NCBI GenBank assembly: GCA_965218795.1
Contig: OZ244653.1
Coordinates: 2,720,001 to 2,784,000 of the forward strand
DNA: 64,000 nucleotides
Origin: a bacterium
GTDB taxonomy: Bacteria > UBA8248 > JACPRG01 > G963555815
Direction of reading: 5' to 3'
The notes under the pieces are model-generated. The model was not told the DNA's origin, did no database searches, and saw nothing but the letters and a program-made list of their open reading frames with translations. Shown one piece after another: positions 1-64,000 of the stretch. Position 1 is the first letter of the stretch. The number at the start of each line of letters is the position of its first letter. Position numbers and translations under genes: made by a program.

Positions 1-561
1 CGTACGAAGCCCCAGCGCCATCTTGCCGACGATCCAGGCGGCGCCGGCCGCCAGCAGCCCGCCGACGGGCCAGGAAATAAGGATGGGAAGGCCGAGCCCG
101 CCGAGATAACCGGTGGCGGCGGGATTCACCCTTTCAATGGCGGCGACCGCCGGATCCAAGACGAGTCGGAACAGGAAACCGCCGGCGACCAGGATTGCAA
201 TGAGCGCGAACCAGCGCCGGCGGCCGGGACTCATCCGTCTCCAGAGGAATATCGCGACGGTGACGGTTCCGGCGCCAAGCAGCAGCGCGGCGATGACCTG
301 CAATCCTCCCGCGGCCCAGGCCGCTCCGACCGGCGGCATGCCGACGATGACGGCGGCCACGCCGCCCAGCGCAACGAAGCCCATGGTTCCGAAGTTGAAC
401 AGGCCCGCATACCCCCATTGCGCATTGAGCCCGAGGCTCATGATCGCCGAGATCAGGCACAGGTTGAGAATCGTCAGCGCAACGGACCAGCTCTGCGCCA
501 GACCGACGAGAACGAGCAGCGCAAAGACGGCCGCAAACAGAGCGGTGTTTTTCCGGTTCAC
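1..561 (-). CDS. livM: Branched-chain amino acid ABC transporter permease (LivM-like), runs off window start
   Basis: Manual translation from GTG at 561 (overlaps livH TGA): MNRKNTALFAAVFALLVLVGLAQSWSVALTILNLCLISAIMSLGLNAQWGYAGLFNFG; LivM signature GLNxQWGYAGLFNFG; last gene of operon. Confidence 0.85.
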   Translation of the reverse strand, partial: MNRKNTALFAAVFALLVLVGLAQSWSVALTILNLCLISAIMSLGLNAQWGYAGLFNFGTMGFVALGGVAAVIVGMPPVGAAWAAGGLQVIAALLLGAGTVTVAIFLWRRMSPGRRRWFALIAILVAGGFLFRLVLDPAVAAIERVNPAATGYLGGLGLPILISWPVGGLLAAGAAWIVGKMALGLRT

Positions 562-1568
562 TTCGATCCGCGCGTGAAAAGGCCAGTCGGCTTGAACATG
601 AGGACGAGAATCAGGATGCCGAAAGAAACCGCCAGCTTGTAATCGGTCGAAAGAATCTGGACGAGGTTTTCGGGCCTCATGCTCTCCGGCAGGATATAGC
701 CGAGAAATTTCTTGAAAGCGTACGTAATCGATATCTCGGAGAAAGCGACCACGAACCCTCCCGCGATGGCGCCGACCGGATTGCCGAGTCCGCCGACAAT
801 CGCCGCGGCGAATATCGGCAGCAGGAGTTGGAAGTAGGTGAAAGGCTTGAAGCCCTTGTCCAGGCCGTACAGCACGCCGGCCGTGGTGGCGAGCGCCGCG
901 GTGAGTATCCAGGTGACCGCGATCACGCGCTCGGCATTGATACCGCACAGAGCTGCGAGATCCTCGTTATCGGCCATCGCCCGCATGGATTTTCCGGTGC
1001 GGGTCCGTCCGATGAACCAGAACAGGGCCGTGACGGCGATGACGGCGGCGACGACGGTGATGGACTGCGGCACATTGATCGTCAGACCTTCGGAAAGCCC
1101 GGTCGCCTTCTTGAACTCACGCGCCTTGACGATAAACCGGGCGCCGTCGGCAAAGCGCTGATGCTCCGGGCCGATGACCAGGCGGACGATACTGTTGAAA
1201 ACGAACATGACGCCGACGGAGGCGATCATGAATATCATCGCGTCGCTCTTGCGGCGCCGGTAGAACCGGTAGACGATCCGATCCGTGGCCAGCAACAAGG
1301 CGGCGGCCGCGGCGATTCCGACCGGAAGGGCGAGCAGCGCCGTCGGCAGAACGCCAAGAGACACGCCGGACGCCTGCAGCCACCAGGTCACGAGGATCGT
1401 AATCATCGTGCCGAAGGCCATGATGTCGCCGTGGGCAAAGTTGGAAAATCGCAGAACCCCGTATACCAGCGTGACCCCGAGCGCGCCGAGGGTCAGCTGG
1501 CAGCCATAGGCGGTCGCCGGAATAATCACGAAGTTGCAGAGGAGGATGACCGCGTTCAGGAAATCCAT
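558..1568 (-). CDS. livH: Branched-chain amino acid ABC transporter permease (LivH-like)
   Basis: ALGVTLVYGVLRFSNFAHG, RTRTGKSMRA, AAIVGGLG motifs; hydrophobic. Confidence 0.9.
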   Translation of the reverse strand: MDFLNAVILLCNFVIIPATAYGCQLTLGALGVTLVYGVLRFSNFAHGDIMAFGTMITILVTWWLQASGVSLGVLPTALLALPVGIAAAAALLLATDRIVYRFYRRRKSDAMIFMIASVGVMFVFNSIVRLVIGPEHQRFADGARFIVKAREFKKATGLSEGLTINVPQSITVVAAVIAVTALFWFIGRTRTGKSMRAMADNEDLAALCGINAERVIAVTWILTAALATTAGVLYGLDKGFKPFTYFQLLLPIFAAAIVGGLGNPVGAIAGGFVVAFSEISITYAFKKFLGYILPESMRPENLVQILSTDYKLAVSFGILILVLMFKPTGLFTRGSK

Positions 1569-1571
1569 CGT

Positions 1572-2276
1572 TCACTGTCCGAGGAACGACTTCCGGACAT
1601 CGGGGTCGATGAGCAGCTTGACGCCGTCATCCGTATAATGGTTTCGGCCCTGGACGAGGACATAGCCAGCATCGGCGATGGCCAGGGCCTGCCTCGCATT
1701 CTGCTCGACCATCAGGATCGAGACCCCGGTGTGGACAATTTCCATGATCCGGAACATGATCTCGTCTCGAACGATCGGAGACACCCCCGCGGTCGGCTCG
1801 TCGAGCATCAGAACCTTCGGCAGCGTCATGAGGCCGCGGCCGATGGCGACCTGCTGGCGCTGGCCTCCGGACAGCTCGCCGGCAAGTTGCCGCCGCTTGT
1901 CCTTGAGGACCGGGAACAGTTCGTAGATCTGTTCCATCGTTTCCATGATGTTGTCCCGACGAAGGAAGGCCCCCATTTCGAGGTTTTCCTCCACCGTCAT
2001 TGACGGGAACACGTTGTCGGTCTGGGGAACGAAAGCCATCCCTTTCGATACCCGGTTCCGGGGCGAAAGCCGGGTGATGTCTTCCCCATGCAACCACACC
2101 GATCCCTGGCGAAGGTCGATCATCCCGAAGATCGCCTTCATCGCGGTCGATTTTCCGGCTCCATTGGGACCGACGATCACCGATATCTGTCCTGTTTCGG
2201 CGGCGATCGTGCAGCCGTCGAGGATATCGTCGCCGCCGTATCCTCCGGTCATGTTCTTTCCGACAAGCAGGCTCAT
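1572..2276 (-). CDS. livF: ABC transporter ATP-binding protein (LivF-like)
   Basis: Start MSLLVGKNMTGGYG at 2276; Walker A GPNGAGKST, LSGGQRQ, LDEPTAG, VEQNA. Confidence 0.9.
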   Translation of the reverse strand: MSLLVGKNMTGGYGGDDILDGCTIAAETGQISVIVGPNGAGKSTAMKAIFGMIDLRQGSVWLHGEDITRLSPRNRVSKGMAFVPQTDNVFPSMTVEENLEMGAFLRRDNIMETMEQIYELFPVLKDKRRQLAGELSGGQRQQVAIGRGLMTLPKVLMLDEPTAGVSPIVRDEIMFRIMEIVHTGVSILMVEQNARQALAIADAGYVLVQGRNHYTDDGVKLLIDPDVRKSFLGQ

Positions 2277-3049
2277 GCCGGACCGTCTCCGGAAAACCCA
2301 CTGCCGAGATATTTCATGATGACCTCTTCGTTCGCCATCACCTGTTCCGCCGAACCCTCCATCAGCACCTTGCCCTCCGCCATCACGATAACCGGATCGC
2401 AGAGACTCGAGATCGTATCCATGTTGTGCTCGATCATGCAGAAGGTATAGTCGCGCTCCCGGTTGAGTCTGACGATCGACTCTCCGATGGTTTTCATCAG
2501 CGTCGGATTCACGCCCGCGCCGACCTCGTCGAGGAAGACGATCCGGGCCTCCGCCATCATCGTCCGGCCCAGCTCGAGAAGCTTCTTTTGCCCGCCCGAC
2601 AGGTTTCCGGCGCGCTCGTCGGCGAGATGACCGACGGTAAGGAATTCCATGACTTCCCCGGCTCTCGCGGCCAGGGTCCGTTCCTCTTCGGCTACCCGCG
2701 CGGGGCGCAACCAGACCGAGACGAGGCTTTCTCCCGACTGGCCGGCGGGAACCATCATCAGGTTTTCGCGTACGGTCATGGACGAGAATTCGTGGGCGAT
2801 CTGGAAGGTGCGGAGAAGCCCCTTGTTGAAAAGTTCGTGAGGCGGCAGCCCCGTGACATCCTCGTCGGCCATACGGATACTGCCCGAATCCGGCCGGTAC
2901 ATCCCGGCGATGACATTGAACAGCGTCGTCTTGCCGGCTCCGTTGGGGCCGATGAGCCCGGTGATCGTGTTTTGAGCGATCACGAGAGACACCCCGTCGA
3001 CCGCGTGTACGCCCCCGAAATGCTTGTAAACGTTCTCGACGGTAATCAT
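2273..3049 (-). CDS. livG: ABC transporter ATP-binding protein (LivG-like)
   Basis: MITVENVYKHFGG; GPNGAGKTT, RTFQ, LSGGQKK, IEHNM. Confidence 0.9.
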   Translation of the reverse strand: MITVENVYKHFGGVHAVDGVSLVIAQNTITGLIGPNGAGKTTLFNVIAGMYRPDSGSIRMADEDVTGLPPHELFNKGLLRTFQIAHEFSSMTVRENLMMVPAGQSGESLVSVWLRPARVAEEERTLAARAGEVMEFLTVGHLADERAGNLSGGQKKLLELGRTMMAEARIVFLDEVGAGVNPTLMKTIGESIVRLNRERDYTFCMIEHNMDTISSLCDPVIVMAEGKVLMEGSAEQVMANEEVIMKYLGSGFSGDGPA

Positions 3050-3126
3050 CTGCCGACGCTCCGCGCGAACCGGCGGACAAAAGGACCGGTCCGGTCCGCC
3101 GCCTCGAGGCGACGGCATCGCCGGCC

Positions 3127-4326
3127 TCAGTAATAGCGTACCGTGACGATCTTGCCGTTCTTTATTTCGATTTCACGGTAGTTGCCCTTGGATTCTCCGG
3201 CGCCGACCAACTCGACCGCCGACCCGCCGACATAGTCGACATCGCCGCCGTCCTTGAGTATCCGCAGCGCCTTTCCGAGTTCGCCGGGGAGAATTTTTTC
3301 CCCCGGAGCATTGGCGACGCTCATCACCTTGCTCTTGTAGGCCGCAGGGTCCGAGGAGCCGGCCGCCTGCATGGCCAGAATGATGAGCGCGGCCGCATCA
3401 TAGGATTCCGGAGCAAACGGGGTGTCGCCCTTGAAACCGTTCTCCTTGCCCAACTTGACGATCAACGCCGCGCCGGGGCTGTCGGTTCCGGGATGCTGGC
3501 CGAAAGAGCCGTTGAGATCGGAACCGACGGCCTTGACCAGCGATTCGCCGACCATGCCGTCGGGCAGGACGAAAGTTCTGAAGGCATCCGTGTCGAGCGC
3601 CATTCGGATGATTCCGAGGCCGCCTTGGTCAAGATAGCCAGCCACGACGAGCGCCTCTCCGCCCGCCGAAGCCAGCGCGCCGACTTCCGCGGAATAATCG
3701 GCCTTGCCATCCTCATGCGCGGCATTGATCGTGATTTTGCCGCCCGCGGTTTCGAATGCCGACTTGAAGGATTCGGCAAGCCCCTTGCCGTAATCGTTGT
3801 TGGTGTAGGTGACGGCAACGGTCTTGATCCCGCGATCCGTGATGATTTTCGTCATGACCTGGCCCTGGCGGGTGTCGGACGGCGCGGTGCGGAAGAAAAG
3901 ACCGTCATCTTTCGCGGTCGAAAGCGCGGGGCTGGTCGCCGATGGCGAAATCATGACGATGCCGTTCGGACGTGCCACCTTTTGAAGGATCGCGCTGGTA
4001 ACGCCGGAGCAGTCGCCGCCCACGATGCCCCTTACCTTGTCCGCGGTCACAAGACGTTCCGCCGCAGTCGTCGCGGCCGCGGCATCGATGCAAGTCGAAT
4101 CGGCCTTGACGGCCGTAATCGTCGAGCCGCCGAGGAAAAGGCCGGATGCGCTTGCTTCCTTCATTGCCAACTCCGCGCCCGCGCTCATGTCCGGCGTCAG
4201 CGATTCGATCGGGCCGGTAAATCCGACAATGATGCCAAGCTTTACATTTTCAGCGTTGGCGCCTGCCACGGTTACCGTCATCGCCGCAACGGCAATGGCA
4301 ATGGCTATGAGAACTTTTTTGTTCAC
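3127..4326 (-). CDS. ABC transporter substrate-binding protein (LivJ/K family)
   Basis: Signal peptide; ISPSATSPALS, FFRTAPSD, NNDYGKG motifs; first gene of operon. Confidence 0.9.
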   Translation of the reverse strand: MNKKVLIAIAIAVAAMTVTVAGANAENVKLGIIVGFTGPIESLTPDMSAGAELAMKEASASGLFLGGSTITAVKADSTCIDAAAATTAAERLVTADKVRGIVGGDCSGVTSAILQKVARPNGIVMISPSATSPALSTAKDDGLFFRTAPSDTRQGQVMTKIITDRGIKTVAVTYTNNDYGKGLAESFKSAFETAGGKITINAAHEDGKADYSAEVGALASAGGEALVVAGYLDQGGLGIIRMALDTDAFRTFVLPDGMVGESLVKAVGSDLNGSFGQHPGTDSPGAALIVKLGKENGFKGDTPFAPESYDAAALIILAMQAAGSSDPAAYKSKVMSVANAPGEKILPGELGKALRILKDGGDVDYVGGSAVELVGAGESKGNYREIEIKNGKIVTVRYY

Positions 4327-4511
4327 TGGAATCTTCCTTTGTAAAGCAATCGATAGCCCTCTGTGCCTCCGTCGTCATCCTCAAGTTACCGTCGGCACTG
4401 TCACAGCGGAACAAAAGTCTACCATGAGCCGGCGCAAAAGATGAAAGAGGCATTTGCGCGGGTGCACGTCAAGAAATTGATGTGTTGAGGAAAGGTGGAA
4501 AGAGGCTTGCG

Positions 4512-4538
4512 CTCTGACATATGGTGAATATGTCAGAG
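4512..4538. promoter_or_regulatory. Perfect 11-bp inverted repeat, candidate operator
   Basis: CTCTGACATAT-ggtga-ATATGTCAGAG about 190 bp upstream of the liv operon start. Confidence 0.4.
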
Positions 4539-4664
4539 AGCAGCGGAGCGTGCCATGCCTTTTTCTTCCGATCACGAAGACCTTCTCCGGCATCGGAGAG
4601 CTTCGACCGGGCTCCCTGAAGCCCCGATACCGCAAATGCCGAAAACCCAATTTGTTCTGAGACG

Positions 4665-4798
4665 GTATTCGCCTGACAGTTTGGATAAACCCCTTCACCG
4701 TGTCGACGGGCCGCCTCCCCATGTTGCGATAGCCCTGTGAGGGCCGCTCGGTGTTGTAGAACTTGACGAGGCGTCTTCAGGTACGCGTCCAGGTCCTC
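4665..4798 (-). mobile_element. IS481-like transposase 3' remnant, copy 1
   Basis: Translates DLDAYLK/KFYNTERPSQGYRNMGRRPVDTVKGFIQ; similar copies at 54303 and 60445. Confidence 0.6.
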
Positions 4799-5039
4799 GG
4801 AATCTGGTGGACCCCATACCGAATCGATGCTGATGCCCTTTTTTTCGTCCTGGTTTCCGCCTTTGCAGGATACGGCCCAATGCCCCTTCAACCCTTCCAA
4901 AAGTCAATCATTACCTAGGGTGTCCCGACTGGTCGGAGAAAGCTGCTCGGCCGCCGCCGGCACCGAGCGCACAGTTGCTCAGGGTCGATAGCGTCCAGCC
5001 GCGATAGATCGCGTAGTCCCGCGCGGGATTCAAAACGTC

Positions 5040-5257
5040 TTTCTCTGTCATTTCCGGCCCCCGGCAACGCCCCGGCTGAATCGCCGGAGCGTTTTCATAT
5101 CTGAAATCGACCATGCAACCCTGTTGCACGGAATTTCTCTGTCATTTCCGGCCCCCGGCAACGCCCCGGCTGAATCGCCGGAGCGTTTTCATATCTGAAA
5201 TCGACCATGCAACCCTGTTGCACGGCCCAGGAAACGGCCGTGCAACAGGGTTGCATG
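5040..5257. repeat. Tandem direct repeat (period 94 bp) ending in a 22-bp perfect hairpin
   Basis: 5040-5131 repeated at 5134-5225; CATGCAACCCTGTTGCACGGCC (5206-5227) inverted at 5236-5257. Confidence 0.9.
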
Positions 5258-5552
5258 ACGGTTGCCGCCTCCCCCTCGCAGTCCATACCCTTATCCAAAT
5301 GAAGTCAGAATATATTTTTGCTCCCCCCTCAAGCTCCTTGCTCACATCCGTCAACCCACTTCCTTGAAATCATGCGCCACCGCTCCTTTCACTTTCACCA
5401 GTTCATTCTCGCAAAGACGTTCCCCGAAGTGCACGCGCAACGGGACGACTCCCCTTCCGGTTGGGGTCGTTTGACCGGTGTCAGGAAGGAGCGACGGGCG
5501 GGAGAAGGAGGGCACAGCGTACTGAGAATCACGACCCGCAAATCGACGAAGC

Positions 5553-6602
5553 TCAGTTCTTGAACGGTGTTGCGGCTTCCAGCGCAGGGGCATCCGGGCG
5601 CGCATCCGTTTCGCCCGTCTCATCCACTTCGAGGCCTCGGCCGGGGTACCCCATCTCGCGGATCATCCGGTGGGCCTCCTCGGCGGTCTGTCCCGGCGTT
5701 GTCAGGTAACCGGAAACGAAGATCGAGTTGGCCGGATAGAGCGCCAGCCCCTGGAGCGGGCCGAGCTGCACCTCACGACCGCCCGCCACGCGAATCTCCG
5801 ACTTCGGATTGAAGAACCGCATCAGGCTCAGGAGCCGCAGGCACCGCCTCGCGCCGAGCCGCGGCGTGTCCTGCAGGGGCGTTCCCGGAATGGCGTGCAG
5901 AAAATTCACCGGGATGGATTCCGGCTGAATCGCGCGCAGCGCCCTGCATACATCAATCACGTCACCGTTCGTCTCGCCCTGGCCGAAGATCACCCCCGAG
6001 CAGAGCTCCATGCCCGCGCCGCGAGCGGCCCGTAGGGTCTCCATTCGATCCCCATAGGTATGGGTTGTGCAGATCTCCGGATAAAACCGTTCGCTCGTAT
6101 TCAGGTTGTGATTCAAGCGGTCGACGCCGATTTGTCGAAGCCGCCGGGCCTCCTTGTCGCCGAAGATCCCCAGCGAGCAGCAGATCGACAGGTCGAACTC
6201 CGACTTGATGCGCCGGATCGCCGAGCCGATGCGCCCGATCTCCCCGTCGGTCGGACCCCGCCCGCTGATCACGATGCAATACCGACGCGAGCTCGCTTCC
6301 GCCGCGCGCCTGGCGCCTTCGTACAAAGCCTCTTCGGTGACGAGGCCGTATTTGTCGATGTCGGCCTTGGAGACGGCGGATTGCGAGCAGTAGGCGCAGT
6401 CCTCGGGGCACAGGCCGCTCTTCGCGTTGGCCAGGAGGTGGATCTGGACTTTCCGGCCGAAATGCGCCCGCCTCACCCGGAACGCCCCATCAAGGATGGG
6501 GAGAAGATCGTCCTCCGGGGCGCCGATGATCGCCTCGGCCTCTTCGCGGGAGGGCTCGCCGCCCTCCAGAACCCGGCCGGCCAGGCCGTTGTAATCGGTC
6601 AT
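5553..6602 (-). CDS. bioB: Biotin synthase (radical SAM)
   Basis: NAKSGLCPEDCAYCSQS CxxxCxxC, NHNLNTS, PESIPVNFL, IRVAGGRE, ANSIFVSGYLTTPG; start placed at MTDYNG. Confidence 0.93.
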   Translation of the reverse strand: MTDYNGLAGRVLEGGEPSREEAEAIIGAPEDDLLPILDGAFRVRRAHFGRKVQIHLLANAKSGLCPEDCAYCSQSAVSKADIDKYGLVTEEALYEGARRAAEASSRRYCIVISGRGPTDGEIGRIGSAIRRIKSEFDLSICCSLGIFGDKEARRLRQIGVDRLNHNLNTSERFYPEICTTHTYGDRMETLRAARGAGMELCSGVIFGQGETNGDVIDVCRALRAIQPESIPVNFLHAIPGTPLQDTPRLGARRCLRLLSLMRFFNPKSEIRVAGGREVQLGPLQGLALYPANSIFVSGYLTTPGQTAEEAHRMIREMGYPGRGLEVDETGETDARPDAPALEAATPFKN

Positions 6603-6685
6603 CTTCAAATCGTTCCCTTCCGAAACTTGCGCGCCTTCTTTCTGCGTTTCCTCGCACGGATGCGGACGGCCTGGAGCCTTGCATT

Positions 6686-7987
6686 TCAGGACGGGGAGGG
6701 GCTCGTCGGCGCGCCGTAGAGAATATTGGCGAGGGAGTCCCGAACGGCGGCCGGGTCCATGCCGTTGGCGCGGATGTAATGTTCGTTCCGGTCCAGGACC
6801 TGCTGGATGTCTCCCATCAGTCGGAAGCGCTGGAAGTAGGCATCGTGATGAACGTCCATGGCCTCTCCGATCAGGGAGATGAAATTGCACACGGTAAAGG
6901 GGTGGTTCGCCTCCTCCCCGCAGAGCTCCCGATAGCAACTGTGGTACGTGGCCGCGAGCGTATCGATGCCCGCCTTGCGCGCCTCGCGAAAGAGGACGTC
7001 CTTCATATCCTTCTTGGCTTCTTCGAGGATCAGCGTCGGGCACTGGTAGCCGTTCTGGACGAGCTGGGGGATCTCCACCAGCTCCAGTCCGGGCACGGAT
7101 CCCAGGATCTTTCGGACGTTCTCGTTGACGCCCGGCACGCCCGTGTGCTCGTGGAGTCCCACCCGCTTGTGGACCGGCCGGACATACCGCGCCGCAAGAG
7201 CCTCCAGCCGATCGGCGAGAAATTGCGTGATGTGATCGAAGGGCATCGGCGTCGGCTCGCCCATGGGCGGACGCTCGGTATATTGCATCTGGCAGGTCGG
7301 GCAGAAGGTCACCACCGTGTCCGGCTCGAAGGCGGTAAAGTGGTCGAGGGAGTTCGCCTTCATCCTGCCGCCGCCTTCCTCGTCTCCCTGCCGCAGGTGG
7401 TTCACGCCGCAGCAGTTGGCCACCCCCCCTTGAACGACGAAATCGATATCGAGCTGATCGAAGATGTCCATGACGGTGAAGATGATGTGAGGGGTTTGGA
7501 GGAGGTTGCAGCCGAAGTAGAAGACGATGTCCGCGCTCGATTCCTTCCCCTGCGAGACGGTGATGAGGTGCTGGAACCGCTCCGGCTCCATCTGCGTGCC
7601 CGCGACGAGCTTGAGCGTCTGGGCGAACCGCCGGAAGAATCCCGCTGACTCTTCCTGAATTTTCGGGAGGCCGCCTTTCTTCGTGAACAGCCGGGTGCGC
7701 GCGTACGCCAGCATGGTCCTCGGGTTGACGGGCTCCGGGCAGGCGTCGACGCATAGACCGCTCTGCTGGCAGGCCTCGGCCCACTCACCTCCTTCGCCGG
7801 TGAAATCCCGGTCCATCAGGAGATCGATGACGTCGCGCGTGACCCGCTCGGGATCGGCTTCTGCAAGGCCTGCGTATGGAACCATCGGGCACGCCTTGAA
7901 GCACTTGCCGCAGTAGGTGCAGGCGGCGGCCATCCGGGCGATGTCCTCGTTCATGTAATCGATGTAGGGTGTCGCCGAGGTCGTCAT
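6686..7987 (-). CDS. Fe-S binding protein with CCG domains (HdrD/GlpC-like)
   Basis: CTYCGKCFKACP and CQQSGLCVDACP ferredoxin motifs; YFGC, NCCG, FCPTC. Confidence 0.85.
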   Translation of the reverse strand: MTTSATPYIDYMNEDIARMAAACTYCGKCFKACPMVPYAGLAEADPERVTRDVIDLLMDRDFTGEGGEWAEACQQSGLCVDACPEPVNPRTMLAYARTRLFTKKGGLPKIQEESAGFFRRFAQTLKLVAGTQMEPERFQHLITVSQGKESSADIVFYFGCNLLQTPHIIFTVMDIFDQLDIDFVVQGGVANCCGVNHLRQGDEEGGGRMKANSLDHFTAFEPDTVVTFCPTCQMQYTERPPMGEPTPMPFDHITQFLADRLEALAARYVRPVHKRVGLHEHTGVPGVNENVRKILGSVPGLELVEIPQLVQNGYQCPTLILEEAKKDMKDVLFREARKAGIDTLAATYHSCYRELCGEEANHPFTVCNFISLIGEAMDVHHDAYFQRFRLMGDIQQVLDRNEHYIRANGMDPAAVRDSLANILYGAPTSPSPS

Positions 7988-8119
7988 GCGATCCGCCTCA
8001 TTGCAGGACTCCGAAGCGCGCCGTCCAGGGAGGTTATTGTAGTCGCGGAGTCTCGCTTCTACAAACCGACAGGGAACGCCGCCGGTTGGGGCGGCGCCCC
8101 GGACTCGGGGTCAAGGCGG

Positions 8120-9361
8120 TCACATGGCCGGGGCGCGGCCTTCGGCGACGCTCCGGGGGAGCAGGAGATAGTATTCCCCGGGATGCTTCATTCGTCCCGC
8201 GTTTTCCCCGGCCGCCTTCCCCGTCCCCCAAAAAATGTCCGCCCGCACGGGCCCGCGGATAGCCCCGCCCGTGTCCTGGGCGATGAATAGGCGGCGAAGG
8301 GGTTTCGTGTCTCTCCAGGAGCTTCCGGCGGGCGCCTTCGTGTCCACCCACAACGGCGCTCCCAACGGAATGAACCTTCTGTCCACGGCCAGGGACCGGA
8401 GGGGCGTCAGCGCAACGCCCTGCGCGCCGATGGGGCCCTCCCCATCCACTTCGCGGAAGAAAATATACGAGGGATTTTTCTCCATGAGCCTGCGGCCCTT
8501 GTCCGGGTTGTCCCTTATCCAGTTTCGGATGGACTGCATGGAGACCCCCTCGCGCGCGAGCTCTCCGTTGCGGATCAGCTCCCGTCCGATGGAGCGGTAG
8601 GGGTGGCCGTTTTGGGCGGAGTAACCGATGCGGATACGCCGGCCGTCCTCGAGCGCCACCTGACCTGACCCCTGGATGTGGAGAAAGAAGACGGCGACGG
8701 GATCGTCCACCCAGACGATTTCCAGTCCCTGGCCGTCCAGGGACCCGGAGTTGATGGACGCCCGGTTGTGGTACGGACGGAGCCGACCGTCCTGCACCTT
8801 CCCGATGATGCGCCGCCCGCGGAGGTCGCGGTGGAAGGCGCCGAGGTCGACCGTGACGAGGTCTCTTGGGCGGCTGTGGATGGGTACGGTGTAGCGGCCT
8901 GCGCGCTGCCGGGAGCCGCTGAGCACGGGCTCGTAGTAGGCGGTGAACAGCCCTTCGGATTTCTCATGGTTCATCGCCCGGTAGGGGATGAACACCTTCT
9001 CGATGAAATCCCGGACACGGCCGTTGTCTTGCGGAAGGCGGGCGGCTTCCGCGCAGATGGTCCGCCAGTCGGCGACTTGGCCCGCATACCGCTTCCGGTC
9101 AAGTGGACGGTCGTTGGGCTGCCAGCGGAGCCGGCCGCAGGATTTACGGAACGCCGGGAGGATGGCGGCCTGTTGGTCGCTCGTCCATCCGGGCAGGTCC
9201 GAGAAACCGACGCGCTCCAGGATGAGCCGCGAACCGTCGCGTGCGGGCCCGATCATTCGGTCCCTCGCCGGGGGCTCGAAGACGCCCGCGCATCCGGCGA
9301 GGGAAAAAAGCACGAGCAGGGCGGCAAGCCGTCCGGGGTTGGAATTCTGTCGCTGGATCAT
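8120..9361 (-). CDS. mltA: Membrane-bound lytic murein transglycosylase A (lipoprotein)
   Basis: Lipobox LAGC; TAYYEP, FFLHIQGSG, NPSYIFF, AQDTGGAIRGPVRADIFWG. Confidence 0.92.
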   Translation of the reverse strand: MIQRQNSNPGRLAALLVLFSLAGCAGVFEPPARDRMIGPARDGSRLILERVGFSDLPGWTSDQQAAILPAFRKSCGRLRWQPNDRPLDRKRYAGQVADWRTICAEAARLPQDNGRVRDFIEKVFIPYRAMNHEKSEGLFTAYYEPVLSGSRQRAGRYTVPIHSRPRDLVTVDLGAFHRDLRGRRIIGKVQDGRLRPYHNRASINSGSLDGQGLEIVWVDDPVAVFFLHIQGSGQVALEDGRRIRIGYSAQNGHPYRSIGRELIRNGELAREGVSMQSIRNWIRDNPDKGRRLMEKNPSYIFFREVDGEGPIGAQGVALTPLRSLAVDRRFIPLGAPLWVDTKAPAGSSWRDTKPLRRLFIAQDTGGAIRGPVRADIFWGTGKAAGENAGRMKHPGEYYLLLPRSVAEGRAPAM

Positions 9362-9449
9362 CCGGTCTCCTGAAACTTGCCTGAAGCCGGGGGGTGAGCC
9401 AAGCTCCAGGCATGAACCGAAGGTAGCGACCGGGGGAGGAAACGTCAAC

Positions 9450-9480
9450 AAAAAAGGGATGCGCGGGGCATCCCTTTTTT
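9450..9480. terminator. Bidirectional intrinsic terminator
   Basis: AAAAAAGGGATGC-gcggg-GCATCCCTTTTTT. Confidence 0.8.
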
Positions 9481-9538
9481 CAGGAAATGGGTACAGTAAC
9501 CGGTCGGCGGAATCAGGCGACGCTCCGGACGACCTCCT

Positions 9539-9778
9539 CTACCCGTCAGGCGCCAGTTGGAACTCCTTCGAGACCTTCTCGACTACGCGGTCCCGCAAGT
9601 CGGAGGGGACGGCGGGGGCGGCCCGTGTGACCGGCTCATACGGCTGGGGCGGGGTCGTCAGGCTGACCAGGTCCCAGCGCGCATAGCGCCCCAGGGAATC
9701 AAAAACGGATTTTACGACCTTGACGTATTTGGCCTGGAGATCGGCGTAGAAGACAGGCGTCGCCCCGCCCGGATCCAT
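9539..9778 (-). CDS. Small hypothetical protein
   Basis: GC-rich third positions; lies between tRNA-Phe and the terminator; no recognised motif. Confidence 0.4.
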   Translation of the reverse strand: MDPGGATPVFYADLQAKYVKVVKSVFDSLGRYARWDLVSLTTPPQPYEPVTRAAPAVPSDLRDRVVEKVSKEFQLAPDG

Positions 9779-9877
9779 ATGCAATACGGTTTTCTTCCAC
9801 CGGCAGGACCCTGTTGGAAGACCATCCAAAAATGAAAAGGGATTGGCGCTTGGTTCACGCCAACCCGCTGATATAAG

Positions 9878-9953
9878 TGGTGCCGGGGGACGGAATTGAA
9901 CCGCCGACACATGGATTTTCAGTCCACTGCTCTACCGACTGAGCTACCCCGGC
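9878..9953 (-). tRNA. tRNA-Phe (GAA)
   Basis: GCCGGGGTAGCTCAGTCGGTAGAGCAGTGGACTGAAAATCCATGTGTCGGCGGTTCAATTCCGTCCCCCGGCACCA; 76 nt, encoded CCA. Confidence 0.98.
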
Positions 9954-10032
9954 ACCTGTCTTCGTATTCAATTTCCCGGGACGAATGAGCCTCAGGAGGC
10001 ACTCCGTCATCCCGCGCGTTCAACGCTGAGGC

Positions 10033-10420
10033 TCAGAATTCTATCACATCCTGTTTAGGCGGGACAGGAGCGGGGCGCAAGCCGAACACCTCAAATTCGA
10101 AGCTCAAACGCGCTCGCAGACCCTCCCGTTTCCAGGCCTCTTCCACGTACAGCACCTCGAATAACCGATAGGTCAGCGGCGCCTTCAGGATATGGCCGAC
10201 CGCATCTTCAACGCGGGCCTTCAAGACCTCGCCGGCGGCATCGGCGTCTTCCTTCGATTCCCAAAGGCTGAAAGCCCCTACTCGCCGGCGTCGTCATCGG
10301 TCATGAAGGTTGCGGATTTGAGTCCCTTCAACGGCTTGTAAACGGCAACGCTCCCTTCGATCTTCGTCTCCACCGTTGATTGCATCCCCGGGCCAAGACA
10401 GAAGCAGAGCGTCCATACAT
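10033..10420 (-). pseudogene. Disrupted ABM/dimeric alpha-beta barrel small protein
   Basis: MYGR / frameshift / LGPGMQSTVE...DDDAGE-TAG(10278)-..FSLWESKEDADAA...YRLFEV. Confidence 0.5.
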
Positions 10421-10590
10421 CGCACGTCTCTCCATTTTCCGGTCTTGCGACCCGAGTGCGCCCCGGTTCACATCCTCGTCCTGCATGATTCAGCGATTCG
10501 AAGCAGAGGTCCTCCGCTTGAACGGCTGCCCGCATGGAATAAGGGAGGATGGGCTGTGAGTAGTGCACGAATTCGCCGCTTCGCGGGCGC

Positions 10591-11181
10591 TCACATATCG
10601 AAAAAGGCGGTTTCCTCGTCGCCCTGCATATGGATGTCAAACTGGTAGACGATCCCGCCCGGTGTTTCCTCGCGCTGCGCAATGAGCGTGCCGCGCCGGT
10701 CTTCGGGAATGGATTGAAGAACCGGGTCCTTCCCGTTCGCCTCGCCCTCATCCGAGAAGTAGATGCGCGTAAAAGCGTGCGTCAGCATCCCCCGCATGAA
10801 TACGATCACGTTGACGTGCGGGGCCTGTTCGGCATCGACGGGGCCGGGCTTGATGGTGTCGAAAATAAACCGGTTCTCCGGGTCCGTACCGGTGCCCATG
10901 CGGCCGAAACCCATGACGCCTGCGTCCCGGTGGCGGGGGTCGCCCGGGTGGGCGTATATGCCCCGCGCATCGGCCTGCCAGATCTCAATCACGGCATCGG
11001 GGATCAATTGTCTCTCGCCGTCGAAAACCTGTCCCTGGATGCGAATGCGTTCGCCCTCGGTTTCCGGATCGACCAGGACGGATTCGACGGTGGCCTTGAA
11101 CGGGTAGCCGTATTGTTCCGGCGTCAATCCATACGCGAAGAAAGGGCCGACGGTTTGCGATGGGGTTTGTTTGAGGACCAT
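10591..11181 (-). CDS. pcaG: Protocatechuate 3,4-dioxygenase alpha subunit
   Basis: QTPSQTVGPFF, EIWQADARG, QAPHVNV, FDIHMQGDEETAFFD. Confidence 0.93.
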   Translation of the reverse strand: MVLKQTPSQTVGPFFAYGLTPEQYGYPFKATVESVLVDPETEGERIRIQGQVFDGERQLIPDAVIEIWQADARGIYAHPGDPRHRDAGVMGFGRMGTGTDPENRFIFDTIKPGPVDAEQAPHVNVIVFMRGMLTHAFTRIYFSDEGEANGKDPVLQSIPEDRRGTLIAQREETPGGIVYQFDIHMQGDEETAFFDM

Positions 11182-11184
11182 GGC

Positions 11185-11880
11185 TCACTTCTCCATCGGT
11201 GTGGCGCTTCGACCGCGGAGGATGAAATCAAACTCATAACCGAGCGCGAATTCCGGCTCGGTCGTGTCGATGGAAAACCCGGCGATGAGCAGTTCGCGGG
11301 CTTCACTGGGCGCGCTTTGAAAAATCGGATCGATGTCAAGCAGGGGGTCGCCGGGGAAGTACATCTGGGTGACGAGCCTCGTGACAAAGCTGTGGCCGAA
11401 GAGTGAAAAATGAATGTGTTGCGGCCGCCAGGCGTTGTGGTGGTTCCGCCAGGGGTAGGCCCCGGGCTTGATCGAGTAAAACTTGTAGCGGCCCTCGCTG
11501 TCGGTCATGCACCGCCCGGCGCCCAGGAAGTTGGGGTCGAGCGGGGCGGGGTGTTGATCGATGGTATGGACGTATCGGCCCGCCGCGTTCGCCTGCCAGA
11601 TTTCGATCAGCGTGTCGGGCACGGGTTTGCCGTCCTCCTCCAGAACTCGCCCCGTCACGATGATGCGCTCGCCCATGGGCTCGCCGTTCTTTGCGGCATT
11701 CCTGGTCAGATCGTTGTCGAGCGGCCTAACCGAATCATGGCCGTAAACAGGGCCCGTCATTTCCGACAGGGTCTGTTGGTTGGGGATGAGCGGCTTCTGG
11801 GGGCCGCGCAACGCCGTAGACTTGTAGTCGGGATAGATATAGGGGGGTTGGGTGCCCCAATCTCTTGGATTGACGCTCAT
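11185..11880 (-). CDS. pcaH: Protocatechuate 3,4-dioxygenase beta subunit
   Basis: EIWQANAAGRY, KPGAYPW, WRPQHIHFSLFG (Fe ligands Tyr, Tyr, His, His), TQMYFPGDPL. Confidence 0.95.
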   Translation of the reverse strand: MSVNPRDWGTQPPYIYPDYKSTALRGPQKPLIPNQQTLSEMTGPVYGHDSVRPLDNDLTRNAAKNGEPMGERIIVTGRVLEEDGKPVPDTLIEIWQANAAGRYVHTIDQHPAPLDPNFLGAGRCMTDSEGRYKFYSIKPGAYPWRNHHNAWRPQHIHFSLFGHSFVTRLVTQMYFPGDPLLDIDPIFQSAPSEARELLIAGFSIDTTEPEFALGYEFDFILRGRSATPMEK

Positions 11881-12264
11881 CGGTTTGAATCCTCCTGCGC
11901 CTTCATCGATGCATCGGTTTCTACCAACGGTTTGACGCCTCTTGCGGGCCGCCGGAACGATTGCGGCAAGCGCAACCTGCCAAACTGCTTTTCGAGTGTT
12001 TTCTTTCAGGCGTCCCAACGGATGGCGGGATGCGTTTTTCATAAGGTTTGGTTCAGGGATCCGCCAAGGTCCTTGCCTCCCCTTCTGCATCCTTAGTGTA
12101 TCATCATCAGGGAGTCTGGCAGGCGAATCCCCGACATGAGCCCGTCATCCATTTCCTTCATTCGAAGCCTCCCTGGTCCGGGAGCCATGCCAACGGGGAA
12201 CGATCATGAAACTCGATATCTACACGCACATCTTCCATTTGCGAACATCGGGCGGCGCGATCTG

Positions 12265-14703
12265 ATGCGCCTGTCGTGGAACGAGATTCGCGTCCGCGCC
12301 GCCGCTTTCGCCGGGGAGTGGCGGGAGGCGTCCTACGAGAAGGGCGAGACGCAGAGCTTCTACAACGACTTTTTCGAGATATTCGGGGTCCGGCGCCGAA
12401 CCGTCGCGCGCTACGAAGAGCACGTCAAGCGGCTCGACAACACGCACGGCTACATCGACCTGTTCTGGCCGGGCGTCCTGCTCGTCGAGCAGAAGAGCGC
12501 CGGGCGCGATCTAGACCGCGCCTACGACCAGGCCGGGGCGTATTTCGACGCGCTTCCCGAGCACGACCGCCCGCGATACGTCCTGGTCAGCGACTTCCAA
12601 ACCTTCGAGCTTCACGATCTCGATGAATGGGAGGCCGTAACCTTCCCGCTCACGGACCTGCCCGGCCACGTGGAAGCGTTCGGCTTCATCCTGGGCGTGC
12701 AGCGCCGGACCTTCCGCGACCAGGACCCGGCCAACATCAAGGCCGCCGAGCTGGTCGGGCGGCTGCACGACGCGCTCGACGCGGCGGGCTACCGGGGCCA
12801 CGACCTGGAGCGCTTCCTGGTTCGGATCGTCTTCTGCCTGTTCGCCGACGACACCGGCGTCTTCGAGCCGCGCGACATATTCCTCGACTTCATCGAGACG
12901 CGCACGGGCGAGGACGGGGCCGATCTCGGGCCGTGGCTGGCGCAACTGTTCCAGGTTCTGAATACCCCGGAATCCGACCGCGCCGCGACACTCGATGAAG
13001 ACCTTGTCCGGTTTCCCTATGTCAACGGCGATCTGTTCGACGGGCCGTTGCGCATTCCCTCCTTCGACGCGGCCATGCGCGGGGCGCTGCTGGATGTTTG
13101 CCGGTTCGACTGGTCGAACGTCTCGCCCGCGATATTCGGCGCGCTGTTCCAGTCGGTGATGGAGCCTGCGGAGCGCCGCGCCCAGGGCGCCCACTACACC
13201 ACCGAGCAGAACATCCTCAAGGTCATCGAGCCGCTGTTCATGGACGATCTGCGGGCAGAGTTCGAACGGGTCAGGGCGCGCAAGGACAGCCGCCGCCGGG
13301 CGGAACTGACGGCCTTCCACAAGCGGCTCGGCCGGATGACGTGCTTCGATCCCGCGTGCGGGTGCGGCAACTTCCTCATCATCGCCTACCGTGAACTGCG
13401 CGCGCTGGAAATCGAGGTGCTGAAGGAACTGCATCCCGGCAGGCAGATGGACGCCCTGGCGGACACCCTGTCGCTGCTCGACGTAGACCAGTTCTACGGC
13501 ATCGAGCTTGGGGAATTCCCGGCCCGTATCGCCGAGACCGCGATGTGGATGATGGACCACATCATGAACAACCGGCTCAGCCTGGAGTTCGGGCAGACCT
13601 ATGCGCGCATCCCGCTGCGGACATCCCCGCGCATCCTGAACGGCGACGCGCTGGAGACCGACTGGGCGGACCTTCTGCCGCCGGAGTCGTGCTCCTTCGT
13701 GTTCGGCAATCCGCCCTTCGTGGGCGCGAAGTTCCAGACGACCGAGCAGCGCGCCCAAGTCCGCCGGGTCGCGGCGCTCGGCAAGACGGGCGGCACGCTG
13801 GACTACGTGGCCGCCTGGTTCATCAAGGCGGGAGAGTATGCGAAGGGCAGCCGCGCCCGGATCGGCTTCGTGGCCACCAACTCGATTACCCAGGGTGAGC
13901 AGGCGGCGCAGCTCTGGCCGATCCTGTTCGAGCGCTGCAGGCTGGAGATCGCGTTCGCGCACCGCACCTTCGCCTGGGGTTCGGACGCGCGCGGCAAGGC
14001 CCACGTGCACGTCGTGATCCTCGGTCTGGATCGGAGGGAAAACACGCGGTCGGACAAACGCCTGTTCAGCTATCCCGACGTCAACGGCGATCCGGAGGAA
14101 AGCCGGCACTCCGCGCTCTCGCCCTACCTGTTCGACGCGGGCGGGCTGGCAAACCCGCATATCGTGGTGCGGGAAACCGCCAGCCCGATGAACGGCCTGC
14201 CGAAACTGATTATCGGTTCCAAGCCCATCGACGGGGGCCACTACATTTTCGATGCGGAAGAACGTGCTTCATTTCTGGAAGCGGAGCCGGACGCCGCGTC
14301 CCTCCTGCGCCCCTTCGTCGGCGCGCGCGAATACCTGCAAGGCGGTGAGCGCTGGATTCTTGCCCTTCATGACGCAGCGCCGGACGCGCTGGCGAAGTTG
14401 CCAAGAGTTCGGGAGCGTATCGCTGCTGTCCGCTCATACCGGGAAGCCAGCAAGAGCCGCCCAACGCAAAAGCTCGCCGATACGCCGACGCTCTATCACG
14501 TGAACGTGCTTCCCACCGCGCCGTTCCTGGTCGTACCCAAGGTGAGTTCGGAACGGCGCGAGTACGTGCCGGTAGGCTGGCTGGAGCCGCCGGTCATCCC
14601 CAGCGATCTCGTCTTCGTCCTGAAAGGCGCGAACAGGCCGGTCTTCGCCCTGCTCACCTCCGCCATGCACATGGCCTGGATGCGCTATGTCGGCGGACGG
14701 CTA
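12265..14703 (+). pseudogene. MmeI/YeeA-like fused restriction-modification enzyme, truncated by IS630
   Basis: LSWNEIR, IDLFWPGVLLVEQKS, GAHYT, DPACGCGNF (motif I), GNPPF (motif IV); family-like sequence ends at GGRL at the IS boundary. Confidence 0.9.
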
Positions 14704-15789
14704 GTGTACTGTCGCAGAAATTTTTTCACAAAGGCGTTTGATCTTTGCAAGGATGGAATCGGCCGTGGCCGTCCACACAAACGGCTGGGCGTTTTCGTTC
14801 CAGTGGTCGGTGAATCGGTCAATCCGGCGGATCAGTTCTTTCACTTTGTTGAAGGAGCCCCGTCGAATCGCACGTTGCGTGATGATGTGAAACCAGATTT
14901 CCACTTGGTTGAGCCAGGAAGCATACGTCGGCGTGAAGTGGAGTTGAAACCGTGGGTGTCTTGCCAACCATTGCTTGATTTTGGCGTGCTTGTGGGTGGC
15001 GTAGTTGTCGATCACCAAATGAATGTCCAAATCCGGCGGCACCTGCTCCTCGATGTGGCGTAGAAACTGAAGAAATTCCTGATGACGATGGCGGGGCTTA
15101 CACTGCGCCATGACTTCTCCGGTCTGGATGTCCAGCGCGGCAAACAGAGTCGTTGTGCCATGGCGCCTGTAGTCGTGGGTGACCCCTTCCACATAGCCCA
15201 AGCCCAAGGGCAGCAACGGCTGCGTGCGTTCCAGAGCCTGGACCTGGCTCTTCTCGTCCACGCACAGCACCATGGCATGCTCGGGCGGATTCAGGTATAA
15301 CCCCACGATGTCGCGTACTTTCTCCACGAAGAAGGGATCCGTGGAGAGTTTGAAGTGCGCTTGTCGATGGGGCTGCAACCCGAAGGCACGCCAGATGCGA
15401 TGCACCGTATCTTTGGATACACCCGTCGCCTGCGCCATGGAACGCACCGTCCACTGGGTCGCCTCGTTGGGACGCTCTTTGAGTGTCTTGTATACGACCT
15501 CGGCCACTTGCTCATCCTCAATCGATCGCGGCGCTCCAGGCCGCAATTCGTCATACAGGCCGATCAGGCCGCGGTCGAGATACCGCTGGCGCCATTTTCC
15601 CACGGTGGCACGATTCACGCCAAGCGCCTCGCCAACCGCACGATTGGGCTTGCCATCGGCGGCCAACAAGACAATCTGGGCACGGCGCACCAGCCCATGG
15701 GGTAGGCTGCGGGAATGGGCCATAGACTCCAATTGCTGTCGAGCATCATCGCTCAACTCCAAAGCTTTCAGCGGGCGTCCCCGTGGCAT
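14701..15789 (-). CDS. IS630 DDE transposase
   Basis: [43 protein letters not shown]; stop TAG includes the target TA. Confidence 0.95.
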
Positions 15790-15872
15790 AGGTTCCTCCT
15801 TGAAAAAGGGGTGATCAGGAAACCTATGCACAAACATGACTTTTGCCTACTTATTCTTGAGACGAAACACTA
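14702..15872 (-). mobile_element. IS630-family insertion sequence
   Basis: Imperfect IRs TAGTGTACTGTCGCAGAAAT / TAGTGTTTCGTCTCAAGAAT; CTAG at both ends. Confidence 0.92.
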
Positions 15873-16202
15873 GCCGCTCCAGGTCCATTGGGATTTGGAA
15901 ATCCTAGAATTTGCGTTCAAGTCAAATCTTCTGACGGTCCCGTCGATTCGCCTACTCTGAATCAACTCATTGGAGCAATGCATAATGTCCAAGCAGACCA
16001 AGGGTTGTTGGTTTCATGGGGAGGTTTCAAAAGTTCAATCGATAAGGATATGGCGCAACACTTTTTTAAGGTTCGCCTTTGGGATCGGGATGCGATTATC
16101 AACGAACTTTTCGACCACTATGACAAACTCGATGAGGACTTACGAGCGGAGATTCCACTAAAACGGCTTTGGGCTGTCGCAATGCAAGAAGAGAGTTCAT
16201 AG
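15873..16202 (+). pseudogene. C-terminal fragment of Mrr-like restriction endonuclease
   Basis: (L)AAPGPLGFGNPRICVQVKS...GLLVSWGGF...IPLKRLW; N-terminus missing; lower GC. Confidence 0.8.
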
Positions 16203-16293
16203 TGCGCCTCACATGCCATTGGCTTGCCTAAGATGTCTTCTTAACCTTCTTGGCTAACGAATGGATTGATGGTTTCGATATCCCACATAGGGT

Positions 16294-16360
16294 CGTTCGG
16301 TGTCGCGCAGGATGGCAGGGTCGCGCGGACCCTGTATCTCTTCTGACATCGGCCGGGCCG
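16294..16360 (+). repeat. About 65-bp dispersed repeat, copy 1
   Basis: CGTTCGGTGTCGCGCAGGATGGCAGGGTCGCGCGGACCCTGTA...TGACATCGGCCGG; similar to 17978-18042. Confidence 0.75.
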
Positions 16361-16449
16361 TTGCCGTTCACGTGGGCATTGGAATGGCTCCCCTGCGGAA
16401 CGGTCGGGTGGAGAAAGCCCTGGGCCTTCCGGAGCAAATACTACCCTGC

Positions 16450-16595
16450 CCCCAAGGCGGCGCATCGGGGGCAGGGTCTCGTACTTCATGGCCTTTCGGT
16501 CGTAGTCGTTGATGATGTTGACCTGAGGGCATGATGTTGCGGCGACCAGGATGTCCATCTCCGCCAGGAACTCTACGAATTCGCCCGGGCGACCT
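16450..16595 (-). pseudogene. C-terminal remnant of a DUF1989 (urea carboxylase-associated) protein
   Basis: PGEFVEFLAEMDILVAATSCPQ resembles the AGDYIDFLADMDVLAAMSNCPQ tail of the 50410 gene. Confidence 0.6.
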
Positions 16596-16604
16596 CCACT
16601 CCAG

Positions 16605-17639
16605 TTAGGGACAAAGCTTGCAATCGATCGGCTTGGTCCTGGGGAATAGTTTGGGAAGGTACGCGTTCGTGTAAAGCTCCGATACCTTCGGAGCCCGCGG
16701 CGTCTTGAAAAAGTTGACGACCACGTCCCGGGTCTGTTTCATCTTGTCCGCCGAGATATGTCCCAGGCCGTGTTTCTTCCCGTAAGGCGTCAGAATGTGG
16801 TCGATAAAAACCTTGAACTGTGCCAAAGCGACATTGTAAGACGCTTCAGGGTGGGTTTTTACAAAGTCCCGGACGGCCTTTTCCGGATTCTCAATCCCCC
16901 AGGCCAAAGCCTGATAGGATGCCCCGATAAAGCGTCGAACATAATCCGGTCGACTCTTGATCAGCTTGTCTGTGGCGGCGAAGGCGCCCGAGTAGATGTC
17001 AAAGCCATAGTCGCTGTAAAGCATGACCTTGACCTTCTTGCCCAATTTATCGGCACCGGTCTTCACAGCTGAATAAATGGTATGGAACGTGGTCATCGCG
17101 CTGATCTTTCCGCTCAAGAGAGATGGAACCAGAGAGGCGTGGTCCATCGTGGCCCAGGAAACCTTGTTGTTGTCGATTCCAACTTTCCGGGCGAAAACGG
17201 GGAATATGACCCGGTCCATCGAATAGCTCGTGCCTCCGATGGTTTTCCCTTCGAGATCCTTGGGCGCGTTGACGCCGGATCCCTCCAGGGAATAGGCAAC
17301 GAATAGCGACTTGTCGTGGAACATCCCAAGGGCCTTGGCCATAAGCCCCTTCGCGCGCCGGACAATGAGCTGGTCGGTTTCGGCGATGATAAAATCGGCC
17401 TTGTCGCCGCCCAGGAACTTCAGCGTATCCGCCCCAAATCCGCGCTGAATCTTCACGTCGAGGCCGGCTTTCGCGTAAATTCCCTGGGAGAGCCCGGCGA
17501 ACAGGCCCGAATGTTTCCCATAGGGCACCCAATCAAGGGCGAATCGGACTGAATCGGCTGCGCCGGACGGGAAAGAACTGCACAAGAAAAATCCTGCGGC
17601 AAGGGAAAGCACAGAAGCAATTCGGGTCAGTGTTTTCAT
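16605..17639 (-). CDS. ABC substrate-binding protein, NMT1/THI5-like
   Basis: Signal peptide; VRFALDW, GIYAKAGLDVKI, PKDLEGKTIG, ELYTNAYL. Confidence 0.85.
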   Translation of the reverse strand: MKTLTRIASVLSLAAGFFLCSSFPSGAADSVRFALDWVPYGKHSGLFAGLSQGIYAKAGLDVKIQRGFGADTLKFLGGDKADFIIAETDQLIVRRAKGLMAKALGMFHDKSLFVAYSLEGSGVNAPKDLEGKTIGGTSYSMDRVIFPVFARKVGIDNNKVSWATMDHASLVPSLLSGKISAMTTFHTIYSAVKTGADKLGKKVKVMLYSDYGFDIYSGAFAATDKLIKSRPDYVRRFIGASYQALAWGIENPEKAVRDFVKTHPEASYNVALAQFKVFIDHILTPYGKKHGLGHISADKMKQTRDVVVNFFKTPRAPKVSELYTNAYLPKLFPRTKPIDCKLCP

Positions 17640-17977
17640 CTTCTTGCAAGACCTCCCTTCTGGTCTGGTCGATGCGTTCGATCGGTCCGCCCATTTCAAA
17701 AGAATCTCCTGCTCACCGGGCGCACATAAGCCCCTGACGACTCAGGGAAAAACAAGTGCAATGTTTGGAGCGATCAGAGTTTTCAGAAAGTCCAGAGATA
17801 GCAGATAATGTCTTTAATGTCTACAGACGGTATCGGAATTATTATAGGGACACCATACTTAATGAATCATGGGAGCCCGATACAGTGTTGACAAGTCCCC
17901 CCCAAAATGGCTCAGATGGGCTAACGGCACCCAACGATCAGGTGCAGGCCCGTGCGGATTTGGAACGGAGAATCCCC

Positions 17978-18042
17978 CGTTCGGTGCCGCGCAGGATGGC
18001 AGGGTCGCGGACCCGGTAGCTGTTATGACATCAGCCGGCCCG
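17978..18042 (+). repeat. About 65-bp dispersed repeat, copy 2
   Basis: CGTTCGGTGCCGCGCAGGATGGCAGGGTCGCGGACCCGGTA...TGACATCAGCCGG. Confidence 0.75.
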
Positions 18043-18203
18043 CGAGGCTGCCAGAAACGCTCGGGTCAAGGGATCAGGGATCGACAACCCACTACGATGA
18101 ATCGAGGGAACAGGGAAATGGAATTGTCGGACAGATTTTTCCGTTCACGCATCGGCACGGGGAAATCCGATCCGTTGGTCCTCATGGTTCCCGGGAATCA
18201 ACG

Positions 18204-20483
18204 ATGATGACGGATTTCGACGTGATCGGACGGCCCACGCCGGCCTACGGCTCGGCCGACAAGGTTTGCGGAATGGCCGCCTACCTCGGCGACCTCCGCC
18301 TTCCCCGGATGCTTCACGCCAAGGTTCTCCGAAGCTCGGTCCCGCACGCCCGGATCGAGGGGATCGACACCTCGCGGGCGGCCGCCCTTCCCGGGGTCCG
18401 GGCGGTCCTCACGGGGCGGGACCTGCCCGACATCAAATGGGGCGATATCGTCCATGACCAGCCAACCCTGCCCGTCGACAAGATCCGGTTCGCGGGGGAG
18501 GACCTGGCGGCCGTCGCGGCCGTGGACGAGGCGACGGCCCTGGACGCCCTGGAGCTCATACGGGTCGATTACGAGGAGCTGCCCGCGGTGCTCACCGTGG
18601 AGGAGGCCATGGAGGAGGGCGCGCCCCTGGTGAATGAGGGTGTCCCCGGGAACGTCGTGAAGAATTTCACCATTGTGCGCGGCGACGTGGAGGCCGGATT
18701 CCGGGAGGCGGATGTCGTCCTCGAGGAGACCTACCGCACCCAGCGTCACCACCAGAGCTACATGGAGCCCTTCGGCGCGATGGCCGAAGTGGACCGGGCC
18801 GGCCGCGTCACCCTTCATGCTCCCGTTCAGGGGATCTTCCACACCCGGGAGCACGTGGCGCACGCCCTGGGGATCCCCCAGAGCCAGGTCCGGGTGCACC
18901 AGTCCTGGGTCGGGGGCGCTTTCGGCGGCAAGCAGACCCATCGCCCGCTCCCCATCCTGGCCGCCGCCCTGGCCGAGAAGACCGGGTGCCCCGTCCGTCT
19001 GGTCAACACCCGGCAGGACGAGTTCCAGGGGGGGAGCCCCCGCCTGCCGGTGACGATCCGGCTGAAGGCCGGAGTCCGCAAGGACGGGCGCCTGACGGCC
19101 AAGGAGGGCCGGGTCATCGGGGACGCCGGCGCGTTCGCCTCCATCTCGCCGGCCATCCTGCATACGGCGACCATGCGGATGGACAATCTGTACCGCCTGG
19201 AGAACGTACGGAACGAGGCATCTCTGGTCCACACCAACCACGTGCCCTGCGGTCCCTTCCGGGGATTCGGGACGGTCCAGGGGGCGTTTGGCCTCGAGAG
19301 CATGATGGACGCCCTGGCGGAAGCCATCGGAATGGATCCGGCCGAGATCCGCCGCCGGAATTTCGTCCACACCGGCGATACGACGGTCCACGGGTGGCGG
19401 CTGGGAAGCTGCGGGATCCAGGAATGCCTGGACGCGGTCGTGAAGGCGAGCGGTTGGGAGGCGAGAGAGCGTCAGGCCGGGCCGGGCCGGTTCCGAAGGG
19501 GGTTCGGTCTGGCCGCGGCTACCCACGTCAGCGGAAACCGGCATTACGGGGATCTGGATGCCTCGACCTGTCTGCTGAAGCTCAACCAGGACGGAAAATT
19601 CAATCTCATCTCCGGCGAGGGCGAGCTCGGCCAGGGGGCGATGACGACGTTGTCCCTGTGCGCGGCCGAGGAGCTGGGGATCCCCCTGGAGGACGTGGTC
19701 GTCGGCCCGCCCGACACGGACACGACGCCCTTCGCCATCGGGGGGTACGCGAGCCGGGTGACGATCATCGGCGGAAGCGCCGCCCGCCTGGCCGCGGCCG
19801 ACGCAAAGCGGCAATTGCTCGAGACCGCAGCGGAGATGATGGAGACGCCCCCCGATATGCTGGCGGTGAAGGACGGCTTCGTGTTCGCGGAAGGCGCGCC
19901 GTCCCGCCGGGTCTCTTTCGCCGAGGTGGCCCAAAACGCCCAGTTCCGCCGCAACGGACGGACGATCATCGGCGTCGGAGAGTACGACGCCCCCACCGAG
20001 ATGTACGACCCTGAGACCCGGTACGGCAACATCGCCCCCGGGTACGAATACGCCGTCCAGGTCGCCGAAGTGGAGGTCGACACCGAGACGGGCGCGGTGA
20101 GGGTCTTGCGGATGGTCGTGGCCGATGACGCGGGTCGGGTGATCAACCCGCTGACGGCGGAGGGGCAGGTGGAGGGCGGCGTGGTGATGGGGATCGGGAT
20201 GGCCCTGACGGAAACCATGAAGTACGAGGGCGGGGCGCTCGTCAACGGAAACTTCGGCGATTACAACCTGCCGACAGCCGAATCCGTGCCGCCGGTCGAG
20301 TCCTTTCTGATCGAGGCGGCGGAGCCGAACGGCCCCTATGGGGCCAAGGGCGTGAGCGAGTCGTGCATCGATCCGGTCCCGGCGGCCATCACGAATGCCA
20401 TCCGCGACGCGGTCGGGGTCCGCATCTTCGAGCTTCCCGTGTCATCCGAAAAGATCCTGTCGGCCCTGGGGCGGGCAGGGTAG
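18204..20483 (+). CDS. Xanthine dehydrogenase family molybdopterin-binding large subunit 1 (HcrA/CoxL-like)
   Basis: GGAFGGK, PFRGFG, GQVEGG, GAKGVSE. Confidence 0.92.
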   Translation: MMTDFDVIGRPTPAYGSADKVCGMAAYLGDLRLPRMLHAKVLRSSVPHARIEGIDTSRAAALPGVRAVLTGRDLPDIKWGDIVHDQPTLPVDKIRFAGEDLAAVAAVDEATALDALELIRVDYEELPAVLTVEEAMEEGAPLVNEGVPGNVVKNFTIVRGDVEAGFREADVVLEETYRTQRHHQSYMEPFGAMAEVDRAGRVTLHAPVQGIFHTREHVAHALGIPQSQVRVHQSWVGGAFGGKQTHRPLPILAAALAEKTGCPVRLVNTRQDEFQGGSPRLPVTIRLKAGVRKDGRLTAKEGRVIGDAGAFASISPAILHTATMRMDNLYRLENVRNEASLVHTNHVPCGPFRGFGTVQGAFGLESMMDALAEAIGMDPAEIRRRNFVHTGDTTVHGWRLGSCGIQECLDAVVKASGWEARERQAGPGRFRRGFGLAAATHVSGNRHYGDLDASTCLLKLNQDGKFNLISGEGELGQGAMTTLSLCAAEELGIPLEDVVVGPPDTDTTPFAIGGYASRVTIIGGSAARLAAADAKRQLLETAAEMMETPPDMLAVKDGFVFAEGAPSRRVSFAEVAQNAQFRRNGRTIIGVGEYDAPTEMYDPETRYGNIAPGYEYAVQVAEVEVDTETGAVRVLRMVVADDAGRVINPLTAEGQVEGGVVMGIGMALTETMKYEGGALVNGNFGDYNLPTAESVPPVESFLIEAAEPNGPYGAKGVSESCIDPVPAAITNAIRDAVGVRIFELPVSSEKILSALGRAG

Positions 20484-20680
20484 GCCCTCTCCCGGCCTCG
20501 CTCGGTGTCGGCCCGCCCCCCATCATCTTCCAGTGCGCCGAGGTTGCCGTGTCCGGGGAAGCGTTCACCCTCATCTTGGAGCGGATTGACCGATTACGGC
20601 CGGCGCCTGTCCGGCCATCCTGACCGGAGTCCGCGCGAGGGCGAAATGGCGGCTCCGGTGATCCAGCGGGTCAATGTCGT

Positions 20681-20896
20681 TGACCTTTCCCCGAGTTTAG
20701 GGCCAGGTTGTTTGAGAGTTTTCGGTTTCGATCATAGTGCTCAAGGGCAGCTGAGCGGAGCCCTTGCGTAGCTCAGGCGAAGCTGCCCGTTTTGCCAGCC
20801 AGGATGCCGGCGTTTAGTAGCCGAGGGCCGCATGCGGCCTGGTGGTGTTGTAATGGATCCGTCGGGCTTCGATGACGGCCCGGGCATGGGCTAGGT
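20681..20896 (-). mobile_element. IS3-family 3'-end remnant
   Basis: Minus strand reads LAHARAVIEARRIHYNTTRPHAALGY*TPA; IS3-like end TGACCTTTCCCCGAGTTTAGGGCCAG at 20681. Confidence 0.75.
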
Positions 20897-21085
20897 TGAC
20901 CCGCCGGGGGGCATGGTTTTCCCACGGCGGAGTCCACTCAGGTCAGGCTTTCCGGCGCCCGAAACTGTCTTGACATGTCCCGTAGAGAGGGCTCTAATCG
21001 GGTCAACTGGCAACAAGCGGTTGGTCGCGGGCTGTGCCGGATTTGAAATGGGAATTTCCGGCCAATTTCAAATGGAGGGAGAACG

Positions 21086-22102
21086 ATGATTCACCGAACA
21101 GCGTTTCCTTGGTTGTCGGCCGCCTTCATGGTGGTTGTATTGGCCGCTTCGGGCGTTCCTGAAGCGTTCGCCGCGAAAACCGTCAAGCTCGGCTTGTTCC
21201 CCTTCGGTCCCAGCCGAATGGCCGATCAATACGTGGTGGACGCGGGTCTTCACAAGAAATGGGGGTCGAAGGTTGGCGTTGATTTCAAAGTGTCGCACCC
21301 TCGGGATGACTTTGCCGCCTTCATGGGAAAGTCTGTGGACGTCGTCGCCATCAGCACGCTGGAGGTGGCCCGGCTGGTGGGCGACGAGGGCCACGACATC
21401 GTCATGTGGGGGAGGCAGGTGGACGCCTACATCGATATGTACGTCCGGAGCGACTCCGCGTACAAGACTCCGGGGGACTTGAAGGGCAAGAAGCTCGTTC
21501 ATCCCGGCTGGTCCACCGGCACCGCCCAGATGGGAATCGTTTTGCTCAAGAAGTGGTTTGGGCTGGACATGAAGAAGGACTTCAAAGTGGTCACCGCCCC
21601 CTGGCCCGTGGGACCCCAACTCCTGGCCAAGGGAGACGTGGAGATGTCCTTGAACCTCATGCCCTTGAGTCTTGAGCTCTGGCGGACCAATAAAATCCGG
21701 CCCGTCCTGGCGACCTATGCCACGGAGTGGGCCAAGCAGCGGGGGACAACCCACCACCTCTCCATCTCAAACTACACCTCCTGGGGGAAGTGGCTGGATG
21801 GGAATGATAAAGCCGCAAGAGCCTGGCTCGGGGCGTTTACCGATGCAATGAAGTACGCTCACGCCAACACGAAGGAGTGGTGCAATCGGTACCGAGATTA
21901 CATCGCGAAAAACGCGAGCGAAGCCCAGGTGGATTTCTACGTGAAGTGGTTCCAGGAATACGGTGTGCTGTACAAGGACTCCTACATCGACCAGACATTC
22001 ATCGATGAGGAATTGGCTTTCGTGAAACTGGCGGTCGAGGCCGGGTTCGCGAAGCCCCAGGCGGTGACCCCGAAGATATTCAGAATTGTCAAGCCCCTGT
22101 AG
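21086..22102 (+). CDS. ABC substrate-binding protein, SsuA/THI5-like
   Basis: Signal peptide (PEAFA); DSAYKTPGDLKGKKL motif; RBS GGAGG. Confidence 0.75.
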   Translation: MIHRTAFPWLSAAFMVVVLAASGVPEAFAAKTVKLGLFPFGPSRMADQYVVDAGLHKKWGSKVGVDFKVSHPRDDFAAFMGKSVDVVAISTLEVARLVGDEGHDIVMWGRQVDAYIDMYVRSDSAYKTPGDLKGKKLVHPGWSTGTAQMGIVLLKKWFGLDMKKDFKVVTAPWPVGPQLLAKGDVEMSLNLMPLSLELWRTNKIRPVLATYATEWAKQRGTTHHLSISNYTSWGKWLDGNDKAARAWLGAFTDAMKYAHANTKEWCNRYRDYIAKNASEAQVDFYVKWFQEYGVLYKDSYIDQTFIDEELAFVKLAVEAGFAKPQAVTPKIFRIVKPL

Positions 22103-22144
22103 CGGTTGAGCGGGGAAGCAGCCTCTGCGCGCAATAGAACGGAT

Positions 22145-22238
22145 GGGTCAAGTCTTTTCCCGGATTTTTTCGGGAAGGGTTCAAGACACGAACGTAAAGG
22201 TCATGAAGTTCCGAATCCATCCAGAAAAGACTTGACCC
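22145..22238. repeat. 15-bp inverted pair, REP-doublet-like
   Basis: GGGTCAAGTCTTTTC (22145-22159) ... GAAAAGACTTGACCC (22224-22238). Confidence 0.65.
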
Positions 22239-22391
22239 CCCCTTTGACCAAAGGCGTGGAGGATCGTCACGCCGCAACCGGAAGAAAGATTTGAACGCCC
22301 GCACCCCCGCTGAGAGGGTCGGCGGGATCGATATCGTTCGCCAGGGAAACGTCTGGGTTCGTCCCCGCGCAATTGGCTGAGAGGTGGAGGG

Positions 22392-24674
22392 ATGGCTGAC
22401 TATTCGATCATCGGCAAATCGCTTCCTCAGATAAACAGCCGGGAGAAGGCGACCGGCGCGGCTGAATACGTCCTGGATATCGGGCGGCCCCGGACCCTTG
22501 CCGCCAAGGTTCTCCGGAGCAAGCATCCCCACGCCTGGATCAAGGAGATCGATCTGTCGAAGGCCCGCGCCCTCAGGGGCGTAAAAGCCGCGGTGGCCTT
22601 CGAGGATACGCCCAAACTTCCGTGGGGTCCGATCTACAAGGAGCACTACATCTTCGCCAAGGACAAAGTCCGTTACGTCGGCGAGGAGGTGGCGGCCGTA
22701 GCGGCGGCGGACGAAGAAACCGCGGCCGAAGCCCTTTCACTCATCGAGGTGGAATACGAGCCGCTCCCCGCGGTGTTTGACGCGGAGGAGGCCCTGGCCG
22801 AGGGCGCTCCGTCGATCCGCGATGATCGACCGGGAAATCTGGCGCGGCACGTTTTCATCGAGCGGGGGGACGTGGAGAAAGGCTTTGAACAGTCGTCCGT
22901 CGTCCATGAGGAGGTTTACGAAACCTCCCACCAGTTCCAGTCTTACATCGAGCCCATCGGCACCCTGGTCGAAGTGGACAGCGGCGGTCGGCTCATCGTC
23001 CACGCCCCCACCCAGAGCATTTATTTCACCCGCGAGCTCCTGTCCGAGGGCCTGGGGATCCCCCCTTCCAGGATTCAGGTGATCCAGCCCTTTATCGGGG
23101 GGGCCTTCGGCGGCAAGCTGAATGAGGATCACAACACCCACATCACAGCCTTTCTGGCTCTCCTGACGGGACAGCCCGTCTGTCTGATGAACACGCGGCT
23201 GGAGGAATTTCAGGCCTCCCGGCCCCGTATGCCCGCCCGGGTCTACCTGAAGATGGGCCTTCGAAAGGACGGCGCCATCGCCGCCAAGGAAACGCGGATT
23301 TACGCGAATAACGGCGCCTACAGCTGCCTCAGCCTGGAAGTCCTCCTGGTGACCGCCAACCGGATGGATTCGCTCTATCGGCAGGAAAATCTGCGGACCA
23401 ACGCCTATCTCGCCTACACCAACCTCATTCCCTCGGGCGCGTTTCGGGGATTCGGAAATCCCCAGATGGCCTTTCCCCTGGAGAGCCACATGGACGTACT
23501 GGGGGAGAAGCTGGGACTGGATCCGATGGAGATCCGGATGCGCAATACCATCCGGCATGGCGAGACAAGCGTTCACGGCTGGTTCATGGGGAGTTGCGGC
23601 GTCCAGGAGTGCATCGAGAAGGCGGCCGCCCGGATCGGATGGACGGAGAAAGCCGCCCCGCGACTCGAAGAGGGAAGCCTTCGTCGGGGGGTGGGGGTGG
23701 CGTGCGGCATCCACGTCAGCGCAAACCGTCAACTGGCCGATTGGGACGGCTCCGCCATTGCTCTCAAAATCAATGAGGACGGGCAGGCTACCCTGATCTC
23801 CGGGGAAGGCGACATGGGGCAGGGCGCGCATACCATGATGACCCAGATTGTGGCGGAAGAACTGGGCATGACGCCGGATGACGTGACAATTTCCACTCCG
23901 GATACAGACTCCACTCCCTTCTGTTTCGGGGGGTTCGCCAGCCGGTTGACGATGTTGGCGGGCAATGCGGTCCGCATGGCGGCCCAGGAGGCCCGCGGGC
24001 AGCTTGTCGAAGTCGCAGCCCGGCAATTGGAAGTGGACGAGGGAGACCTCACCGTGGGGGGCGGTCACATCGCCGTCAAGGGCGCCCCCGACCGGAAGGT
24101 CACGCTTGCCGAGGCCGCCAAGGGCGCCATCTTCCGCCGGGACGGTCAAGGCGTCTTCGCGCAGACCGCCTGGGATCCCCCGACGGAAATGGCCGACAAG
24201 CAGACATTCTACGGGAACGTCGCGCCGGCCTATTCATTTGTCTGCTTTGCCGCCGAGGTCGAGGTCGATAGGGAAACGGGCCAGGTGGGGCTTTTGAGAC
24301 TCGTCGCCGCGGACGATGTCGGAAAGGCCCTCAACCCGCTCACGGTCGAAGGGCAAATCCACGGCGAGGTGATCCAAGGCGTGGGCTTGGCCCTATTCGA
24401 GCACGTCGTCCTGGACGACGGGGTCGTGGCCAACGGGAATTTCGCGGACTATGGCGTTCCCACCGCCGAATCCGTGCCGATGGTCGAAAGCCTTCTGATC
24501 GAGCCCGGCGACCCCAACGGCCCGTTCGGGGCCAAGGGGTGCTCCGAGACGGCGCTGGTTCCTGTGGGCGCTGCGGTGGCCAACGCCGTTTACAACGCGG
24601 TTGGCGTGCGGGTGACCCGACTTCCCATACGTCCGGCCGAACTGCTTGCGGCCATTCAGAAAACGAAAGGATGA
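22392..24674 (+). CDS. Xanthine dehydrogenase family Mo large subunit 2 (HcrA-like)
   Basis: GGAFGGK, AFRGFGNPQ, GQIHG, GAKGCSE. Confidence 0.93.
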   Translation: MADYSIIGKSLPQINSREKATGAAEYVLDIGRPRTLAAKVLRSKHPHAWIKEIDLSKARALRGVKAAVAFEDTPKLPWGPIYKEHYIFAKDKVRYVGEEVAAVAAADEETAAEALSLIEVEYEPLPAVFDAEEALAEGAPSIRDDRPGNLARHVFIERGDVEKGFEQSSVVHEEVYETSHQFQSYIEPIGTLVEVDSGGRLIVHAPTQSIYFTRELLSEGLGIPPSRIQVIQPFIGGAFGGKLNEDHNTHITAFLALLTGQPVCLMNTRLEEFQASRPRMPARVYLKMGLRKDGAIAAKETRIYANNGAYSCLSLEVLLVTANRMDSLYRQENLRTNAYLAYTNLIPSGAFRGFGNPQMAFPLESHMDVLGEKLGLDPMEIRMRNTIRHGETSVHGWFMGSCGVQECIEKAAARIGWTEKAAPRLEEGSLRRGVGVACGIHVSANRQLADWDGSAIALKINEDGQATLISGEGDMGQGAHTMMTQIVAEELGMTPDDVTISTPDTDSTPFCFGGFASRLTMLAGNAVRMAAQEARGQLVEVAARQLEVDEGDLTVGGGHIAVKGAPDRKVTLAEAAKGAIFRRDGQGVFAQTAWDPPTEMADKQTFYGNVAPAYSFVCFAAEVEVDRETGQVGLLRLVAADDVGKALNPLTVEGQIHGEVIQGVGLALFEHVVLDDGVVANGNFADYGVPTAESVPMVESLLIEPGDPNGPFGAKGCSETALVPVGAAVANAVYNAVGVRVTRLPIRPAELLAAIQKTKG

Positions 24675-24885
24675 CCTGTGAGCCCCCCTCTGGGGGGTTC
24701 GTTTGGAGTCTGGGGGACGGAATTCCCTCTTCGCATTTCGAGCGTTATCAGGGTTCCAGGAATCGGGGCGCTCCGACGGCCGCGGCGACCTGGGTGAAGA
24801 TTGACCGCCTGGACACTCGGAAGGCGGTCACATCCGGCTGCGAAATCGAATCATTTTGAAAACAAGAGGCGTCGGCGCGGTTGCT

Positions 24886-27234
24886 ATGACAGACCATCAA
24901 TGGGTCGGAAAAAATCTCCCCCGGGAGGACGGTCCGGAAAAGGCGACGGGGACCGGCGCCTATGTTACGGATATGGCGCTCCCGAACATGCTGCACGGAA
25001 AGTTCCTCCGCAGCCGGCTTCCGCACGCCCGGATCCTGCACGTGGACGTGACGGAGGCGATGAAGGTCAAGGGCGTCAAAGCGGTCCTGACCGCTGAGGG
25101 CTGTCCGAAAGGTAAAGACGGCCATCTACTCGGCTTCGGCCCCTACATCCTGGACTATCCCATCCTGGCCCAGCACAAGGTCCGGTTCGTCGGCGAAGCC
25201 ATTGCCGTTGCGGCCGCGTCCGATGAGGACGCGGCGGAAGAAGCCGTCGGGCTGATTCGGGTGGACTATGAGGAATTGCCCGCGGTCTTCGATCCCATCG
25301 AGGCGATCCGGCCCGGCGCGCCGCTGATTCATGAGGACCCGGAGCGCTATGCGCACACCCCGGCCTTCAAACCCATCCGGTACGGCAACGTCGCCTTCGA
25401 GGTCAAGGTGGTCAAGGGGAGCCCGGAGGAAGGGTTTGCGGAGGCGGATCACATTCTGGAACAGCGATTCGAGACCTCGACCCATCACCAATGCTACATG
25501 GAGCCTCACGCCGTCGTGGCACAGGCGGACGTCAAGGGGAAGGTGACGGTCTGGTCGAGCACACAGACGGTGGCCGAAGTCCGAAAGGGACTCGTGGAAA
25601 CCTTGGGACTCGACCCGAGCGGCATCCGGGTGATTGCGCCTTTTATTGGAGGCGGATTCGGAGGAAAGCTGAGCGTTCGGCTCGAGCCGCACGCCGTCCT
25701 TCTCTCCCGCCAGACGGGGTACCCGGTCAAGATGGTGCTCACCGGCGAGGAGGAGTTCATCTCCGGCCATCCCAGACACCCCTTCCAACTGGAGTTCAAG
25801 ACCGGCGTCAAGAAGAACGGGCGTATCACGGCAAGGCAGGTCGAGGTGATCGCGGATTCCGGCGCTTATATTCATCAGGGAGCCGGTGTGGTGGGGACGG
25901 CCGCCTCCCACGCCCCCGGTCCGTACGAGGTCCCTCATGTCTCCGTCCACGGGCGACTCGTCTATACCAATAAGGTTCCCTTCGGAGGTTACCGGGGATA
26001 CGGCGGCCCTCAAATTCATTTTGCCGGTGAATCCCAACTGGACGATCTGGCGGGAGAAATCGGGATCGATCCGATCGAGCTCCGGATGAAGAACGGTCTT
26101 TCATCCGGTACGCGTCTCGTGTCAGGCCAACCCGCGCCCCACGCGGCCTACAAGGAGACGCTCCGCGGCGCCGCGGAGAGCGCGGGCTGGGATTGGGAGA
26201 ACCGGACGAAGCCTGCCGGAAGGAGCCGGGATCCCAACAAGCGGTACGGGATCGGCGTGGCCTCGATGCAGCACGGAAGCGCAATCTTTTCCTCGAGCGC
26301 CATCCTCAAGATGGAGGACGGGGGCTCCCTCACCGTCCTGGCCGGAGGGACCGAGATCGGCGCGGGACAGAGAACCACGCTGAGCCAGATTGCCGCCGAG
26401 GCGCTGAGCGTCCCCATGGAAAAGATCAACATTGCCCTGTCGGACACCCTGACTTCGCCCTACGACTGGTCGACCGACGCAAGCCGGACCACCTACAATA
26501 CCGGCAACGCCATCCTGCGGGCGGCCGCCGAGGTCAGAGAGAAGCTTCTCGGAATCGCGGGCGAGATGCTGGAGGTTGGGCCGGAAGACCTGGAGATGAC
26601 CAACGGTGAGGTCTGCGTGCGCGGCGCGCCCGATCGGCGCTTATCCTACGCCGACGTCGTGACCTACGGGCTGTACGTGAACGGAGGCGTCATCCTGGGA
26701 AAGGGATCTTCCTTCGATCCGCCCCCATATGATCCGCCCGGCGATTTACAGGTCGAGGGATGGCATTTCATATCGAGGCCCGCGCTCATCTTCGGCACCC
26801 AAATCGCCGAAGTAGAGGTGGATGCCGAGACCGGACAGGTCGAGATCATCGCCATCCATTCGGCTCACGAGGTCGGGAAGGCCATCAATCCCGCTGGCTG
26901 TGAAGGGCAGATCGAAGGCGCGGCGTCCATGGCCGTGGGGTGGCTGTTGACCGAAGAAATGGCTTTTGAGAATGGCGTCGTGACCAACCCGACATTACTC
27001 GACTACAAAATCCCGGTCGCCCAGGATATGCCGGAGGTTCATTCGGTTCTTGTGGAAGACCCCGACCCGACGGGACCGTTCGGCGCCAAGGGGATCGGCG
27101 AGCCGGCGCTCGTGGCCACCGCCGCGGCCGTGGCCAACGCCATCCGCGACGCCATCGGGGTCCGGATGCACGATATGCCCTTCACGCCCGAGCGCGTTCT
27201 GGCGGCGCTGGGCCGATCTCCTCACTCGAGTTGA
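24886..27234 (+). CDS. Xanthine dehydrogenase family Mo large subunit 3
   Basis: GGGFGGK, YRGYGGPQ, GQIEG, GAKGIGE. Confidence 0.93.
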   Translation: MTDHQWVGKNLPREDGPEKATGTGAYVTDMALPNMLHGKFLRSRLPHARILHVDVTEAMKVKGVKAVLTAEGCPKGKDGHLLGFGPYILDYPILAQHKVRFVGEAIAVAAASDEDAAEEAVGLIRVDYEELPAVFDPIEAIRPGAPLIHEDPERYAHTPAFKPIRYGNVAFEVKVVKGSPEEGFAEADHILEQRFETSTHHQCYMEPHAVVAQADVKGKVTVWSSTQTVAEVRKGLVETLGLDPSGIRVIAPFIGGGFGGKLSVRLEPHAVLLSRQTGYPVKMVLTGEEEFISGHPRHPFQLEFKTGVKKNGRITARQVEVIADSGAYIHQGAGVVGTAASHAPGPYEVPHVSVHGRLVYTNKVPFGGYRGYGGPQIHFAGESQLDDLAGEIGIDPIELRMKNGLSSGTRLVSGQPAPHAAYKETLRGAAESAGWDWENRTKPAGRSRDPNKRYGIGVASMQHGSAIFSSSAILKMEDGGSLTVLAGGTEIGAGQRTTLSQIAAEALSVPMEKINIALSDTLTSPYDWSTDASRTTYNTGNAILRAAAEVREKLLGIAGEMLEVGPEDLEMTNGEVCVRGAPDRRLSYADVVTYGLYVNGGVILGKGSSFDPPPYDPPGDLQVEGWHFISRPALIFGTQIAEVEVDAETGQVEIIAIHSAHEVGKAINPAGCEGQIEGAASMAVGWLLTEEMAFENGVVTNPTLLDYKIPVAQDMPEVHSVLVEDPDPTGPFGAKGIGEPALVATAAAVANAIRDAIGVRMHDMPFTPERVLAALGRSPHSS

Positions 27235-28427
27235 CCGGTAAACCTGTACCATGCGTGCAGGAGCAGGTCCTTGTAGGTCTTCCTCCAGCATTTCAGCCCG
27301 TGAATGCCGGCGTGGTCACTGCAGATGTTGCAGGAGACGCATTCCACCGCGCCTCGCTTCCCCTGCTCGATTTTGCGGACGAGATCCGGTTCCCGAATGA
27401 ACGGCCGGCTCAGGGAAACGAAATCGGCAGTTCCCTGCCGGATGACGGACTCCATCGTCTCCACGGTCCGCAAGCCGCCGACGGCGAGCACCGGACACCG
27501 CACGCGTTCCCGCACCCGGCGGGTTTCCTCCAGAAAATGGCCTTCCGGGACCGGCTTTGCGAAGACCCGGTGGAACACCATGTCCTCCAGCGCCCGCTTC
27601 CGGCTCAGGCCGGCGTATGGCCAGGCCCCGGCCCAGCCTTTCTCGTTGACGCCGGAGGAGACCTCGATGGCGTCGATCCCCATCTCCTCCAGCCGCTCCG
27701 CAGTCGCCACTCCCTCGTCCAGCGTGAGCCCGCCGGTCAGGAAATCCCGGATCCCCAGCTTGATCGTCACGGGGTAGCCGTCACCTACGGCCCCTCGAAC
27801 CGCCCGGTAGACCTCAAGCGGGAAGCGCTGACGATTCTCCAGGGCCCCTCCCCATTGGTCTTCCCTGCGGTTGGTGCAGGGTGAGAGGAACTGGGAGAGC
27901 AGGTAGCCGTGGGCGCCGTGGATGTGGATGCCGTCGAAGCCCGCCTCCTTGGCCCGCCGGGCCGCGTTGTGAAAACAGTCGATGACCTCCCGGATCTCCT
28001 CCTCGGTCGCGGCCTTGGCCACCTTTTTCGTCCGAGGGTTTTGCGAGGCGGAGGGCGCGAGCGGCTCCACGCCCGCCATCATGTTCTTCTCTCCGGTATG
28101 GCTGAGCTCTGCGAAGATTCGCGCGCCTTCAGCGTGGATGGCCTCGGTCATACGCTTGAGGGGGCCGACGTGATCGTCTCGGTCCAGGCCCGTCATGCCC
28201 GTGGTGTACATCCCCCTCCGGTGGACGTAGATGTGCCCTGTAATGAGCAGTCCCACGCCGAATCGGGCCAGCGTGACGTGGAGGTCACGAAATCCTTCGA
28301 GGATGAACCCGTTCTCGTCCGCGAGGCTTTCCCCGGTCGCGGATCGCACAAAGCGGTTTCTGATCTCCAGGTTTCCGATTCTTCCGGGCTGAAACAAGGC
28401 CAATGGAGCGGCCTCAGTCATCGCCAT
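27222..28427 (-). CDS. NADH:flavin oxidoreductase (old yellow enzyme family)
   Basis: RNRFVRSAT, AGFDGIHIHGAHGYLLSQFLSP, NRREDQWGG, SRPFIREPDL, CVSCNIC. Confidence 0.92.
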   Translation of the reverse strand: MAMTEAAPLALFQPGRIGNLEIRNRFVRSATGESLADENGFILEGFRDLHVTLARFGVGLLITGHIYVHRRGMYTTGMTGLDRDDHVGPLKRMTEAIHAEGARIFAELSHTGEKNMMAGVEPLAPSASQNPRTKKVAKAATEEEIREVIDCFHNAARRAKEAGFDGIHIHGAHGYLLSQFLSPCTNRREDQWGGALENRQRFPLEVYRAVRGAVGDGYPVTIKLGIRDFLTGGLTLDEGVATAERLEEMGIDAIEVSSGVNEKGWAGAWPYAGLSRKRALEDMVFHRVFAKPVPEGHFLEETRRVRERVRCPVLAVGGLRTVETMESVIRQGTADFVSLSRPFIREPDLVRKIEQGKRGAVECVSCNICSDHAGIHGLKCWRKTYKDLLLHAWYRFTGQLE

Positions 28428-28514
28428 GGAATGATCTCCTGCTCTGAAAGGGTGCATGGGCGGAGGCCGTACATGCAAGAGAAGATGAACGATCGGCCGT
28501 GGGGGTCCAATACA

Positions 28515-28640
28515 TTGCGCCGCCCCGCCGTTGCGTTGATATCGATGAGGGCGCCATGAACGAATGTGGCGTGTCGGGACGCCGGAAACAGGACGAGGCC
28601 TCCCACCTCATCGGAAGTCCCCGACCGGCTGATGGGCCGC
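28515..28640 (-). pseudogene. SDR C-terminal remnant
   Basis: PISRSGTSDEVGGLVLFPASRHATFVHGALIDIN resembles an SDR tail. Confidence 0.5.
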
Positions 28641-28661
28641 TGGGCGGTCTTCGCCGGTGGA

Positions 28662-28700
28662 CCAAGGGAGCCGGAACCCGCCGGGTTCCGGCTCCCTTGG
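28662..28700. terminator. 18-bp perfect GC-rich hairpin (terminator or REP-like)
   Basis: CCAAGGGAGCCGGAACCC-gcc-GGGTTCCGGCTCCCTTGG downstream of the BMP gene; no clear U-tract. Confidence 0.5.
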
Positions 28701-28743
28701 GAATCGGTTCGCGCGCCGGCGCGTTGCCTCGCGCTTCCCGGCC

Positions 28744-29757
28744 TCAATCGAGCAGCTTTTGCCCCATGAAGGGCGTCTTGATCTTGCCGGCGAGAATGTC
28801 CTTCCTGAAGGCTTCGACCTTTCGGACGACATCGGCGGGGACCTTGGGGTGTAAAGGCGTCAGTCTCGCCCCTCCGGAACCCACGCCGATCATGGTGACT
28901 TGCTTGGGCTTCCCCGTCTTCGCGAGGGCCATGATGATCTTCTTCATCGGGGTATGCCAGACGTAATCCACACTGGTGAGAACGGTGTTCGGCGCTATCT
29001 GCTTGATGTCAAAGTAGGTCCCGATGGCGTGGACGCCCGCTTCATCCGCCGCCAGGATGCCCCCCATCAAGCCTGGGCTGTGGGTCCCCCAGATCACGTC
29101 CACCCCCTGGTTGATCATGGCGATGGCGGCCTCCTTGGTTTTGTTGGCATCCGACCAGCTGTCGACGAACACGTACGGCATCTTGATGTCCGGAACGGCC
29201 GCCCGCGCGCCCAGCTTGAAGAGGTTGTGGGCGGAAATGGTATTGGGAACGGGGAACCCGCTCATGTAGCCGATTTTCTTGCTCTTGCTCATCAGCGCGG
29301 CGAGCGTGCCGGCCAGGAAGGTCGCTCCCTCGGCCTGGACCCCGTAGGTGATGAGGTTGGGACGTCCCTCGAGTTTGAAGAAGTAAGGGACGGCGAAGAT
29401 GGTTTTCGGGAATTGAGCAGCCAGTTTTCGGGCGGGCTCGCCGAATTCGAAGCTGTGGCCGAAAATGATGTCGTATCCGGCAATCGCCCAGCGCCGCAAT
29501 GCCCTTTCAATGTCGGGGATCTCGATGTTTTCCTGGAATGCGACCTCCTTGACGCCGGGGTCGTCTTTCAGCTTGTGGGCGCCCAGATTTCCGCTTGCAT
29601 ACCAACCCATGTCCCTGATGGCCCCGTTGTGGCCGATGGCCACGCGGATCTCGCTGACCGGCTTGGCCGCTTCGGCGGGTCCGGCTATCAGGCCCGGGAT
29701 CAGCACGCACGCCGGCACACACCCGAATAATCCACGCCAGAAAGCTTTCTTGTTCAT
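28744..29757 (-). CDS. BMP-family (nucleoside-type) substrate-binding protein
   Basis: GAIRDMGW, GYDIIFGHSFEF, FLAGTLAALMSKSKKIG, SWSDANKTKEAAIAMINQGVDVI. Confidence 0.87.
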   Translation of the reverse strand: MNKKAFWRGLFGCVPACVLIPGLIAGPAEAAKPVSEIRVAIGHNGAIRDMGWYASGNLGAHKLKDDPGVKEVAFQENIEIPDIERALRRWAIAGYDIIFGHSFEFGEPARKLAAQFPKTIFAVPYFFKLEGRPNLITYGVQAEGATFLAGTLAALMSKSKKIGYMSGFPVPNTISAHNLFKLGARAAVPDIKMPYVFVDSWSDANKTKEAAIAMINQGVDVIWGTHSPGLMGGILAADEAGVHAIGTYFDIKQIAPNTVLTSVDYVWHTPMKKIIMALAKTGKPKQVTMIGVGSGGARLTPLHPKVPADVVRKVEAFRKDILAGKIKTPFMGQKLLD

Positions 29758-29824
29758 GGTGTCCTCCTTTCTCAGAGAATCAGGGCTCTCGTCTTACGCT
29801 CAGGAAGCCGGATGGTCCGGGTTC

Positions 29825-32194
29825 TCATGAGCCTTGTCCGGCCCCCAGGGCCTCCAAAATCCGATCCGCGGTGAATGGCATTGATTCGATTCGAACTCCG
29901 ATGGCGTCGTAGATCGCGTTGGCCACGGCCGCGGCGGTCGGGACCAGCGCCGGCTCTCCGATCCCCTTGGCTCCGAAGGGACCCGAGGGGTCTTCCTCTT
30001 CCACGAGGAGGGACCGGACCTCCGCGAAATCGAGAGTGGACGGGATCTTGTAGTCCACCAGCGTCGGGTTGGTCACCGCGCCGTCTTCAAACACCATCTC
30101 TTCGGAGAGGAGCCAGCCGATCCCCGTGGCCGCCGCGCCTTCGATCTGCCCTTCGCACCCCTCCGGGCTGATGGCCCGGCCGACGTCGTGGGCGGAATGA
30201 AGGGCGATCACCTCCACTTGGCCCGTCTCGGTGTCCACCTCCACCTCTGCGATCTGCGTCGCGTAAATAAAGGCCGAGAACATCGCGGCGTCATGCCATC
30301 CCTCGATGGTCAGGTCCGTGGGGGAGTCGTACGTCGGTTTTTGAAAGAATGAACCCGTCCCCATGATCGCTCCCCCGTCTGCGTAAAGACCGAACATGAC
30401 CACATCGTTGTACGTGGCTCTCCGGTCGGGGGCGCTTCGAACCCAGACCTCGCCGTCCTGCATGTCCAGGTCCTCGGGGGCGGCCTCCAGCATCGTCCCC
30501 GCGATGTCCAGGAATCGTTCCTTGACCTCGGAGGCGGCGCGCAGGATGGCATTGCCCGTGTTGTAGGTCGTCCGGCTGGCGTCCGTCGCCCAGTCGTACG
30601 CCGTGGTCAGGGTGTCGGACATGACGATGGAGACGTTCTCCAGCGGAACGCCCAGGGCCTCGGCCGCAATCTGTGACAGCACGGTCCTCTGACCGCCGCC
30701 CACCTCCGTCCCGCCCGTCAGAATCGTGACGGACCCGCCGATGTCCATCTTGAGAATGGCTCCGGAAGTGAGGATGGCGCTGACGTGCTGCATCGAGGCC
30801 GCGCCGACCCCTCTTTTTTTCCGGGAGCCGCTCGGCTCGAGGGCCGGCTTCTCGGCGTTCTCCCAATCCCAGCCGACGCTCTCGGCCGCCCGGCGAAGCG
30901 TCTCCTCGAAGGCCGCATGAGGGACCGGCTGGCCGGTCAGAACGGTGTCCCGGTCCGTGATCGCGTTCTTCATCCGGAGCTCGACGGGATCCATGCCGAG
31001 GCGTTCGGCGAGCACGTCCAGCTGGGACTCCCCTGCGAAGTGGATCTGGGGCCCGCCGTACCCGCGGTACGCCCCGAACGGGAGCTTGTTGGTGTAAACC
31101 AACCGGGCCTCCACGCGAACGTTCGGGATTGCATACGGACCCTGCCCATGGAAGAGAGCGAACTCCGTCACGCCCGGCCCATGGGTGGCGTACGCCCCGG
31201 AGTCGACCGTGAAACTGAAATGTCGGGCGGTCATTCGGCCGTCCTTCTTGGCGCCGGTCTTGTACGTCACGATGAACGGGTGCCGGGGGTTGCCCGAGAT
31301 GAACTCCTCCTCCCGCGTCAGCACGATCTTCACCGGACAACCGGTCCGCTGGGCCAGGAGGATCGCGTGGGGCTCAACGCGCAGGTCTATCTTTCCGCCG
31401 AACCCGCCGCCGATGAACGGCGCCACGACCCGGATGTTCCCGGGAAGGAGGAGCAGTGTGTGCAGCAGCTGCATCCGGATCGTGGCGACCGACTGGGTGC
31501 TGGTCCAGACCGTGACCTTTCCGCCGGGTTCCGCTTCGGCGACCGCGGCGTGGGGCTCCATGTAGCACTGGTGGTGGCTGGACGTCCGGAACGTCTGCTC
31601 GACGACCTGATCCGCCTCTTGAAACGCCCTGTCCGGATCCCCTCGAAGGATGTGTATCCGGGAGAGGACGTTCCCGGACCGGATCGGATTGAGGCCGGGA
31701 TTGGTCGCGTACCGCTCCAGATCTTCGTGGATGATCGGGGCGTCGGGCTTCATCGCCTCCAGGGGGTCGAAGACGGCGGGGAGATCTTCGTACTCCACCA
31801 CGATCAGCTCACTGGCCTCCTCCGCGGCGTCCTCGTTCGACGCCGCAATCGCCGCGATCGGCTCCCCGATGTAGCGGGCCTTTTTGTGGGCGAAGATGAC
31901 GCCGTCCTGCATGTACGGCCCGAATCGCAGGAGATTTCCGGCCTCGTCCTTCGGACAGTCTTCCCCTGTCACAATGGCTTTCACGCCCCGGACCTTGAGG
32001 GCTCTGGAGGAGTCGACGTTCAGGATCTTCGCGTGGGCCATCGTGCTTCGATGGTACTTGCCGTACAGCATCCCCGGAAGGTTCAGGTCGGTCGCGAAGA
32101 CGCCCCTGCCGGTCGCCTTCTGGGCTCCGTCCTCCCGCGGGATGCTCTTCCCAACCCAACTGAATCCGTCGACGTCCTCTTGCGGAGTGCTCAT
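29825..32194 (-). CDS. Xanthine dehydrogenase family Mo large subunit 4 (close paralog of subunit 3)
   Basis: GGGFGGK, AYRGYGGPQ, YDWATDASRTTYNTG (near-identical in subunit 3), GAKGIGE. Confidence 0.93.
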   Translation of the reverse strand: MSTPQEDVDGFSWVGKSIPREDGAQKATGRGVFATDLNLPGMLYGKYHRSTMAHAKILNVDSSRALKVRGVKAIVTGEDCPKDEAGNLLRFGPYMQDGVIFAHKKARYIGEPIAAIAASNEDAAEEASELIVVEYEDLPAVFDPLEAMKPDAPIIHEDLERYATNPGLNPIRSGNVLSRIHILRGDPDRAFQEADQVVEQTFRTSSHHQCYMEPHAAVAEAEPGGKVTVWTSTQSVATIRMQLLHTLLLLPGNIRVVAPFIGGGFGGKIDLRVEPHAILLAQRTGCPVKIVLTREEEFISGNPRHPFIVTYKTGAKKDGRMTARHFSFTVDSGAYATHGPGVTEFALFHGQGPYAIPNVRVEARLVYTNKLPFGAYRGYGGPQIHFAGESQLDVLAERLGMDPVELRMKNAITDRDTVLTGQPVPHAAFEETLRRAAESVGWDWENAEKPALEPSGSRKKRGVGAASMQHVSAILTSGAILKMDIGGSVTILTGGTEVGGGQRTVLSQIAAEALGVPLENVSIVMSDTLTTAYDWATDASRTTYNTGNAILRAASEVKERFLDIAGTMLEAAPEDLDMQDGEVWVRSAPDRRATYNDVVMFGLYADGGAIMGTGSFFQKPTYDSPTDLTIEGWHDAAMFSAFIYATQIAEVEVDTETGQVEVIALHSAHDVGRAISPEGCEGQIEGAAATGIGWLLSEEMVFEDGAVTNPTLVDYKIPSTLDFAEVRSLLVEEEDPSGPFGAKGIGEPALVPTAAAVANAIYDAIGVRIESMPFTADRILEALGAGQGS

Positions 32195-32298
32195 GCTCCT
32201 TCCTCCTCCGGAGATGCAGCGCCTTACCCTTGATCCATCAGGCCGACCCAAAGCCTTTCCGCCAGGTTGGACTCAGGGACCCGAAATTCCCTCCACCT

Positions 32299-33708
32299 TC
32301 ACTGGAGATGGCCCGCCCCCACCCCGGAGGCCAGGTACTCCGCCAGGTCGATTCCTTCCCAGAGCTCCCGTTTGACGTCGCACCGCTCGGGAAAGCCGAC
32401 GCCCAACGGTTTCGTGGCGTCGATACCCACCCGGGTGTTCAGCCCCCCATGCTCGGAACGGCTCCTCTCGGCATGGCCCGAGGGGTCGATGATGCTCACG
32501 AATGTGCCCGGAATAAAAAAGAAATCCCTGTCCGGCTGGGTGCGGGTGCTGATGGCCCATAGCACCTCGCGGTCACTGAAAATGTCCACGTCTTCATCCA
32601 CCGCCACGACGAGCTTCAAATAAGGGTCCGCGGCCAAGGCCGCCAGGGCGGCGTTTTTCCCCTGGCCCTCGTATTCCTTGTTCATCTGAACGTAGCCCAC
32701 GAAACGACAGCCCCCGGATTCGGCGACAGCCACTCTGCGCAGGGTCGGGACCACCTCTTTGGTTCGGCGGTAGACGAATGATTCCCGTCCGAGCAGGCCC
32801 AGGTAATTGTGGTCGAGATAGAGACTGTTCAGGTCGAGGAAGATGGCATCCTCCCGGTGGGTGATGGCAGTCACTTCCAGAACGGGGTTCTGCCCGACCG
32901 GTCCGTAATGCCAGGAGAATTCACCGAATGGACCCTCGTCCTCCCGGACTCCCGCGAGAATCCGGCCCTCGATGACGATTTCGGCCCGGGCGGGCACCCC
33001 CAGGTCCACCGTCTCGGCTTTGGCCAGTTCCAGGGACTCCCCAAGAAGCCCGCCGATCACGGCGAATTCATCCATCTCCACGGGCCCCCGGGCTTGAGAG
33101 CCGTGACAAAAGGCGGGATGATGGCCCAAAGCCACGGCAAATTCCAGATCCTCCCCTCGACTCTCATGCACCCGCAGAATGTGCGCCAGGTGGGACTCGG
33201 GCCCCATGATGAGGCCCATCTTTTGCGGACCTTTGTACATCAGCCGGTAGATCCCGGCGTTATGGACTCCGGTCTTCGGATCCTTTGCGATACCCACTCC
33301 TGGCGTGATATAGGGTCCCGCATCCTTCTCGCCGTGGGTGACGATGGGGAGTTTGGACAGGTCCGCCTCCGGGGCGAGCCGCTTGACCTCCTTGACCGGC
33401 CCATCCTCCACCCATTTCGGCTCCAGGGGTCTGCCCTCCAATCGGATGTACTCATCCAGCATTTCATCGAGGGAGGTCTCCAGCGCGGCCGCCAATTTCG
33501 TCCTGGAAGCGAACAGGTTCGTCAGCACCGGCATCGAGAACCCCCCGGCATTCTCGAACAGGACGGCCGGGAATTTGTTTTCCGCCTGAAGCTTGCGAAC
33601 AACGGCTGAAATTTCCCAGCAAGGGTCTACGGACCGGCCAATGCTGACGATCTCTTCAGGATGATGGTGTCTCAGATATTCGAGAAACGTCCGCAGGTCC
33701 TTAGCCAT
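32299..33708 (-). CDS. UbiD-family (prFMN) decarboxylase
   Basis: KDLRTFL, DAGPYIT, NAGIYR, AEIVIEG, EGPFGE, VDEDVDI, GIDATKP. Confidence 0.93.
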   Translation of the reverse strand: MAKDLRTFLEYLRHHHPEEIVSIGRSVDPCWEISAVVRKLQAENKFPAVLFENAGGFSMPVLTNLFASRTKLAAALETSLDEMLDEYIRLEGRPLEPKWVEDGPVKEVKRLAPEADLSKLPIVTHGEKDAGPYITPGVGIAKDPKTGVHNAGIYRLMYKGPQKMGLIMGPESHLAHILRVHESRGEDLEFAVALGHHPAFCHGSQARGPVEMDEFAVIGGLLGESLELAKAETVDLGVPARAEIVIEGRILAGVREDEGPFGEFSWHYGPVGQNPVLEVTAITHREDAIFLDLNSLYLDHNYLGLLGRESFVYRRTKEVVPTLRRVAVAESGGCRFVGYVQMNKEYEGQGKNAALAALAADPYLKLVVAVDEDVDIFSDREVLWAISTRTQPDRDFFFIPGTFVSIIDPSGHAERSRSEHGGLNTRVGIDATKPLGVGFPERCDVKRELWEGIDLAEYLASGVGAGHLQ

Positions 33709-33896
33709 TCGCTCCCCCCCGTGGCTCCCGACTCCAAGCAGGGAACAGGACGACGGATTGCAGCCGATCTCTGTGAAAAATCCGGCCGAATATCGTCATG
33801 CCCGTCAACTTCGCCACTGGCACGGCTGTCGGGTTTTGCCAGCCCACCGTCGGGCGATCTAATCCACCCCCGAATTTTCGTTGACCATCCGGGGTT

Positions 33897-34451
33897 TCAG
33901 GATTCGGAAGGCTCCCACTTGCAAAGCCCGTTGGCCCCAACCCGGAAAAAGTGATTGAACTTGCTTCGGTAGTTCTCCAGGGAGATGGTGGCCGCCAGTT
34001 CCACCAACTCCTCGTCGGTGAACTCGGTCTGCAGCTTCCCGAAGAGGTCGTCGCTCACGTCCTTCTCCGCTATCGTCATGCCCTCGGCCGCCTCGAGAGC
34101 CAGTCGCTCTCGACGGCTGTAAAGAGGGCTCTCCCGCCACTGGTCCACCGAGAGGAACTTCTCCGCGTCTTCTCCGTTATTCATTCCACGGAATGAATTG
34201 GAGTCCACTCAGAACGGACAGCCGTTGATCTGCGCTATCCGGACGCACAGAAGGGTCCGCAGCCCCACCGAGAGCAGCCCCGATTCGTCAATGGCCCGGC
34301 CGAATGCCTGGTTGGCGAGAAAGATGGACGGTCTGTGACTGGAGATCAGGGAGGAGTTCAACACCTCCCCATACGTTTCCCTCTGCTCCTCGAAGACCTT
34401 TTGAATCTCCGGCGGAACGGACGATGGGTCTGCTTCTCGGATTCGAGGCAC
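33897..34451 (-). CDS. AhpD/carboxymuconolactone decarboxylase-family protein, probable selenoprotein (CPFU)
   Basis: ORFs 34209-34451 and 33897-34208 are in one frame, separated only by TGA: RIAQINGCPF-TGA-VDSNS; hairpin at 34179-34198. Confidence 0.85.
34179..34198 (-). promoter_or_regulatory. Candidate bacterial SECIS hairpin
   Basis: AUUCAUUC-CGUG-GAAUGAAU, starting 10 nt after the UGA. Confidence 0.65.
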
Positions 34452-34654
34452 TCTCTTTACTCCTTACTACGCGCTCACGGTGACTCCAAAGTTTCGTGGA
34501 AGCGGGTTTTGTCCCAAATCGAATTCGGTGACCGAACCTCGACAGTGGCCGGAGCAGGCGAAAGAAATCCTTGCGTCATCCATCCTTTACCCTGTCCAGG
34601 CAGGTTCTCAGGTCCTGCATGCCCGGACCTCTCTCTCGCATGTCATCGGATGGC

Positions 34655-35722
34655 CTACCAGACCTCCGCCAGCAGCTCGTCGGGGTCGCCGAACTTCGAG
34701 GCCGACTCCCGAATCTCCGGGTCATCGAGGATCAGAAGGCGGCCGTCGTCTATCAGGGTTTCGCCGCCGACGGTGAACGTGGGGTTGAGGCATCCGCCGT
34801 CCCAGTGAAGGAGGCTGTCGTGTTCGGGGATCCAGGCCCAGTTCCCGACCGCGGCGTGATATGTCCCGGACCGGCGAAAGAGGATGGTGTCGGGCGCGCG
34901 GACCTGGAGGGCGTCGGAGACCGGCGCCTTGGGGTGCACCCCGATGGCCACCTCGCAGAAGTACCGCCCCTTCTCGAAGCGGTCCATCAGGCTTTCGAGC
35001 CACTTCGCCTCCTCGCCCCCTTCGACGCGCGTCACCCAGTGGTCTTCGACTGTGAGGCGGACGGGTTCACGCAGGTAGCCCGCGAATCCCTCCATCTGAT
35101 CGAAGACGACCGTCCCGTTTACAGGAGATTCCGGATGCTCGGCCATGTCTCCGCTGGGGAAGAACATCCATCCCCGGGGAGGCTGGTCCTCCTTGAACCC
35201 CGAAGCGAACGGCAGCCGGCCCCGTAAGTCTGTGCCGTTCGGGGCGGTCAGGTGAAAGGCGTCATCCTTTCCGCTCTGGGCGCGCTCCGACGTCTTGCGG
35301 AAGAGGGTCCAGAGCAGTTCCGGTGGAAACGTGGCCCATGAGCTCGTGAGCAGGGCGGGCGTCGGACAAATCAGGGAGACACAGCGTTTGCCCGTTCGCT
35401 TGAGGAAATGGCCGAAGTGGAGGTTGTCGACAATGGCCGCGTTCTCGAGCGCCTGGGCCGTAATCAGGACATCGGCCGATTCCATGGCCGTAAAAACCAG
35501 GGGTGAGATCGATTCCCCCAAACGATTTTCGTTTGCGTGGGAAGAGAGGATGTGGGTCTCCGCGCCCGCCTCCTCACATGCGAGAGCGATGGCCTGCACG
35601 ACGAGGGGGTCCACTTGGCCCGCGCGGTCCAGCCAGAGAAGGACTTTTTGGCCTTTTTCAATGAAGGCGTAGCCCTGGACACAGTTTCGTGCGCCCGGCA
35701 TCAAATCCATCAACTCATACAT
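34655..35722 (-). CDS. M29 aminopeptidase-fold protein (NicX 2,5-dihydroxypyridine dioxygenase-like)
   Basis: TAPNGTDL, FFPSG, NGTVVFD, PVRLTVE..VTRVEGG, EVAIGVHPKA, LHWDG. Confidence 0.6.
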   Translation of the reverse strand: MYELMDLMPGARNCVQGYAFIEKGQKVLLWLDRAGQVDPLVVQAIALACEEAGAETHILSSHANENRLGESISPLVFTAMESADVLITAQALENAAIVDNLHFGHFLKRTGKRCVSLICPTPALLTSSWATFPPELLWTLFRKTSERAQSGKDDAFHLTAPNGTDLRGRLPFASGFKEDQPPRGWMFFPSGDMAEHPESPVNGTVVFDQMEGFAGYLREPVRLTVEDHWVTRVEGGEEAKWLESLMDRFEKGRYFCEVAIGVHPKAPVSDALQVRAPDTILFRRSGTYHAAVGNWAWIPEHDSLLHWDGGCLNPTFTVGGETLIDDGRLLILDDPEIRESASKFGDPDELLAEVW

Positions 35723-35843
35723 GGAAAGGATCCTCCTCACCGTTCCGAAGAAGGCCTGGCTCCATTCGGGTGGAAATGCCGGCCGCTCCCCGGGGGTACC
35801 GAATCGATCAATGGATGGACCGATGCCGGGAGCCGTGAGGCTT

Positions 35844-36614
35844 TCACCCGATAACGCCCCCCGGGTGGCGCTTGAAGACCTCCCAATCATGCCCCGGCAG
35901 AACGATACCTCCGCGTTGGCGGACCCACTGGATCGCCCGAAGGGCTTCCACCAGGTCGTAATTGTTCGTCGGCCAGTCTTTTTCCAGACTCTCGTAGGAG
36001 ATCGCCGCATCGCTGGCAAGGACGACTTCGCCTTCGGAGGTCTCGACGGTCACAGCAGTCAGGTCCGGACTGTGCCCGCCCAGGCGATAGCAGCGGACCC
36101 CCGAAACGATCTCCTCCCCGTCTTCCACGAGGCGAAAGCGCCGGCCGAGCTCGTTTCTCAGGATCTCCAGGATCTCCGGCGGATACGCACCCGGAGAGGC
36201 CAGCCTCGGATGCGCGGGGTTGGAGACTGCCTCCCAGGCGGTTCGCGCCATCACCAACTCGGGCCTGGGGTAATTCGGCAGGTTCAGGCTGTGGTCCACG
36301 TGAAGATGCGTAAAGATGATGAGATCGACCCTGTCGGGGGTAATCCCGAGCGACTCGAGCTGGCTGGCGGGCTCGTTCTCCGGAAGAATTGTCCAGCCGC
36401 AACCTTCCTGGAGCCAGTCGGGAGCGCGTCTTGTTTGTTCTTCAGCGTGGCTCGCGTTCGCGCCGACGTCGACGAGGATGGTCTTGCCCTCGCCCTGGAG
36501 AACCCAGAGACAGAGAGGGATTTCTATCATCTCGCCGAAGCGCCCAGCGTTGAACAGAAAGGGGCCGGGGAGGCGTGACTCACCGTAATGGATGACTCGC
36601 ACTTGATAGGTCAT
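35844..36614 (-). CDS. Metallo-beta-lactamase-fold hydrolase (AHL lactonase-like)
   Basis: ILVDVG, THLHVDH (HxHxDH), GGHSP, ASDA, PGHD. Confidence 0.88.
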   Translation of the reverse strand: MTYQVRVIHYGESRLPGPFLFNAGRFGEMIEIPLCLWVLQGEGKTILVDVGANASHAEEQTRRAPDWLQEGCGWTILPENEPASQLESLGITPDRVDLIIFTHLHVDHSLNLPNYPRPELVMARTAWEAVSNPAHPRLASPGAYPPEILEILRNELGRRFRLVEDGEEIVSGVRCYRLGGHSPDLTAVTVETSEGEVVLASDAAISYESLEKDWPTNNYDLVEALRAIQWVRQRGGIVLPGHDWEVFKRHPGGVIG

Positions 36615-37013
36615 GGCAAGCGTCACCCGAGCGTTAGGTGATGTGGACTCGAATTTTTCGAGGCTAGCCCAGCCCTCCTCCGGCGTCAAGGGAAGAATGA
36701 TCTCGGCGATTCCCGGATTTGGGGTCAGCGCTCTGGGGCGGGCGGGGCCTGCACTGCTTTCACCGGGCATGAGGGCAAATGATTTTCGATTTCTCCTGAC
36801 AGCCCGGCTGCGGGGGCGCGTTGCCCCCGAGAAGCGCCCCCCGGAAAATCCCCTTTGATCCGGCGCCGCGAAATCGCAGAGGCGCGTTGCCTGCAATGAA
36901 AGCCCCTCCGGGATCGACCCAGCGGGCGCTTTGCATTCTGTCCTTCGCTTGACACCCGCTCGCAGGCGGCGGAAGTAGGGGAGGTTTTCCTTTCGGCTTG
37001 GAGGCCGTTTCCT

Positions 37014-38618
37014 TTGTCTCCTTCTCTATCGAATCTCCCCCCGATGGGGGGATTCACCGCGTTCCTCGCGGCCCTTCCAATCCTCACGCTGCTCGTCCTC
37101 ATGATCGGCTTTCGCTGGGGGGCCGCGAAGGCCGGGACCGTCGGATTGATCGCGGCTTTGCTGACGGGCTCTCTTTATTTCGGGGCCGGCCCTTCCGCCC
37201 TGCTTACTGCTCTGGGGCGCGGGGGCCTGCTGAGCCTGAAGGTTCTTTACATTATCTGGCCGGCGCTTTTGCTCTATCAGGTGGCGCAGGCCCCCGGCGC
37301 GATCCGGAACCTCGGATGGGCCGTCGCGTCAATGACCCGAAACCATATCCTTCAGCTTCTCATCCTGGCCTTTGCCTTCACGACCTTTCTCCAGGGGGTG
37401 GCGGGCTTCGGGGTGCCGGTCGCCGTGGTCACGCCTCTGCTGATCGGGATGGGATACCCGCCGATTCAGGCCGCAGCGGCTTCGCTCGTCGGCCATGCCT
37501 GGTCCGTCTCGATGGGCGACATGGCGTCTTCCTTCCAGGCCCTGCGGGCGGTCACCGACCTCCCGGCCCACTCGCTGGGTATCTGGATCGCCACCCTTTT
37601 GGGCGGAGCGGGGATCCTGACCGCCTTCTCGGTGTCTCACGTTCATGCCGGCTTCAGTGCCGTCTGGAGGTGGCCCGGGCCGCCGCTGATCCTCGGGGTC
37701 GCGACCATCGGGACGCAGTGGGTGCTGGCCTACTTCGACCTTTGGATCATAGCGACCTTCGGCGGCGGGATGGCGGGGTTGGCGGTCGGTCTTTTGTTAT
37801 CGCGGATTCCCCGCTATCAAGGACCTTCACGGGCCCCGAGTCTCGGTCCGAAGCTGGAGGAGGAGCGTGTCCGCGCCGCCCCTTTGCCCCCTGAAGAGGA
37901 GCGCATGAGCTTCTCCCTGGCGTTCGCGCCGTATTTCGCTCTCGTCGGGGTGGTCCTCCTGGCCACGGTTGTTCCACCCATCCATCATGCCCTCGAGGGC
38001 GTGCAACTGGAGCTCTCCCTGCCCGGCACGCAAACGGTTTACGGATGGAAGACGCCCGATTCCACTTGGTCGCTGAGCCTGTTCGGCCATCCGGGGGCTT
38101 TCCTGTTGTACGCCGCCGCCATCGGTTATCTCGTCTTCCGGCTTCGGGGGGCCTGGCCCAGGGACGCCGGTTTATGGGGACACACCGGCCGGGAGGGCTG
38201 GCCCGCCTCGATCGGTATCGTGACCATGACCTGTATGGCAACGATCATGACGGCGTCGGGAATGACGATGGTTCTGGCAAAGACCCTGTTCCGGGTTGCG
38301 GGCCAGCAGTATCCTTTCCTCTCTCCGTTCGTCGGCCTGCTCGGCTGCATCATAACGGGGAGCAATACGAATTCCAACATCCTGTTCGGAGCCCTGCAAA
38401 CGGATATCGCGCGGCTTTTGGATACGTACCCCGTCCTCCTCGGGGCGGTACAGAGCGCAGGGGGAGCCCTCGGGAGCATGGTGGCCCCCGCCAAGGTCCT
38501 GTTGGCCTGCGCCACGGCGGGATTGGCCGGTCAGGAAGGCCGGGTGATCGGCCGGACGCTGGGTTATTGTCTTCTCATGACGGCGCTGGTCGGACTCGTT
38601 GCGTGGTGGGTTTCGTAG
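37014..38618 (+). CDS. L-lactate permease family transporter
   Basis: FLQGVAGFGVPVA, GCIITGSNTNSNILFG, GSMVAP; many TM segments. Confidence 0.85.
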   Translation: MSPSLSNLPPMGGFTAFLAALPILTLLVLMIGFRWGAAKAGTVGLIAALLTGSLYFGAGPSALLTALGRGGLLSLKVLYIIWPALLLYQVAQAPGAIRNLGWAVASMTRNHILQLLILAFAFTTFLQGVAGFGVPVAVVTPLLIGMGYPPIQAAAASLVGHAWSVSMGDMASSFQALRAVTDLPAHSLGIWIATLLGGAGILTAFSVSHVHAGFSAVWRWPGPPLILGVATIGTQWVLAYFDLWIIATFGGGMAGLAVGLLLSRIPRYQGPSRAPSLGPKLEEERVRAAPLPPEEERMSFSLAFAPYFALVGVVLLATVVPPIHHALEGVQLELSLPGTQTVYGWKTPDSTWSLSLFGHPGAFLLYAAAIGYLVFRLRGAWPRDAGLWGHTGREGWPASIGIVTMTCMATIMTASGMTMVLAKTLFRVAGQQYPFLSPFVGLLGCIITGSNTNSNILFGALQTDIARLLDTYPVLLGAVQSAGGALGSMVAPAKVLLACATAGLAGQEGRVIGRTLGYCLLMTALVGLVAWWVS

Positions 38619-38746
38619 TTCGGGAAGGTGGGAGGAATCGTCGTCTTCGCGCCAATGATGGACGATGGGCCGGTGACTCGCAGGACGGAACTCGACTCAT
38701 CCGTATGAATCGATCTGAATCGGAATCATCGCGGAGGATGATGGAC

Positions 38747-39240
38747 ATGGCCGGAAACGAATTGGAGAATCTGAAGACGGGTCTGCCGCTCGACGCCGCC
38801 GGGAAGATTGTGGATGCCGCGCTGGCGGCGGGGCGAGCCGCGGGGATGCTGCCGCTGACGGTGGCCGTACTGGATGCTGGGGGGCACCTCGTTTCCTTCA
38901 AGCGGGAGGACGGCTCCGGCATCCTGCGGCCGGACATCGCCGTCGGCAAGGCGTGGGGCGCGTTGGGGATGGGGATGTCCACCCGGACGATCCGCGCGAC
39001 CGGCTGAAAGAACGAACCGCGTTTCAGGACGCCCTGGCTGCGGCCTCGGGGGGCCGCTTCGTCCCGGTTCCCGGCGGCGTTCTGATTCTGGATGCTTCGA
39101 ACGACGTGGTGGGCGCGGTGGGGATCAGCGGCGATTCGTCCGACAGGGACGAGTACTGCGCCATCGAGGGGATCCGCGCGGCCGGATACATTTCTTCCCC
39201 GGATGAGCCTTCGGCGGACTGGAAGGGATCGGGATTATGA
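38747..39240 (+). pseudogene. GlcG/HbpS-like heme-binding protein, frameshifted near 38995 (possible sequencing error)
   Basis: VAVLDAGGHL..REDG..IAVGKAWGA in one frame; PGGVLI..VGAVGISG..DEYCA in another. Confidence 0.8.
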
Positions 39241-40080
39241 GGGGGGCGGCGGGAGTGGACCGATGGGCCATTCCATCACCGCGACTCCGGTCAGCCAAAT
39301 GGGCTCCGGCTCATACAGCCAGGTCTGGCCCCGCGTGTTCCCGGCGAGGGTCGCGGCCGAGATCCAGTTGCGGATCTCGTTGGCGCCGTTTCCGCCGGCG
39401 TCAATCCGGTCCTGACTCCAACCGGCCAGCGCTTCGACCTTTCCCTCCTCCAGCAGGCCGAGGACGGCCCGGTCCCACTCCTGGTCAATCGTTCCCATCT
39501 CCGGCGTGCCGATCCAGTGAGACATGGCCCCGGTGGCCAGCACGCCCACCCGGTCCGTCTCGTCATAGGCTTCGAGCGCCCGCCTGACGGCCCGGCCCAA
39601 ATCGATGGCGCGCCCCGGCGGCGCCAGAGGCGCCGCGACGGTGTTCTGCAGAATCGGGACGAGGGGGATACCGAGCTCCCCCATCCTGTGGATGGGGGTG
39701 ATCACGGTATGGTCGATCACCGGATCGCGGCACAGGTGGGGATCGAATCCGGCATCCAGCAGATACTCGGTCAGATAGAAGCCCAGGGCCGCGTCGCCCT
39801 TTCGCCCGCCTTCCACGTCCGGCATCCGGCCCTCGCTGGCCACATTCCGAAAGACCGGGGCGGCTTGAACGGCCAGCGCCGGGAACTGATCGGGCGGAAA
39901 GACCTGGATGTGATCGTTGCCGAAAACGACCAGCACATCGACCTTGCGGTCGAGGAGGGTCTGCCCCATCCGCTCATAGACCGGAAAAACCCGGACCTGG
40001 ACCTCCGGCGGGGCGTCCGTCGCTTTCGTGACGAGGAGGGGGCTATGGCTGGCTCCGAATGCGGCGACGATATCAGCCAT
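39235..40080 (-). CDS. Extradiol dioxygenase beta subunit (LigB family)
   Basis: AFGASHSP, GNDH, IDH, TGAMSH, GANEIRNW. Confidence 0.85.
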   Translation of the reverse strand: MADIVAAFGASHSPLLVTKATDAPPEVQVRVFPVYERMGQTLLDRKVDVLVVFGNDHIQVFPPDQFPALAVQAAPVFRNVASEGRMPDVEGGRKGDAALGFYLTEYLLDAGFDPHLCRDPVIDHTVITPIHRMGELGIPLVPILQNTVAAPLAPPGRAIDLGRAVRRALEAYDETDRVGVLATGAMSHWIGTPEMGTIDQEWDRAVLGLLEEGKVEALAGWSQDRIDAGGNGANEIRNWISAATLAGNTRGQTWLYEPEPIWLTGVAVMEWPIGPLPPPPS

Positions 40081-40360
40081 CCCGGTTCGCCTCGAGAATG
40101 GAGCCGGGGAAAGAGAGGCCCGCCAGCGCCTCCAGAAAGGCTTCGTCGGAAATGTCGTTCCAGTACTGGGAAAACCGAAGGAGATACGGGTTCACGCCCA
40201 ACAGCCACAAGGCGCGGATGTCCGCTTTCTTGAGCGCCGCAATTTCTTCTTCTGTGAGGTCATATTCGCCGAGATACGCTTCGGGGTCGGCGCGATACCG
40301 GTCCCGCAGCCGGGGAAACTGAAGGTCGTAGACGATCCGGTTCAAGGCGGTCAGGGACAT
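40073..40360 (-). CDS. Extradiol dioxygenase alpha subunit (LigA family)
   Basis: YRADPEAYLGEYDLTEEEIAAL..D..L..LGVNPYLL; overlaps the LigB-like gene. Confidence 0.8.
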   Translation of the reverse strand: MSLTALNRIVYDLQFPRLRDRYRADPEAYLGEYDLTEEEIAALKKADIRALWLLGVNPYLLRFSQYWNDISDEAFLEALAGLSFPGSILEANRDG

Positions 40361-41002
40361 GGTCCATCCGCAAGGCGATTGAGATTCTTTCCTTTGCAGG
40401 GGTTGCATGGAGAATTCGGCCCGCGCCGGCCGCCGAATTCTCCTAATGCCATCCTACCACATTCCACCCGAGCCGCATCGAACGCCGGACGGAACGGAAG
40501 AGCGCCTTCGGCCGCCGCCGGCATCGAGCATGGCCGATGCACGCCCCTTGCTCTCCCTCCCCCCTGGAGGGGGAGGGTTTTTCGGGGGGCGTCTGTCTCA
40601 TCACCGACACGCCCACTGGCCTGCACTATGTTGGCTCGGCCTATGACGATTCAGGGGTCTTTTTCATGGGTGATTTTCGTGCCACTTCCCCCGGATTTTC
40701 CGGCCCATCCGCAACTGTTTTCGCTCGGCTGCACTGTGAATTCACGATCGAAACGGACTGCTCCCCCTCCGGGCCCGGAAGCCTCTGTTCCATAGAGCCC
40801 TTTTCATAGGCGGTTCCGGTACCCGGACCCGGGTCGTGGAGTCCGTCTTGACGCCGGATGTCGAACCGCTTGGGTTGCGTTATAATCCAGAGTCGGTTTC
40901 CTGTCCGGGTTGATCGGTGTGAATCCCAACAGTCTCGGATCACGGAGTCCGAATTCGGACCGTGATGGTTCGGTCGATTTCGTTTGTTTCAGGGGGGAGC
41001 GC

Positions 41003-41209
41003 GTGAATCGCACAACGGAGCAGTTGGCCGGGGAGATTCTGGCCTTTCTGGAAGAGGGCCCGGCGCATTTTGAGGACATCCTGAATCGGTTTCAGGATGT
41101 GAAATATCGGGACATGTTGCGCGCCTGGGGAATCCTTCGAAGAGACGACCGGCTCGGCAGGGAGGTTGAGACGGGAAAGTATGTGCCGAAGGCGATGAAA
41201 TCCCAATAA
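41003..41209 (+). CDS. Small hypothetical protein
   Basis: GGAG RBS plus GTG; amphipathic helices; upstream of the SDR array. Confidence 0.5.
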   Translation: MNRTTEQLAGEILAFLEEGPAHFEDILNRFQDVKYRDMLRAWGILRRDDRLGREVETGKYVPKAMKSQ

Positions 41210-41290
41210 ATTTTTCGGGCCGATTTTCCTCGCCCCGTACTAGCCGTCCCGTGGGAAACGAGAGAGTCATCGAGAAGGCAGGAGGGAAAG

Positions 41291-42052
41291 GTGCTGCTCG
41301 AAAACAAAGTCATTGTCATCACCGGTTCCGCCAGGGGCATTGGCAAAGTGCTCGCCAGGGGAGTCGCCGCGCAAGGGGCCAAGGTCGTGGTGTCGGATGT
41401 CCTCGACGGCGAATCGGCTGCCGAGGAGATTCGAAATGCCGGGGGAGACGCAATGTTCGTCGGGGCGGATGTTTCCAACCGCCGGGAAACCGAGGCCCTT
41501 GCGAAGGCGACCCGCGACGCGTACGGCCGGATCGACGGATTGGTCAACAACGCCGCTGTTCATTCGGAGCTGAAATACATTCCCTTCGATCGGATTGAAG
41601 AGGAGGAATGGGACAGGGTCTTCGCCGTCAACGTCAAGGGCGCCTGGCTGATGACGAGGGCCGTCTATCCATTCATGAAGGAGCAGGGCGCCGGAAAGAT
41701 TGTGAACATCGGCTCGGGCACGCCGTTTAAGGGGATGCCCAAGATGTACCACTACGTCGTATCGAAAGGCGCGGTCATGACGTTGACCCGCGTCATGGCC
41801 CGGACGCTGGGTCAGGACGGCATCTGCGTGAACTGTGTCTCGCCGAGCCTGACGCGAAGCGACAGCGTAGTGGCCTTCCGCGGAGAAGAACGGATGCGGG
41901 AAGAGGAGGCGGCGCTCATCCCGACCCGTGCGATTCCACGCAGCGAGGTTCCCGAAGATCTGATCGGCGCCGTGGTCTTCTTTCTGTCCGACGGCGCCAG
42001 CTTCATCACCGGTCAGAACCTTCCGGTCAACGGCGGGGACCATATGCTCTGA
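41291..42052 (+). CDS. Short-chain dehydrogenase/reductase 1
   Basis: TGSARGIG, NNA, YVVSK, ITGQ. Confidence 0.93.
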   Translation: MLLENKVIVITGSARGIGKVLARGVAAQGAKVVVSDVLDGESAAEEIRNAGGDAMFVGADVSNRRETEALAKATRDAYGRIDGLVNNAAVHSELKYIPFDRIEEEEWDRVFAVNVKGAWLMTRAVYPFMKEQGAGKIVNIGSGTPFKGMPKMYHYVVSKGAVMTLTRVMARTLGQDGICVNCVSPSLTRSDSVVAFRGEERMREEEAALIPTRAIPRSEVPEDLIGAVVFFLSDGASFITGQNLPVNGGDHML

Positions 42053-42125
42053 TGCGCTGTTGCCGCAAGGGCGAGGTTCCGTGACCCTGCGCCCTCCCGC
42101 GAAGTCGGTATGAAGAGAGGATCCC

Positions 42126-42908
42126 ATGCTCTTGCAAGACAAGGTCGTCGTCGTGACGGGCGGCGCGCGGGGAATTGGCAAGGTCTACGCGGAAGGCATC
42201 GCGGCTGAAGGCGCCAAAGTCGTCGTTTCCGACATCCGCGATGGGGAGGAGACGGCCGAGGGGATCCGGGCCGCCGGCGGAGACGCCGTCTTTGTTCAGT
42301 GCGACGTCTCTCGCGGTGAAAGCTGCGATACCCTTGCCCGCGCCGCGCAGGATCGATACGGCCGCATCGATGGTCTGGTCAACAATGCGGCGCTGTACGC
42401 GGACCTGAAATACGTCCCATTCGACCAGATCGAGGAAGAGGAGTGGGACCGCGTCTTTGCCGTCAACGTCAAGGGGGTCTGGCTGATGACCAGGGCCGTA
42501 TACCCCTGTATGCGGGCCGAGGGATCGGGTGGAAACCTCGGAGGAGGCCCGAGGAAGATCGTCAACATTGCCTCGGGAACGCCTTTCAAGGGCACTCCCA
42601 AGACCCCCCATTATGTCGTCTCGAAGGGGGCGGTCGTGACCCTGACCCGCGTGATGGCCCGGACCTTGGGACCGGAGGGGATTAACGTCAATTGCGTTGC
42701 CCCGGGTCTGACGCTGAGCGAAAGCATCATGGAAACCCGGGCTGACATGATCGAGGAAGAAGATGCCAGGCAAATTCTGACCCGGGCTATTCCGCGAAGC
42801 CAGGTTCCTGAAGATCTCGTGGGAGCCATCGTCTTCTTTCTCTCGGAAGGGGCGGATTTCATCACCGGGCAGACGCTGCCCGTGGACGGCGGCTCCCATA
42901 TGAACTGA
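42126..42908 (+). CDS. Short-chain dehydrogenase/reductase 2
   Basis: TGGARGIG, NNA, YVVSK. Confidence 0.93.
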   Translation: MLLQDKVVVVTGGARGIGKVYAEGIAAEGAKVVVSDIRDGEETAEGIRAAGGDAVFVQCDVSRGESCDTLARAAQDRYGRIDGLVNNAALYADLKYVPFDQIEEEEWDRVFAVNVKGVWLMTRAVYPCMRAEGSGGNLGGGPRKIVNIASGTPFKGTPKTPHYVVSKGAVVTLTRVMARTLGPEGINVNCVAPGLTLSESIMETRADMIEEEDARQILTRAIPRSQVPEDLVGAIVFFLSEGADFITGQTLPVDGGSHMN

Positions 42909-42990
42909 GGGCGGCTCCGGGAAGGGTTTCCCCCCCCTCGGCGGGCGGCAAAAAAGCGTGCAGCCCCATGTTGCTGAAGAATAAGACCAT

Positions 42991-45333
42991 CTAGAACCGG
43001 ATTCCGAGATTGAGGAGGCCGGCGTATTCCTGATCATCCGAACCCGGGCCGCCCGCTGTCGCCTCGCCGCTGAGCGCGAAGCGGCCCCAGCGATAGACCC
43101 CGCCCAGACCCAGCAGAACCCGGGTTGTCCTTGGTTCCCGACCTGAGCCGCTCTCCCGATACCTCAACGGCCGTTACCCCGCCCCTGAGCGTCTGCTCGA
43201 CATCCACCGAACCCCGAAGGGAGAGCCTGCGCGCCCCGCCGTCCCAGACGCGAGCGGTCTCCGCCCTTGAGTTGCTTCGCATCGGTGAGCTTGACCCGCG
43301 AGTTCACCGCGTCGGTGAACTTGTCCATGGAAATCCCGGAGCGGCTCACCCACACCCGAGGCGTCAGGCTCATTCTCTCGCCCAGCGCGATGCGCCGACC
43401 CGTCTCCAGGCTCAGGGAGTGACCGACCGCGCTCGCGTCCCCCATCAGCCGGCCCCGCCTGTCCGTGGAGATATCCACCTTGTAGCCGGTCACCGAGAGG
43501 CGGCCATCGACATAATAGCCGCTCGCGCCGCCCCAGGACACGCCCAACCCCGCGCCGAAGCCCTTCGCGTCGATATCCCCGCCCCCGACCGGTGATTCGA
43601 CGTCCGCCGAAGCCTGAACATGCCGCACCGAGATCGAGCCGGTGATGTCCTTGTTCCAGGGAAACGCGACGTCCACCCCGGCTTCCGCCGTGAGGCGCTT
43701 GAAGTCGTACGCCGCGCCCACGGTCGAGCGGTCGGGATCATGCGTTCCCCCCCCGCCCGAAAGCCTCACCCACACCGGCGAGTCCGGAGACCGCAGACGC
43801 TCCCCAGACGCTCCCCGGCCGGACCCCGGCCGTTCAGCCGAAGCAGGAATCCGGGAAGCCCCTCGTAGACGGCCGCGCGCGGCGCATACGCCTCGATGAA
43901 CTGGAGGCGCCCCTCCCTGGCGAGCACGCTGACGTCCCGTGCCCCGTTCGGGGCCGTGAGGCCGGTGGCGCCCGTCGCGCCGTCGTGCAGCTTCACGTTG
44001 TTGACCACGATCGTGGTCTCGCCGGCGTCGTTGCGAATCTCGCCATCGATGACGCGCGCTATCCTGCGGGCGCCGAGATTCGCCGAGACGTGGAGTTTGG
44101 GCGGATTCCCCGCCGCGCGGATCGCCACCCCGGAAGGCGCGCCGACGCTCCCCTTCGGCCCGATGACGACCTTGCCGCCGCCCGCGAGCCAGACCCCCGC
44201 CCCCTCGCCGGAGCCGCCCATCACCCGGCCGTTCACCGTGACCGTCTGCCGGCGGTAGCCGTCCTCGCCCATCCCGGCGGCGCGCACCACTTCTCCTTGG
44301 GTGTTGAGGGCGCCTATCCGGACGCCGCTCGCGTTCTCCCCGTCGGCGCTGACCGTTCCCCCACCCACGACGATGCTGATTTCTCCCATACCAGAATCAT
44401 GCCCGGCGTAAATGCCGTGGGAACCATCGCCTTCGGTGCTGATCTCGCCGTCCATCATGACGATTGTGATGTCGCCTTTGCCTTTGATGACGTTGCCGTC
44501 AGGGTCGGTGAGGGGGTTGAAGTCAGCATCGGTAGGGTTGCTATGCCGACTATAGATGCCGTAGGAATTCACCCCCCTCGTCGTGATACGGACGCCCCGA
44601 ACGCCGATGTCGATATCGCCTTCGGAGCCTCGATGATCACCGTTGATGCCGTGGGAGAAGGTGCTGCCGTAGGTGGGATCGATGTCCGTGCTTTCCGTTG
44701 TGATGGTTCCGCCTCGAACGTCGATGGTGATGTCGCCGGAGTTTTGACGAAGGCCATCGACGCCGTGGGACAGGACGCCCTTCGTCGTGATGGAGCCGCC
44801 TTGAACGCCGATGTTGACGTCGCTGTTGTCTCTACTATGGAAGCCGACTCTGACTCTACTATGCCAGCCGAAGACGGCGCTGGTATTAGCGCCCGTTGAC
44901 GTGAGGTCGGCGTCTCGAACGGCGATGTCGATGTTGCCGCCGCCGTCATGCAAGGCATAGACGCTGCTGGAGCCATCCGTCGTGACGCTGCCGCCTTGAA
45001 TGTTGATGTTGACGTCGCCGTCGCCTTGACGCTGGGCAGAGACGCCAACGGCGCCATTGCCGTCCGTCGTGACCGTGACGTTTTGAACGTCGATGTTGAC
45101 TGATGCCGTCCATAGATGCCGTGGGCAGCACTGTCCGTCGTCGTGATGGTGAGATCCTGAACGTCGATGTCGATGTCAGCCGTGGAACCGGCGGACTCCT
45201 CGCACTCGATCCGCTGTCCGGTCTCGGGCGTGTTGCTGCATACGGCCGTCTGAGCCTGCGCCTCTCCGACACTGAGAGCGAACGCCGCGGCCAGCATCAG
45301 GGCGATGGCGCCCATCCGCGCCCGCGCGCTCAC
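42991..45333 (-). pseudogene. Autotransporter with repetitive passenger, several frameshifts
   Basis: Signal peptide (GEAQAQ); IDIDVxxxxITTxGxxxHGIY repeats; YAPRAAVYEGLP linker; barrel fragments ending YAGLLNLGIRF-TAG at 42991. Confidence 0.8.
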
Positions 45334-45629
45334 GCCCCGCCTCTTACTCTAGGAGTCTGGAGTCTGGACCGTACCACATTCATGAAATGCAAACAAGACT
45401 GGGACGCAGGAGCAATCATTTGGAATCCTCACCCGTGAATTCTGCCTGAATTGTCATACCTAACCTTTACTCCTTTACTCCTTTACTGCCAGCACTCTAC
45501 CCTAAATATTCTCTCTAATATTCTACCCTCATTCCTGTCCAGTGGACTAAGGTACGCCTCATTGTCGGCGCGACAGCGATGAACCCTTCGGTTGAAACAC
45601 CTGAACATGTGGATTAGATTCTTCTATGA

Positions 45630-46007
<378 letters not shown>

Positions 46008-46064
46008 ATCGGACGGAATGAGGAGCATCCGTCCCGCGGTTTCAGGTGATCCGGAGGATGAGAC

Positions 46065-46826
46065 ATGCAGCTGAGAGACAAGGTCGTGATCGTTACGGGA
46101 TCGGCCCGCGGAATCGGGAAGGTGTACTCCAAAGCCATTGCCGCGGAAGGCGGCAAGGTCGTCGTATCCGATATCCTCGACGGTGAAGGCGCGGTCGAAG
46201 AAATCCGCGGTGCGGGCGGAGAGGCGATCTATGTTCAGGCGGATGTGACGGACGAGGCAAGCGTTGAGCATCTCGCGGGAGCCGCCAAAGCGGAGTTCGG
46301 ACGCATCGACGGGCTGGTCAACAACGCCGCCTTGTTCGCCGACATGCGCTATGCGACCTTCGATCAGGTCACGGTCGAGGAGTGGGACCGAATGATGGCG
46401 GTCAACGTCAAAGGCGTTTGGCTGACTTCCCGGGCCGTATACCCGCATATGAAAGGGCAGGGCTCCGGAAAAATCATCAACATCACGTCCGGCGTTCCGT
46501 TTAAGGGAACCCCGGTTTTCGCGCATTACACGGTGTCGAAAGGGGCCGTCATTACGCTGACCCGGGTGTTGGCGAGATCGATGGGGAAGGACGGCATCTG
46601 CGTCAACGCGGTCGGGCCGGGGTTGACCCGCAGCGAGAGCCTGGCCGCCGCCCGGGGCGACGAGCTCATGGATGCCGACGAAAAGCTCCAGGTCGCCAGC
46701 CGCGCCATTCCACGCGGTCAGGTGCCCGAGGATATCATCGGCGCCATCGTGTTTTTCCTCTCGGACGGAGCGGATTTCATTACCGGCCAGACCCTGGTGG
46801 TCGACGGCGGGTCACATATGAACTGA
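46065..46826 (+). CDS. Short-chain dehydrogenase/reductase 3
   Basis: TGSARGIG, NNA, YTVSK. Confidence 0.93.
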   Translation: MQLRDKVVIVTGSARGIGKVYSKAIAAEGGKVVVSDILDGEGAVEEIRGAGGEAIYVQADVTDEASVEHLAGAAKAEFGRIDGLVNNAALFADMRYATFDQVTVEEWDRMMAVNVKGVWLTSRAVYPHMKGQGSGKIINITSGVPFKGTPVFAHYTVSKGAVITLTRVLARSMGKDGICVNAVGPGLTRSESLAAARGDELMDADEKLQVASRAIPRGQVPEDIIGAIVFFLSDGADFITGQTLVVDGGSHMN

Positions 46827-46969
46827 TTCGGAAGGCCTGTTTCGAAAGCGGAAGAACCTTCGAATCGGCAGGTCCGAAGCTGAAGCTGAAACGTCATGTT
46901 CGCCGGTCGGGGCGCAAGACCTCGCGTCCCCGCGGGCAGTTCTCCTGTCGCGAACGGAGGAATGGATCG

Positions 46970-48370
46970 ATGAACTCAAATATCGGCTCGAATGGCGCGG
47001 GCGCGAACCTCAACGGTCGGATCCCCTACCGGGATATGCGGGGCCTCCTTGATCACCTGGAGGAAAACGGGGAGCTCCTTCGAATCTCCAAGCCCGTCCC
47101 GCCCAAGTATCTCCATACCCTTCTGGCCAAGTCGGATCAGGCCGTCCTGTTCGAAAACGTTCAGGACTATGACATCCCGGTCGTCGGAGGGCTGATCGGG
47201 TCCAGACGCCGCCTGGCTCTGGGTCTGGCGAGTGACGAGAAAGTGCTGGGGCGGAGCTTCATGGAAGCTCTGGAGAATCCGCTTCCGGCCGAGGTCACAT
47301 CCGACGGCCCGGTCAAAGAGGTCGTGAAGGTTGGGGATGAGGTGGATCTCACGGACATTCCCATCCCTTTCCAGCACCGCAAAGACGGCGGGCCTTATAT
47401 CTCGGCCGGAATCGCCGTATCCAAAGACGAGGAAGGCCGCCGGAACGTCGGATGCTACCGCCTGATGTACCGGACGCCGAACGAGACCGGGATTGACCTC
47501 GTGTCGCCGTCGGACATGCGGTTCACCTACCAGCGGGCCCTGGACCGGGGCGAATCGCTGCCCATCGCCATCGCCCTCGGAACCGGTATCCCGGAGATCC
47601 TCTCGGCAGCCTACAAGGCCCCCCCGGGTTTCGATGAATTCGCGGTGGCGGGCGCGCTCTACGGGGAGCCGATCCAGCTCACCAAGTGCGCCACGGTCGA
47701 TCTGGAGGTGCCGGCTTCAGCGGAGATCGTTCTGGAAGGGGAAATCTCGGCGGACGGCTGGACCATCGACGAGGGACGGTACGGGGACTTCACCGGTCAT
47801 CAGTGCTCGATCCGGTGGAACCCGGTGTTCAAGGTCAAGGCCGTTACCCACAGGAAGAACCCCATCTTCCAGACCGTGTTCATGCCCTGGGAGAACGACT
47901 GGCTGGAGGCCCCGCCCATGGAGGCCGCGGGCTGGCGGGCGCTCCGCGAGGCCAGCGTCCAAACCACGGCCGTCTATTCCACGCCGGCGAGCTGCTGTTA
48001 TTGGCACTTGTTCGCTTCCATCAAAAAGCGGCCGGGCGAGGGAAAAAACGCGCTGCTTGCGCTGATGTCTCTCCATTCGGTCAAGCTCGTGATCGTGACG
48101 GACGATGACGTGGACATCACGAACTGGATGGAGCTGGAGCGGGCGATGGCCTTCCGTGTCCAGCCGGACGAAGACGTGGTCATCGTCTCAGGGGCCCGGG
48201 GCAAGCATTTGGACCCGACGCTGCGGGCCTCTCAATTGCCGAAGGGCGCGCTGCCCACGACGTCGAAGATGGGAATCGACGCCACCATCCCGGAAGGGAT
48301 CGATCGCTCGGAGTACGAGCTCTTGGAATACCCCTTCCTGGACGAGGTGAAACTCGAGGAATACTTGTAG
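46970..48370 (+). CDS. UbiD-family decarboxylase 2
   Basis: DGGPYIS, NVGCYR, AEIVLEG, EGRYGDFTGH, TDDDVDI, MGIDATIP. Confidence 0.92.
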   Translation: MNSNIGSNGAGANLNGRIPYRDMRGLLDHLEENGELLRISKPVPPKYLHTLLAKSDQAVLFENVQDYDIPVVGGLIGSRRRLALGLASDEKVLGRSFMEALENPLPAEVTSDGPVKEVVKVGDEVDLTDIPIPFQHRKDGGPYISAGIAVSKDEEGRRNVGCYRLMYRTPNETGIDLVSPSDMRFTYQRALDRGESLPIAIALGTGIPEILSAAYKAPPGFDEFAVAGALYGEPIQLTKCATVDLEVPASAEIVLEGEISADGWTIDEGRYGDFTGHQCSIRWNPVFKVKAVTHRKNPIFQTVFMPWENDWLEAPPMEAAGWRALREASVQTTAVYSTPASCCYWHLFASIKKRPGEGKNALLALMSLHSVKLVIVTDDDVDITNWMELERAMAFRVQPDEDVVIVSGARGKHLDPTLRASQLPKGALPTTSKMGIDATIPEGIDRSEYELLEYPFLDEVKLEEYL

Positions 48371-48532
48371 GCAGGTTGCGCCGGCTTCGTTGGATCCCGA
48401 GGGGGATCCACGCGTCAGTCGAAAGAGATGTTGATCGAGCGCAAGAAGTTTGACGCAATCGACGCCATTAACGCGGCCACGGCTGCGGCATCCGTGGAGA
48501 CGGCCGTTTCAAACATCGCTTGGCCGACACGC

Positions 48533-48853
48533 CTACGGAGTGACCGATGTCCTGTCTGTCGCGACCGCCAGCGCGCGTTTGGCAGCTTCTGGTTCCCGGC
48601 AGATGATCTTCAACAGCGCTTGCGCCGGGCCAGTGGGCACGCGCCGTCCCTGCTCCCAATCCTGGAGCGTACGAACGTCGATACCGAAGGTTTTGGCAAA
48701 CAGCCCCTGGCTCATATTGAGGCGCGATCGGATCACACGGACGTTGATTTCTTCGGGAAGGTGAACGCGATAGCTCCCTGGGTTGGCCTCGCCGCGCGCG
48801 ATCTCAAGCGCCTCCGTCGCCGCTTTGATGAGCTCTTCTCCGGCTTTGGTCAT
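48533..48853 (-). CDS. HTH (XRE) antitoxin, HigA-like
   Basis: IRSRLNMSQGLFAKTFGIDVRTLQDWEQGRRVPTGPAQALL. Confidence 0.88.
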   Translation of the reverse strand: MTKAGEELIKAATEALEIARGEANPGSYRVHLPEEINVRVIRSRLNMSQGLFAKTFGIDVRTLQDWEQGRRVPTGPAQALLKIICREPEAAKRALAVATDRTSVTP

Positions 48854-49198
48854 GGGGCGTGGTCCTCCTTCGATATTCATCGGCCAGTGTGCCCAGCACG
48901 GTCCGCAAAACATGGACTTCCGATTTCGTCAGGTTTGCCTTGTCGCCCTTGGCGAAGCTCGACAGCAGAAACACGGGAATGTCCGTGCCGCCGTAAAATG
49001 TCATCACCCGGTAACCGCCGCTCTTGCCTTTCCCTGAAGCGGCGAACCGAACCTTGCGAGCACCGCCCGATCCCTGTATCAGACCACCGGCATCGGCGTG
49101 GGCGGCAACAAAGTGAATCATGGTCTTGCGCTCGTCATCGCTCACGCGGTATCGACGGCATTTACTGAGAAAATCGGTGTTTCGATGACTGTGTGCAT
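48804..49198 (-). pseudogene. RelE/HigB-like toxin, frameshift near 49172
   Basis: MHTVIETP from ATG 49198 is out of frame with GSGGARKVRF..GKGKSGGYRV..FAKGDKANL. Confidence 0.75.
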
Positions 49199-49206
49199 GC
49201 CCTGAA

Positions 49207-49235
49207 TATATACGGCAATGCCGTAGTCATGTCAA
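49207..49235 (-). promoter_or_regulatory. Sigma70 promoter with embedded operator palindrome for the TA operon
   Basis: TTGACA-17 bp-TATATA; TACGGCA-a-TGCCGTA at 49211-49225. Confidence 0.7.
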
Positions 49236-49427
49236 GTCGTTTGTGGGCTGTCGGGCGAAACTGTAAATTGACGATGTCAACTGAGCGTTGATATTGGCAA
49301 CGCAGCGTATTTTCCGAGTTTTCTTGATTTTCAGCAAAAGTTTTCGTGCACCCGACCAAGAAGTCATCCCGAGAGGGGACGACAGACCCCTCCGGGGGAT
49401 TCCGTTCAGGCAAAGGGAGCGGCCGAT

Positions 49428-50243
49428 TTACGGATTCTCAATCGGGAGATCTTCCCGCTCTCCCCACTCGGCCCAGGAAGAAACGTAATTCCGGACCTTT
49501 TCGTACCCCAAAAGGCGAAGGGCGAGGTAGGTATGCGCCGATCGGTAGCCGCCCTGGCAGTAGGCTGATACTTCCTTGTCGGGCGTGACGCCGCTTCCCG
49601 CATAGAGGGCCGTCAGGTCGTCGGCATTTTTGTAGGCGCCGTCCTCGACGCTGTTTTTCCACTCGATGTGAACGGCCCCGGGGACGGCCCCGCCGCGCTT
49701 GGCCCGGACTTCCTTTCCGTGATACTCCCCGTCGGTTCGCGTATCCACGATAACGCAGCCATCGTCTTCCAGCGTCTTCCGGATCGTCTCTGCCGTGGCG
49801 AGGCGTTCGGAGACGGGCCGGGCCTTGAAGCTCGCGCCTTCCGGCTTGACCGGGTCCCGGCTGACCGGATGGGCGGCCATCTCCCATGCGTCAAACCCGC
49901 CGTCCAGGACGTGGACGGCCTCATGCCCGAAATACTCGAGGAACCAGAACGCCCGCGCCGCCCGGACGCCCGTTTGCTCGTCGTAGACCACGACCGTCTT
50001 GTCGTGATCGACCCCTCGGTTCCCGAACAGCCCTTCCATCATCCAGAAGAATGAGTCCAGGGATTCGGGGCCGGTGTGGCGGACGCTGAGGCCGAACAAA
50101 TCGAGGTGCACGGCCCCCGGGATGTGCCCTGCGACGTAATCCTGGGTCGTCCGGGTGTCGATGACGAGAGGCGGACCGGCGTCCAGCGCCTGGCGTAATT
50201 TCTCGGGGGTCCAGAGCAGGTCGGGGTTCTTGTAGCCGCGCAT
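49428..50243 (-). CDS. Sulfurtransferase (tandem rhodanese, SseA/CysA-like)
   Basis: GHIPGA, VLDGG, YCQGGYRSA, NYVSSWAEW. Confidence 0.92.
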   Translation of the reverse strand: MRGYKNPDLLWTPEKLRQALDAGPPLVIDTRTTQDYVAGHIPGAVHLDLFGLSVRHTGPESLDSFFWMMEGLFGNRGVDHDKTVVVYDEQTGVRAARAFWFLEYFGHEAVHVLDGGFDAWEMAAHPVSRDPVKPEGASFKARPVSERLATAETIRKTLEDDGCVIVDTRTDGEYHGKEVRAKRGGAVPGAVHIEWKNSVEDGAYKNADDLTALYAGSGVTPDKEVSAYCQGGYRSAHTYLALRLLGYEKVRNYVSSWAEWGEREDLPIENP

Positions 50244-50409
50244 GTTTTTCTCCCTTCACAGCCGGGTTGGCGATGCCCCCGGTCTTTCCTGGAAGGCCTG
50301 GAATATTTCGGGTGTGAAATTGTCGGGGCGCTGGATGCCGAGCCCCAACGGTCTTCGCTTGCGTCTCTCACCCGCGCTGAGGGACACCCGGAACAGAATC
50401 TCAAACCCA

Positions 50410-51036
50410 TTACGGCCGGTAGTGAATGACCCGCATGGGCTTCAGCGCGCCCGCGTTGCAGGGATTCCTTTCCTGGGGGCAATTGGACATGGCCGCCAGA
50501 ACGTCCATGTCCGCCAGGAAGTCGATGTAGTCGCCCGCTTTGGATTTGGGCTTCTGGATGCTGAACCTGCCGTCCGGTTCAACGGGGCAGTTCATGAAGA
50601 CGTTCATGTTGTAGGGGACGTCTTTCCAGCCGAGGCCCCAGGGCTTGACGGCCGCGGCAAAGTTGTCCCGGCAGTTCGGGGTATCCTTGACGCCGTAGCG
50701 GTATTCGTTGGTGAAGCGGGAGCAAGCCCCCGCAATCATGTCGTGAACGCCGCACGTGTCTTCGATGATGGTCATCAGCTTTCCGGCCTCATCAGAGAAC
50801 AGGGTATAGCCGACCGTTGGATAGATGTGTCCGTTGAGGTTGATCGTGTTTTCGGGCGAGAGCCTTTCCTCCAGCCGGTTCAGGTTGAAGGCGAGGAAAT
50901 CCGCAACCTGCTGGCCTTCGATGTCGATGAGGCGGAGGACTTCCCCGGCCCGAATCTCCCCGGCGTAATGCCCGCGGGGGTCGATGATCTTGTCTTCGAG
51001 GACTTCACCCGTCACTTTTTCCGCGTCCGTTGTCAT
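50410..51036 (-). CDS. Urea carboxylase-associated DUF1989 protein
   Basis: DIEGQQVAD, DTCGVHDMIAGAC, NCRDN, NVFMN, SNCPQ. Confidence 0.88.
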   Translation of the reverse strand: MTTDAEKVTGEVLEDKIIDPRGHYAGEIRAGEVLRLIDIEGQQVADFLAFNLNRLEERLSPENTINLNGHIYPTVGYTLFSDEAGKLMTIIEDTCGVHDMIAGACSRFTNEYRYGVKDTPNCRDNFAAAVKPWGLGWKDVPYNMNVFMNCPVEPDGRFSIQKPKSKAGDYIDFLADMDVLAAMSNCPQERNPCNAGALKPMRVIHYRP

Positions 51037-51231
51037 GGCGGATTTCTCCAATGGTTCGCCTGCATGGATATCGAATCGGGATACGTGGTCATTCTAGAGG
51101 GCGTTCCGGCCCGGATCAACCGCCGCTGTCTCCGTGGCCCTTGCCGGTTTGTGCTTGTATCCCTGCGAGGAGTTCACCTGGACTTGGGACGGCGGTTTCC
51201 CGAAAGAACAGTAATGATATATTCGATGAAG

Positions 51232-51852
51232 TCATACGGATGAAGAGACATCCCGGTGGCCGAGGTCCAGTTCGGCCGCGTCGCGTGGGGTTGCAAGCTC
51301 GAACCCGGGCCGCGACGGCTCCATGAAGGTAATCGCCTCGTAGAAGTCGTCCAGCGGCACGAATATGCCGTTCTCCTCCGCGCATTTGCGCATACGCTGG
51401 TTCGTGGAGTTCGCCCATGACAGGATCTCCACTCGCCAGCCGCGCTTGTGCATACGCTCCAGCGTACTGTGGAAGCCAGCGCCTTCGAGGTAGCCCGCGC
51501 CGTCACCGGTCAGCAACACCACAATGCCGGGGTCGCCGTTGTGATCCAGAGCGTCTTCCAGCATTCGCAGCTGCAACAGCTGATCGGGCATCTCCTGTTC
51601 GCCGCGGTCAAACAGGCGGACTTCCACTCCCTCGCTTTCCATGCGGTTCCACAGTTGACGCATTTCCGGCGGCGCCGAGCCAGCCGCAAGAGCTTTTTCC
51701 ACAGGGCGATCGGCGTGGGCCAAGCGCAGCATGTTCTCGAAGTGGATGCGCACGCGGTATCGGGCGTCCGGCCCCTCGCCTTGCTGATCGGCCAGGCGTT
51801 GCGCCTCGTGGAAGATGTTCGAGTTGTCCCAATAAATGAAGAGGCGTTCCAT
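51232..51852 (-). CDS. NYN-domain (PIN-like) protein
   Basis: FIYWDNSNI, EQEMPD, LLTGDG, GWRVEILSW. Confidence 0.8.
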   Translation of the reverse strand: MERLFIYWDNSNIFHEAQRLADQQGEGPDARYRVRIHFENMLRLAHADRPVEKALAAGSAPPEMRQLWNRMESEGVEVRLFDRGEQEMPDQLLQLRMLEDALDHNGDPGIVVLLTGDGAGYLEGAGFHSTLERMHKRGWRVEILSWANSTNQRMRKCAEENGIFVPLDDFYEAITFMEPSRPGFELATPRDAAELDLGHRDVSSSV

Positions 51853-51908
51853 CAACGTGATTCCTGACCTGAAAGACAGTTCATGATGCTATCACGGCTG
51901 CGTTTGCA

Positions 51909-51960
51909 ATGACAATTTGACTTTGTCAAGTCTATAATGACTATTTGTCAGGTCTATCAT
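51909..51960 (+). promoter_or_regulatory. AT-rich divergent promoter region with repeated TGAC..GTCA motifs
   Basis: ATGACA-18 bp-TATAAT; TGACTTTGTCA and TGACTATTTGTCA. Confidence 0.35.
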
Positions 51961-52020
51961 TACTAAAAGGACAGTGGCTCCGAAGATTCGCCTTTCGTTT
52001 CCCGAGGGAAGGAGGCTTCG

Positions 52021-52674
52021 ATGAAGGACGTGACCAATCTGGCGGAATGGGTGGATCCCTCGAAGTCGGCGCTCATCGTGATCGACGTGCAGAACGACTT
52101 TTGCCACTCGGAAGGGGCTTTCGCAAAGCTCGGAACGGACATGGAGCCGATCCGGGAAATGATGCCGCGCTTGCGCAATCTCATGGACGATGCCCGCGAA
52201 GCGGGTTGCCAGGTCGTCATCTTCCGGGTGGCCCGATCTCCTCACGACGACTGGCCCGCGAAACGACGGCTGGATGAGCTGCTGTTCGGGGCCGATGCCA
52301 TCCCCATCGTGGATGAAGGGTCCTGGGGCGCGGAGCTCTGCGAGGGCTTCGAGCCGAAAGAGGGCGACATTCTCCTGACGAAAAATCGGTACGGCGGATT
52401 CACCGCGACCAACCTCGACCTGATTCTGCGCAACCTGAACGTCGATACCATCATCATGACCGGCGTGGCCACGAACGTGTGTGTCGAGAGCACCGCGCGG
52501 GAAGGCTTCATGCTGGATTACAACGTCGTCCTGGTCGAGGACTGCTGCGCGACGACGACCAAGGAATTTCACGAAGGCACCGTGGCCAATATCCGGAGGT
52601 GCTTTGGCCGGGTGGCGAAGGCGGATGAGGTTTCCGGGGTCTGGGCTGAAAAGGGAGCAGCGGTCAAGGGGTAG
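52021..52674 (+). CDS. Isochorismatase-family cysteine hydrolase (RutB/NicF-like)
   Basis: ALIVIDVQNDF, KNRYGGF, GVATNVCVESTAR. Confidence 0.92.
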   Translation: MKDVTNLAEWVDPSKSALIVIDVQNDFCHSEGAFAKLGTDMEPIREMMPRLRNLMDDAREAGCQVVIFRVARSPHDDWPAKRRLDELLFGADAIPIVDEGSWGAELCEGFEPKEGDILLTKNRYGGFTATNLDLILRNLNVDTIIMTGVATNVCVESTAREGFMLDYNVVLVEDCCATTTKEFHEGTVANIRRCFGRVAKADEVSGVWAEKGAAVKG

Positions 52675-52799
52675 ATGAAGCCGAAGATTGAACCCCGAGC
52701 CTTCCGGGACGTGTGAAGTCTCCCGTATCGGGGCGGCCGGACACAGCGCCCTTTTCATTGAAATGGAACGGCCCTGACGGGTGGGAAATCCGGAGGCGG

Positions 52800-53516
52800 A
52801 TGATGATGAGCGGAGAGATATACCAGGATCCGAAGCTCCATCAGAAAGACGACGAGCTCTACCGGAGGCTGGCGGAGGCGGGAGACAAGCGGGAGCTTCT
52901 CCGGGAGTTCGCCGTCCCGAAAGAGAGCGGCAAGGCGTTTGTCGTCGAGAAAGGGCAGATCTTGCGGATCACGGAGATTGAAGGGCCCCAGGTTGCGGAT
53001 TTCAACGCCTTTTCGAAGGACAACCCCCGGGAGATGTTCTGGTCCGGGAGAACGAGAATCTTCCTGGGCGCCCATCTGACGGTCGGAGACCAGCTGTGGA
53101 GTACGCCGCCGAACATGCGGCCGATGTTCACCATCATCGCGGATACGGTCGATCACCAGCCCCTGCCGCACGGAGCCGCGTCGCACGATCTGGTGTTCTC
53201 CAGGTGCAACGAGCGTTATTTTGAAATGTTGACGGGCGAGACGGGCCGGCCGAACTGCCAGGACAACCTGGCCCGGGCCATCGCAGCGTTCGATCTGACC
53301 CCGGACTACGTCCATGACGCCTTCAACATCTTCATGACCACCGGCATCGACGATCAGGACCGCCTTTTCTTCCTCGAGCCGGACGCGAAGAAAGGGGATT
53401 ACATCGAGCTGTACGCGGAGATCGAAACCATCGTCGCGATATCTTCGTGTCCCGGGGGTTGCAGCGGCCCTCAGAACAAGCCGATCGGGATTGAACTCTA
53501 TCGCCCTTCAGACTGA
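52800..53516 (+). CDS. Urea carboxylase-associated DUF1989 protein
   Basis: EGPQVADF, SHDLVFSRC, NCQDNL, FNIFM, SSCPGG. Confidence 0.85.
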   Translation: MMMSGEIYQDPKLHQKDDELYRRLAEAGDKRELLREFAVPKESGKAFVVEKGQILRITEIEGPQVADFNAFSKDNPREMFWSGRTRIFLGAHLTVGDQLWSTPPNMRPMFTIIADTVDHQPLPHGAASHDLVFSRCNERYFEMLTGETGRPNCQDNLARAIAAFDLTPDYVHDAFNIFMTTGIDDQDRLFFLEPDAKKGDYIELYAEIETIVAISSCPGGCSGPQNKPIGIELYRPSD

Positions 53517-53745
53517 AGCGGGGATGCCCAAACGTGGTTGGGCCGGAGCCTTTCCGCATGATCCGGATGCCCGGACTTTTCCCCGACGAGTCATCCTGAG
53601 CGCACCCAGAGTGCCCGAGGGAAAGTCCCACTTACCGTACTCGGAAAGGAAAAATCTCTTACTTTACAAGGCATTATCTGACTGGTTCCCTAGCCGCTCC
53701 GTCTCCCTACCAAACCTTGAACCGTTGCGCTTTCAGGACACGATC

Positions 53746-54213
53746 TTAGCTCAGGTTGTCTTTGATCGACAAACGTTCCATCAGGCAGGCCTTTGCCAGA
53801 AGACCGGATCCGTGGCGCTCCGATCCCGCGTCGTTTCTCACTGAAAATATGATCAATTGGAGACGGTCCAGCAGCCATTGGGTTTTCCAGCGCCGTCTCT
53901 CACCAGCATAAAGCATAAAGTGACGTAAGGTTTTTTCTGTATTCGCGTTCATCCCCACCCGAATCGATGAACCACACCCTCCTCTTAGTGTCCGGAACTA
54001 TCACAATCCAATGCGGTTCAGATTTTTTCAAACCGACGATTCCACAACGAACATTCCTATCCGGAGAACTGAGGGCCATCTCCGAGGAGCCAGCGCGTCA
54101 CAGGCGGCTTGAAAAAGTTCGGCGCAAATATCTCCGTATCCGCATATTTCATAGGCGTTCGCGATTGCATACATGCCGCAAAGGCCGTCGAACTCTCCTT
54201 GATAGTAGGGCAT
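53746..54213 (-). pseudogene. Disrupted putative papain/C39-like protein
   Basis: QGEFDGLCGMYA, then frameshift, then EPHWIVIV..VWFIDS (Q/C/H/D pattern); lower GC. Confidence 0.4.
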
Positions 54214-54302
54214 CTATTCTTTACCCTTTATTTGTCAATGTCTGGCATCACACCTGAGAGCAGCGAAGGATCTGACCGAGGTGTCCGGCCGCAAACGTGA
54301 TT

Positions 54303-54447
54303 TGTATGACCAGGCTTCATTCCTCACGGGTTGGATAAACTTCTTGACCGTGTCGATCGGTCGCCTCCCCATGTTGCGACCGCCCCGGGCGAGAACGCTC
54401 GTTGCTGTAGAACTTGACGAGGCGTCTTCAGGTACGCGCTCAGGTCC
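54303..54447 (-). mobile_element. IS481-like 3' remnant, copy 2
   Basis: ..GGRNMGRRPIDTVKKFIQPVRNEA; ends in ..TCATACA on the minus strand. Confidence 0.6.
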
Positions 54448-54473
54448 TTCTCTCGCAGCCCGTCCTATGTTGC

Positions 54474-54555
54474 CTGGATTCCTGCTTGCGCAGGAATGAC
54501 CGGGTTGGAGGTCACGTAGTCCATGTTCGTCATTCCTGCGCAAGCAGGAATCCAG
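54474..54555. repeat. Inverted pair of ATTCCNGCNNNNGCNGGAAT palindromes (dRS3/RPE-like)
   Basis: CTGGATTCCTGCTTGCGCAGGAATGAC and its exact reverse complement at 54529-54555. Confidence 0.85.
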
Positions 54556-54832
54556 GGAGGGGGTCAGCGGGCAGGTTGCCACAGGAAGCCGGGGGCAGGC
54601 TCCGATACGTTGCCCAGTTCGCGCGCCAACGCCAGAACGCTCAGTCGATGCTCGGCCGGCCGGCTCGCCGCCGCGCGCTTCCTATCACCACTCACCTTTG
54701 ACAGCCCCTTATCAGTATGAAATGGCACGGAAAGAAGGTTACGCGGCTGTTTTGCGCATATCCGCGATGTCTCAGGCCGGTTTCTTCAATACGGGATGCA
54801 GGGCTTGGCGGAGGTGTTCGCCCTGCCCGAGC

Positions 54833-56065
54833 CTATCGGGATGACTCAATCAGCAACGCCTCGCAATACGGTGCGCGGCTCATGTATTCGGGCCCGTCCT
54901 CCCGCACCCAGATCATGTCCTCGATGCGGACCCCGCCCCCGCCCCGGACGTCCGGCACCCAGATCAGCGGCTCGATGGCAAAGACCATGTTCGGCTCGAA
55001 CTCGACTTCCATCGCGCCGGTGGCCGCCTCGCCGACGTACGGCGGCTCGTTCGGACTGATTCCGCACCCGTGGCCGATATACAGGTTGATGAAGTTCTTC
55101 TCCAGGCCGTGCTCCGCTGCCTTGCCGATGAACGCCTCGGTCGCCTGAACGTTCGTGTGGCCCGGCTTCATCAGGGCCACCCCGGCGTGAAGGCATTCGT
55201 AGACGGCGGTGTAGATCTCCTGCTGTCGCCGTGAGGGCTTGCCGCAGATGACGGTCCTCCCCAGGTCTCCGAAGTATCCGCCCCACATCGCCCCGATGTC
55301 GATGAACACAATGTCGCCGTGACGGATGATCTTGTCCGTGGCGAAGCGGGTCGGGGGGGACATCCGCTCGCCGGAGGCCACGAACGGGCTGGCGACGTGG
55401 GCGAATTCCCCGCCGTACCGGAACAGCGTCCGCATGGCCTCTGCCGCGACCTCGCACTCCCTCACCCCGGCCCGGACGTGGTCGATGGCCGTCTGCGTGA
55501 CCGCATCCGCAATGGCCGTGGCCTCCTGAAGGGCCTTGATCTCGTCGGGCAGCTTCTGGACCCGGGACATGTACATGAAGTGCTCGCCGTCCACCCACTC
55601 CACGCCGGAAAGCTCCTGCTCGAAGATCCGGCGCATCGTGAACGTGGCCGCGTCGATGCCGACCTTGCCCTTGTCCACGCCGTATTCCTCCAGATAGGGA
55701 AGGATCTGGTTTCGCGTCACGTTCTCCACCAAACCGGGCTCGGTCATGTGCGGGATGGCCTCGGCGTGGGCGATCCAGGGCATGGACTCCCTGACCCGGG
55801 CGATCTCGCCGCCCGACGTCAACAGGACCGGGTCCGCCTCTTGTGAAAGAAGAACGCCGTAATGCGTGACCGAGCGGTACTGAAGCATGATCGCCCGCTG
55901 GCTGGTCAGGTATCGGACGTTCTCGTCCTGCCAGAGGAGAAGGGCGTCGATCCCTTCTTCTTTCAGGTGACGCTGGGTCTTTTCGACGCGTTCCCGCCGG
56001 AGGCGGTCCCAATCGATCCGGGCTTCGTAATCGACGTTGAAGTGTCCGCGGGCGAATGTCTCCAT
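54833..56065 (-). CDS. M24 family peptidase (Xaa-Pro/creatinase-like)
   Basis: DIG..GYFGDLGRT, GHGCG, AIEP, RIED. Confidence 0.9.
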   Translation of the reverse strand: METFARGHFNVDYEARIDWDRLRRERVEKTQRHLKEEGIDALLLWQDENVRYLTSQRAIMLQYRSVTHYGVLLSQEADPVLLTSGGEIARVRESMPWIAHAEAIPHMTEPGLVENVTRNQILPYLEEYGVDKGKVGIDAATFTMRRIFEQELSGVEWVDGEHFMYMSRVQKLPDEIKALQEATAIADAVTQTAIDHVRAGVRECEVAAEAMRTLFRYGGEFAHVASPFVASGERMSPPTRFATDKIIRHGDIVFIDIGAMWGGYFGDLGRTVICGKPSRRQQEIYTAVYECLHAGVALMKPGHTNVQATEAFIGKAAEHGLEKNFINLYIGHGCGISPNEPPYVGEAATGAMEVEFEPNMVFAIEPLIWVPDVRGGGGVRIEDMIWVREDGPEYMSRAPYCEALLIESSR

Positions 56066-56114
56066 GAGAATTCTCCAAGAGGTGAGGCGGGGATGTTCCC
56101 GATCGTTCCGGGCG

Positions 56115-57089
56115 TTATGCGGAGAGGCGCTTCCTGAGGCGGTCGATAAAGAGGTCTTGCGATTGATGAATTCGAACCGGCGATCGGAGGCGGGCCAGAC
56201 GGCGCTTCAGCGTGGAGGTCGAAGACGAGGGCCCTCTCTCCTGCAGGATACCCTCCATCCGCCCGGCCTGCTTCAGTTCCGCCCGGATCTGGGGGTCCGT
56301 CCAAAGCGCCCGCAGGAAGGGCAATGCGCCCTCCGTATGTTCCCAAAGGTCTCCGCACCGATCGGCATAGGCGGCGCTGCCGTTGGCTCCTTCGCTGCCC
56401 GAAGCGGTTTCGTCCTGTCCGGCCTCTTCCGCCCTGTCCTCACCCGCGCGGTCCGTCCCGCCTTCCGCGGGTTCGCCCAACAGCGCCGTCACCTCACCCG
56501 GGGTCAGGAAAAAGGCGCGGCGCATTGTGGAGACCGCGCTCCCCACGTCTCCGCTGGCGAAGAACGCCAGGCCATAATTCATCAGCCCGTCTTCGTACCA
56601 GGGAATTTTTTCATACTCCTCGATCGCTTCCTTGAAGCGGCCGAGACGCAGTTCGCATTCGCCCATGAGATGACGAATGAATTCGGAAGGCTCATAACCC
56701 TCCGCGACGGCCTGGTGGAACTCCGTTCTGGCGATCTCCCACGAACCGGATTGCCAGGAGGCGATTCCTCTGAGGGCGTGGGCTCCCATCACCACCTCGC
56801 GGATGCCCTGAATGCCCTTCCGTCCCGGGGCCTCCGCGGCCTGGAGCGCGCGATCGTACCACTTGGCGGCAGCCGAGAGGTTGCCCAGCCTCTGCTGAAC
56901 CCGTCCTTTTTCGAAGTAGGCTTCCGGACAGTGGGGATCGGTTTCGGCCGCCTTCGTGAACTGAATCCACGCTTTTCTTCGAGCCCCGACGGCCCAGAAG
57001 TCGACGCCCCGCTTGACGTACTCCAAAGCCCGGCGTCTTTTGTCCGCGGGCGCCTTGGATTGCGCGGCTGCCGTTCGTGCCGAAGACAT
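56115..57089 (-). CDS. Tetratricopeptide repeat protein
   Basis: EAYFEKG..LGNLSAAAKWYDRAL, LGRFKEAIEEYEK repeats; start uncertain. Confidence 0.7.
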   Translation of the reverse strand: MSSARTAAAQSKAPADKRRRALEYVKRGVDFWAVGARRKAWIQFTKAAETDPHCPEAYFEKGRVQQRLGNLSAAAKWYDRALQAAEAPGRKGIQGIREVVMGAHALRGIASWQSGSWEIARTEFHQAVAEGYEPSEFIRHLMGECELRLGRFKEAIEEYEKIPWYEDGLMNYGLAFFASGDVGSAVSTMRRAFFLTPGEVTALLGEPAEGGTDRAGEDRAEEAGQDETASGSEGANGSAAYADRCGDLWEHTEGALPFLRALWTDPQIRAELKQAGRMEGILQERGPSSSTSTLKRRLARLRSPVRIHQSQDLFIDRLRKRLSA

Positions 57090-57295
57090 GATGACGGGCT
57101 CGACGCGAGGAGTTCAGAGCACACGATGAGGACCCTTCCGGAACCCAGGCCGGCGGCGTTCCAAACGAGCCCTTCATGGCGCATCAACTTACAGGATGGC
57201 ATGATTATAACACGGAGGGGAGAGGGGTGCCCATGCCTGCGATCGGGTCCGGGAAAAATTCCGGACCCGGCTCTGAACGGCTGAATCTGGAGGTT

Positions 57296-58285
57296 CTAGC
57301 CCCGAAACTTCGGGATGACCTCATTGGCAAACCGGCGGAAAGAGGCGAAATCCCAGTGAGGGACCATCCCGAAAAAAATGTGTGAGACGCCTGCTTCGTG
57401 ATACTGGCGAACCCGCTCAGAGACGGCATCCGCATCGCCGGCGATCAAGCTCCGGCGAAGATCGTCGGCCGACCCGTTGATTCTCTTCGCGGTGCTCTCG
57501 ACCACCCGGTTCGCTTCCTTCGGATCGTCACTTACGTGAATCATGGCCAGGACGGATTTTTCGATCTCGTCGGGGTCGCGTCCCTCCGCCTCGCAGTGCC
57601 CGCGCAGCACTTCGATCTTCTGTCGGAATACGTCGGGCGTGCCGAAGGTGTTCCAAAGGTTCGCATGACGGGCAACCGTTCGAAGCGTACGCTTCTCTCC
57701 GCCCCCGCCCACCATGATCGGCGGATGCGGCTTCTGGACGTTGGCGGGATTGCAGAGCGCATCGCGCAGTTGATAATACGTCCCCTCGTAACTCACCTTG
57801 CCCTCCTGACCCTTTGTCCAGAACAGTCGGATGAGCTGGAGGGCCTCCTCCAGCCGCTCCAGGCGTTCCTTCACGGGAGGGAAGGAGATGCCCAGGGCAG
57901 CGTGTTCCAATTCGAACCAGGCCCCGCCCAGCCCGAATTCCAGTCGCCCTCCGCTGATAATGTCCACCGTCGTCGCCATCTTGGCCAAAACCGAAGGGTG
58001 ACGATACGTGTTGCCCGACACAAGGATGCCCAGCCGGACGCGCTTCGTCATGGCGGCGATGGCGGAAAGGGCCGTCCAGCCCTCCAGACAGGGGCCCTCC
58101 GGACTGCCGACGATTGGAAAGAGGTGATCGTACACCCAGACCGCATCGTATCCGATTTCTTCCGCTTCCAGGGCGGTGTCCAATATTTGCTGATAGGTAA
58201 CGTCCTGCTGAGGGATCTGGACGCTGAAGCGGGGGGCTCGGCTCGCCGGCCAACCGGGTGTCGGTTCCGGTGCGGGGACGTTCAT
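57296..58285 (-). CDS. LLM-class, probably F420-dependent oxidoreductase
   Basis: GYDAVWVYDH, EGWTAL, NTYRHPSVLAKMATTVDIISGGRL, GGGGEKRTL. Confidence 0.9.
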   Translation of the reverse strand: MNVPAPEPTPGWPASRAPRFSVQIPQQDVTYQQILDTALEAEEIGYDAVWVYDHLFPIVGSPEGPCLEGWTALSAIAAMTKRVRLGILVSGNTYRHPSVLAKMATTVDIISGGRLEFGLGGAWFELEHAALGISFPPVKERLERLEEALQLIRLFWTKGQEGKVSYEGTYYQLRDALCNPANVQKPHPPIMVGGGGEKRTLRTVARHANLWNTFGTPDVFRQKIEVLRGHCEAEGRDPDEIEKSVLAMIHVSDDPKEANRVVESTAKRINGSADDLRRSLIAGDADAVSERVRQYHEAGVSHIFFGMVPHWDFASFRRFANEVIPKFRG

Positions 58286-58361
58286 CTCATGACTCCTTAC
58301 GAGGGTCGTTTTGTTTCCCGCCGCTCCCGTCTTCTTCGCAAATGTGAAGCAGGGAGGGAGA

Positions 58362-59072
58362 TCAGATCAGATTGATGCGCCTGAAGTAATTGATGAAGAT
58401 TTGCCGGGCCTTCTCATGAAGAGGGCCGATTCGCTCCCGGCATCCAGCCTCGATCGGGGGGTCGTCAATCGAGTCGTTCGTGGTTTCCACGTCGCCGGGA
58501 TAGGCGGCGCACCATTCCCGGATCATGGGCTCGGTCACCTCGACGTGAAACTGAAAGGCGTAGGCGTTCCGGTTCAGGCAATAAGCCTGATGGCCATACA
58601 TCTCCGAGCCGGCGAGAAGAACGGCCCCCTCCGGCAGGTCGAAGGTGTCGCCGTGCCAATGGAAGACGGGGAATTCCTCTTCCATCCCGGCAAAAACGGG
58701 GTCTGCCCGCGACTCGGGCGTCAACCGGATCGGCCGCCAGCCGATCTCCTTGGCGTGCCCGGTCTTCACCTCGGAGCCCGCCGCCTTGGCCAGGAGCTGG
58801 GAGCCCAGGCAGATGCCCAGGATGGGCACTTTCTCCTCCAGGCAGTTTCGAATCAGGATGTCTTCATCCAGAAGCCAGGGATAGGCGGTGTGCTCATAGA
58901 CATTCATCGGACCGCCCATGAGGATGAGGCAATCGATTCCGGAATGCGTCTGGGGGATGGGATCTCCCAGATATGGGTGAAGGTAGCGATACTTCAGCCC
59001 GTATTCCTTCAGTATGTCCTCGAGCAGGCCCATCGGTTCGCAGCCCACGTGCTGGATGGTCAGGATGCTCAT
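58362..59072 (-). CDS. Type 1 glutamine amidotransferase
   Basis: MGGPM, GICLGSQ, FHWHGD, QFHVE. Confidence 0.92.
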   Translation of the reverse strand: MSILTIQHVGCEPMGLLEDILKEYGLKYRYLHPYLGDPIPQTHSGIDCLILMGGPMNVYEHTAYPWLLDEDILIRNCLEEKVPILGICLGSQLLAKAAGSEVKTGHAKEIGWRPIRLTPESRADPVFAGMEEEFPVFHWHGDTFDLPEGAVLLAGSEMYGHQAYCLNRNAYAFQFHVEVTEPMIREWCAAYPGDVETTNDSIDDPPIEAGCRERIGPLHEKARQIFINYFRRINLI

Positions 59073-59423
59073 GGTCGAATCTCCGTTTTTCGCCTTGGGC
59101 CGAAGGGAATCGAGTCGGTGCCCGGCTTGTATCCCAGACCGGTTGGCTTGACTGATCGCCTTGGCCGGATGTTAGCAAAAGGGGTATTTTCCTTCAACCG
59201 GAGCCGCAGGAGGGCAGGCGGGTCGGACGGGAAAAAAGGCCGGAACCGGCTTGACCTGCACCCCTATGGACTCCGAACGTGGTCCTTTACATTTGACGAA
59301 CGCCTGAAAGAAGATGCACCCTTCAGGTTCTGCCGAGTGGTTTCTCGGGCCGGGGCTGTTCCCTGGTCCGTGATTTGGGATAAAGTGCGCATGGGTGACA
59401 AAGAGAATTCGAAGGAGGAGGAG

Positions 59424-60077
59424 ATGAAGCCGAGAGGCGAATTCGGCAGAAATCCGCCGAGCAAGTTCTATTCGTTCCTGTTCTTGAACTGGTGGAAGCT
59501 CATCAGGATCAAGTTCAACAAGAAGGTCTCCGCCGTCTATGACAATTTCCCGAAAGTGTCGGAGTTGGGCTCCATGATCCCGACGGTGGAGCTTGAAACC
59601 ACGGACGGACGCCGAATCAACACGGCCGACTTCATTGGGAAGAAGCTCCAGATATTCGAGTTCGGCGCTATCACGTGACCGCCCTATCGGCGGCAGGTGC
59701 CGCACATGGAAAAACTGGCGGAAAAATATGGGGACGACCTCGAGATCTTCAACATTTACGTCCGGGAGCCGCATGCCAATGAGGGGATTTTCGGAAAGTA
59801 TGACGCGCACGGCTCTTATGAACAGAAGATGGGTTACGCCAAAGAGCTGGTTCAGCAGAAGGCCATCAAGAACGTGACTGTCCTCGTCGACGGAATGGAG
59901 CAGAAGACCCACGAAACCTTCGGCTGGCTGCCGAACATGGTGTACGTCGCGGACCGGGAGGGGACCATCGTCTACAAGGCGTCCTGGACGAAACCCGAGG
60001 TCCTGGAGGGTGTGATTCAGGAGGTTCTGGCCGAGGAGGAGGAAGAAGAAAAGGACAAGGAAGCCGTCCCCGCGTGA
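59424..60077 (+). CDS. Iodothyronine deiodinase-like (thioredoxin fold) protein, probable selenoprotein
   Basis: RBS GGAGGAG plus ATG at 59424; FEFGAIT-TGA(59676)-PPY continues in frame to IYVREPH, VLVDGM, FGWLPN. Confidence 0.85.
59690..59703 (+). promoter_or_regulatory. Candidate bacterial SECIS hairpin
   Basis: GCGGC-AGGU-GCCGC, starting 11 nt after the UGA. Confidence 0.55.
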
Positions 60078-60124
60078 GGTGAGCGGCTCCGTCTCTCGGG
60101 TCCACCATGACAAGGCGATCGGAG

Positions 60125-60439
60125 TCATTCGACCGCCTTTTTCAATTTCGCCAGGACGCGCCGGAACCGGGGGAGCACGACGACGCGGGCAATGGCCTTC
60201 CGGACTTCTTCCAGGTCCAGCGCGGCGCCTGCCCGAAGGCGCACATCCGCCCGGTCAGCGGCGAGTTGAACGTCTGCCGATTCGACTTCCGGGAGCCCTT
60301 CCAGGGCTCGCTTCACCCGATCTGCTCAGAGACCACAGAGCATTCCCGAGACCTGAACCGTCTCTCCGTCCGGAGTGGGGGCGGGCTCGCCCGGATCCGC
60401 CGCCGGCTCTACAAAAAAGTTTTTGAGCTTGAGTTCCAT
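60125..60439 (-). CDS. Heavy-metal-associated (CopZ/MerP-like) protein, probable selenoprotein (CGLU)
   Basis: VQVSGMLCGL-TGA(60326-60328)-ADRVKRALEGLPEVESADV matches GMxCxxC..V..AL; start codon uncertain. Confidence 0.78.
60293..60309 (-). promoter_or_regulatory. Candidate bacterial SECIS hairpin
   Basis: GAGCCCU-GGA-AGGGCUC, starting 16 nt after the UGA. Confidence 0.5.
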
Positions 60440-60444
60440 AACCC

Positions 60445-60572
60445 GTATGACCAGGCTTCTTTCCTCGCAGATTGGATAAACGTCCTGACCGTGTCGATGG
60501 GTTGACTGCCCATGCCGCGCCAGCCCTGATGAGGGCGCTCGTTGCTGTAGAATTTCAGGTACACGTCAAGGT
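60445..60572 (-). mobile_element. IS481-like 3' remnant, copy 3
   Basis: NLDVYLKFYSNERPHQGWRGMGSQPIDTVRTFIQSARKEA. Confidence 0.65.
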
Positions 60573-60600
60573 TCTTCCCTCGCAGCCCGCCCTGTGTTGC

Positions 60601-60853
60601 CTGGATTCCTGCCTGCGAAGGAATGACAGACAGAGAACCCGCGGAATGGATTCCTGCTGCATGTCCCTGCATGTCTTCGTCGCGCGGGGTCTGCCCTGCG
60701 TGTATTCGGCAGGGGGGCAGGTCTTCGAGGCCCTCCGCCCCGTGGGTCTGAAAACGGCGCTTGTACTCCTTGTCATTCCCGCGGAGGCGGGAATCCAGCG
60801 TTGCCCGGGCCATTCGTTCTTCACGCCCCTGAGCCGGTCGCGGCAGGAATGAC
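60601..60853. repeat. Cluster of dRS3/RPE-like palindromes
   Basis: CTGGATTCCTGCCTGCGAAGGAATGAC (60601), GTCATTCCCGCGGAGGCGGGAATCCAG (60772), partial copies. Confidence 0.8.
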
Positions 60854-61133
60854 AGCGGAAGACCCTGGTCGCAATCTTCGTCTCCGCTCCACAATGATTC
60901 AATATCCAGCTTAGTGCCGGACGGTGAGTTTGCCAAATACGGATGGGAGAGACCGGGCCATCGCGAAAGGGACGATCTATCGGGACCCGCAGGCGGATGG
61001 AGGCTTTGCCCGGACGGTTGAACCTTCAAGGGCGCCCGGTTATCCTGAGAGCGGGAATGAGAAGTCTATGATTCTCGCCGGCAAGAATCTCGCTGAACGC
61101 CGGCCGTGAAACACTTGAGGAGGAGAGGTCAAT

Positions 61134-61373
61134 ATGGAACAACCCAATGTTGCGCAAAAAGGTCCCTTTCAACATGCGCCGGAAGAGGACGGGCAGGTCT
61201 GGTGGTGTGCGTGCGGACTCAGTCAAAACCAGCCCTTTTGCGACGGTTCTCACAAGCCCACATCCTTTCGCCCGGTGATGACCGAAGTCAAGGCGGGCGA
61301 ATCGCACTGGTTTTGCGGCTGCAAGCAATCGGGTAACAAGCCCATGTGCGACGGAACCCATTCCTCGCTGTAA
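61134..61373 (+). CDS. CDGSH iron-sulfur protein with two motifs (MiNT/CISD3-like)
   Basis: WCACGLSQNQPFCDGSH and FCGCKQSGNKPMCDGTH; RBS GAGGAG. Confidence 0.93.
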   Translation: MEQPNVAQKGPFQHAPEEDGQVWWCACGLSQNQPFCDGSHKPTSFRPVMTEVKAGESHWFCGCKQSGNKPMCDGTHSSL

Positions 61374-61667
61374 CGGTCGTTCTTTCCTGGGGGAGAGCGG
61401 TCGGTCATGCGCTTTGGTGCAAGGCCGGCCGCTTTTTTACGGAATGAGTAGTTATGGGCTTGAAGGGGAAGTTGATTTCTCAGATGAAGCCGGTAGAAGA
61501 AATGTCGAAAGATACCTCAAGGAGAGTGGTCTTGAAAACGATGAGGAGGCAAGACGAGAAGTTCTCGCTGTCGACAAGCACTTGAGAGAGATATGTGAGC
61601 GATTGCACAAAAGATTAATAGTCAAACTGATACCTGAATGCTTTCTCTATCTCATCCTTTTCTCCTA

Positions 61668-62166
61668 CTATCGAGCAAGCGAACTTTCACTGACCCAGGC
61701 CGGCAACTGCTCAATATCCTTCATGTCATCGAGTTTCTTCGTGAGCTTGTATGTGACGGATTGGCCTTCGGCCATGCGAACGAGTCTGCCAGCTCGCCCT
61801 TCAGCGATGTCTCCTTTCCGCCAGACGTTGAACACAATCTCATGCGCGACAAATTCCGAGACACAACAGATATCCGTAATCCCTGTCCAATCGAACGTGG
61901 TTGAACTGGAACGTCCCATTCGCTCCCAGAGAGGCCGTCTTGATCTCGAACCGATGCCTGCCAATGCGCATATCGGTTTCCGACGTCCGATCACCATTCC
62001 CGATGTCGATACCCGATTGTGTGAGGTAGCGTCGGACGAACTCTTCTCCGATTTCGCCCCGGTTGGTATTGCCAAGGCCCCTATAACCCTGGAACGGAGA
62101 ATCATCCCATATGGATTTTGGAGCGTGTTCCCGAATGCTCTCTACGAGAAGAGTGATTGGAGTCAC
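61668..62166 (-). pseudogene. Putative PD-(D/E)xK restriction endonuclease, frameshift near 61846
   Basis: GEIGEEFV..ETDMRIGRHRFEIKTA..FQFNHVR; GTG overlaps MTase stop; C-terminus continues in another frame. Confidence 0.6.
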
Positions 62167-62861
62167 GCTGGCGGTTCCCAAATGCCGCCCATCTCTCCTC
62201 GTTTCCAGAAGACGAGAAAGAATGAATGATTCTTGCGGGCATGCACTTGACGAACGACGCGGCTGACACCTGGACGGTTGTTCCTGACGACCACGAAAAG
62301 GTCCTCCGCGACGAAGCCCATGTCTTGATATGCCTGCATGATTTCGACGTGGGTGAACCTCTGACGATTAGAGCATACCTCGTCTTGACATTTCACAATC
62401 AGGACACCGCGTTCGCGCAACACGCGGCAAGGTTCCTTCCCCGCCTCGTAATAGAGCGATAAAACCGCTTCATGATATTTTCCGTTCGTCCGGTTCCCCG
62501 ATCCGTTGTTGCGGTAATGGTCCTCGAATGGTTGCTGGGTGGAATGTGCCGTCCCGCCGGGCGAATGCATATAGGGCGGGTCAAGCACGACGCAATCAAT
62601 CTCTCCATCTTCGTAGGGAAGATCACGACAATCTGTTCCGTGTTGAATGTCGGATGCTCGAAGCTGGTATCTGTCTTGGGAGATGTTCCGCCAGAAAACG
62701 CCTTTGCCGCAGGTGACATCCGCAACGACGCTGCCAGGGGCAACATACAGGTCGAGAATTCGCGGGAACACCTGATCGTTCCCATCCATGTAGGCACTTG
62801 GTACGAGGTCTCTGGTTGGCTCTCCGTTTCGCACCATACGGTGCATAGTTGATTGGTTCAT
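62163..62861 (-). CDS. Amino (N4/N6) DNA methyltransferase
   Basis: ADVTCGKGVFW (motif I) then VVLDPPY (motif IV), RVLRERGVLIVKCQD; RBS AAGGAGG. Confidence 0.85.
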   Translation of the reverse strand: MNQSTMHRMVRNGEPTRDLVPSAYMDGNDQVFPRILDLYVAPGSVVADVTCGKGVFWRNISQDRYQLRASDIQHGTDCRDLPYEDGEIDCVVLDPPYMHSPGGTAHSTQQPFEDHYRNNGSGNRTNGKYHEAVLSLYYEAGKEPCRVLRERGVLIVKCQDEVCSNRQRFTHVEIMQAYQDMGFVAEDLFVVVRNNRPGVSRVVRQVHARKNHSFFLVFWKRGEMGGIWEPPA

Positions 62862-62963
62862 GCCAGCCCCTCCTTGAGAGTCAAGTATTACGAGGCGATG
62901 CGATTTGTCGAGAGCCTTTCATACCAGGGCCGCCCGCTGGATGAACGCCCCGAACGGATCATC

Positions 62964-63365
62964 CTAGTTTCGCACATTGTACTTGTAGCAGGCTTCATCG
63001 CTATAGGCATCCGCGTGCTTTCGAGTGTAGTTGTGGTGGGAGCCGAACCATGCACATTTCAGAAGTGCCCAAAATCCCTCGATGGTGTTGATGTGGGTTT
63101 CGCCGTCTGCATACTGAACGCTATGGTTGATGACGGCGTGATTCAATGACCTTGGAAGCGGTTGTATCCAGAGTATTCATCCGTGATCAACAGGGTTTCG
63201 TCAGGCTGAATCTTGTCCCTGATGAATCCTCTAAGACTGTTGAACGTGAGCTTGTCGGCGGCCTGTGCGGTCACCTTTCCGCCCCGCTCAATGGCGCCGA
63301 TAACCGGCATCTTGTCCGTTCCGTGGCCGCGCTTGTGGGGCTTGTCGTCCTTCCGGTTGTCCGCT
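62964..63365 (-). mobile_element. IS1595-family transposase remnant (5'-truncated, frameshifted)
   Basis: KRGHGTDK.PVIGAIERGG, LITDEYSGY / HAVINHSVQY..HINTIEGFWALLK. Confidence 0.85.
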
Positions 63366-63369
63366 GGAT

Positions 63370-64000
63370 TCAAAAAATTCCGGAGGTCCGTAAAAAAAGA
63401 TATGCCGCCGTGATGGAAAGAATGCAGTTCAGGAGCGTTTTCAGCGAGCGGTCCATCAACCGGGGAACGAAGACTGCACCCAGTTGAGCTCCGATGATTC
63501 CCGCCGCGGTCGTTGTCCAGACAACGGCGGGGTCGATGTTCCCCTGCCCCCAGTGAGAGAAGGTTCCGACAACGGCGGAAATCAAGATGGTCATGAGTGA
63601 TGTCCCGATTGCGACACGGAGCGGGATCTGCATGAAACCTACAAAGGCCGGGACTTTCAGGAATCCGCCCCCCACCCCGAGCAGCCCGGTCAGGAATCCC
63701 ACCCCGCCGCCGACCAGCACCGCCTTTGAAACGTTTACTTGATAGGTAACGGGCCGGTTCCCGATCCGGACCGTCTTGGTGTAAGCCCAACGACTTGGTT
63801 TCTTCATGTCCGGCGGGTTCGCTGCAACGGTCGATTTCCGATTGATGAGGTAAATCCCTGCGACGACGCAAAACCCAAGCAGGATTTGAAGAATCCTTCC
63901 AGGCACTCGAGCCGTCAAAAGGGACCCCAAGACAGTCGTTACGATGGTTGACAGGGTGACGATAACCCCCAGCCGCCAATCGACGGTCCCCTGAAATCCA
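63370..64000 (-). CDS. Sulfite exporter TauE/SafE family protein, runs off window end
   Basis: GFLTGLLGVGGGFLKVP, AIGTSL, GAQLGA. Confidence 0.88.
   Translation of the reverse strand, partial: GFQGTVDWRLGVIVTLSTIVTTVLGSLLTARVPGRILQILLGFCVVAGIYLINRKSTVAANPPDMKKPSRWAYTKTVRIGNRPVTYQVNVSKAVLVGGGVGFLTGLLGVGGGFLKVPAFVGFMQIPLRVAIGTSLMTILISAVVGTFSHWGQGNIDPAVVWTTTAAGIIGAQLGAVFVPRLMDRSLKTLLNCILSITAAYLFLRTSGIF

Follow-up and report, generated by a model that had tools for sequence, protein, structure and literature searches.

A predicted Cys-free selenoprotein of the iodothyronine deiodinase family encoded in a complete bacterial genome

Bacterial 'deiodinase-like' selenoproteins were described in 2005 by Zhang, Fomenko and Gladyshev (Genome Biol; PMC1088965), and the family is also listed in two reviews (PMC9312934, PMC13188914). 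The 2005 account proposed a redox function for these proteins and did not expect thyroid hormones to be their substrates, while a 2026 review describes their functions as largely unknown. In agreement with these sources, the preliminary description of the locus reported here had called the bacterial homologs predicted but uncharacterised, and in the literature that we searched we found no assay of any bacterial family member. The gene analyzed here shares with the published family its membership in PF00837, the occurrence of both selenocysteine (Sec) and Cys forms, and a putative SECIS that directly follows the UGA and whose small apical loop contains G. However, review tables give the family motif as UxxC, whereas all 75 distinct Sec forms in our analysis have Phe (45) or Tyr (30), and never Cys, at position +3 from the Sec.

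Like the animal deiodinases Dio1–3, the protein encoded by this gene is predicted to have a thioredoxin fold with a peroxiredoxin (Prx)-like N-terminal strand pair and a deiodinase insertion, and it has counterparts of the G-x-x-T-U-P-P-F motif, in which Sec is the catalytic residue, of the Tyr-x-x-Glu-x-His motif and of the loop-D His. It differs from them in several respects: the protein is about 21–23% identical to mouse Dio2 and Dio3; the loop that follows His117 is roughly 5–8 residues shorter than in mouse Dio3 and Dio2; the N-terminal transmembrane anchor of the animal enzymes has no counterpart as judged by hydropathy; and the animal SECIS lies in the 3' UTR, whereas that of the present gene is of the bacterial kind, inside the coding sequence. 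Moreover, the proximal and distal Cys residues that serve re-reduction in Dio1 and Dio3 are absent, and Cys is not conserved at any alignment column of the Sec forms. It has been reported that DTT can reduce Dio3 and Dio1 even when their proximal and distal Cys residues are missing (PMC11592359).

The gene occupies positions 59424–60077 on the forward strand of the window, the 64,000-nucleotide stretch of DNA analyzed in this study, and it is present as one copy in a complete, single-contig genome. Translated with TGA as Sec (U), it runs from an ATG at 59424–59426 to a terminal TGA at 60075–60077 and encodes 217 amino acids, with Sec at residue 85, precisely as the preliminary description had stated. 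A Shine-Dalgarno-like purine run, GAAGGAGGAGGAG (59411–59423, forward strand), is visible in the sequence and abuts the start codon, 5' of which similarity drops away in the alignment of orthologs. Upstream of the UGA, comparison with three orthologs revealed 19–22 synonymous and 19–26 non-synonymous codon differences out of 84, a pattern that points to coding constraint on the region 5' of the UGA.

The UGA itself (codon 85, 59676–59678, forward strand) was assigned to Sec on the basis of its conservation and of the Cys that homologs have at this site. It is retained in frame in all 82 subfamily relatives that were fetched, down to 35% identity. These comprise two ortholog genome loci, L010 and L011, both of which have TGA at the aligned codon (L011 also has a 1-nt insertion, and hence a frameshift, further downstream), and 80 metagenome contigs, the best 80 of 204, for which a six-sequence alignment served as the query. 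In these 80 contigs, which are 35–79% identical to the query, the TGA is kept without exception, and 79 have no other stop; since the retrieval pattern was derived from Sec forms and these contigs are the best 80 of 204, this count describes the subfamily rather than the whole family. Within the source phylum, genes matching PF00837 were found in 45 of 51 genomes, in 1–4 copies each, and TGA is kept in 76 of the 77 matches. Conversely, 114 of 125 full-length family representatives have Cys at the Sec site. The genome also encodes SelA, SelB, SelD and a tRNA-Sec (anticodon tca), and its SelD gene has an in-frame TGA of its own, at GGUGSK. Thus, both the Sec machinery and the Cys or Sec residues in homologs, on which the preliminary description had made its reading depend, are present. 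SelA was detected in 49 of the 51 phylum genomes, so its co-occurrence with the selenoprotein gene is uninformative.

The predicted SECIS lies within the coding sequence at 59679–59721 (forward strand) and was evaluated by folding, by covariation and against a synonymous-codon null. As had been described, an apical hairpin begins 11 nt 3' of the UGA; its stem is formed by 59690–59694 and 59699–59703, which enclose the loop AGGU (59695–59698). The minimum free energy fold, which includes a lower stem, has a value of −19.9 kcal/mol, with a single-sequence fold z-score of only −1.79. In the hairpin columns of the alignment (14–19/24–29), 81.5% of the cells pair, as compared with 69.3% in shuffled alignments, and covariation is 0.370 as compared with 0.181, with none of 500 shuffles as high in either measure and with all slid controls lower in covariation. 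Stems of at least 5 bp can be formed by 66 of 73 distinct sequences, versus 20% under the synonymous-codon null, and the apical loop among these 73 is AGGU in 46, AGUU in 20, CGGU in six and AAGU in one. A competing CCGCC/GGCGG stem, to which the preliminary description had drawn attention, does exist (positions 4–8 and 14–18 from the U), but unlike the apical hairpin it does not covary (0.057 versus 0.039, with 54 of 500 shuffles as high). A search of Rfam over 59000–60500, at E values up to 10, returned only chance matches and no SECIS family. We consider the hairpin a credible SECIS.

Taken at face value, existing gene calls suggest something quite different, namely that the UGA is a true stop in a split or decaying gene, of which at most an ORF starting at 59697 or at Met95 would be translated. 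Gene callers annotate halves only, and the L011 ortholog is frameshifted. The window contains a GTG ORF of 126 amino acids (59697–60077, forward strand; taken from the ORF list) that corresponds to the C-terminal part of the selenoprotein gene; the eight closest database proteins are 120–125 amino acids long and span just 50–56% of the query; and an 84-amino-acid N-terminal fragment that ends at the UGA site has been called as a protein of its own (P0013). However, in relatives with as little as 35% identity and in 45 genomes this codon is TGA, and the two halves of the gene are conserved in a common frame. In addition, a covarying putative SECIS follows the TGA, the genome has the full Sec machinery, and in an AlphaFold2 (AF2) model the C-terminal half by itself would lack both strand beta1 and the thioredoxin-fold active site. 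We therefore regard a true stop as very improbable, and the GTG ORF as a fragment reported by gene callers that halt at the UGA, not as a separate gene. The gene is very probably a genuine, Sec-decoded bacterial member of the deiodinase family.

The selenoprotein contains no Cys at all. The same is true for 47 of the 75 distinct Sec forms, and no alignment column reaches 20% Cys. The maximum Kyte-Doolittle hydropathy over 19 residues is 0.38 within the first 60 residues and 0.59 over the whole protein, and by this crude test a hydrophobic window of at least 1.6 was found in none of 68 Sec forms. The full-length AF2 model is of high confidence (pLDDT 94.9, pTM 0.91), and it assigns three helices to an aromatic and basic N-terminal extension (residues 11–44; 59454–59555, forward strand), which is not predicted to be a transmembrane segment; in this part of the protein the Sec forms share the pattern P-x-G-P-L-x-G-x-W-S-x-x-Y-L-[ND]. 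The product is thus predicted to be a soluble, cytosolic, Cys-free protein with a thioredoxin fold.

The assignment to the deiodinase family, as made in the preliminary description, is borne out by Pfam, in which T4_deiodinase (PF00837) scores 59.5 bits (E 3.8e-16; cut-off 27). Two sister models also exceed their cut-offs, Redoxin with 30.4 bits and, marginally, AhpC-TSA with 28.8 bits (cut-off 26). A profile built from 60 homologs matched mouse Dio3 (4tr3, E 4e-27) and Dio2 (9h48, 2.7e-22) ahead of ResA (5.6e-15). When the AF2 model was compared with known structures by VIA-align, Dio2 ranked first (Z 19.8, rmsd 2.8, 162 residues aligned), while Dio3 (Z 18.3, rmsd 3.5, 165 aligned) tied with the DsbE-type chain 3gl3_A (Z 18.3, 136 aligned). 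The gap in Z between Dio2/Dio3 and the ResA/DsbE-type thioredoxins is therefore only 0–1.5, and Foldseek alone did not separate the two groups. ResA, TlpA and DsbE share the fold with Z scores of 17–18.3 over 133–137 residues, about 28 fewer than are aligned with Dio2 and Dio3, and the 1-Cys Prx/AhpC-TSA proteins AhpE and Bcp, which belong to the same fold and clan, reach 16.7–16.9. Among the NCBIfam models, deiodinase_rel (NF038285, a 347-residue hypothetical equivalog) scored 78.4 bits, below its cut-off of 250, with only profile positions 177–325 matched, and ResA and TlpA were weak (26.8 bits with a cut-off of 170, and 19.8 bits with a cut-off of 230, respectively). In a FastTree tree, in which there are at least two Sec groups, the protein falls into an all-Sec group of 57 rows with a support of 81; the deep forks of this tree are weakly resolved, and it gives no rooted history. 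Judged from its sequence, the selenoprotein gene is intact and belongs to the iodothyronine deiodinase family PF00837, within the bacterial 'deiodinase-like' group.

Both motifs named in the preliminary description, FGAIT-U-PPY at residues 80–88 and IYVREPH at residues 111–117, were recovered, and both align to mouse deiodinase motifs. In the first (F80–Y88; 59661–59687, forward strand), which was delimited by translation and by conservation among Sec forms, all 75 distinct sequences have G81, T84 and P87, and the wider pattern G-x-x-T-[U/C]-P-P-[FY] occurs in all 80 metagenome loci (the best 80 of 204). The second (Y112-V-R-E-P-H117; 59757–59774, forward strand) corresponds to animal YI[ED]EAH in HMM alignments to mouse Dio3 and Dio2. 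It is followed by a counterpart of the deiodinase insertion (residues ~118–150; 59775–59873, forward strand), aligned to ...PQHRSLEDR... of Dio3, which contains His129 (59808–59810). In keeping with such an insertion, Dio2 and Dio3 align with the model over more residues than ResA-type chains do. Within the Sec forms, T84 is conserved in 75 of 75, Y112 in 74, E115 in 73, H117 in 74 and H129 in 67.

These five residues align to Thr129, Tyr157, Glu160, His162 and His182 of Dio2, which, together with Ser127, are part of the proton relay proposed for that enzyme (PMC11592359). The predicted catalytic network of the deiodinases, comprising Thr84, Sec85, Tyr112, Glu115, His117 and His129, is thus kept. 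The relay Ser is not: the protein has Ala82 at this position, as do 63 of the 75 Sec forms (Ser in 11, Asn in one), whereas Ser is found in 96 of 141 family representative rows. At position 114 the protein has Arg instead of the Glu or Asp of mouse Dio3 and Dio2, and this Arg is near-invariant in bacterial members (124 of 141). As for the His202–Arg275 substrate clamp of Dio3, the His is kept as H117, and the alignments to Dio3 and Dio2 stop short of the Arg275 region.

On this basis we propose that SelB and tRNA-Sec decode the UGA at 59676–59678 as selenocysteine, directed by the in-frame SECIS hairpin, and that Sec85 would act as the single redox centre, set in a network of Thr84, Tyr112, Glu115, His117 and His129. 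Its selenolate would attack an electrophilic atom of a small molecule, namely the oxygen if this is a hydroperoxide and the halogen if it is an aryl halide, while the Tyr-Glu-His-His relay may protonate the leaving group. Since the protein has no resolving Cys, the resulting Se-OH or Se-X form would have to be reduced by an external thiol, such as thioredoxin or a low-molecular-weight thiol. As to the class of substrate, a disulfide or some other compound is, in our estimate, evenly balanced, a hydroperoxide-type substrate is possible but distinctly less probable, and an aryl halide is less probable again.

The reading as a thiol-dependent hydroperoxide reductase, which would resemble a 1-Cys Prx or glutathione peroxidase, form an Se-OH intermediate and serve antioxidant defence, can be entertained tentatively. 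It draws on the Redoxin and AhpC-TSA scores, on the structural similarity to AhpE and Bcp, with which the protein would share a single nucleophilic chalcogen and an external reductant, on the soluble nature of a protein with a single Sec and no resolving Cys, and on the near-invariant Arg114 close to the motif. In addition, the phylum-wide, multi-copy occurrence of the gene without a catabolic operon would fit a redox enzyme with housekeeping duties, and the 2005 study suggested 'a redox function' (PMC1088965). However, the Prx signature P-x-x-x-T-x-x-C is missing, the protein having Thr at −1, Ala82 at −3 and Phe78 at −7 from U85, and T4_deiodinase outscores AhpC-TSA by 30 bits. Furthermore, the protein differs from the Prx proteins in having the deiodinase insertion, which blocks the A-type Prx interface (PMC11592359). 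A role as a thiol:disulfide (selenenylsulfide) oxidoreductase similar to ResA, TlpA and DsbE, whose substrate would be a protein or else a disulfide or persulfide of low molecular weight, appears unlikely: chains of this kind come next by sequence and tie with Dio3 by fold, five of 141 family rows have a CxxC-like C-P-x-C with Cys at +3, and reviews give UxxC as the family motif, but the C-x-x-C pair is replaced by U-P-P-Y, the Cys at +3 is absent from this protein and from all 75 Sec forms, and the protein is free of Cys. It is also predicted to be cytosolic, while ResA and TlpA are extracytoplasmic.

A reductive dehalogenase that deiodinates or debrominates halogenated phenols or tyrosines and supplies the products to aromatic catabolism or detoxification is a further candidate, one that we hold to be rather unlikely, if less so than the disulfide oxidoreductase. 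By analogy with the animal deiodinases, it would proceed through an Se...X halogen bond, an Se-X intermediate and protonation of the ring carbon. Within the family, no chemistry other than such dehalogenation has been characterised; the T-U-P-P-[FY] motif equals that of the animal enzymes, and the Thr beside the Sec, Y-x-x-E-x-H and the insertion with its His are all kept, but Ala replaces the relay Ser, and Arg114 is found in place of the Glu or Asp of the mouse enzymes. The genomic context is similarly divided. The window contains two UbiD genes, a LigB gene and a gene for a xanthine-dehydrogenase-type molybdenum hydroxylase, a paralog in relatives is flanked by genes for a GNAT acyltransferase and for an MFS transporter, a context of small-molecule handling, and libraries labelled as sponge metagenomes contain parts of the gene; sponges are rich in bromotyrosine compounds. 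The preliminary description had placed the gene in an aromatic-catabolism region. Although the aromatic genes are indeed present, they lie 11–30 kb upstream, behind unrelated genes, and in 41 homologous loci (less than 85% identity) no neighbour family occurs more than five times. Moreover, a gene that is near-universal in its phylum, at 1–4 copies per genome, looks more like housekeeping than niche catabolism. More specifically, the idea that a soluble, Cys-free Sec enzyme debrominates or deiodinates halogenated metabolites derived from tyrosine or phenol by deiodinase-type Se...halogen chemistry, again by analogy, seems to us slightly more doubtful still.

The most frequent neighbours in the 41 loci are a luciferase-like monooxygenase (five loci), one unannotated family that was outside the Pfam scan (five) and an M24 peptidase (four). 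Three ORFs beside the gene (60107–60505, 60409–61029 and 61414–62229) have no Pfam match and no counterpart in orthologous loci. The neighbourhood ties the gene only weakly to aromatic catabolism, and we draw no function from it.

RNA matching the locus consists of four short, low-depth contigs. Of their four source libraries, two are metatranscriptomes, and for the other two the RNA label was guessed. The contigs cover only 59621–59773, 59784–60021, 60048–60174 and 60059–60222, and a single one (X18, from a library whose kind was guessed) spans the UGA. They may stem from DNA carry-over and do not prove transcription, and the gaps between them carry no weight either way. A promoter and terminator scan of 59000–60700 found no promoter-like site or other useful signal.

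The gene adds one more member to a selenoprotein family known from the literature since 2005, and public gene calls break such genes into two 'hypothetical' halves. With its complete genome, Sec machinery, single copy, covarying putative SECIS and high-confidence model, it offers a clean test case: the protein retains the network of the animal deiodinases in its predicted active site but has no Cys at all, and expression together with an assay could settle whether the protein is a dehalogenase or a peroxidase. Reductive dehalogenases include a corrinoid and a flavin class. If the bacterial protein were a dehalogenase, it would represent a third, cofactor-free class beside these two, and the animal hormone enzymes would descend from an ancient microbial enzyme that handled organohalogens.

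On reading and translating the sequence, we found the open reading frame, the in-frame TGA and both motifs where the preliminary description had placed them. The gene begins with an ATG at 59424 on the plus strand, with GAAGGAGGAGGAG immediately 5′ of it, is interrupted at codon 85 by a TGA (59676–59678) and continues beyond it, without a change of frame, to a terminal TGA at 60075–60077, yielding a read-through product of 217 residues with FGAIT-U-PPY at residues 80–88 and IYVREPH at residues 111–117. The ORF list has the frame open 5′ of this ATG as far as 58311. Because similarity in the ortholog alignment drops away just 5′ of the ATG, and because the open-frame part upstream overlaps the GATase gene on the opposite strand, we take 59424 as the start.

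It is very probable, judging from the sequence comparisons, that this gene is a genuine Sec-decoded member of the deiodinase family. The preliminary description had made this reading depend on Sec machinery in the genome and on Cys or Sec at the corresponding site in homologs, and both were found. The source genome, a single contig of 5.17 Mb, encodes SelA, an adjoining SelB, a tRNA-SeC with anticodon tca and, outside the window, SelD (G000:C1:5147448–5148413), which has an in-frame TGA of its own, the U in GGUGSK. Since SelA is encoded by 49 of the 51 phylum genomes and SelD is itself a selenoprotein, the phylum appears to use Sec throughout.

A word-index protein search retrieved eight close relatives (73–98% identity) of 120–125 aa, matching only the C-terminal 50–56% of the query. 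Among the best 150 of 1698 matches (E up to 0.001) in an exhaustive search of representative proteins are P0013, an 84-residue fragment that stops exactly at the Sec site, and a set of fragments that start just past it. As these called relatives are halves ending at or starting after the site, we conclude that gene callers cut these genes at the UGA. An alignment was built from 140 of these 150 representatives, the ten exceeding 400 aa being dropped; the position of Sec85 is occupied by Cys in 114 of the 125 that span it. The other 11 (P0014, P0041, P0042, P0072, P0073, P0076, P0094, P0134, P0138, P0151 and P0158) have Ser (five), Ala (two), Asn, Gly, Trp or Arg (one each), and may be inactive or repurposed members.

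At the DNA level, TGA stands at the same codon in both ortholog loci on genome contigs. One of these, an 83%-identical ortholog in a MAG (L011:6001–6690), has a 1-nt insertion at alignment column 429 that shifts the frame after about residue 128, which points to an error in the assembly or to a pseudogene. Each of the best 80 of 204 metagenome relatives (35–79% identity) has one in-frame TGA inside G-[ASN]-[IVL]-T-U-[PA]-P-[FY], a count that covers this subfamily only, because the search pattern was taken from Sec forms; 79 have no second stop in the matched range, the exception, L035, having one. PF00837 matches occur in 45 of the 51 phylum genomes, with one such locus in the source genome; exactly one TGA is present in 76 of the 77 matches listed across the phylum, and G-A-[IV]-T-U-P-P-[FY] in all 30 phylum loci inspected (L093–L122). 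Compared with three orthologs, the gene shows 19–22 synonymous and 19–26 non-synonymous differences over the 84 codons 5′ of the UGA, and 42–44 and 15–21, respectively, over the 118 codons 3′ of it; this comparison indicates coding constraint on the segment preceding the UGA.

The hairpin reported to follow the UGA by 11 nt was confirmed and makes a credible bacterial SECIS element: its stem begins at position 15 (numbering from the U of the UGA as 1) and pairs 59690–59694 with 59699–59703 (positions 15–19/24–28) around an AGGU loop. The E. coli fdhF element likewise begins 11 nt past its UGA. AGGU is also the commonest loop across 73 distinct 45-nt segments (46), ahead of AGUU (20), CGGU (six) and AAGU (one), and stem changes are compensatory (GGCGGC/GCCGC[CU], GCGGGC/GCCCGC, GCCGGC/GCCGG, GGGCGA/UCGCCC, GGGGC/GCCCC). 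In the ungapped alignment, 81.5% of pairing cells are paired versus 69.3% after shuffling, many of the unpaired cells being clades whose stem register is one base off, and the covariation score is 0.370 versus 0.181; neither value was reached in 500 shuffles, and the score exceeds six of six slid controls. When the amino acid sequence was held fixed and synonymous codons were redrawn, stems of at least 5 bp arose in 20% of cases, versus 66 of the 73 observed (mean stem 3.28 versus 5.85 bp). Codon 91 supplies the first two loop bases and codon 92 the last two; of 75 distinct Sec forms, 71 have Gln or Glu as residue 91, and only 21 of 141 family representative rows have Gln there. The competing CCGCC/GGCGG stem noted previously does exist but shows no covariation (0.057, a score that 54 of 500 shuffles equalled or exceeded, versus 0.039). 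The stem-loop (59688–59702; also in L016 and L019) encodes R-R-Q-[VL]-P, which resembles mouse Dio2 (9h48), PPF-TRQLP-AF there corresponding to bacterial PPF-RRQLP-PM; this sequence likeness may have arisen by chance or may be the remnant, in an animal gene, of a bacterial SECIS.

Short contigs of at least 99% identity, which carry no strand or level information, were found in four libraries that may also contain DNA, two labelled sponge-metagenome metatranscriptome and two whose RNA label is guessed. They cover 59621–59773, 59784–60021, 60048–60174 and 60059–60222; the UGA is spanned only by the first, from a library with a guessed label. Together they lend weak support to transcription.

The HMM comparison suggested in the preliminary description favoured Pfam T4_deiodinase (59.5 bits, E 3.8e-16, cut-off 27) over AhpC-TSA (28.8 bits), with Redoxin at 30.4; the 347-residue NCBIfam model deiodinase_rel matched partially and, at 78 bits, fell short of its cut-off of 250. 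When a profile built from 60 homologs was run against every PDB sequence, mouse Dio3 (4tr3, E 4e-27) and Dio2 (9h48, E 2.7e-22) came first, followed by ResA-type thioredoxins from E 5.6e-15, with no bacterial deiodinase-like structure among the matches listed. The AlphaFold2 model from the same 60-homolog alignment (mean pLDDT 94.9, pTM 0.91) retrieved Dio2 first in Foldseek (E 8.3e-11), ResA-type chains following closely. VIA-align superposed it on Dio2 over 162 residues (Z 19.8, rmsd 2.8) and on Dio3 over 165 (Z 18.3, rmsd 3.5), while ResA/DsbE-type chains (Z 17–18.3) aligned over just 133–137; in the predicted model, the residues aligned beyond that extent correspond to the deiodinase insertion. 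In a FastTree tree, whose deep forks are weak, the protein falls in a group (57 rows, support 81) made up wholly of Sec forms, and Sec forms make up two or more groups amid the Cys forms.

The residues conserved among the 75 Sec forms include Thr84 (75/75), Tyr112 (74/75), Glu115 (73/75), His117 (74/75) and His129 (67/75), which align by HMM with the FGS-x-T-C(U)-PPF, YI[ED]EAH and QH/AH motifs of mouse Dio3 and Dio2. Their Dio2 counterparts (Thr129, Tyr157, Glu160, His162 and His182), together with Ser127, make up a catalytic proton relay proposed in the 2024 paper on the Dio2 structure (PMC11592359). The relay Ser is replaced by Ala82, the Glu/Asp of Dio3 and Dio2 by Arg114 (59763–59765, in Y-V-R-E-P-H), and the loop after His117 is shorter than in either enzyme. 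Arg occupies position 114 in 124 of 141 representatives; from its place near the active site, this bacterial-specific residue could mark a different chemistry. Unlike animal deiodinases, the protein has neither cysteines nor a membrane anchor: 47 of the 75 Sec forms are cysteine-free, with no Cys-rich column, and none of 68 Sec forms has a hydrophobic segment of anchor length, whereas one is N-terminal in 29 of 120 mostly Cys-form representatives. Residues 11–44 form a conserved aromatic/basic extension, predicted by AlphaFold2 as three helices. Two reviews (PMC9312934, 2022; PMC13188914, 2026) give the bacterial deiodinase-like motif as UxxC, but across the 75 Sec forms position +3 from Sec (residue 88, 59685–59687) is never Cys, being Phe (45 forms) or Tyr (30), which implies either a further Sec subtype or a tabulated motif that does not fit this one.

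The preliminary description had placed the gene in an aromatic-catabolism region. Farther upstream, the window does encode two UbiD-family decarboxylases (46970–48370, plus strand; 32299–33708, minus), a LigB-type ring-opening dioxygenase (39235–40080, minus) and a xanthine-dehydrogenase-type molybdoenzyme (29825–32251, minus), together with three SDRs and a lactate permease, which suggests that 29825–48370 is an aromatic or heterocycle degradation cluster. The tie to the gene is weak, however: in 41 loci below 85% identity, the commonest neighbours, a luciferase-like monooxygenase and one unannotated family, each occur in only five. Upstream, in order of distance and all on the minus strand, lie the GATase (58362–59072), a luciferase-like monooxygenase (57296–58285), a TPR protein (56115–57089) and an M24 peptidase/creatinase (54833–56065); beyond the last are two DUF1989 genes (50410–51051, 52713–53516), which lie with an isochorismatase (52021–52674) and the M24 gene, and also an NYN-domain gene and a rhodanese. 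Isochorismatase and M24 genes recur near orthologs in L010, L014, L027 and L031. Downstream are unannotated ORFs, a DNA methylase (62163–62861, minus) and an IS1595-like transposase (63143–63979, minus), the latter two (62163–63979) marking a synteny break; in L010 and L014 this place holds a molybdopterin oxidoreductase, followed in L010 by a 4Fe-4S/NrfD gene. In a paralog clade, a Sec deiodinase-like gene directly follows a co-directional FR47/GNAT acyltransferase gene and converges with an MFS transporter, beyond which is an isocitrate/isopropylmalate dehydrogenase. This arrangement, which may be a small-molecule handling module, occurs in 20 of 30 phylum loci (L093–L122) and four metagenome loci (L058, L059, L061, L063), which as kin are not independent; the window's copy lacks it.

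The product is thus best described as a soluble, single-chalcogen deiodinase-family protein with the family's catalytic network. Its selenolate would remove an electrophilic atom of a small substrate, with the relay protonating the leaving group, and, the resolving Cys being missing, an external thiol would presumably regenerate the selenol; Dio3 and Dio1 are reported to be reducible by DTT without their conserved Cys (PMC11592359). That the atom is the halogen of an aryl halide may be regarded as a legitimate hypothesis, dehalogenation being the sole known chemistry of the deiodinase family and the animal-type T-U-P-P-[FY] and insertion His being retained. We nevertheless consider it unlikely, as the phylum carries the gene almost universally and in multiple copies, as no catabolic partner is conserved and as Arg114 is specific to the bacterial forms; these points speak against dehalogenation or in favour of peroxide or other redox chemistry. 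Of these, a hydroperoxide-type substrate is a tentative candidate, and a disulfide or some other substrate has about an even chance.

A survey of the Sargasso Sea selenoproteome (PMC1088965, 2005) described Sec- and Cys-containing bacterial 'deiodinase-like' proteins (Pfam00837) with bacterial SECIS elements, and suggested a redox function rather than thyroid-hormone deiodination. The 2026 review includes the family in a list of selenoproteins nearly all identified by bioinformatics and with functions largely unknown, and a full-text search of a limited literature collection turned up no work on the function of any bacterial member, in agreement with the earlier remark that these homologs are predicted and not functionally characterized. 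The gene is a new member of this already known, uncharacterized family, and its value lies not in surprise but in offering a well-documented case on which to test what the family does, a question now twenty years old.
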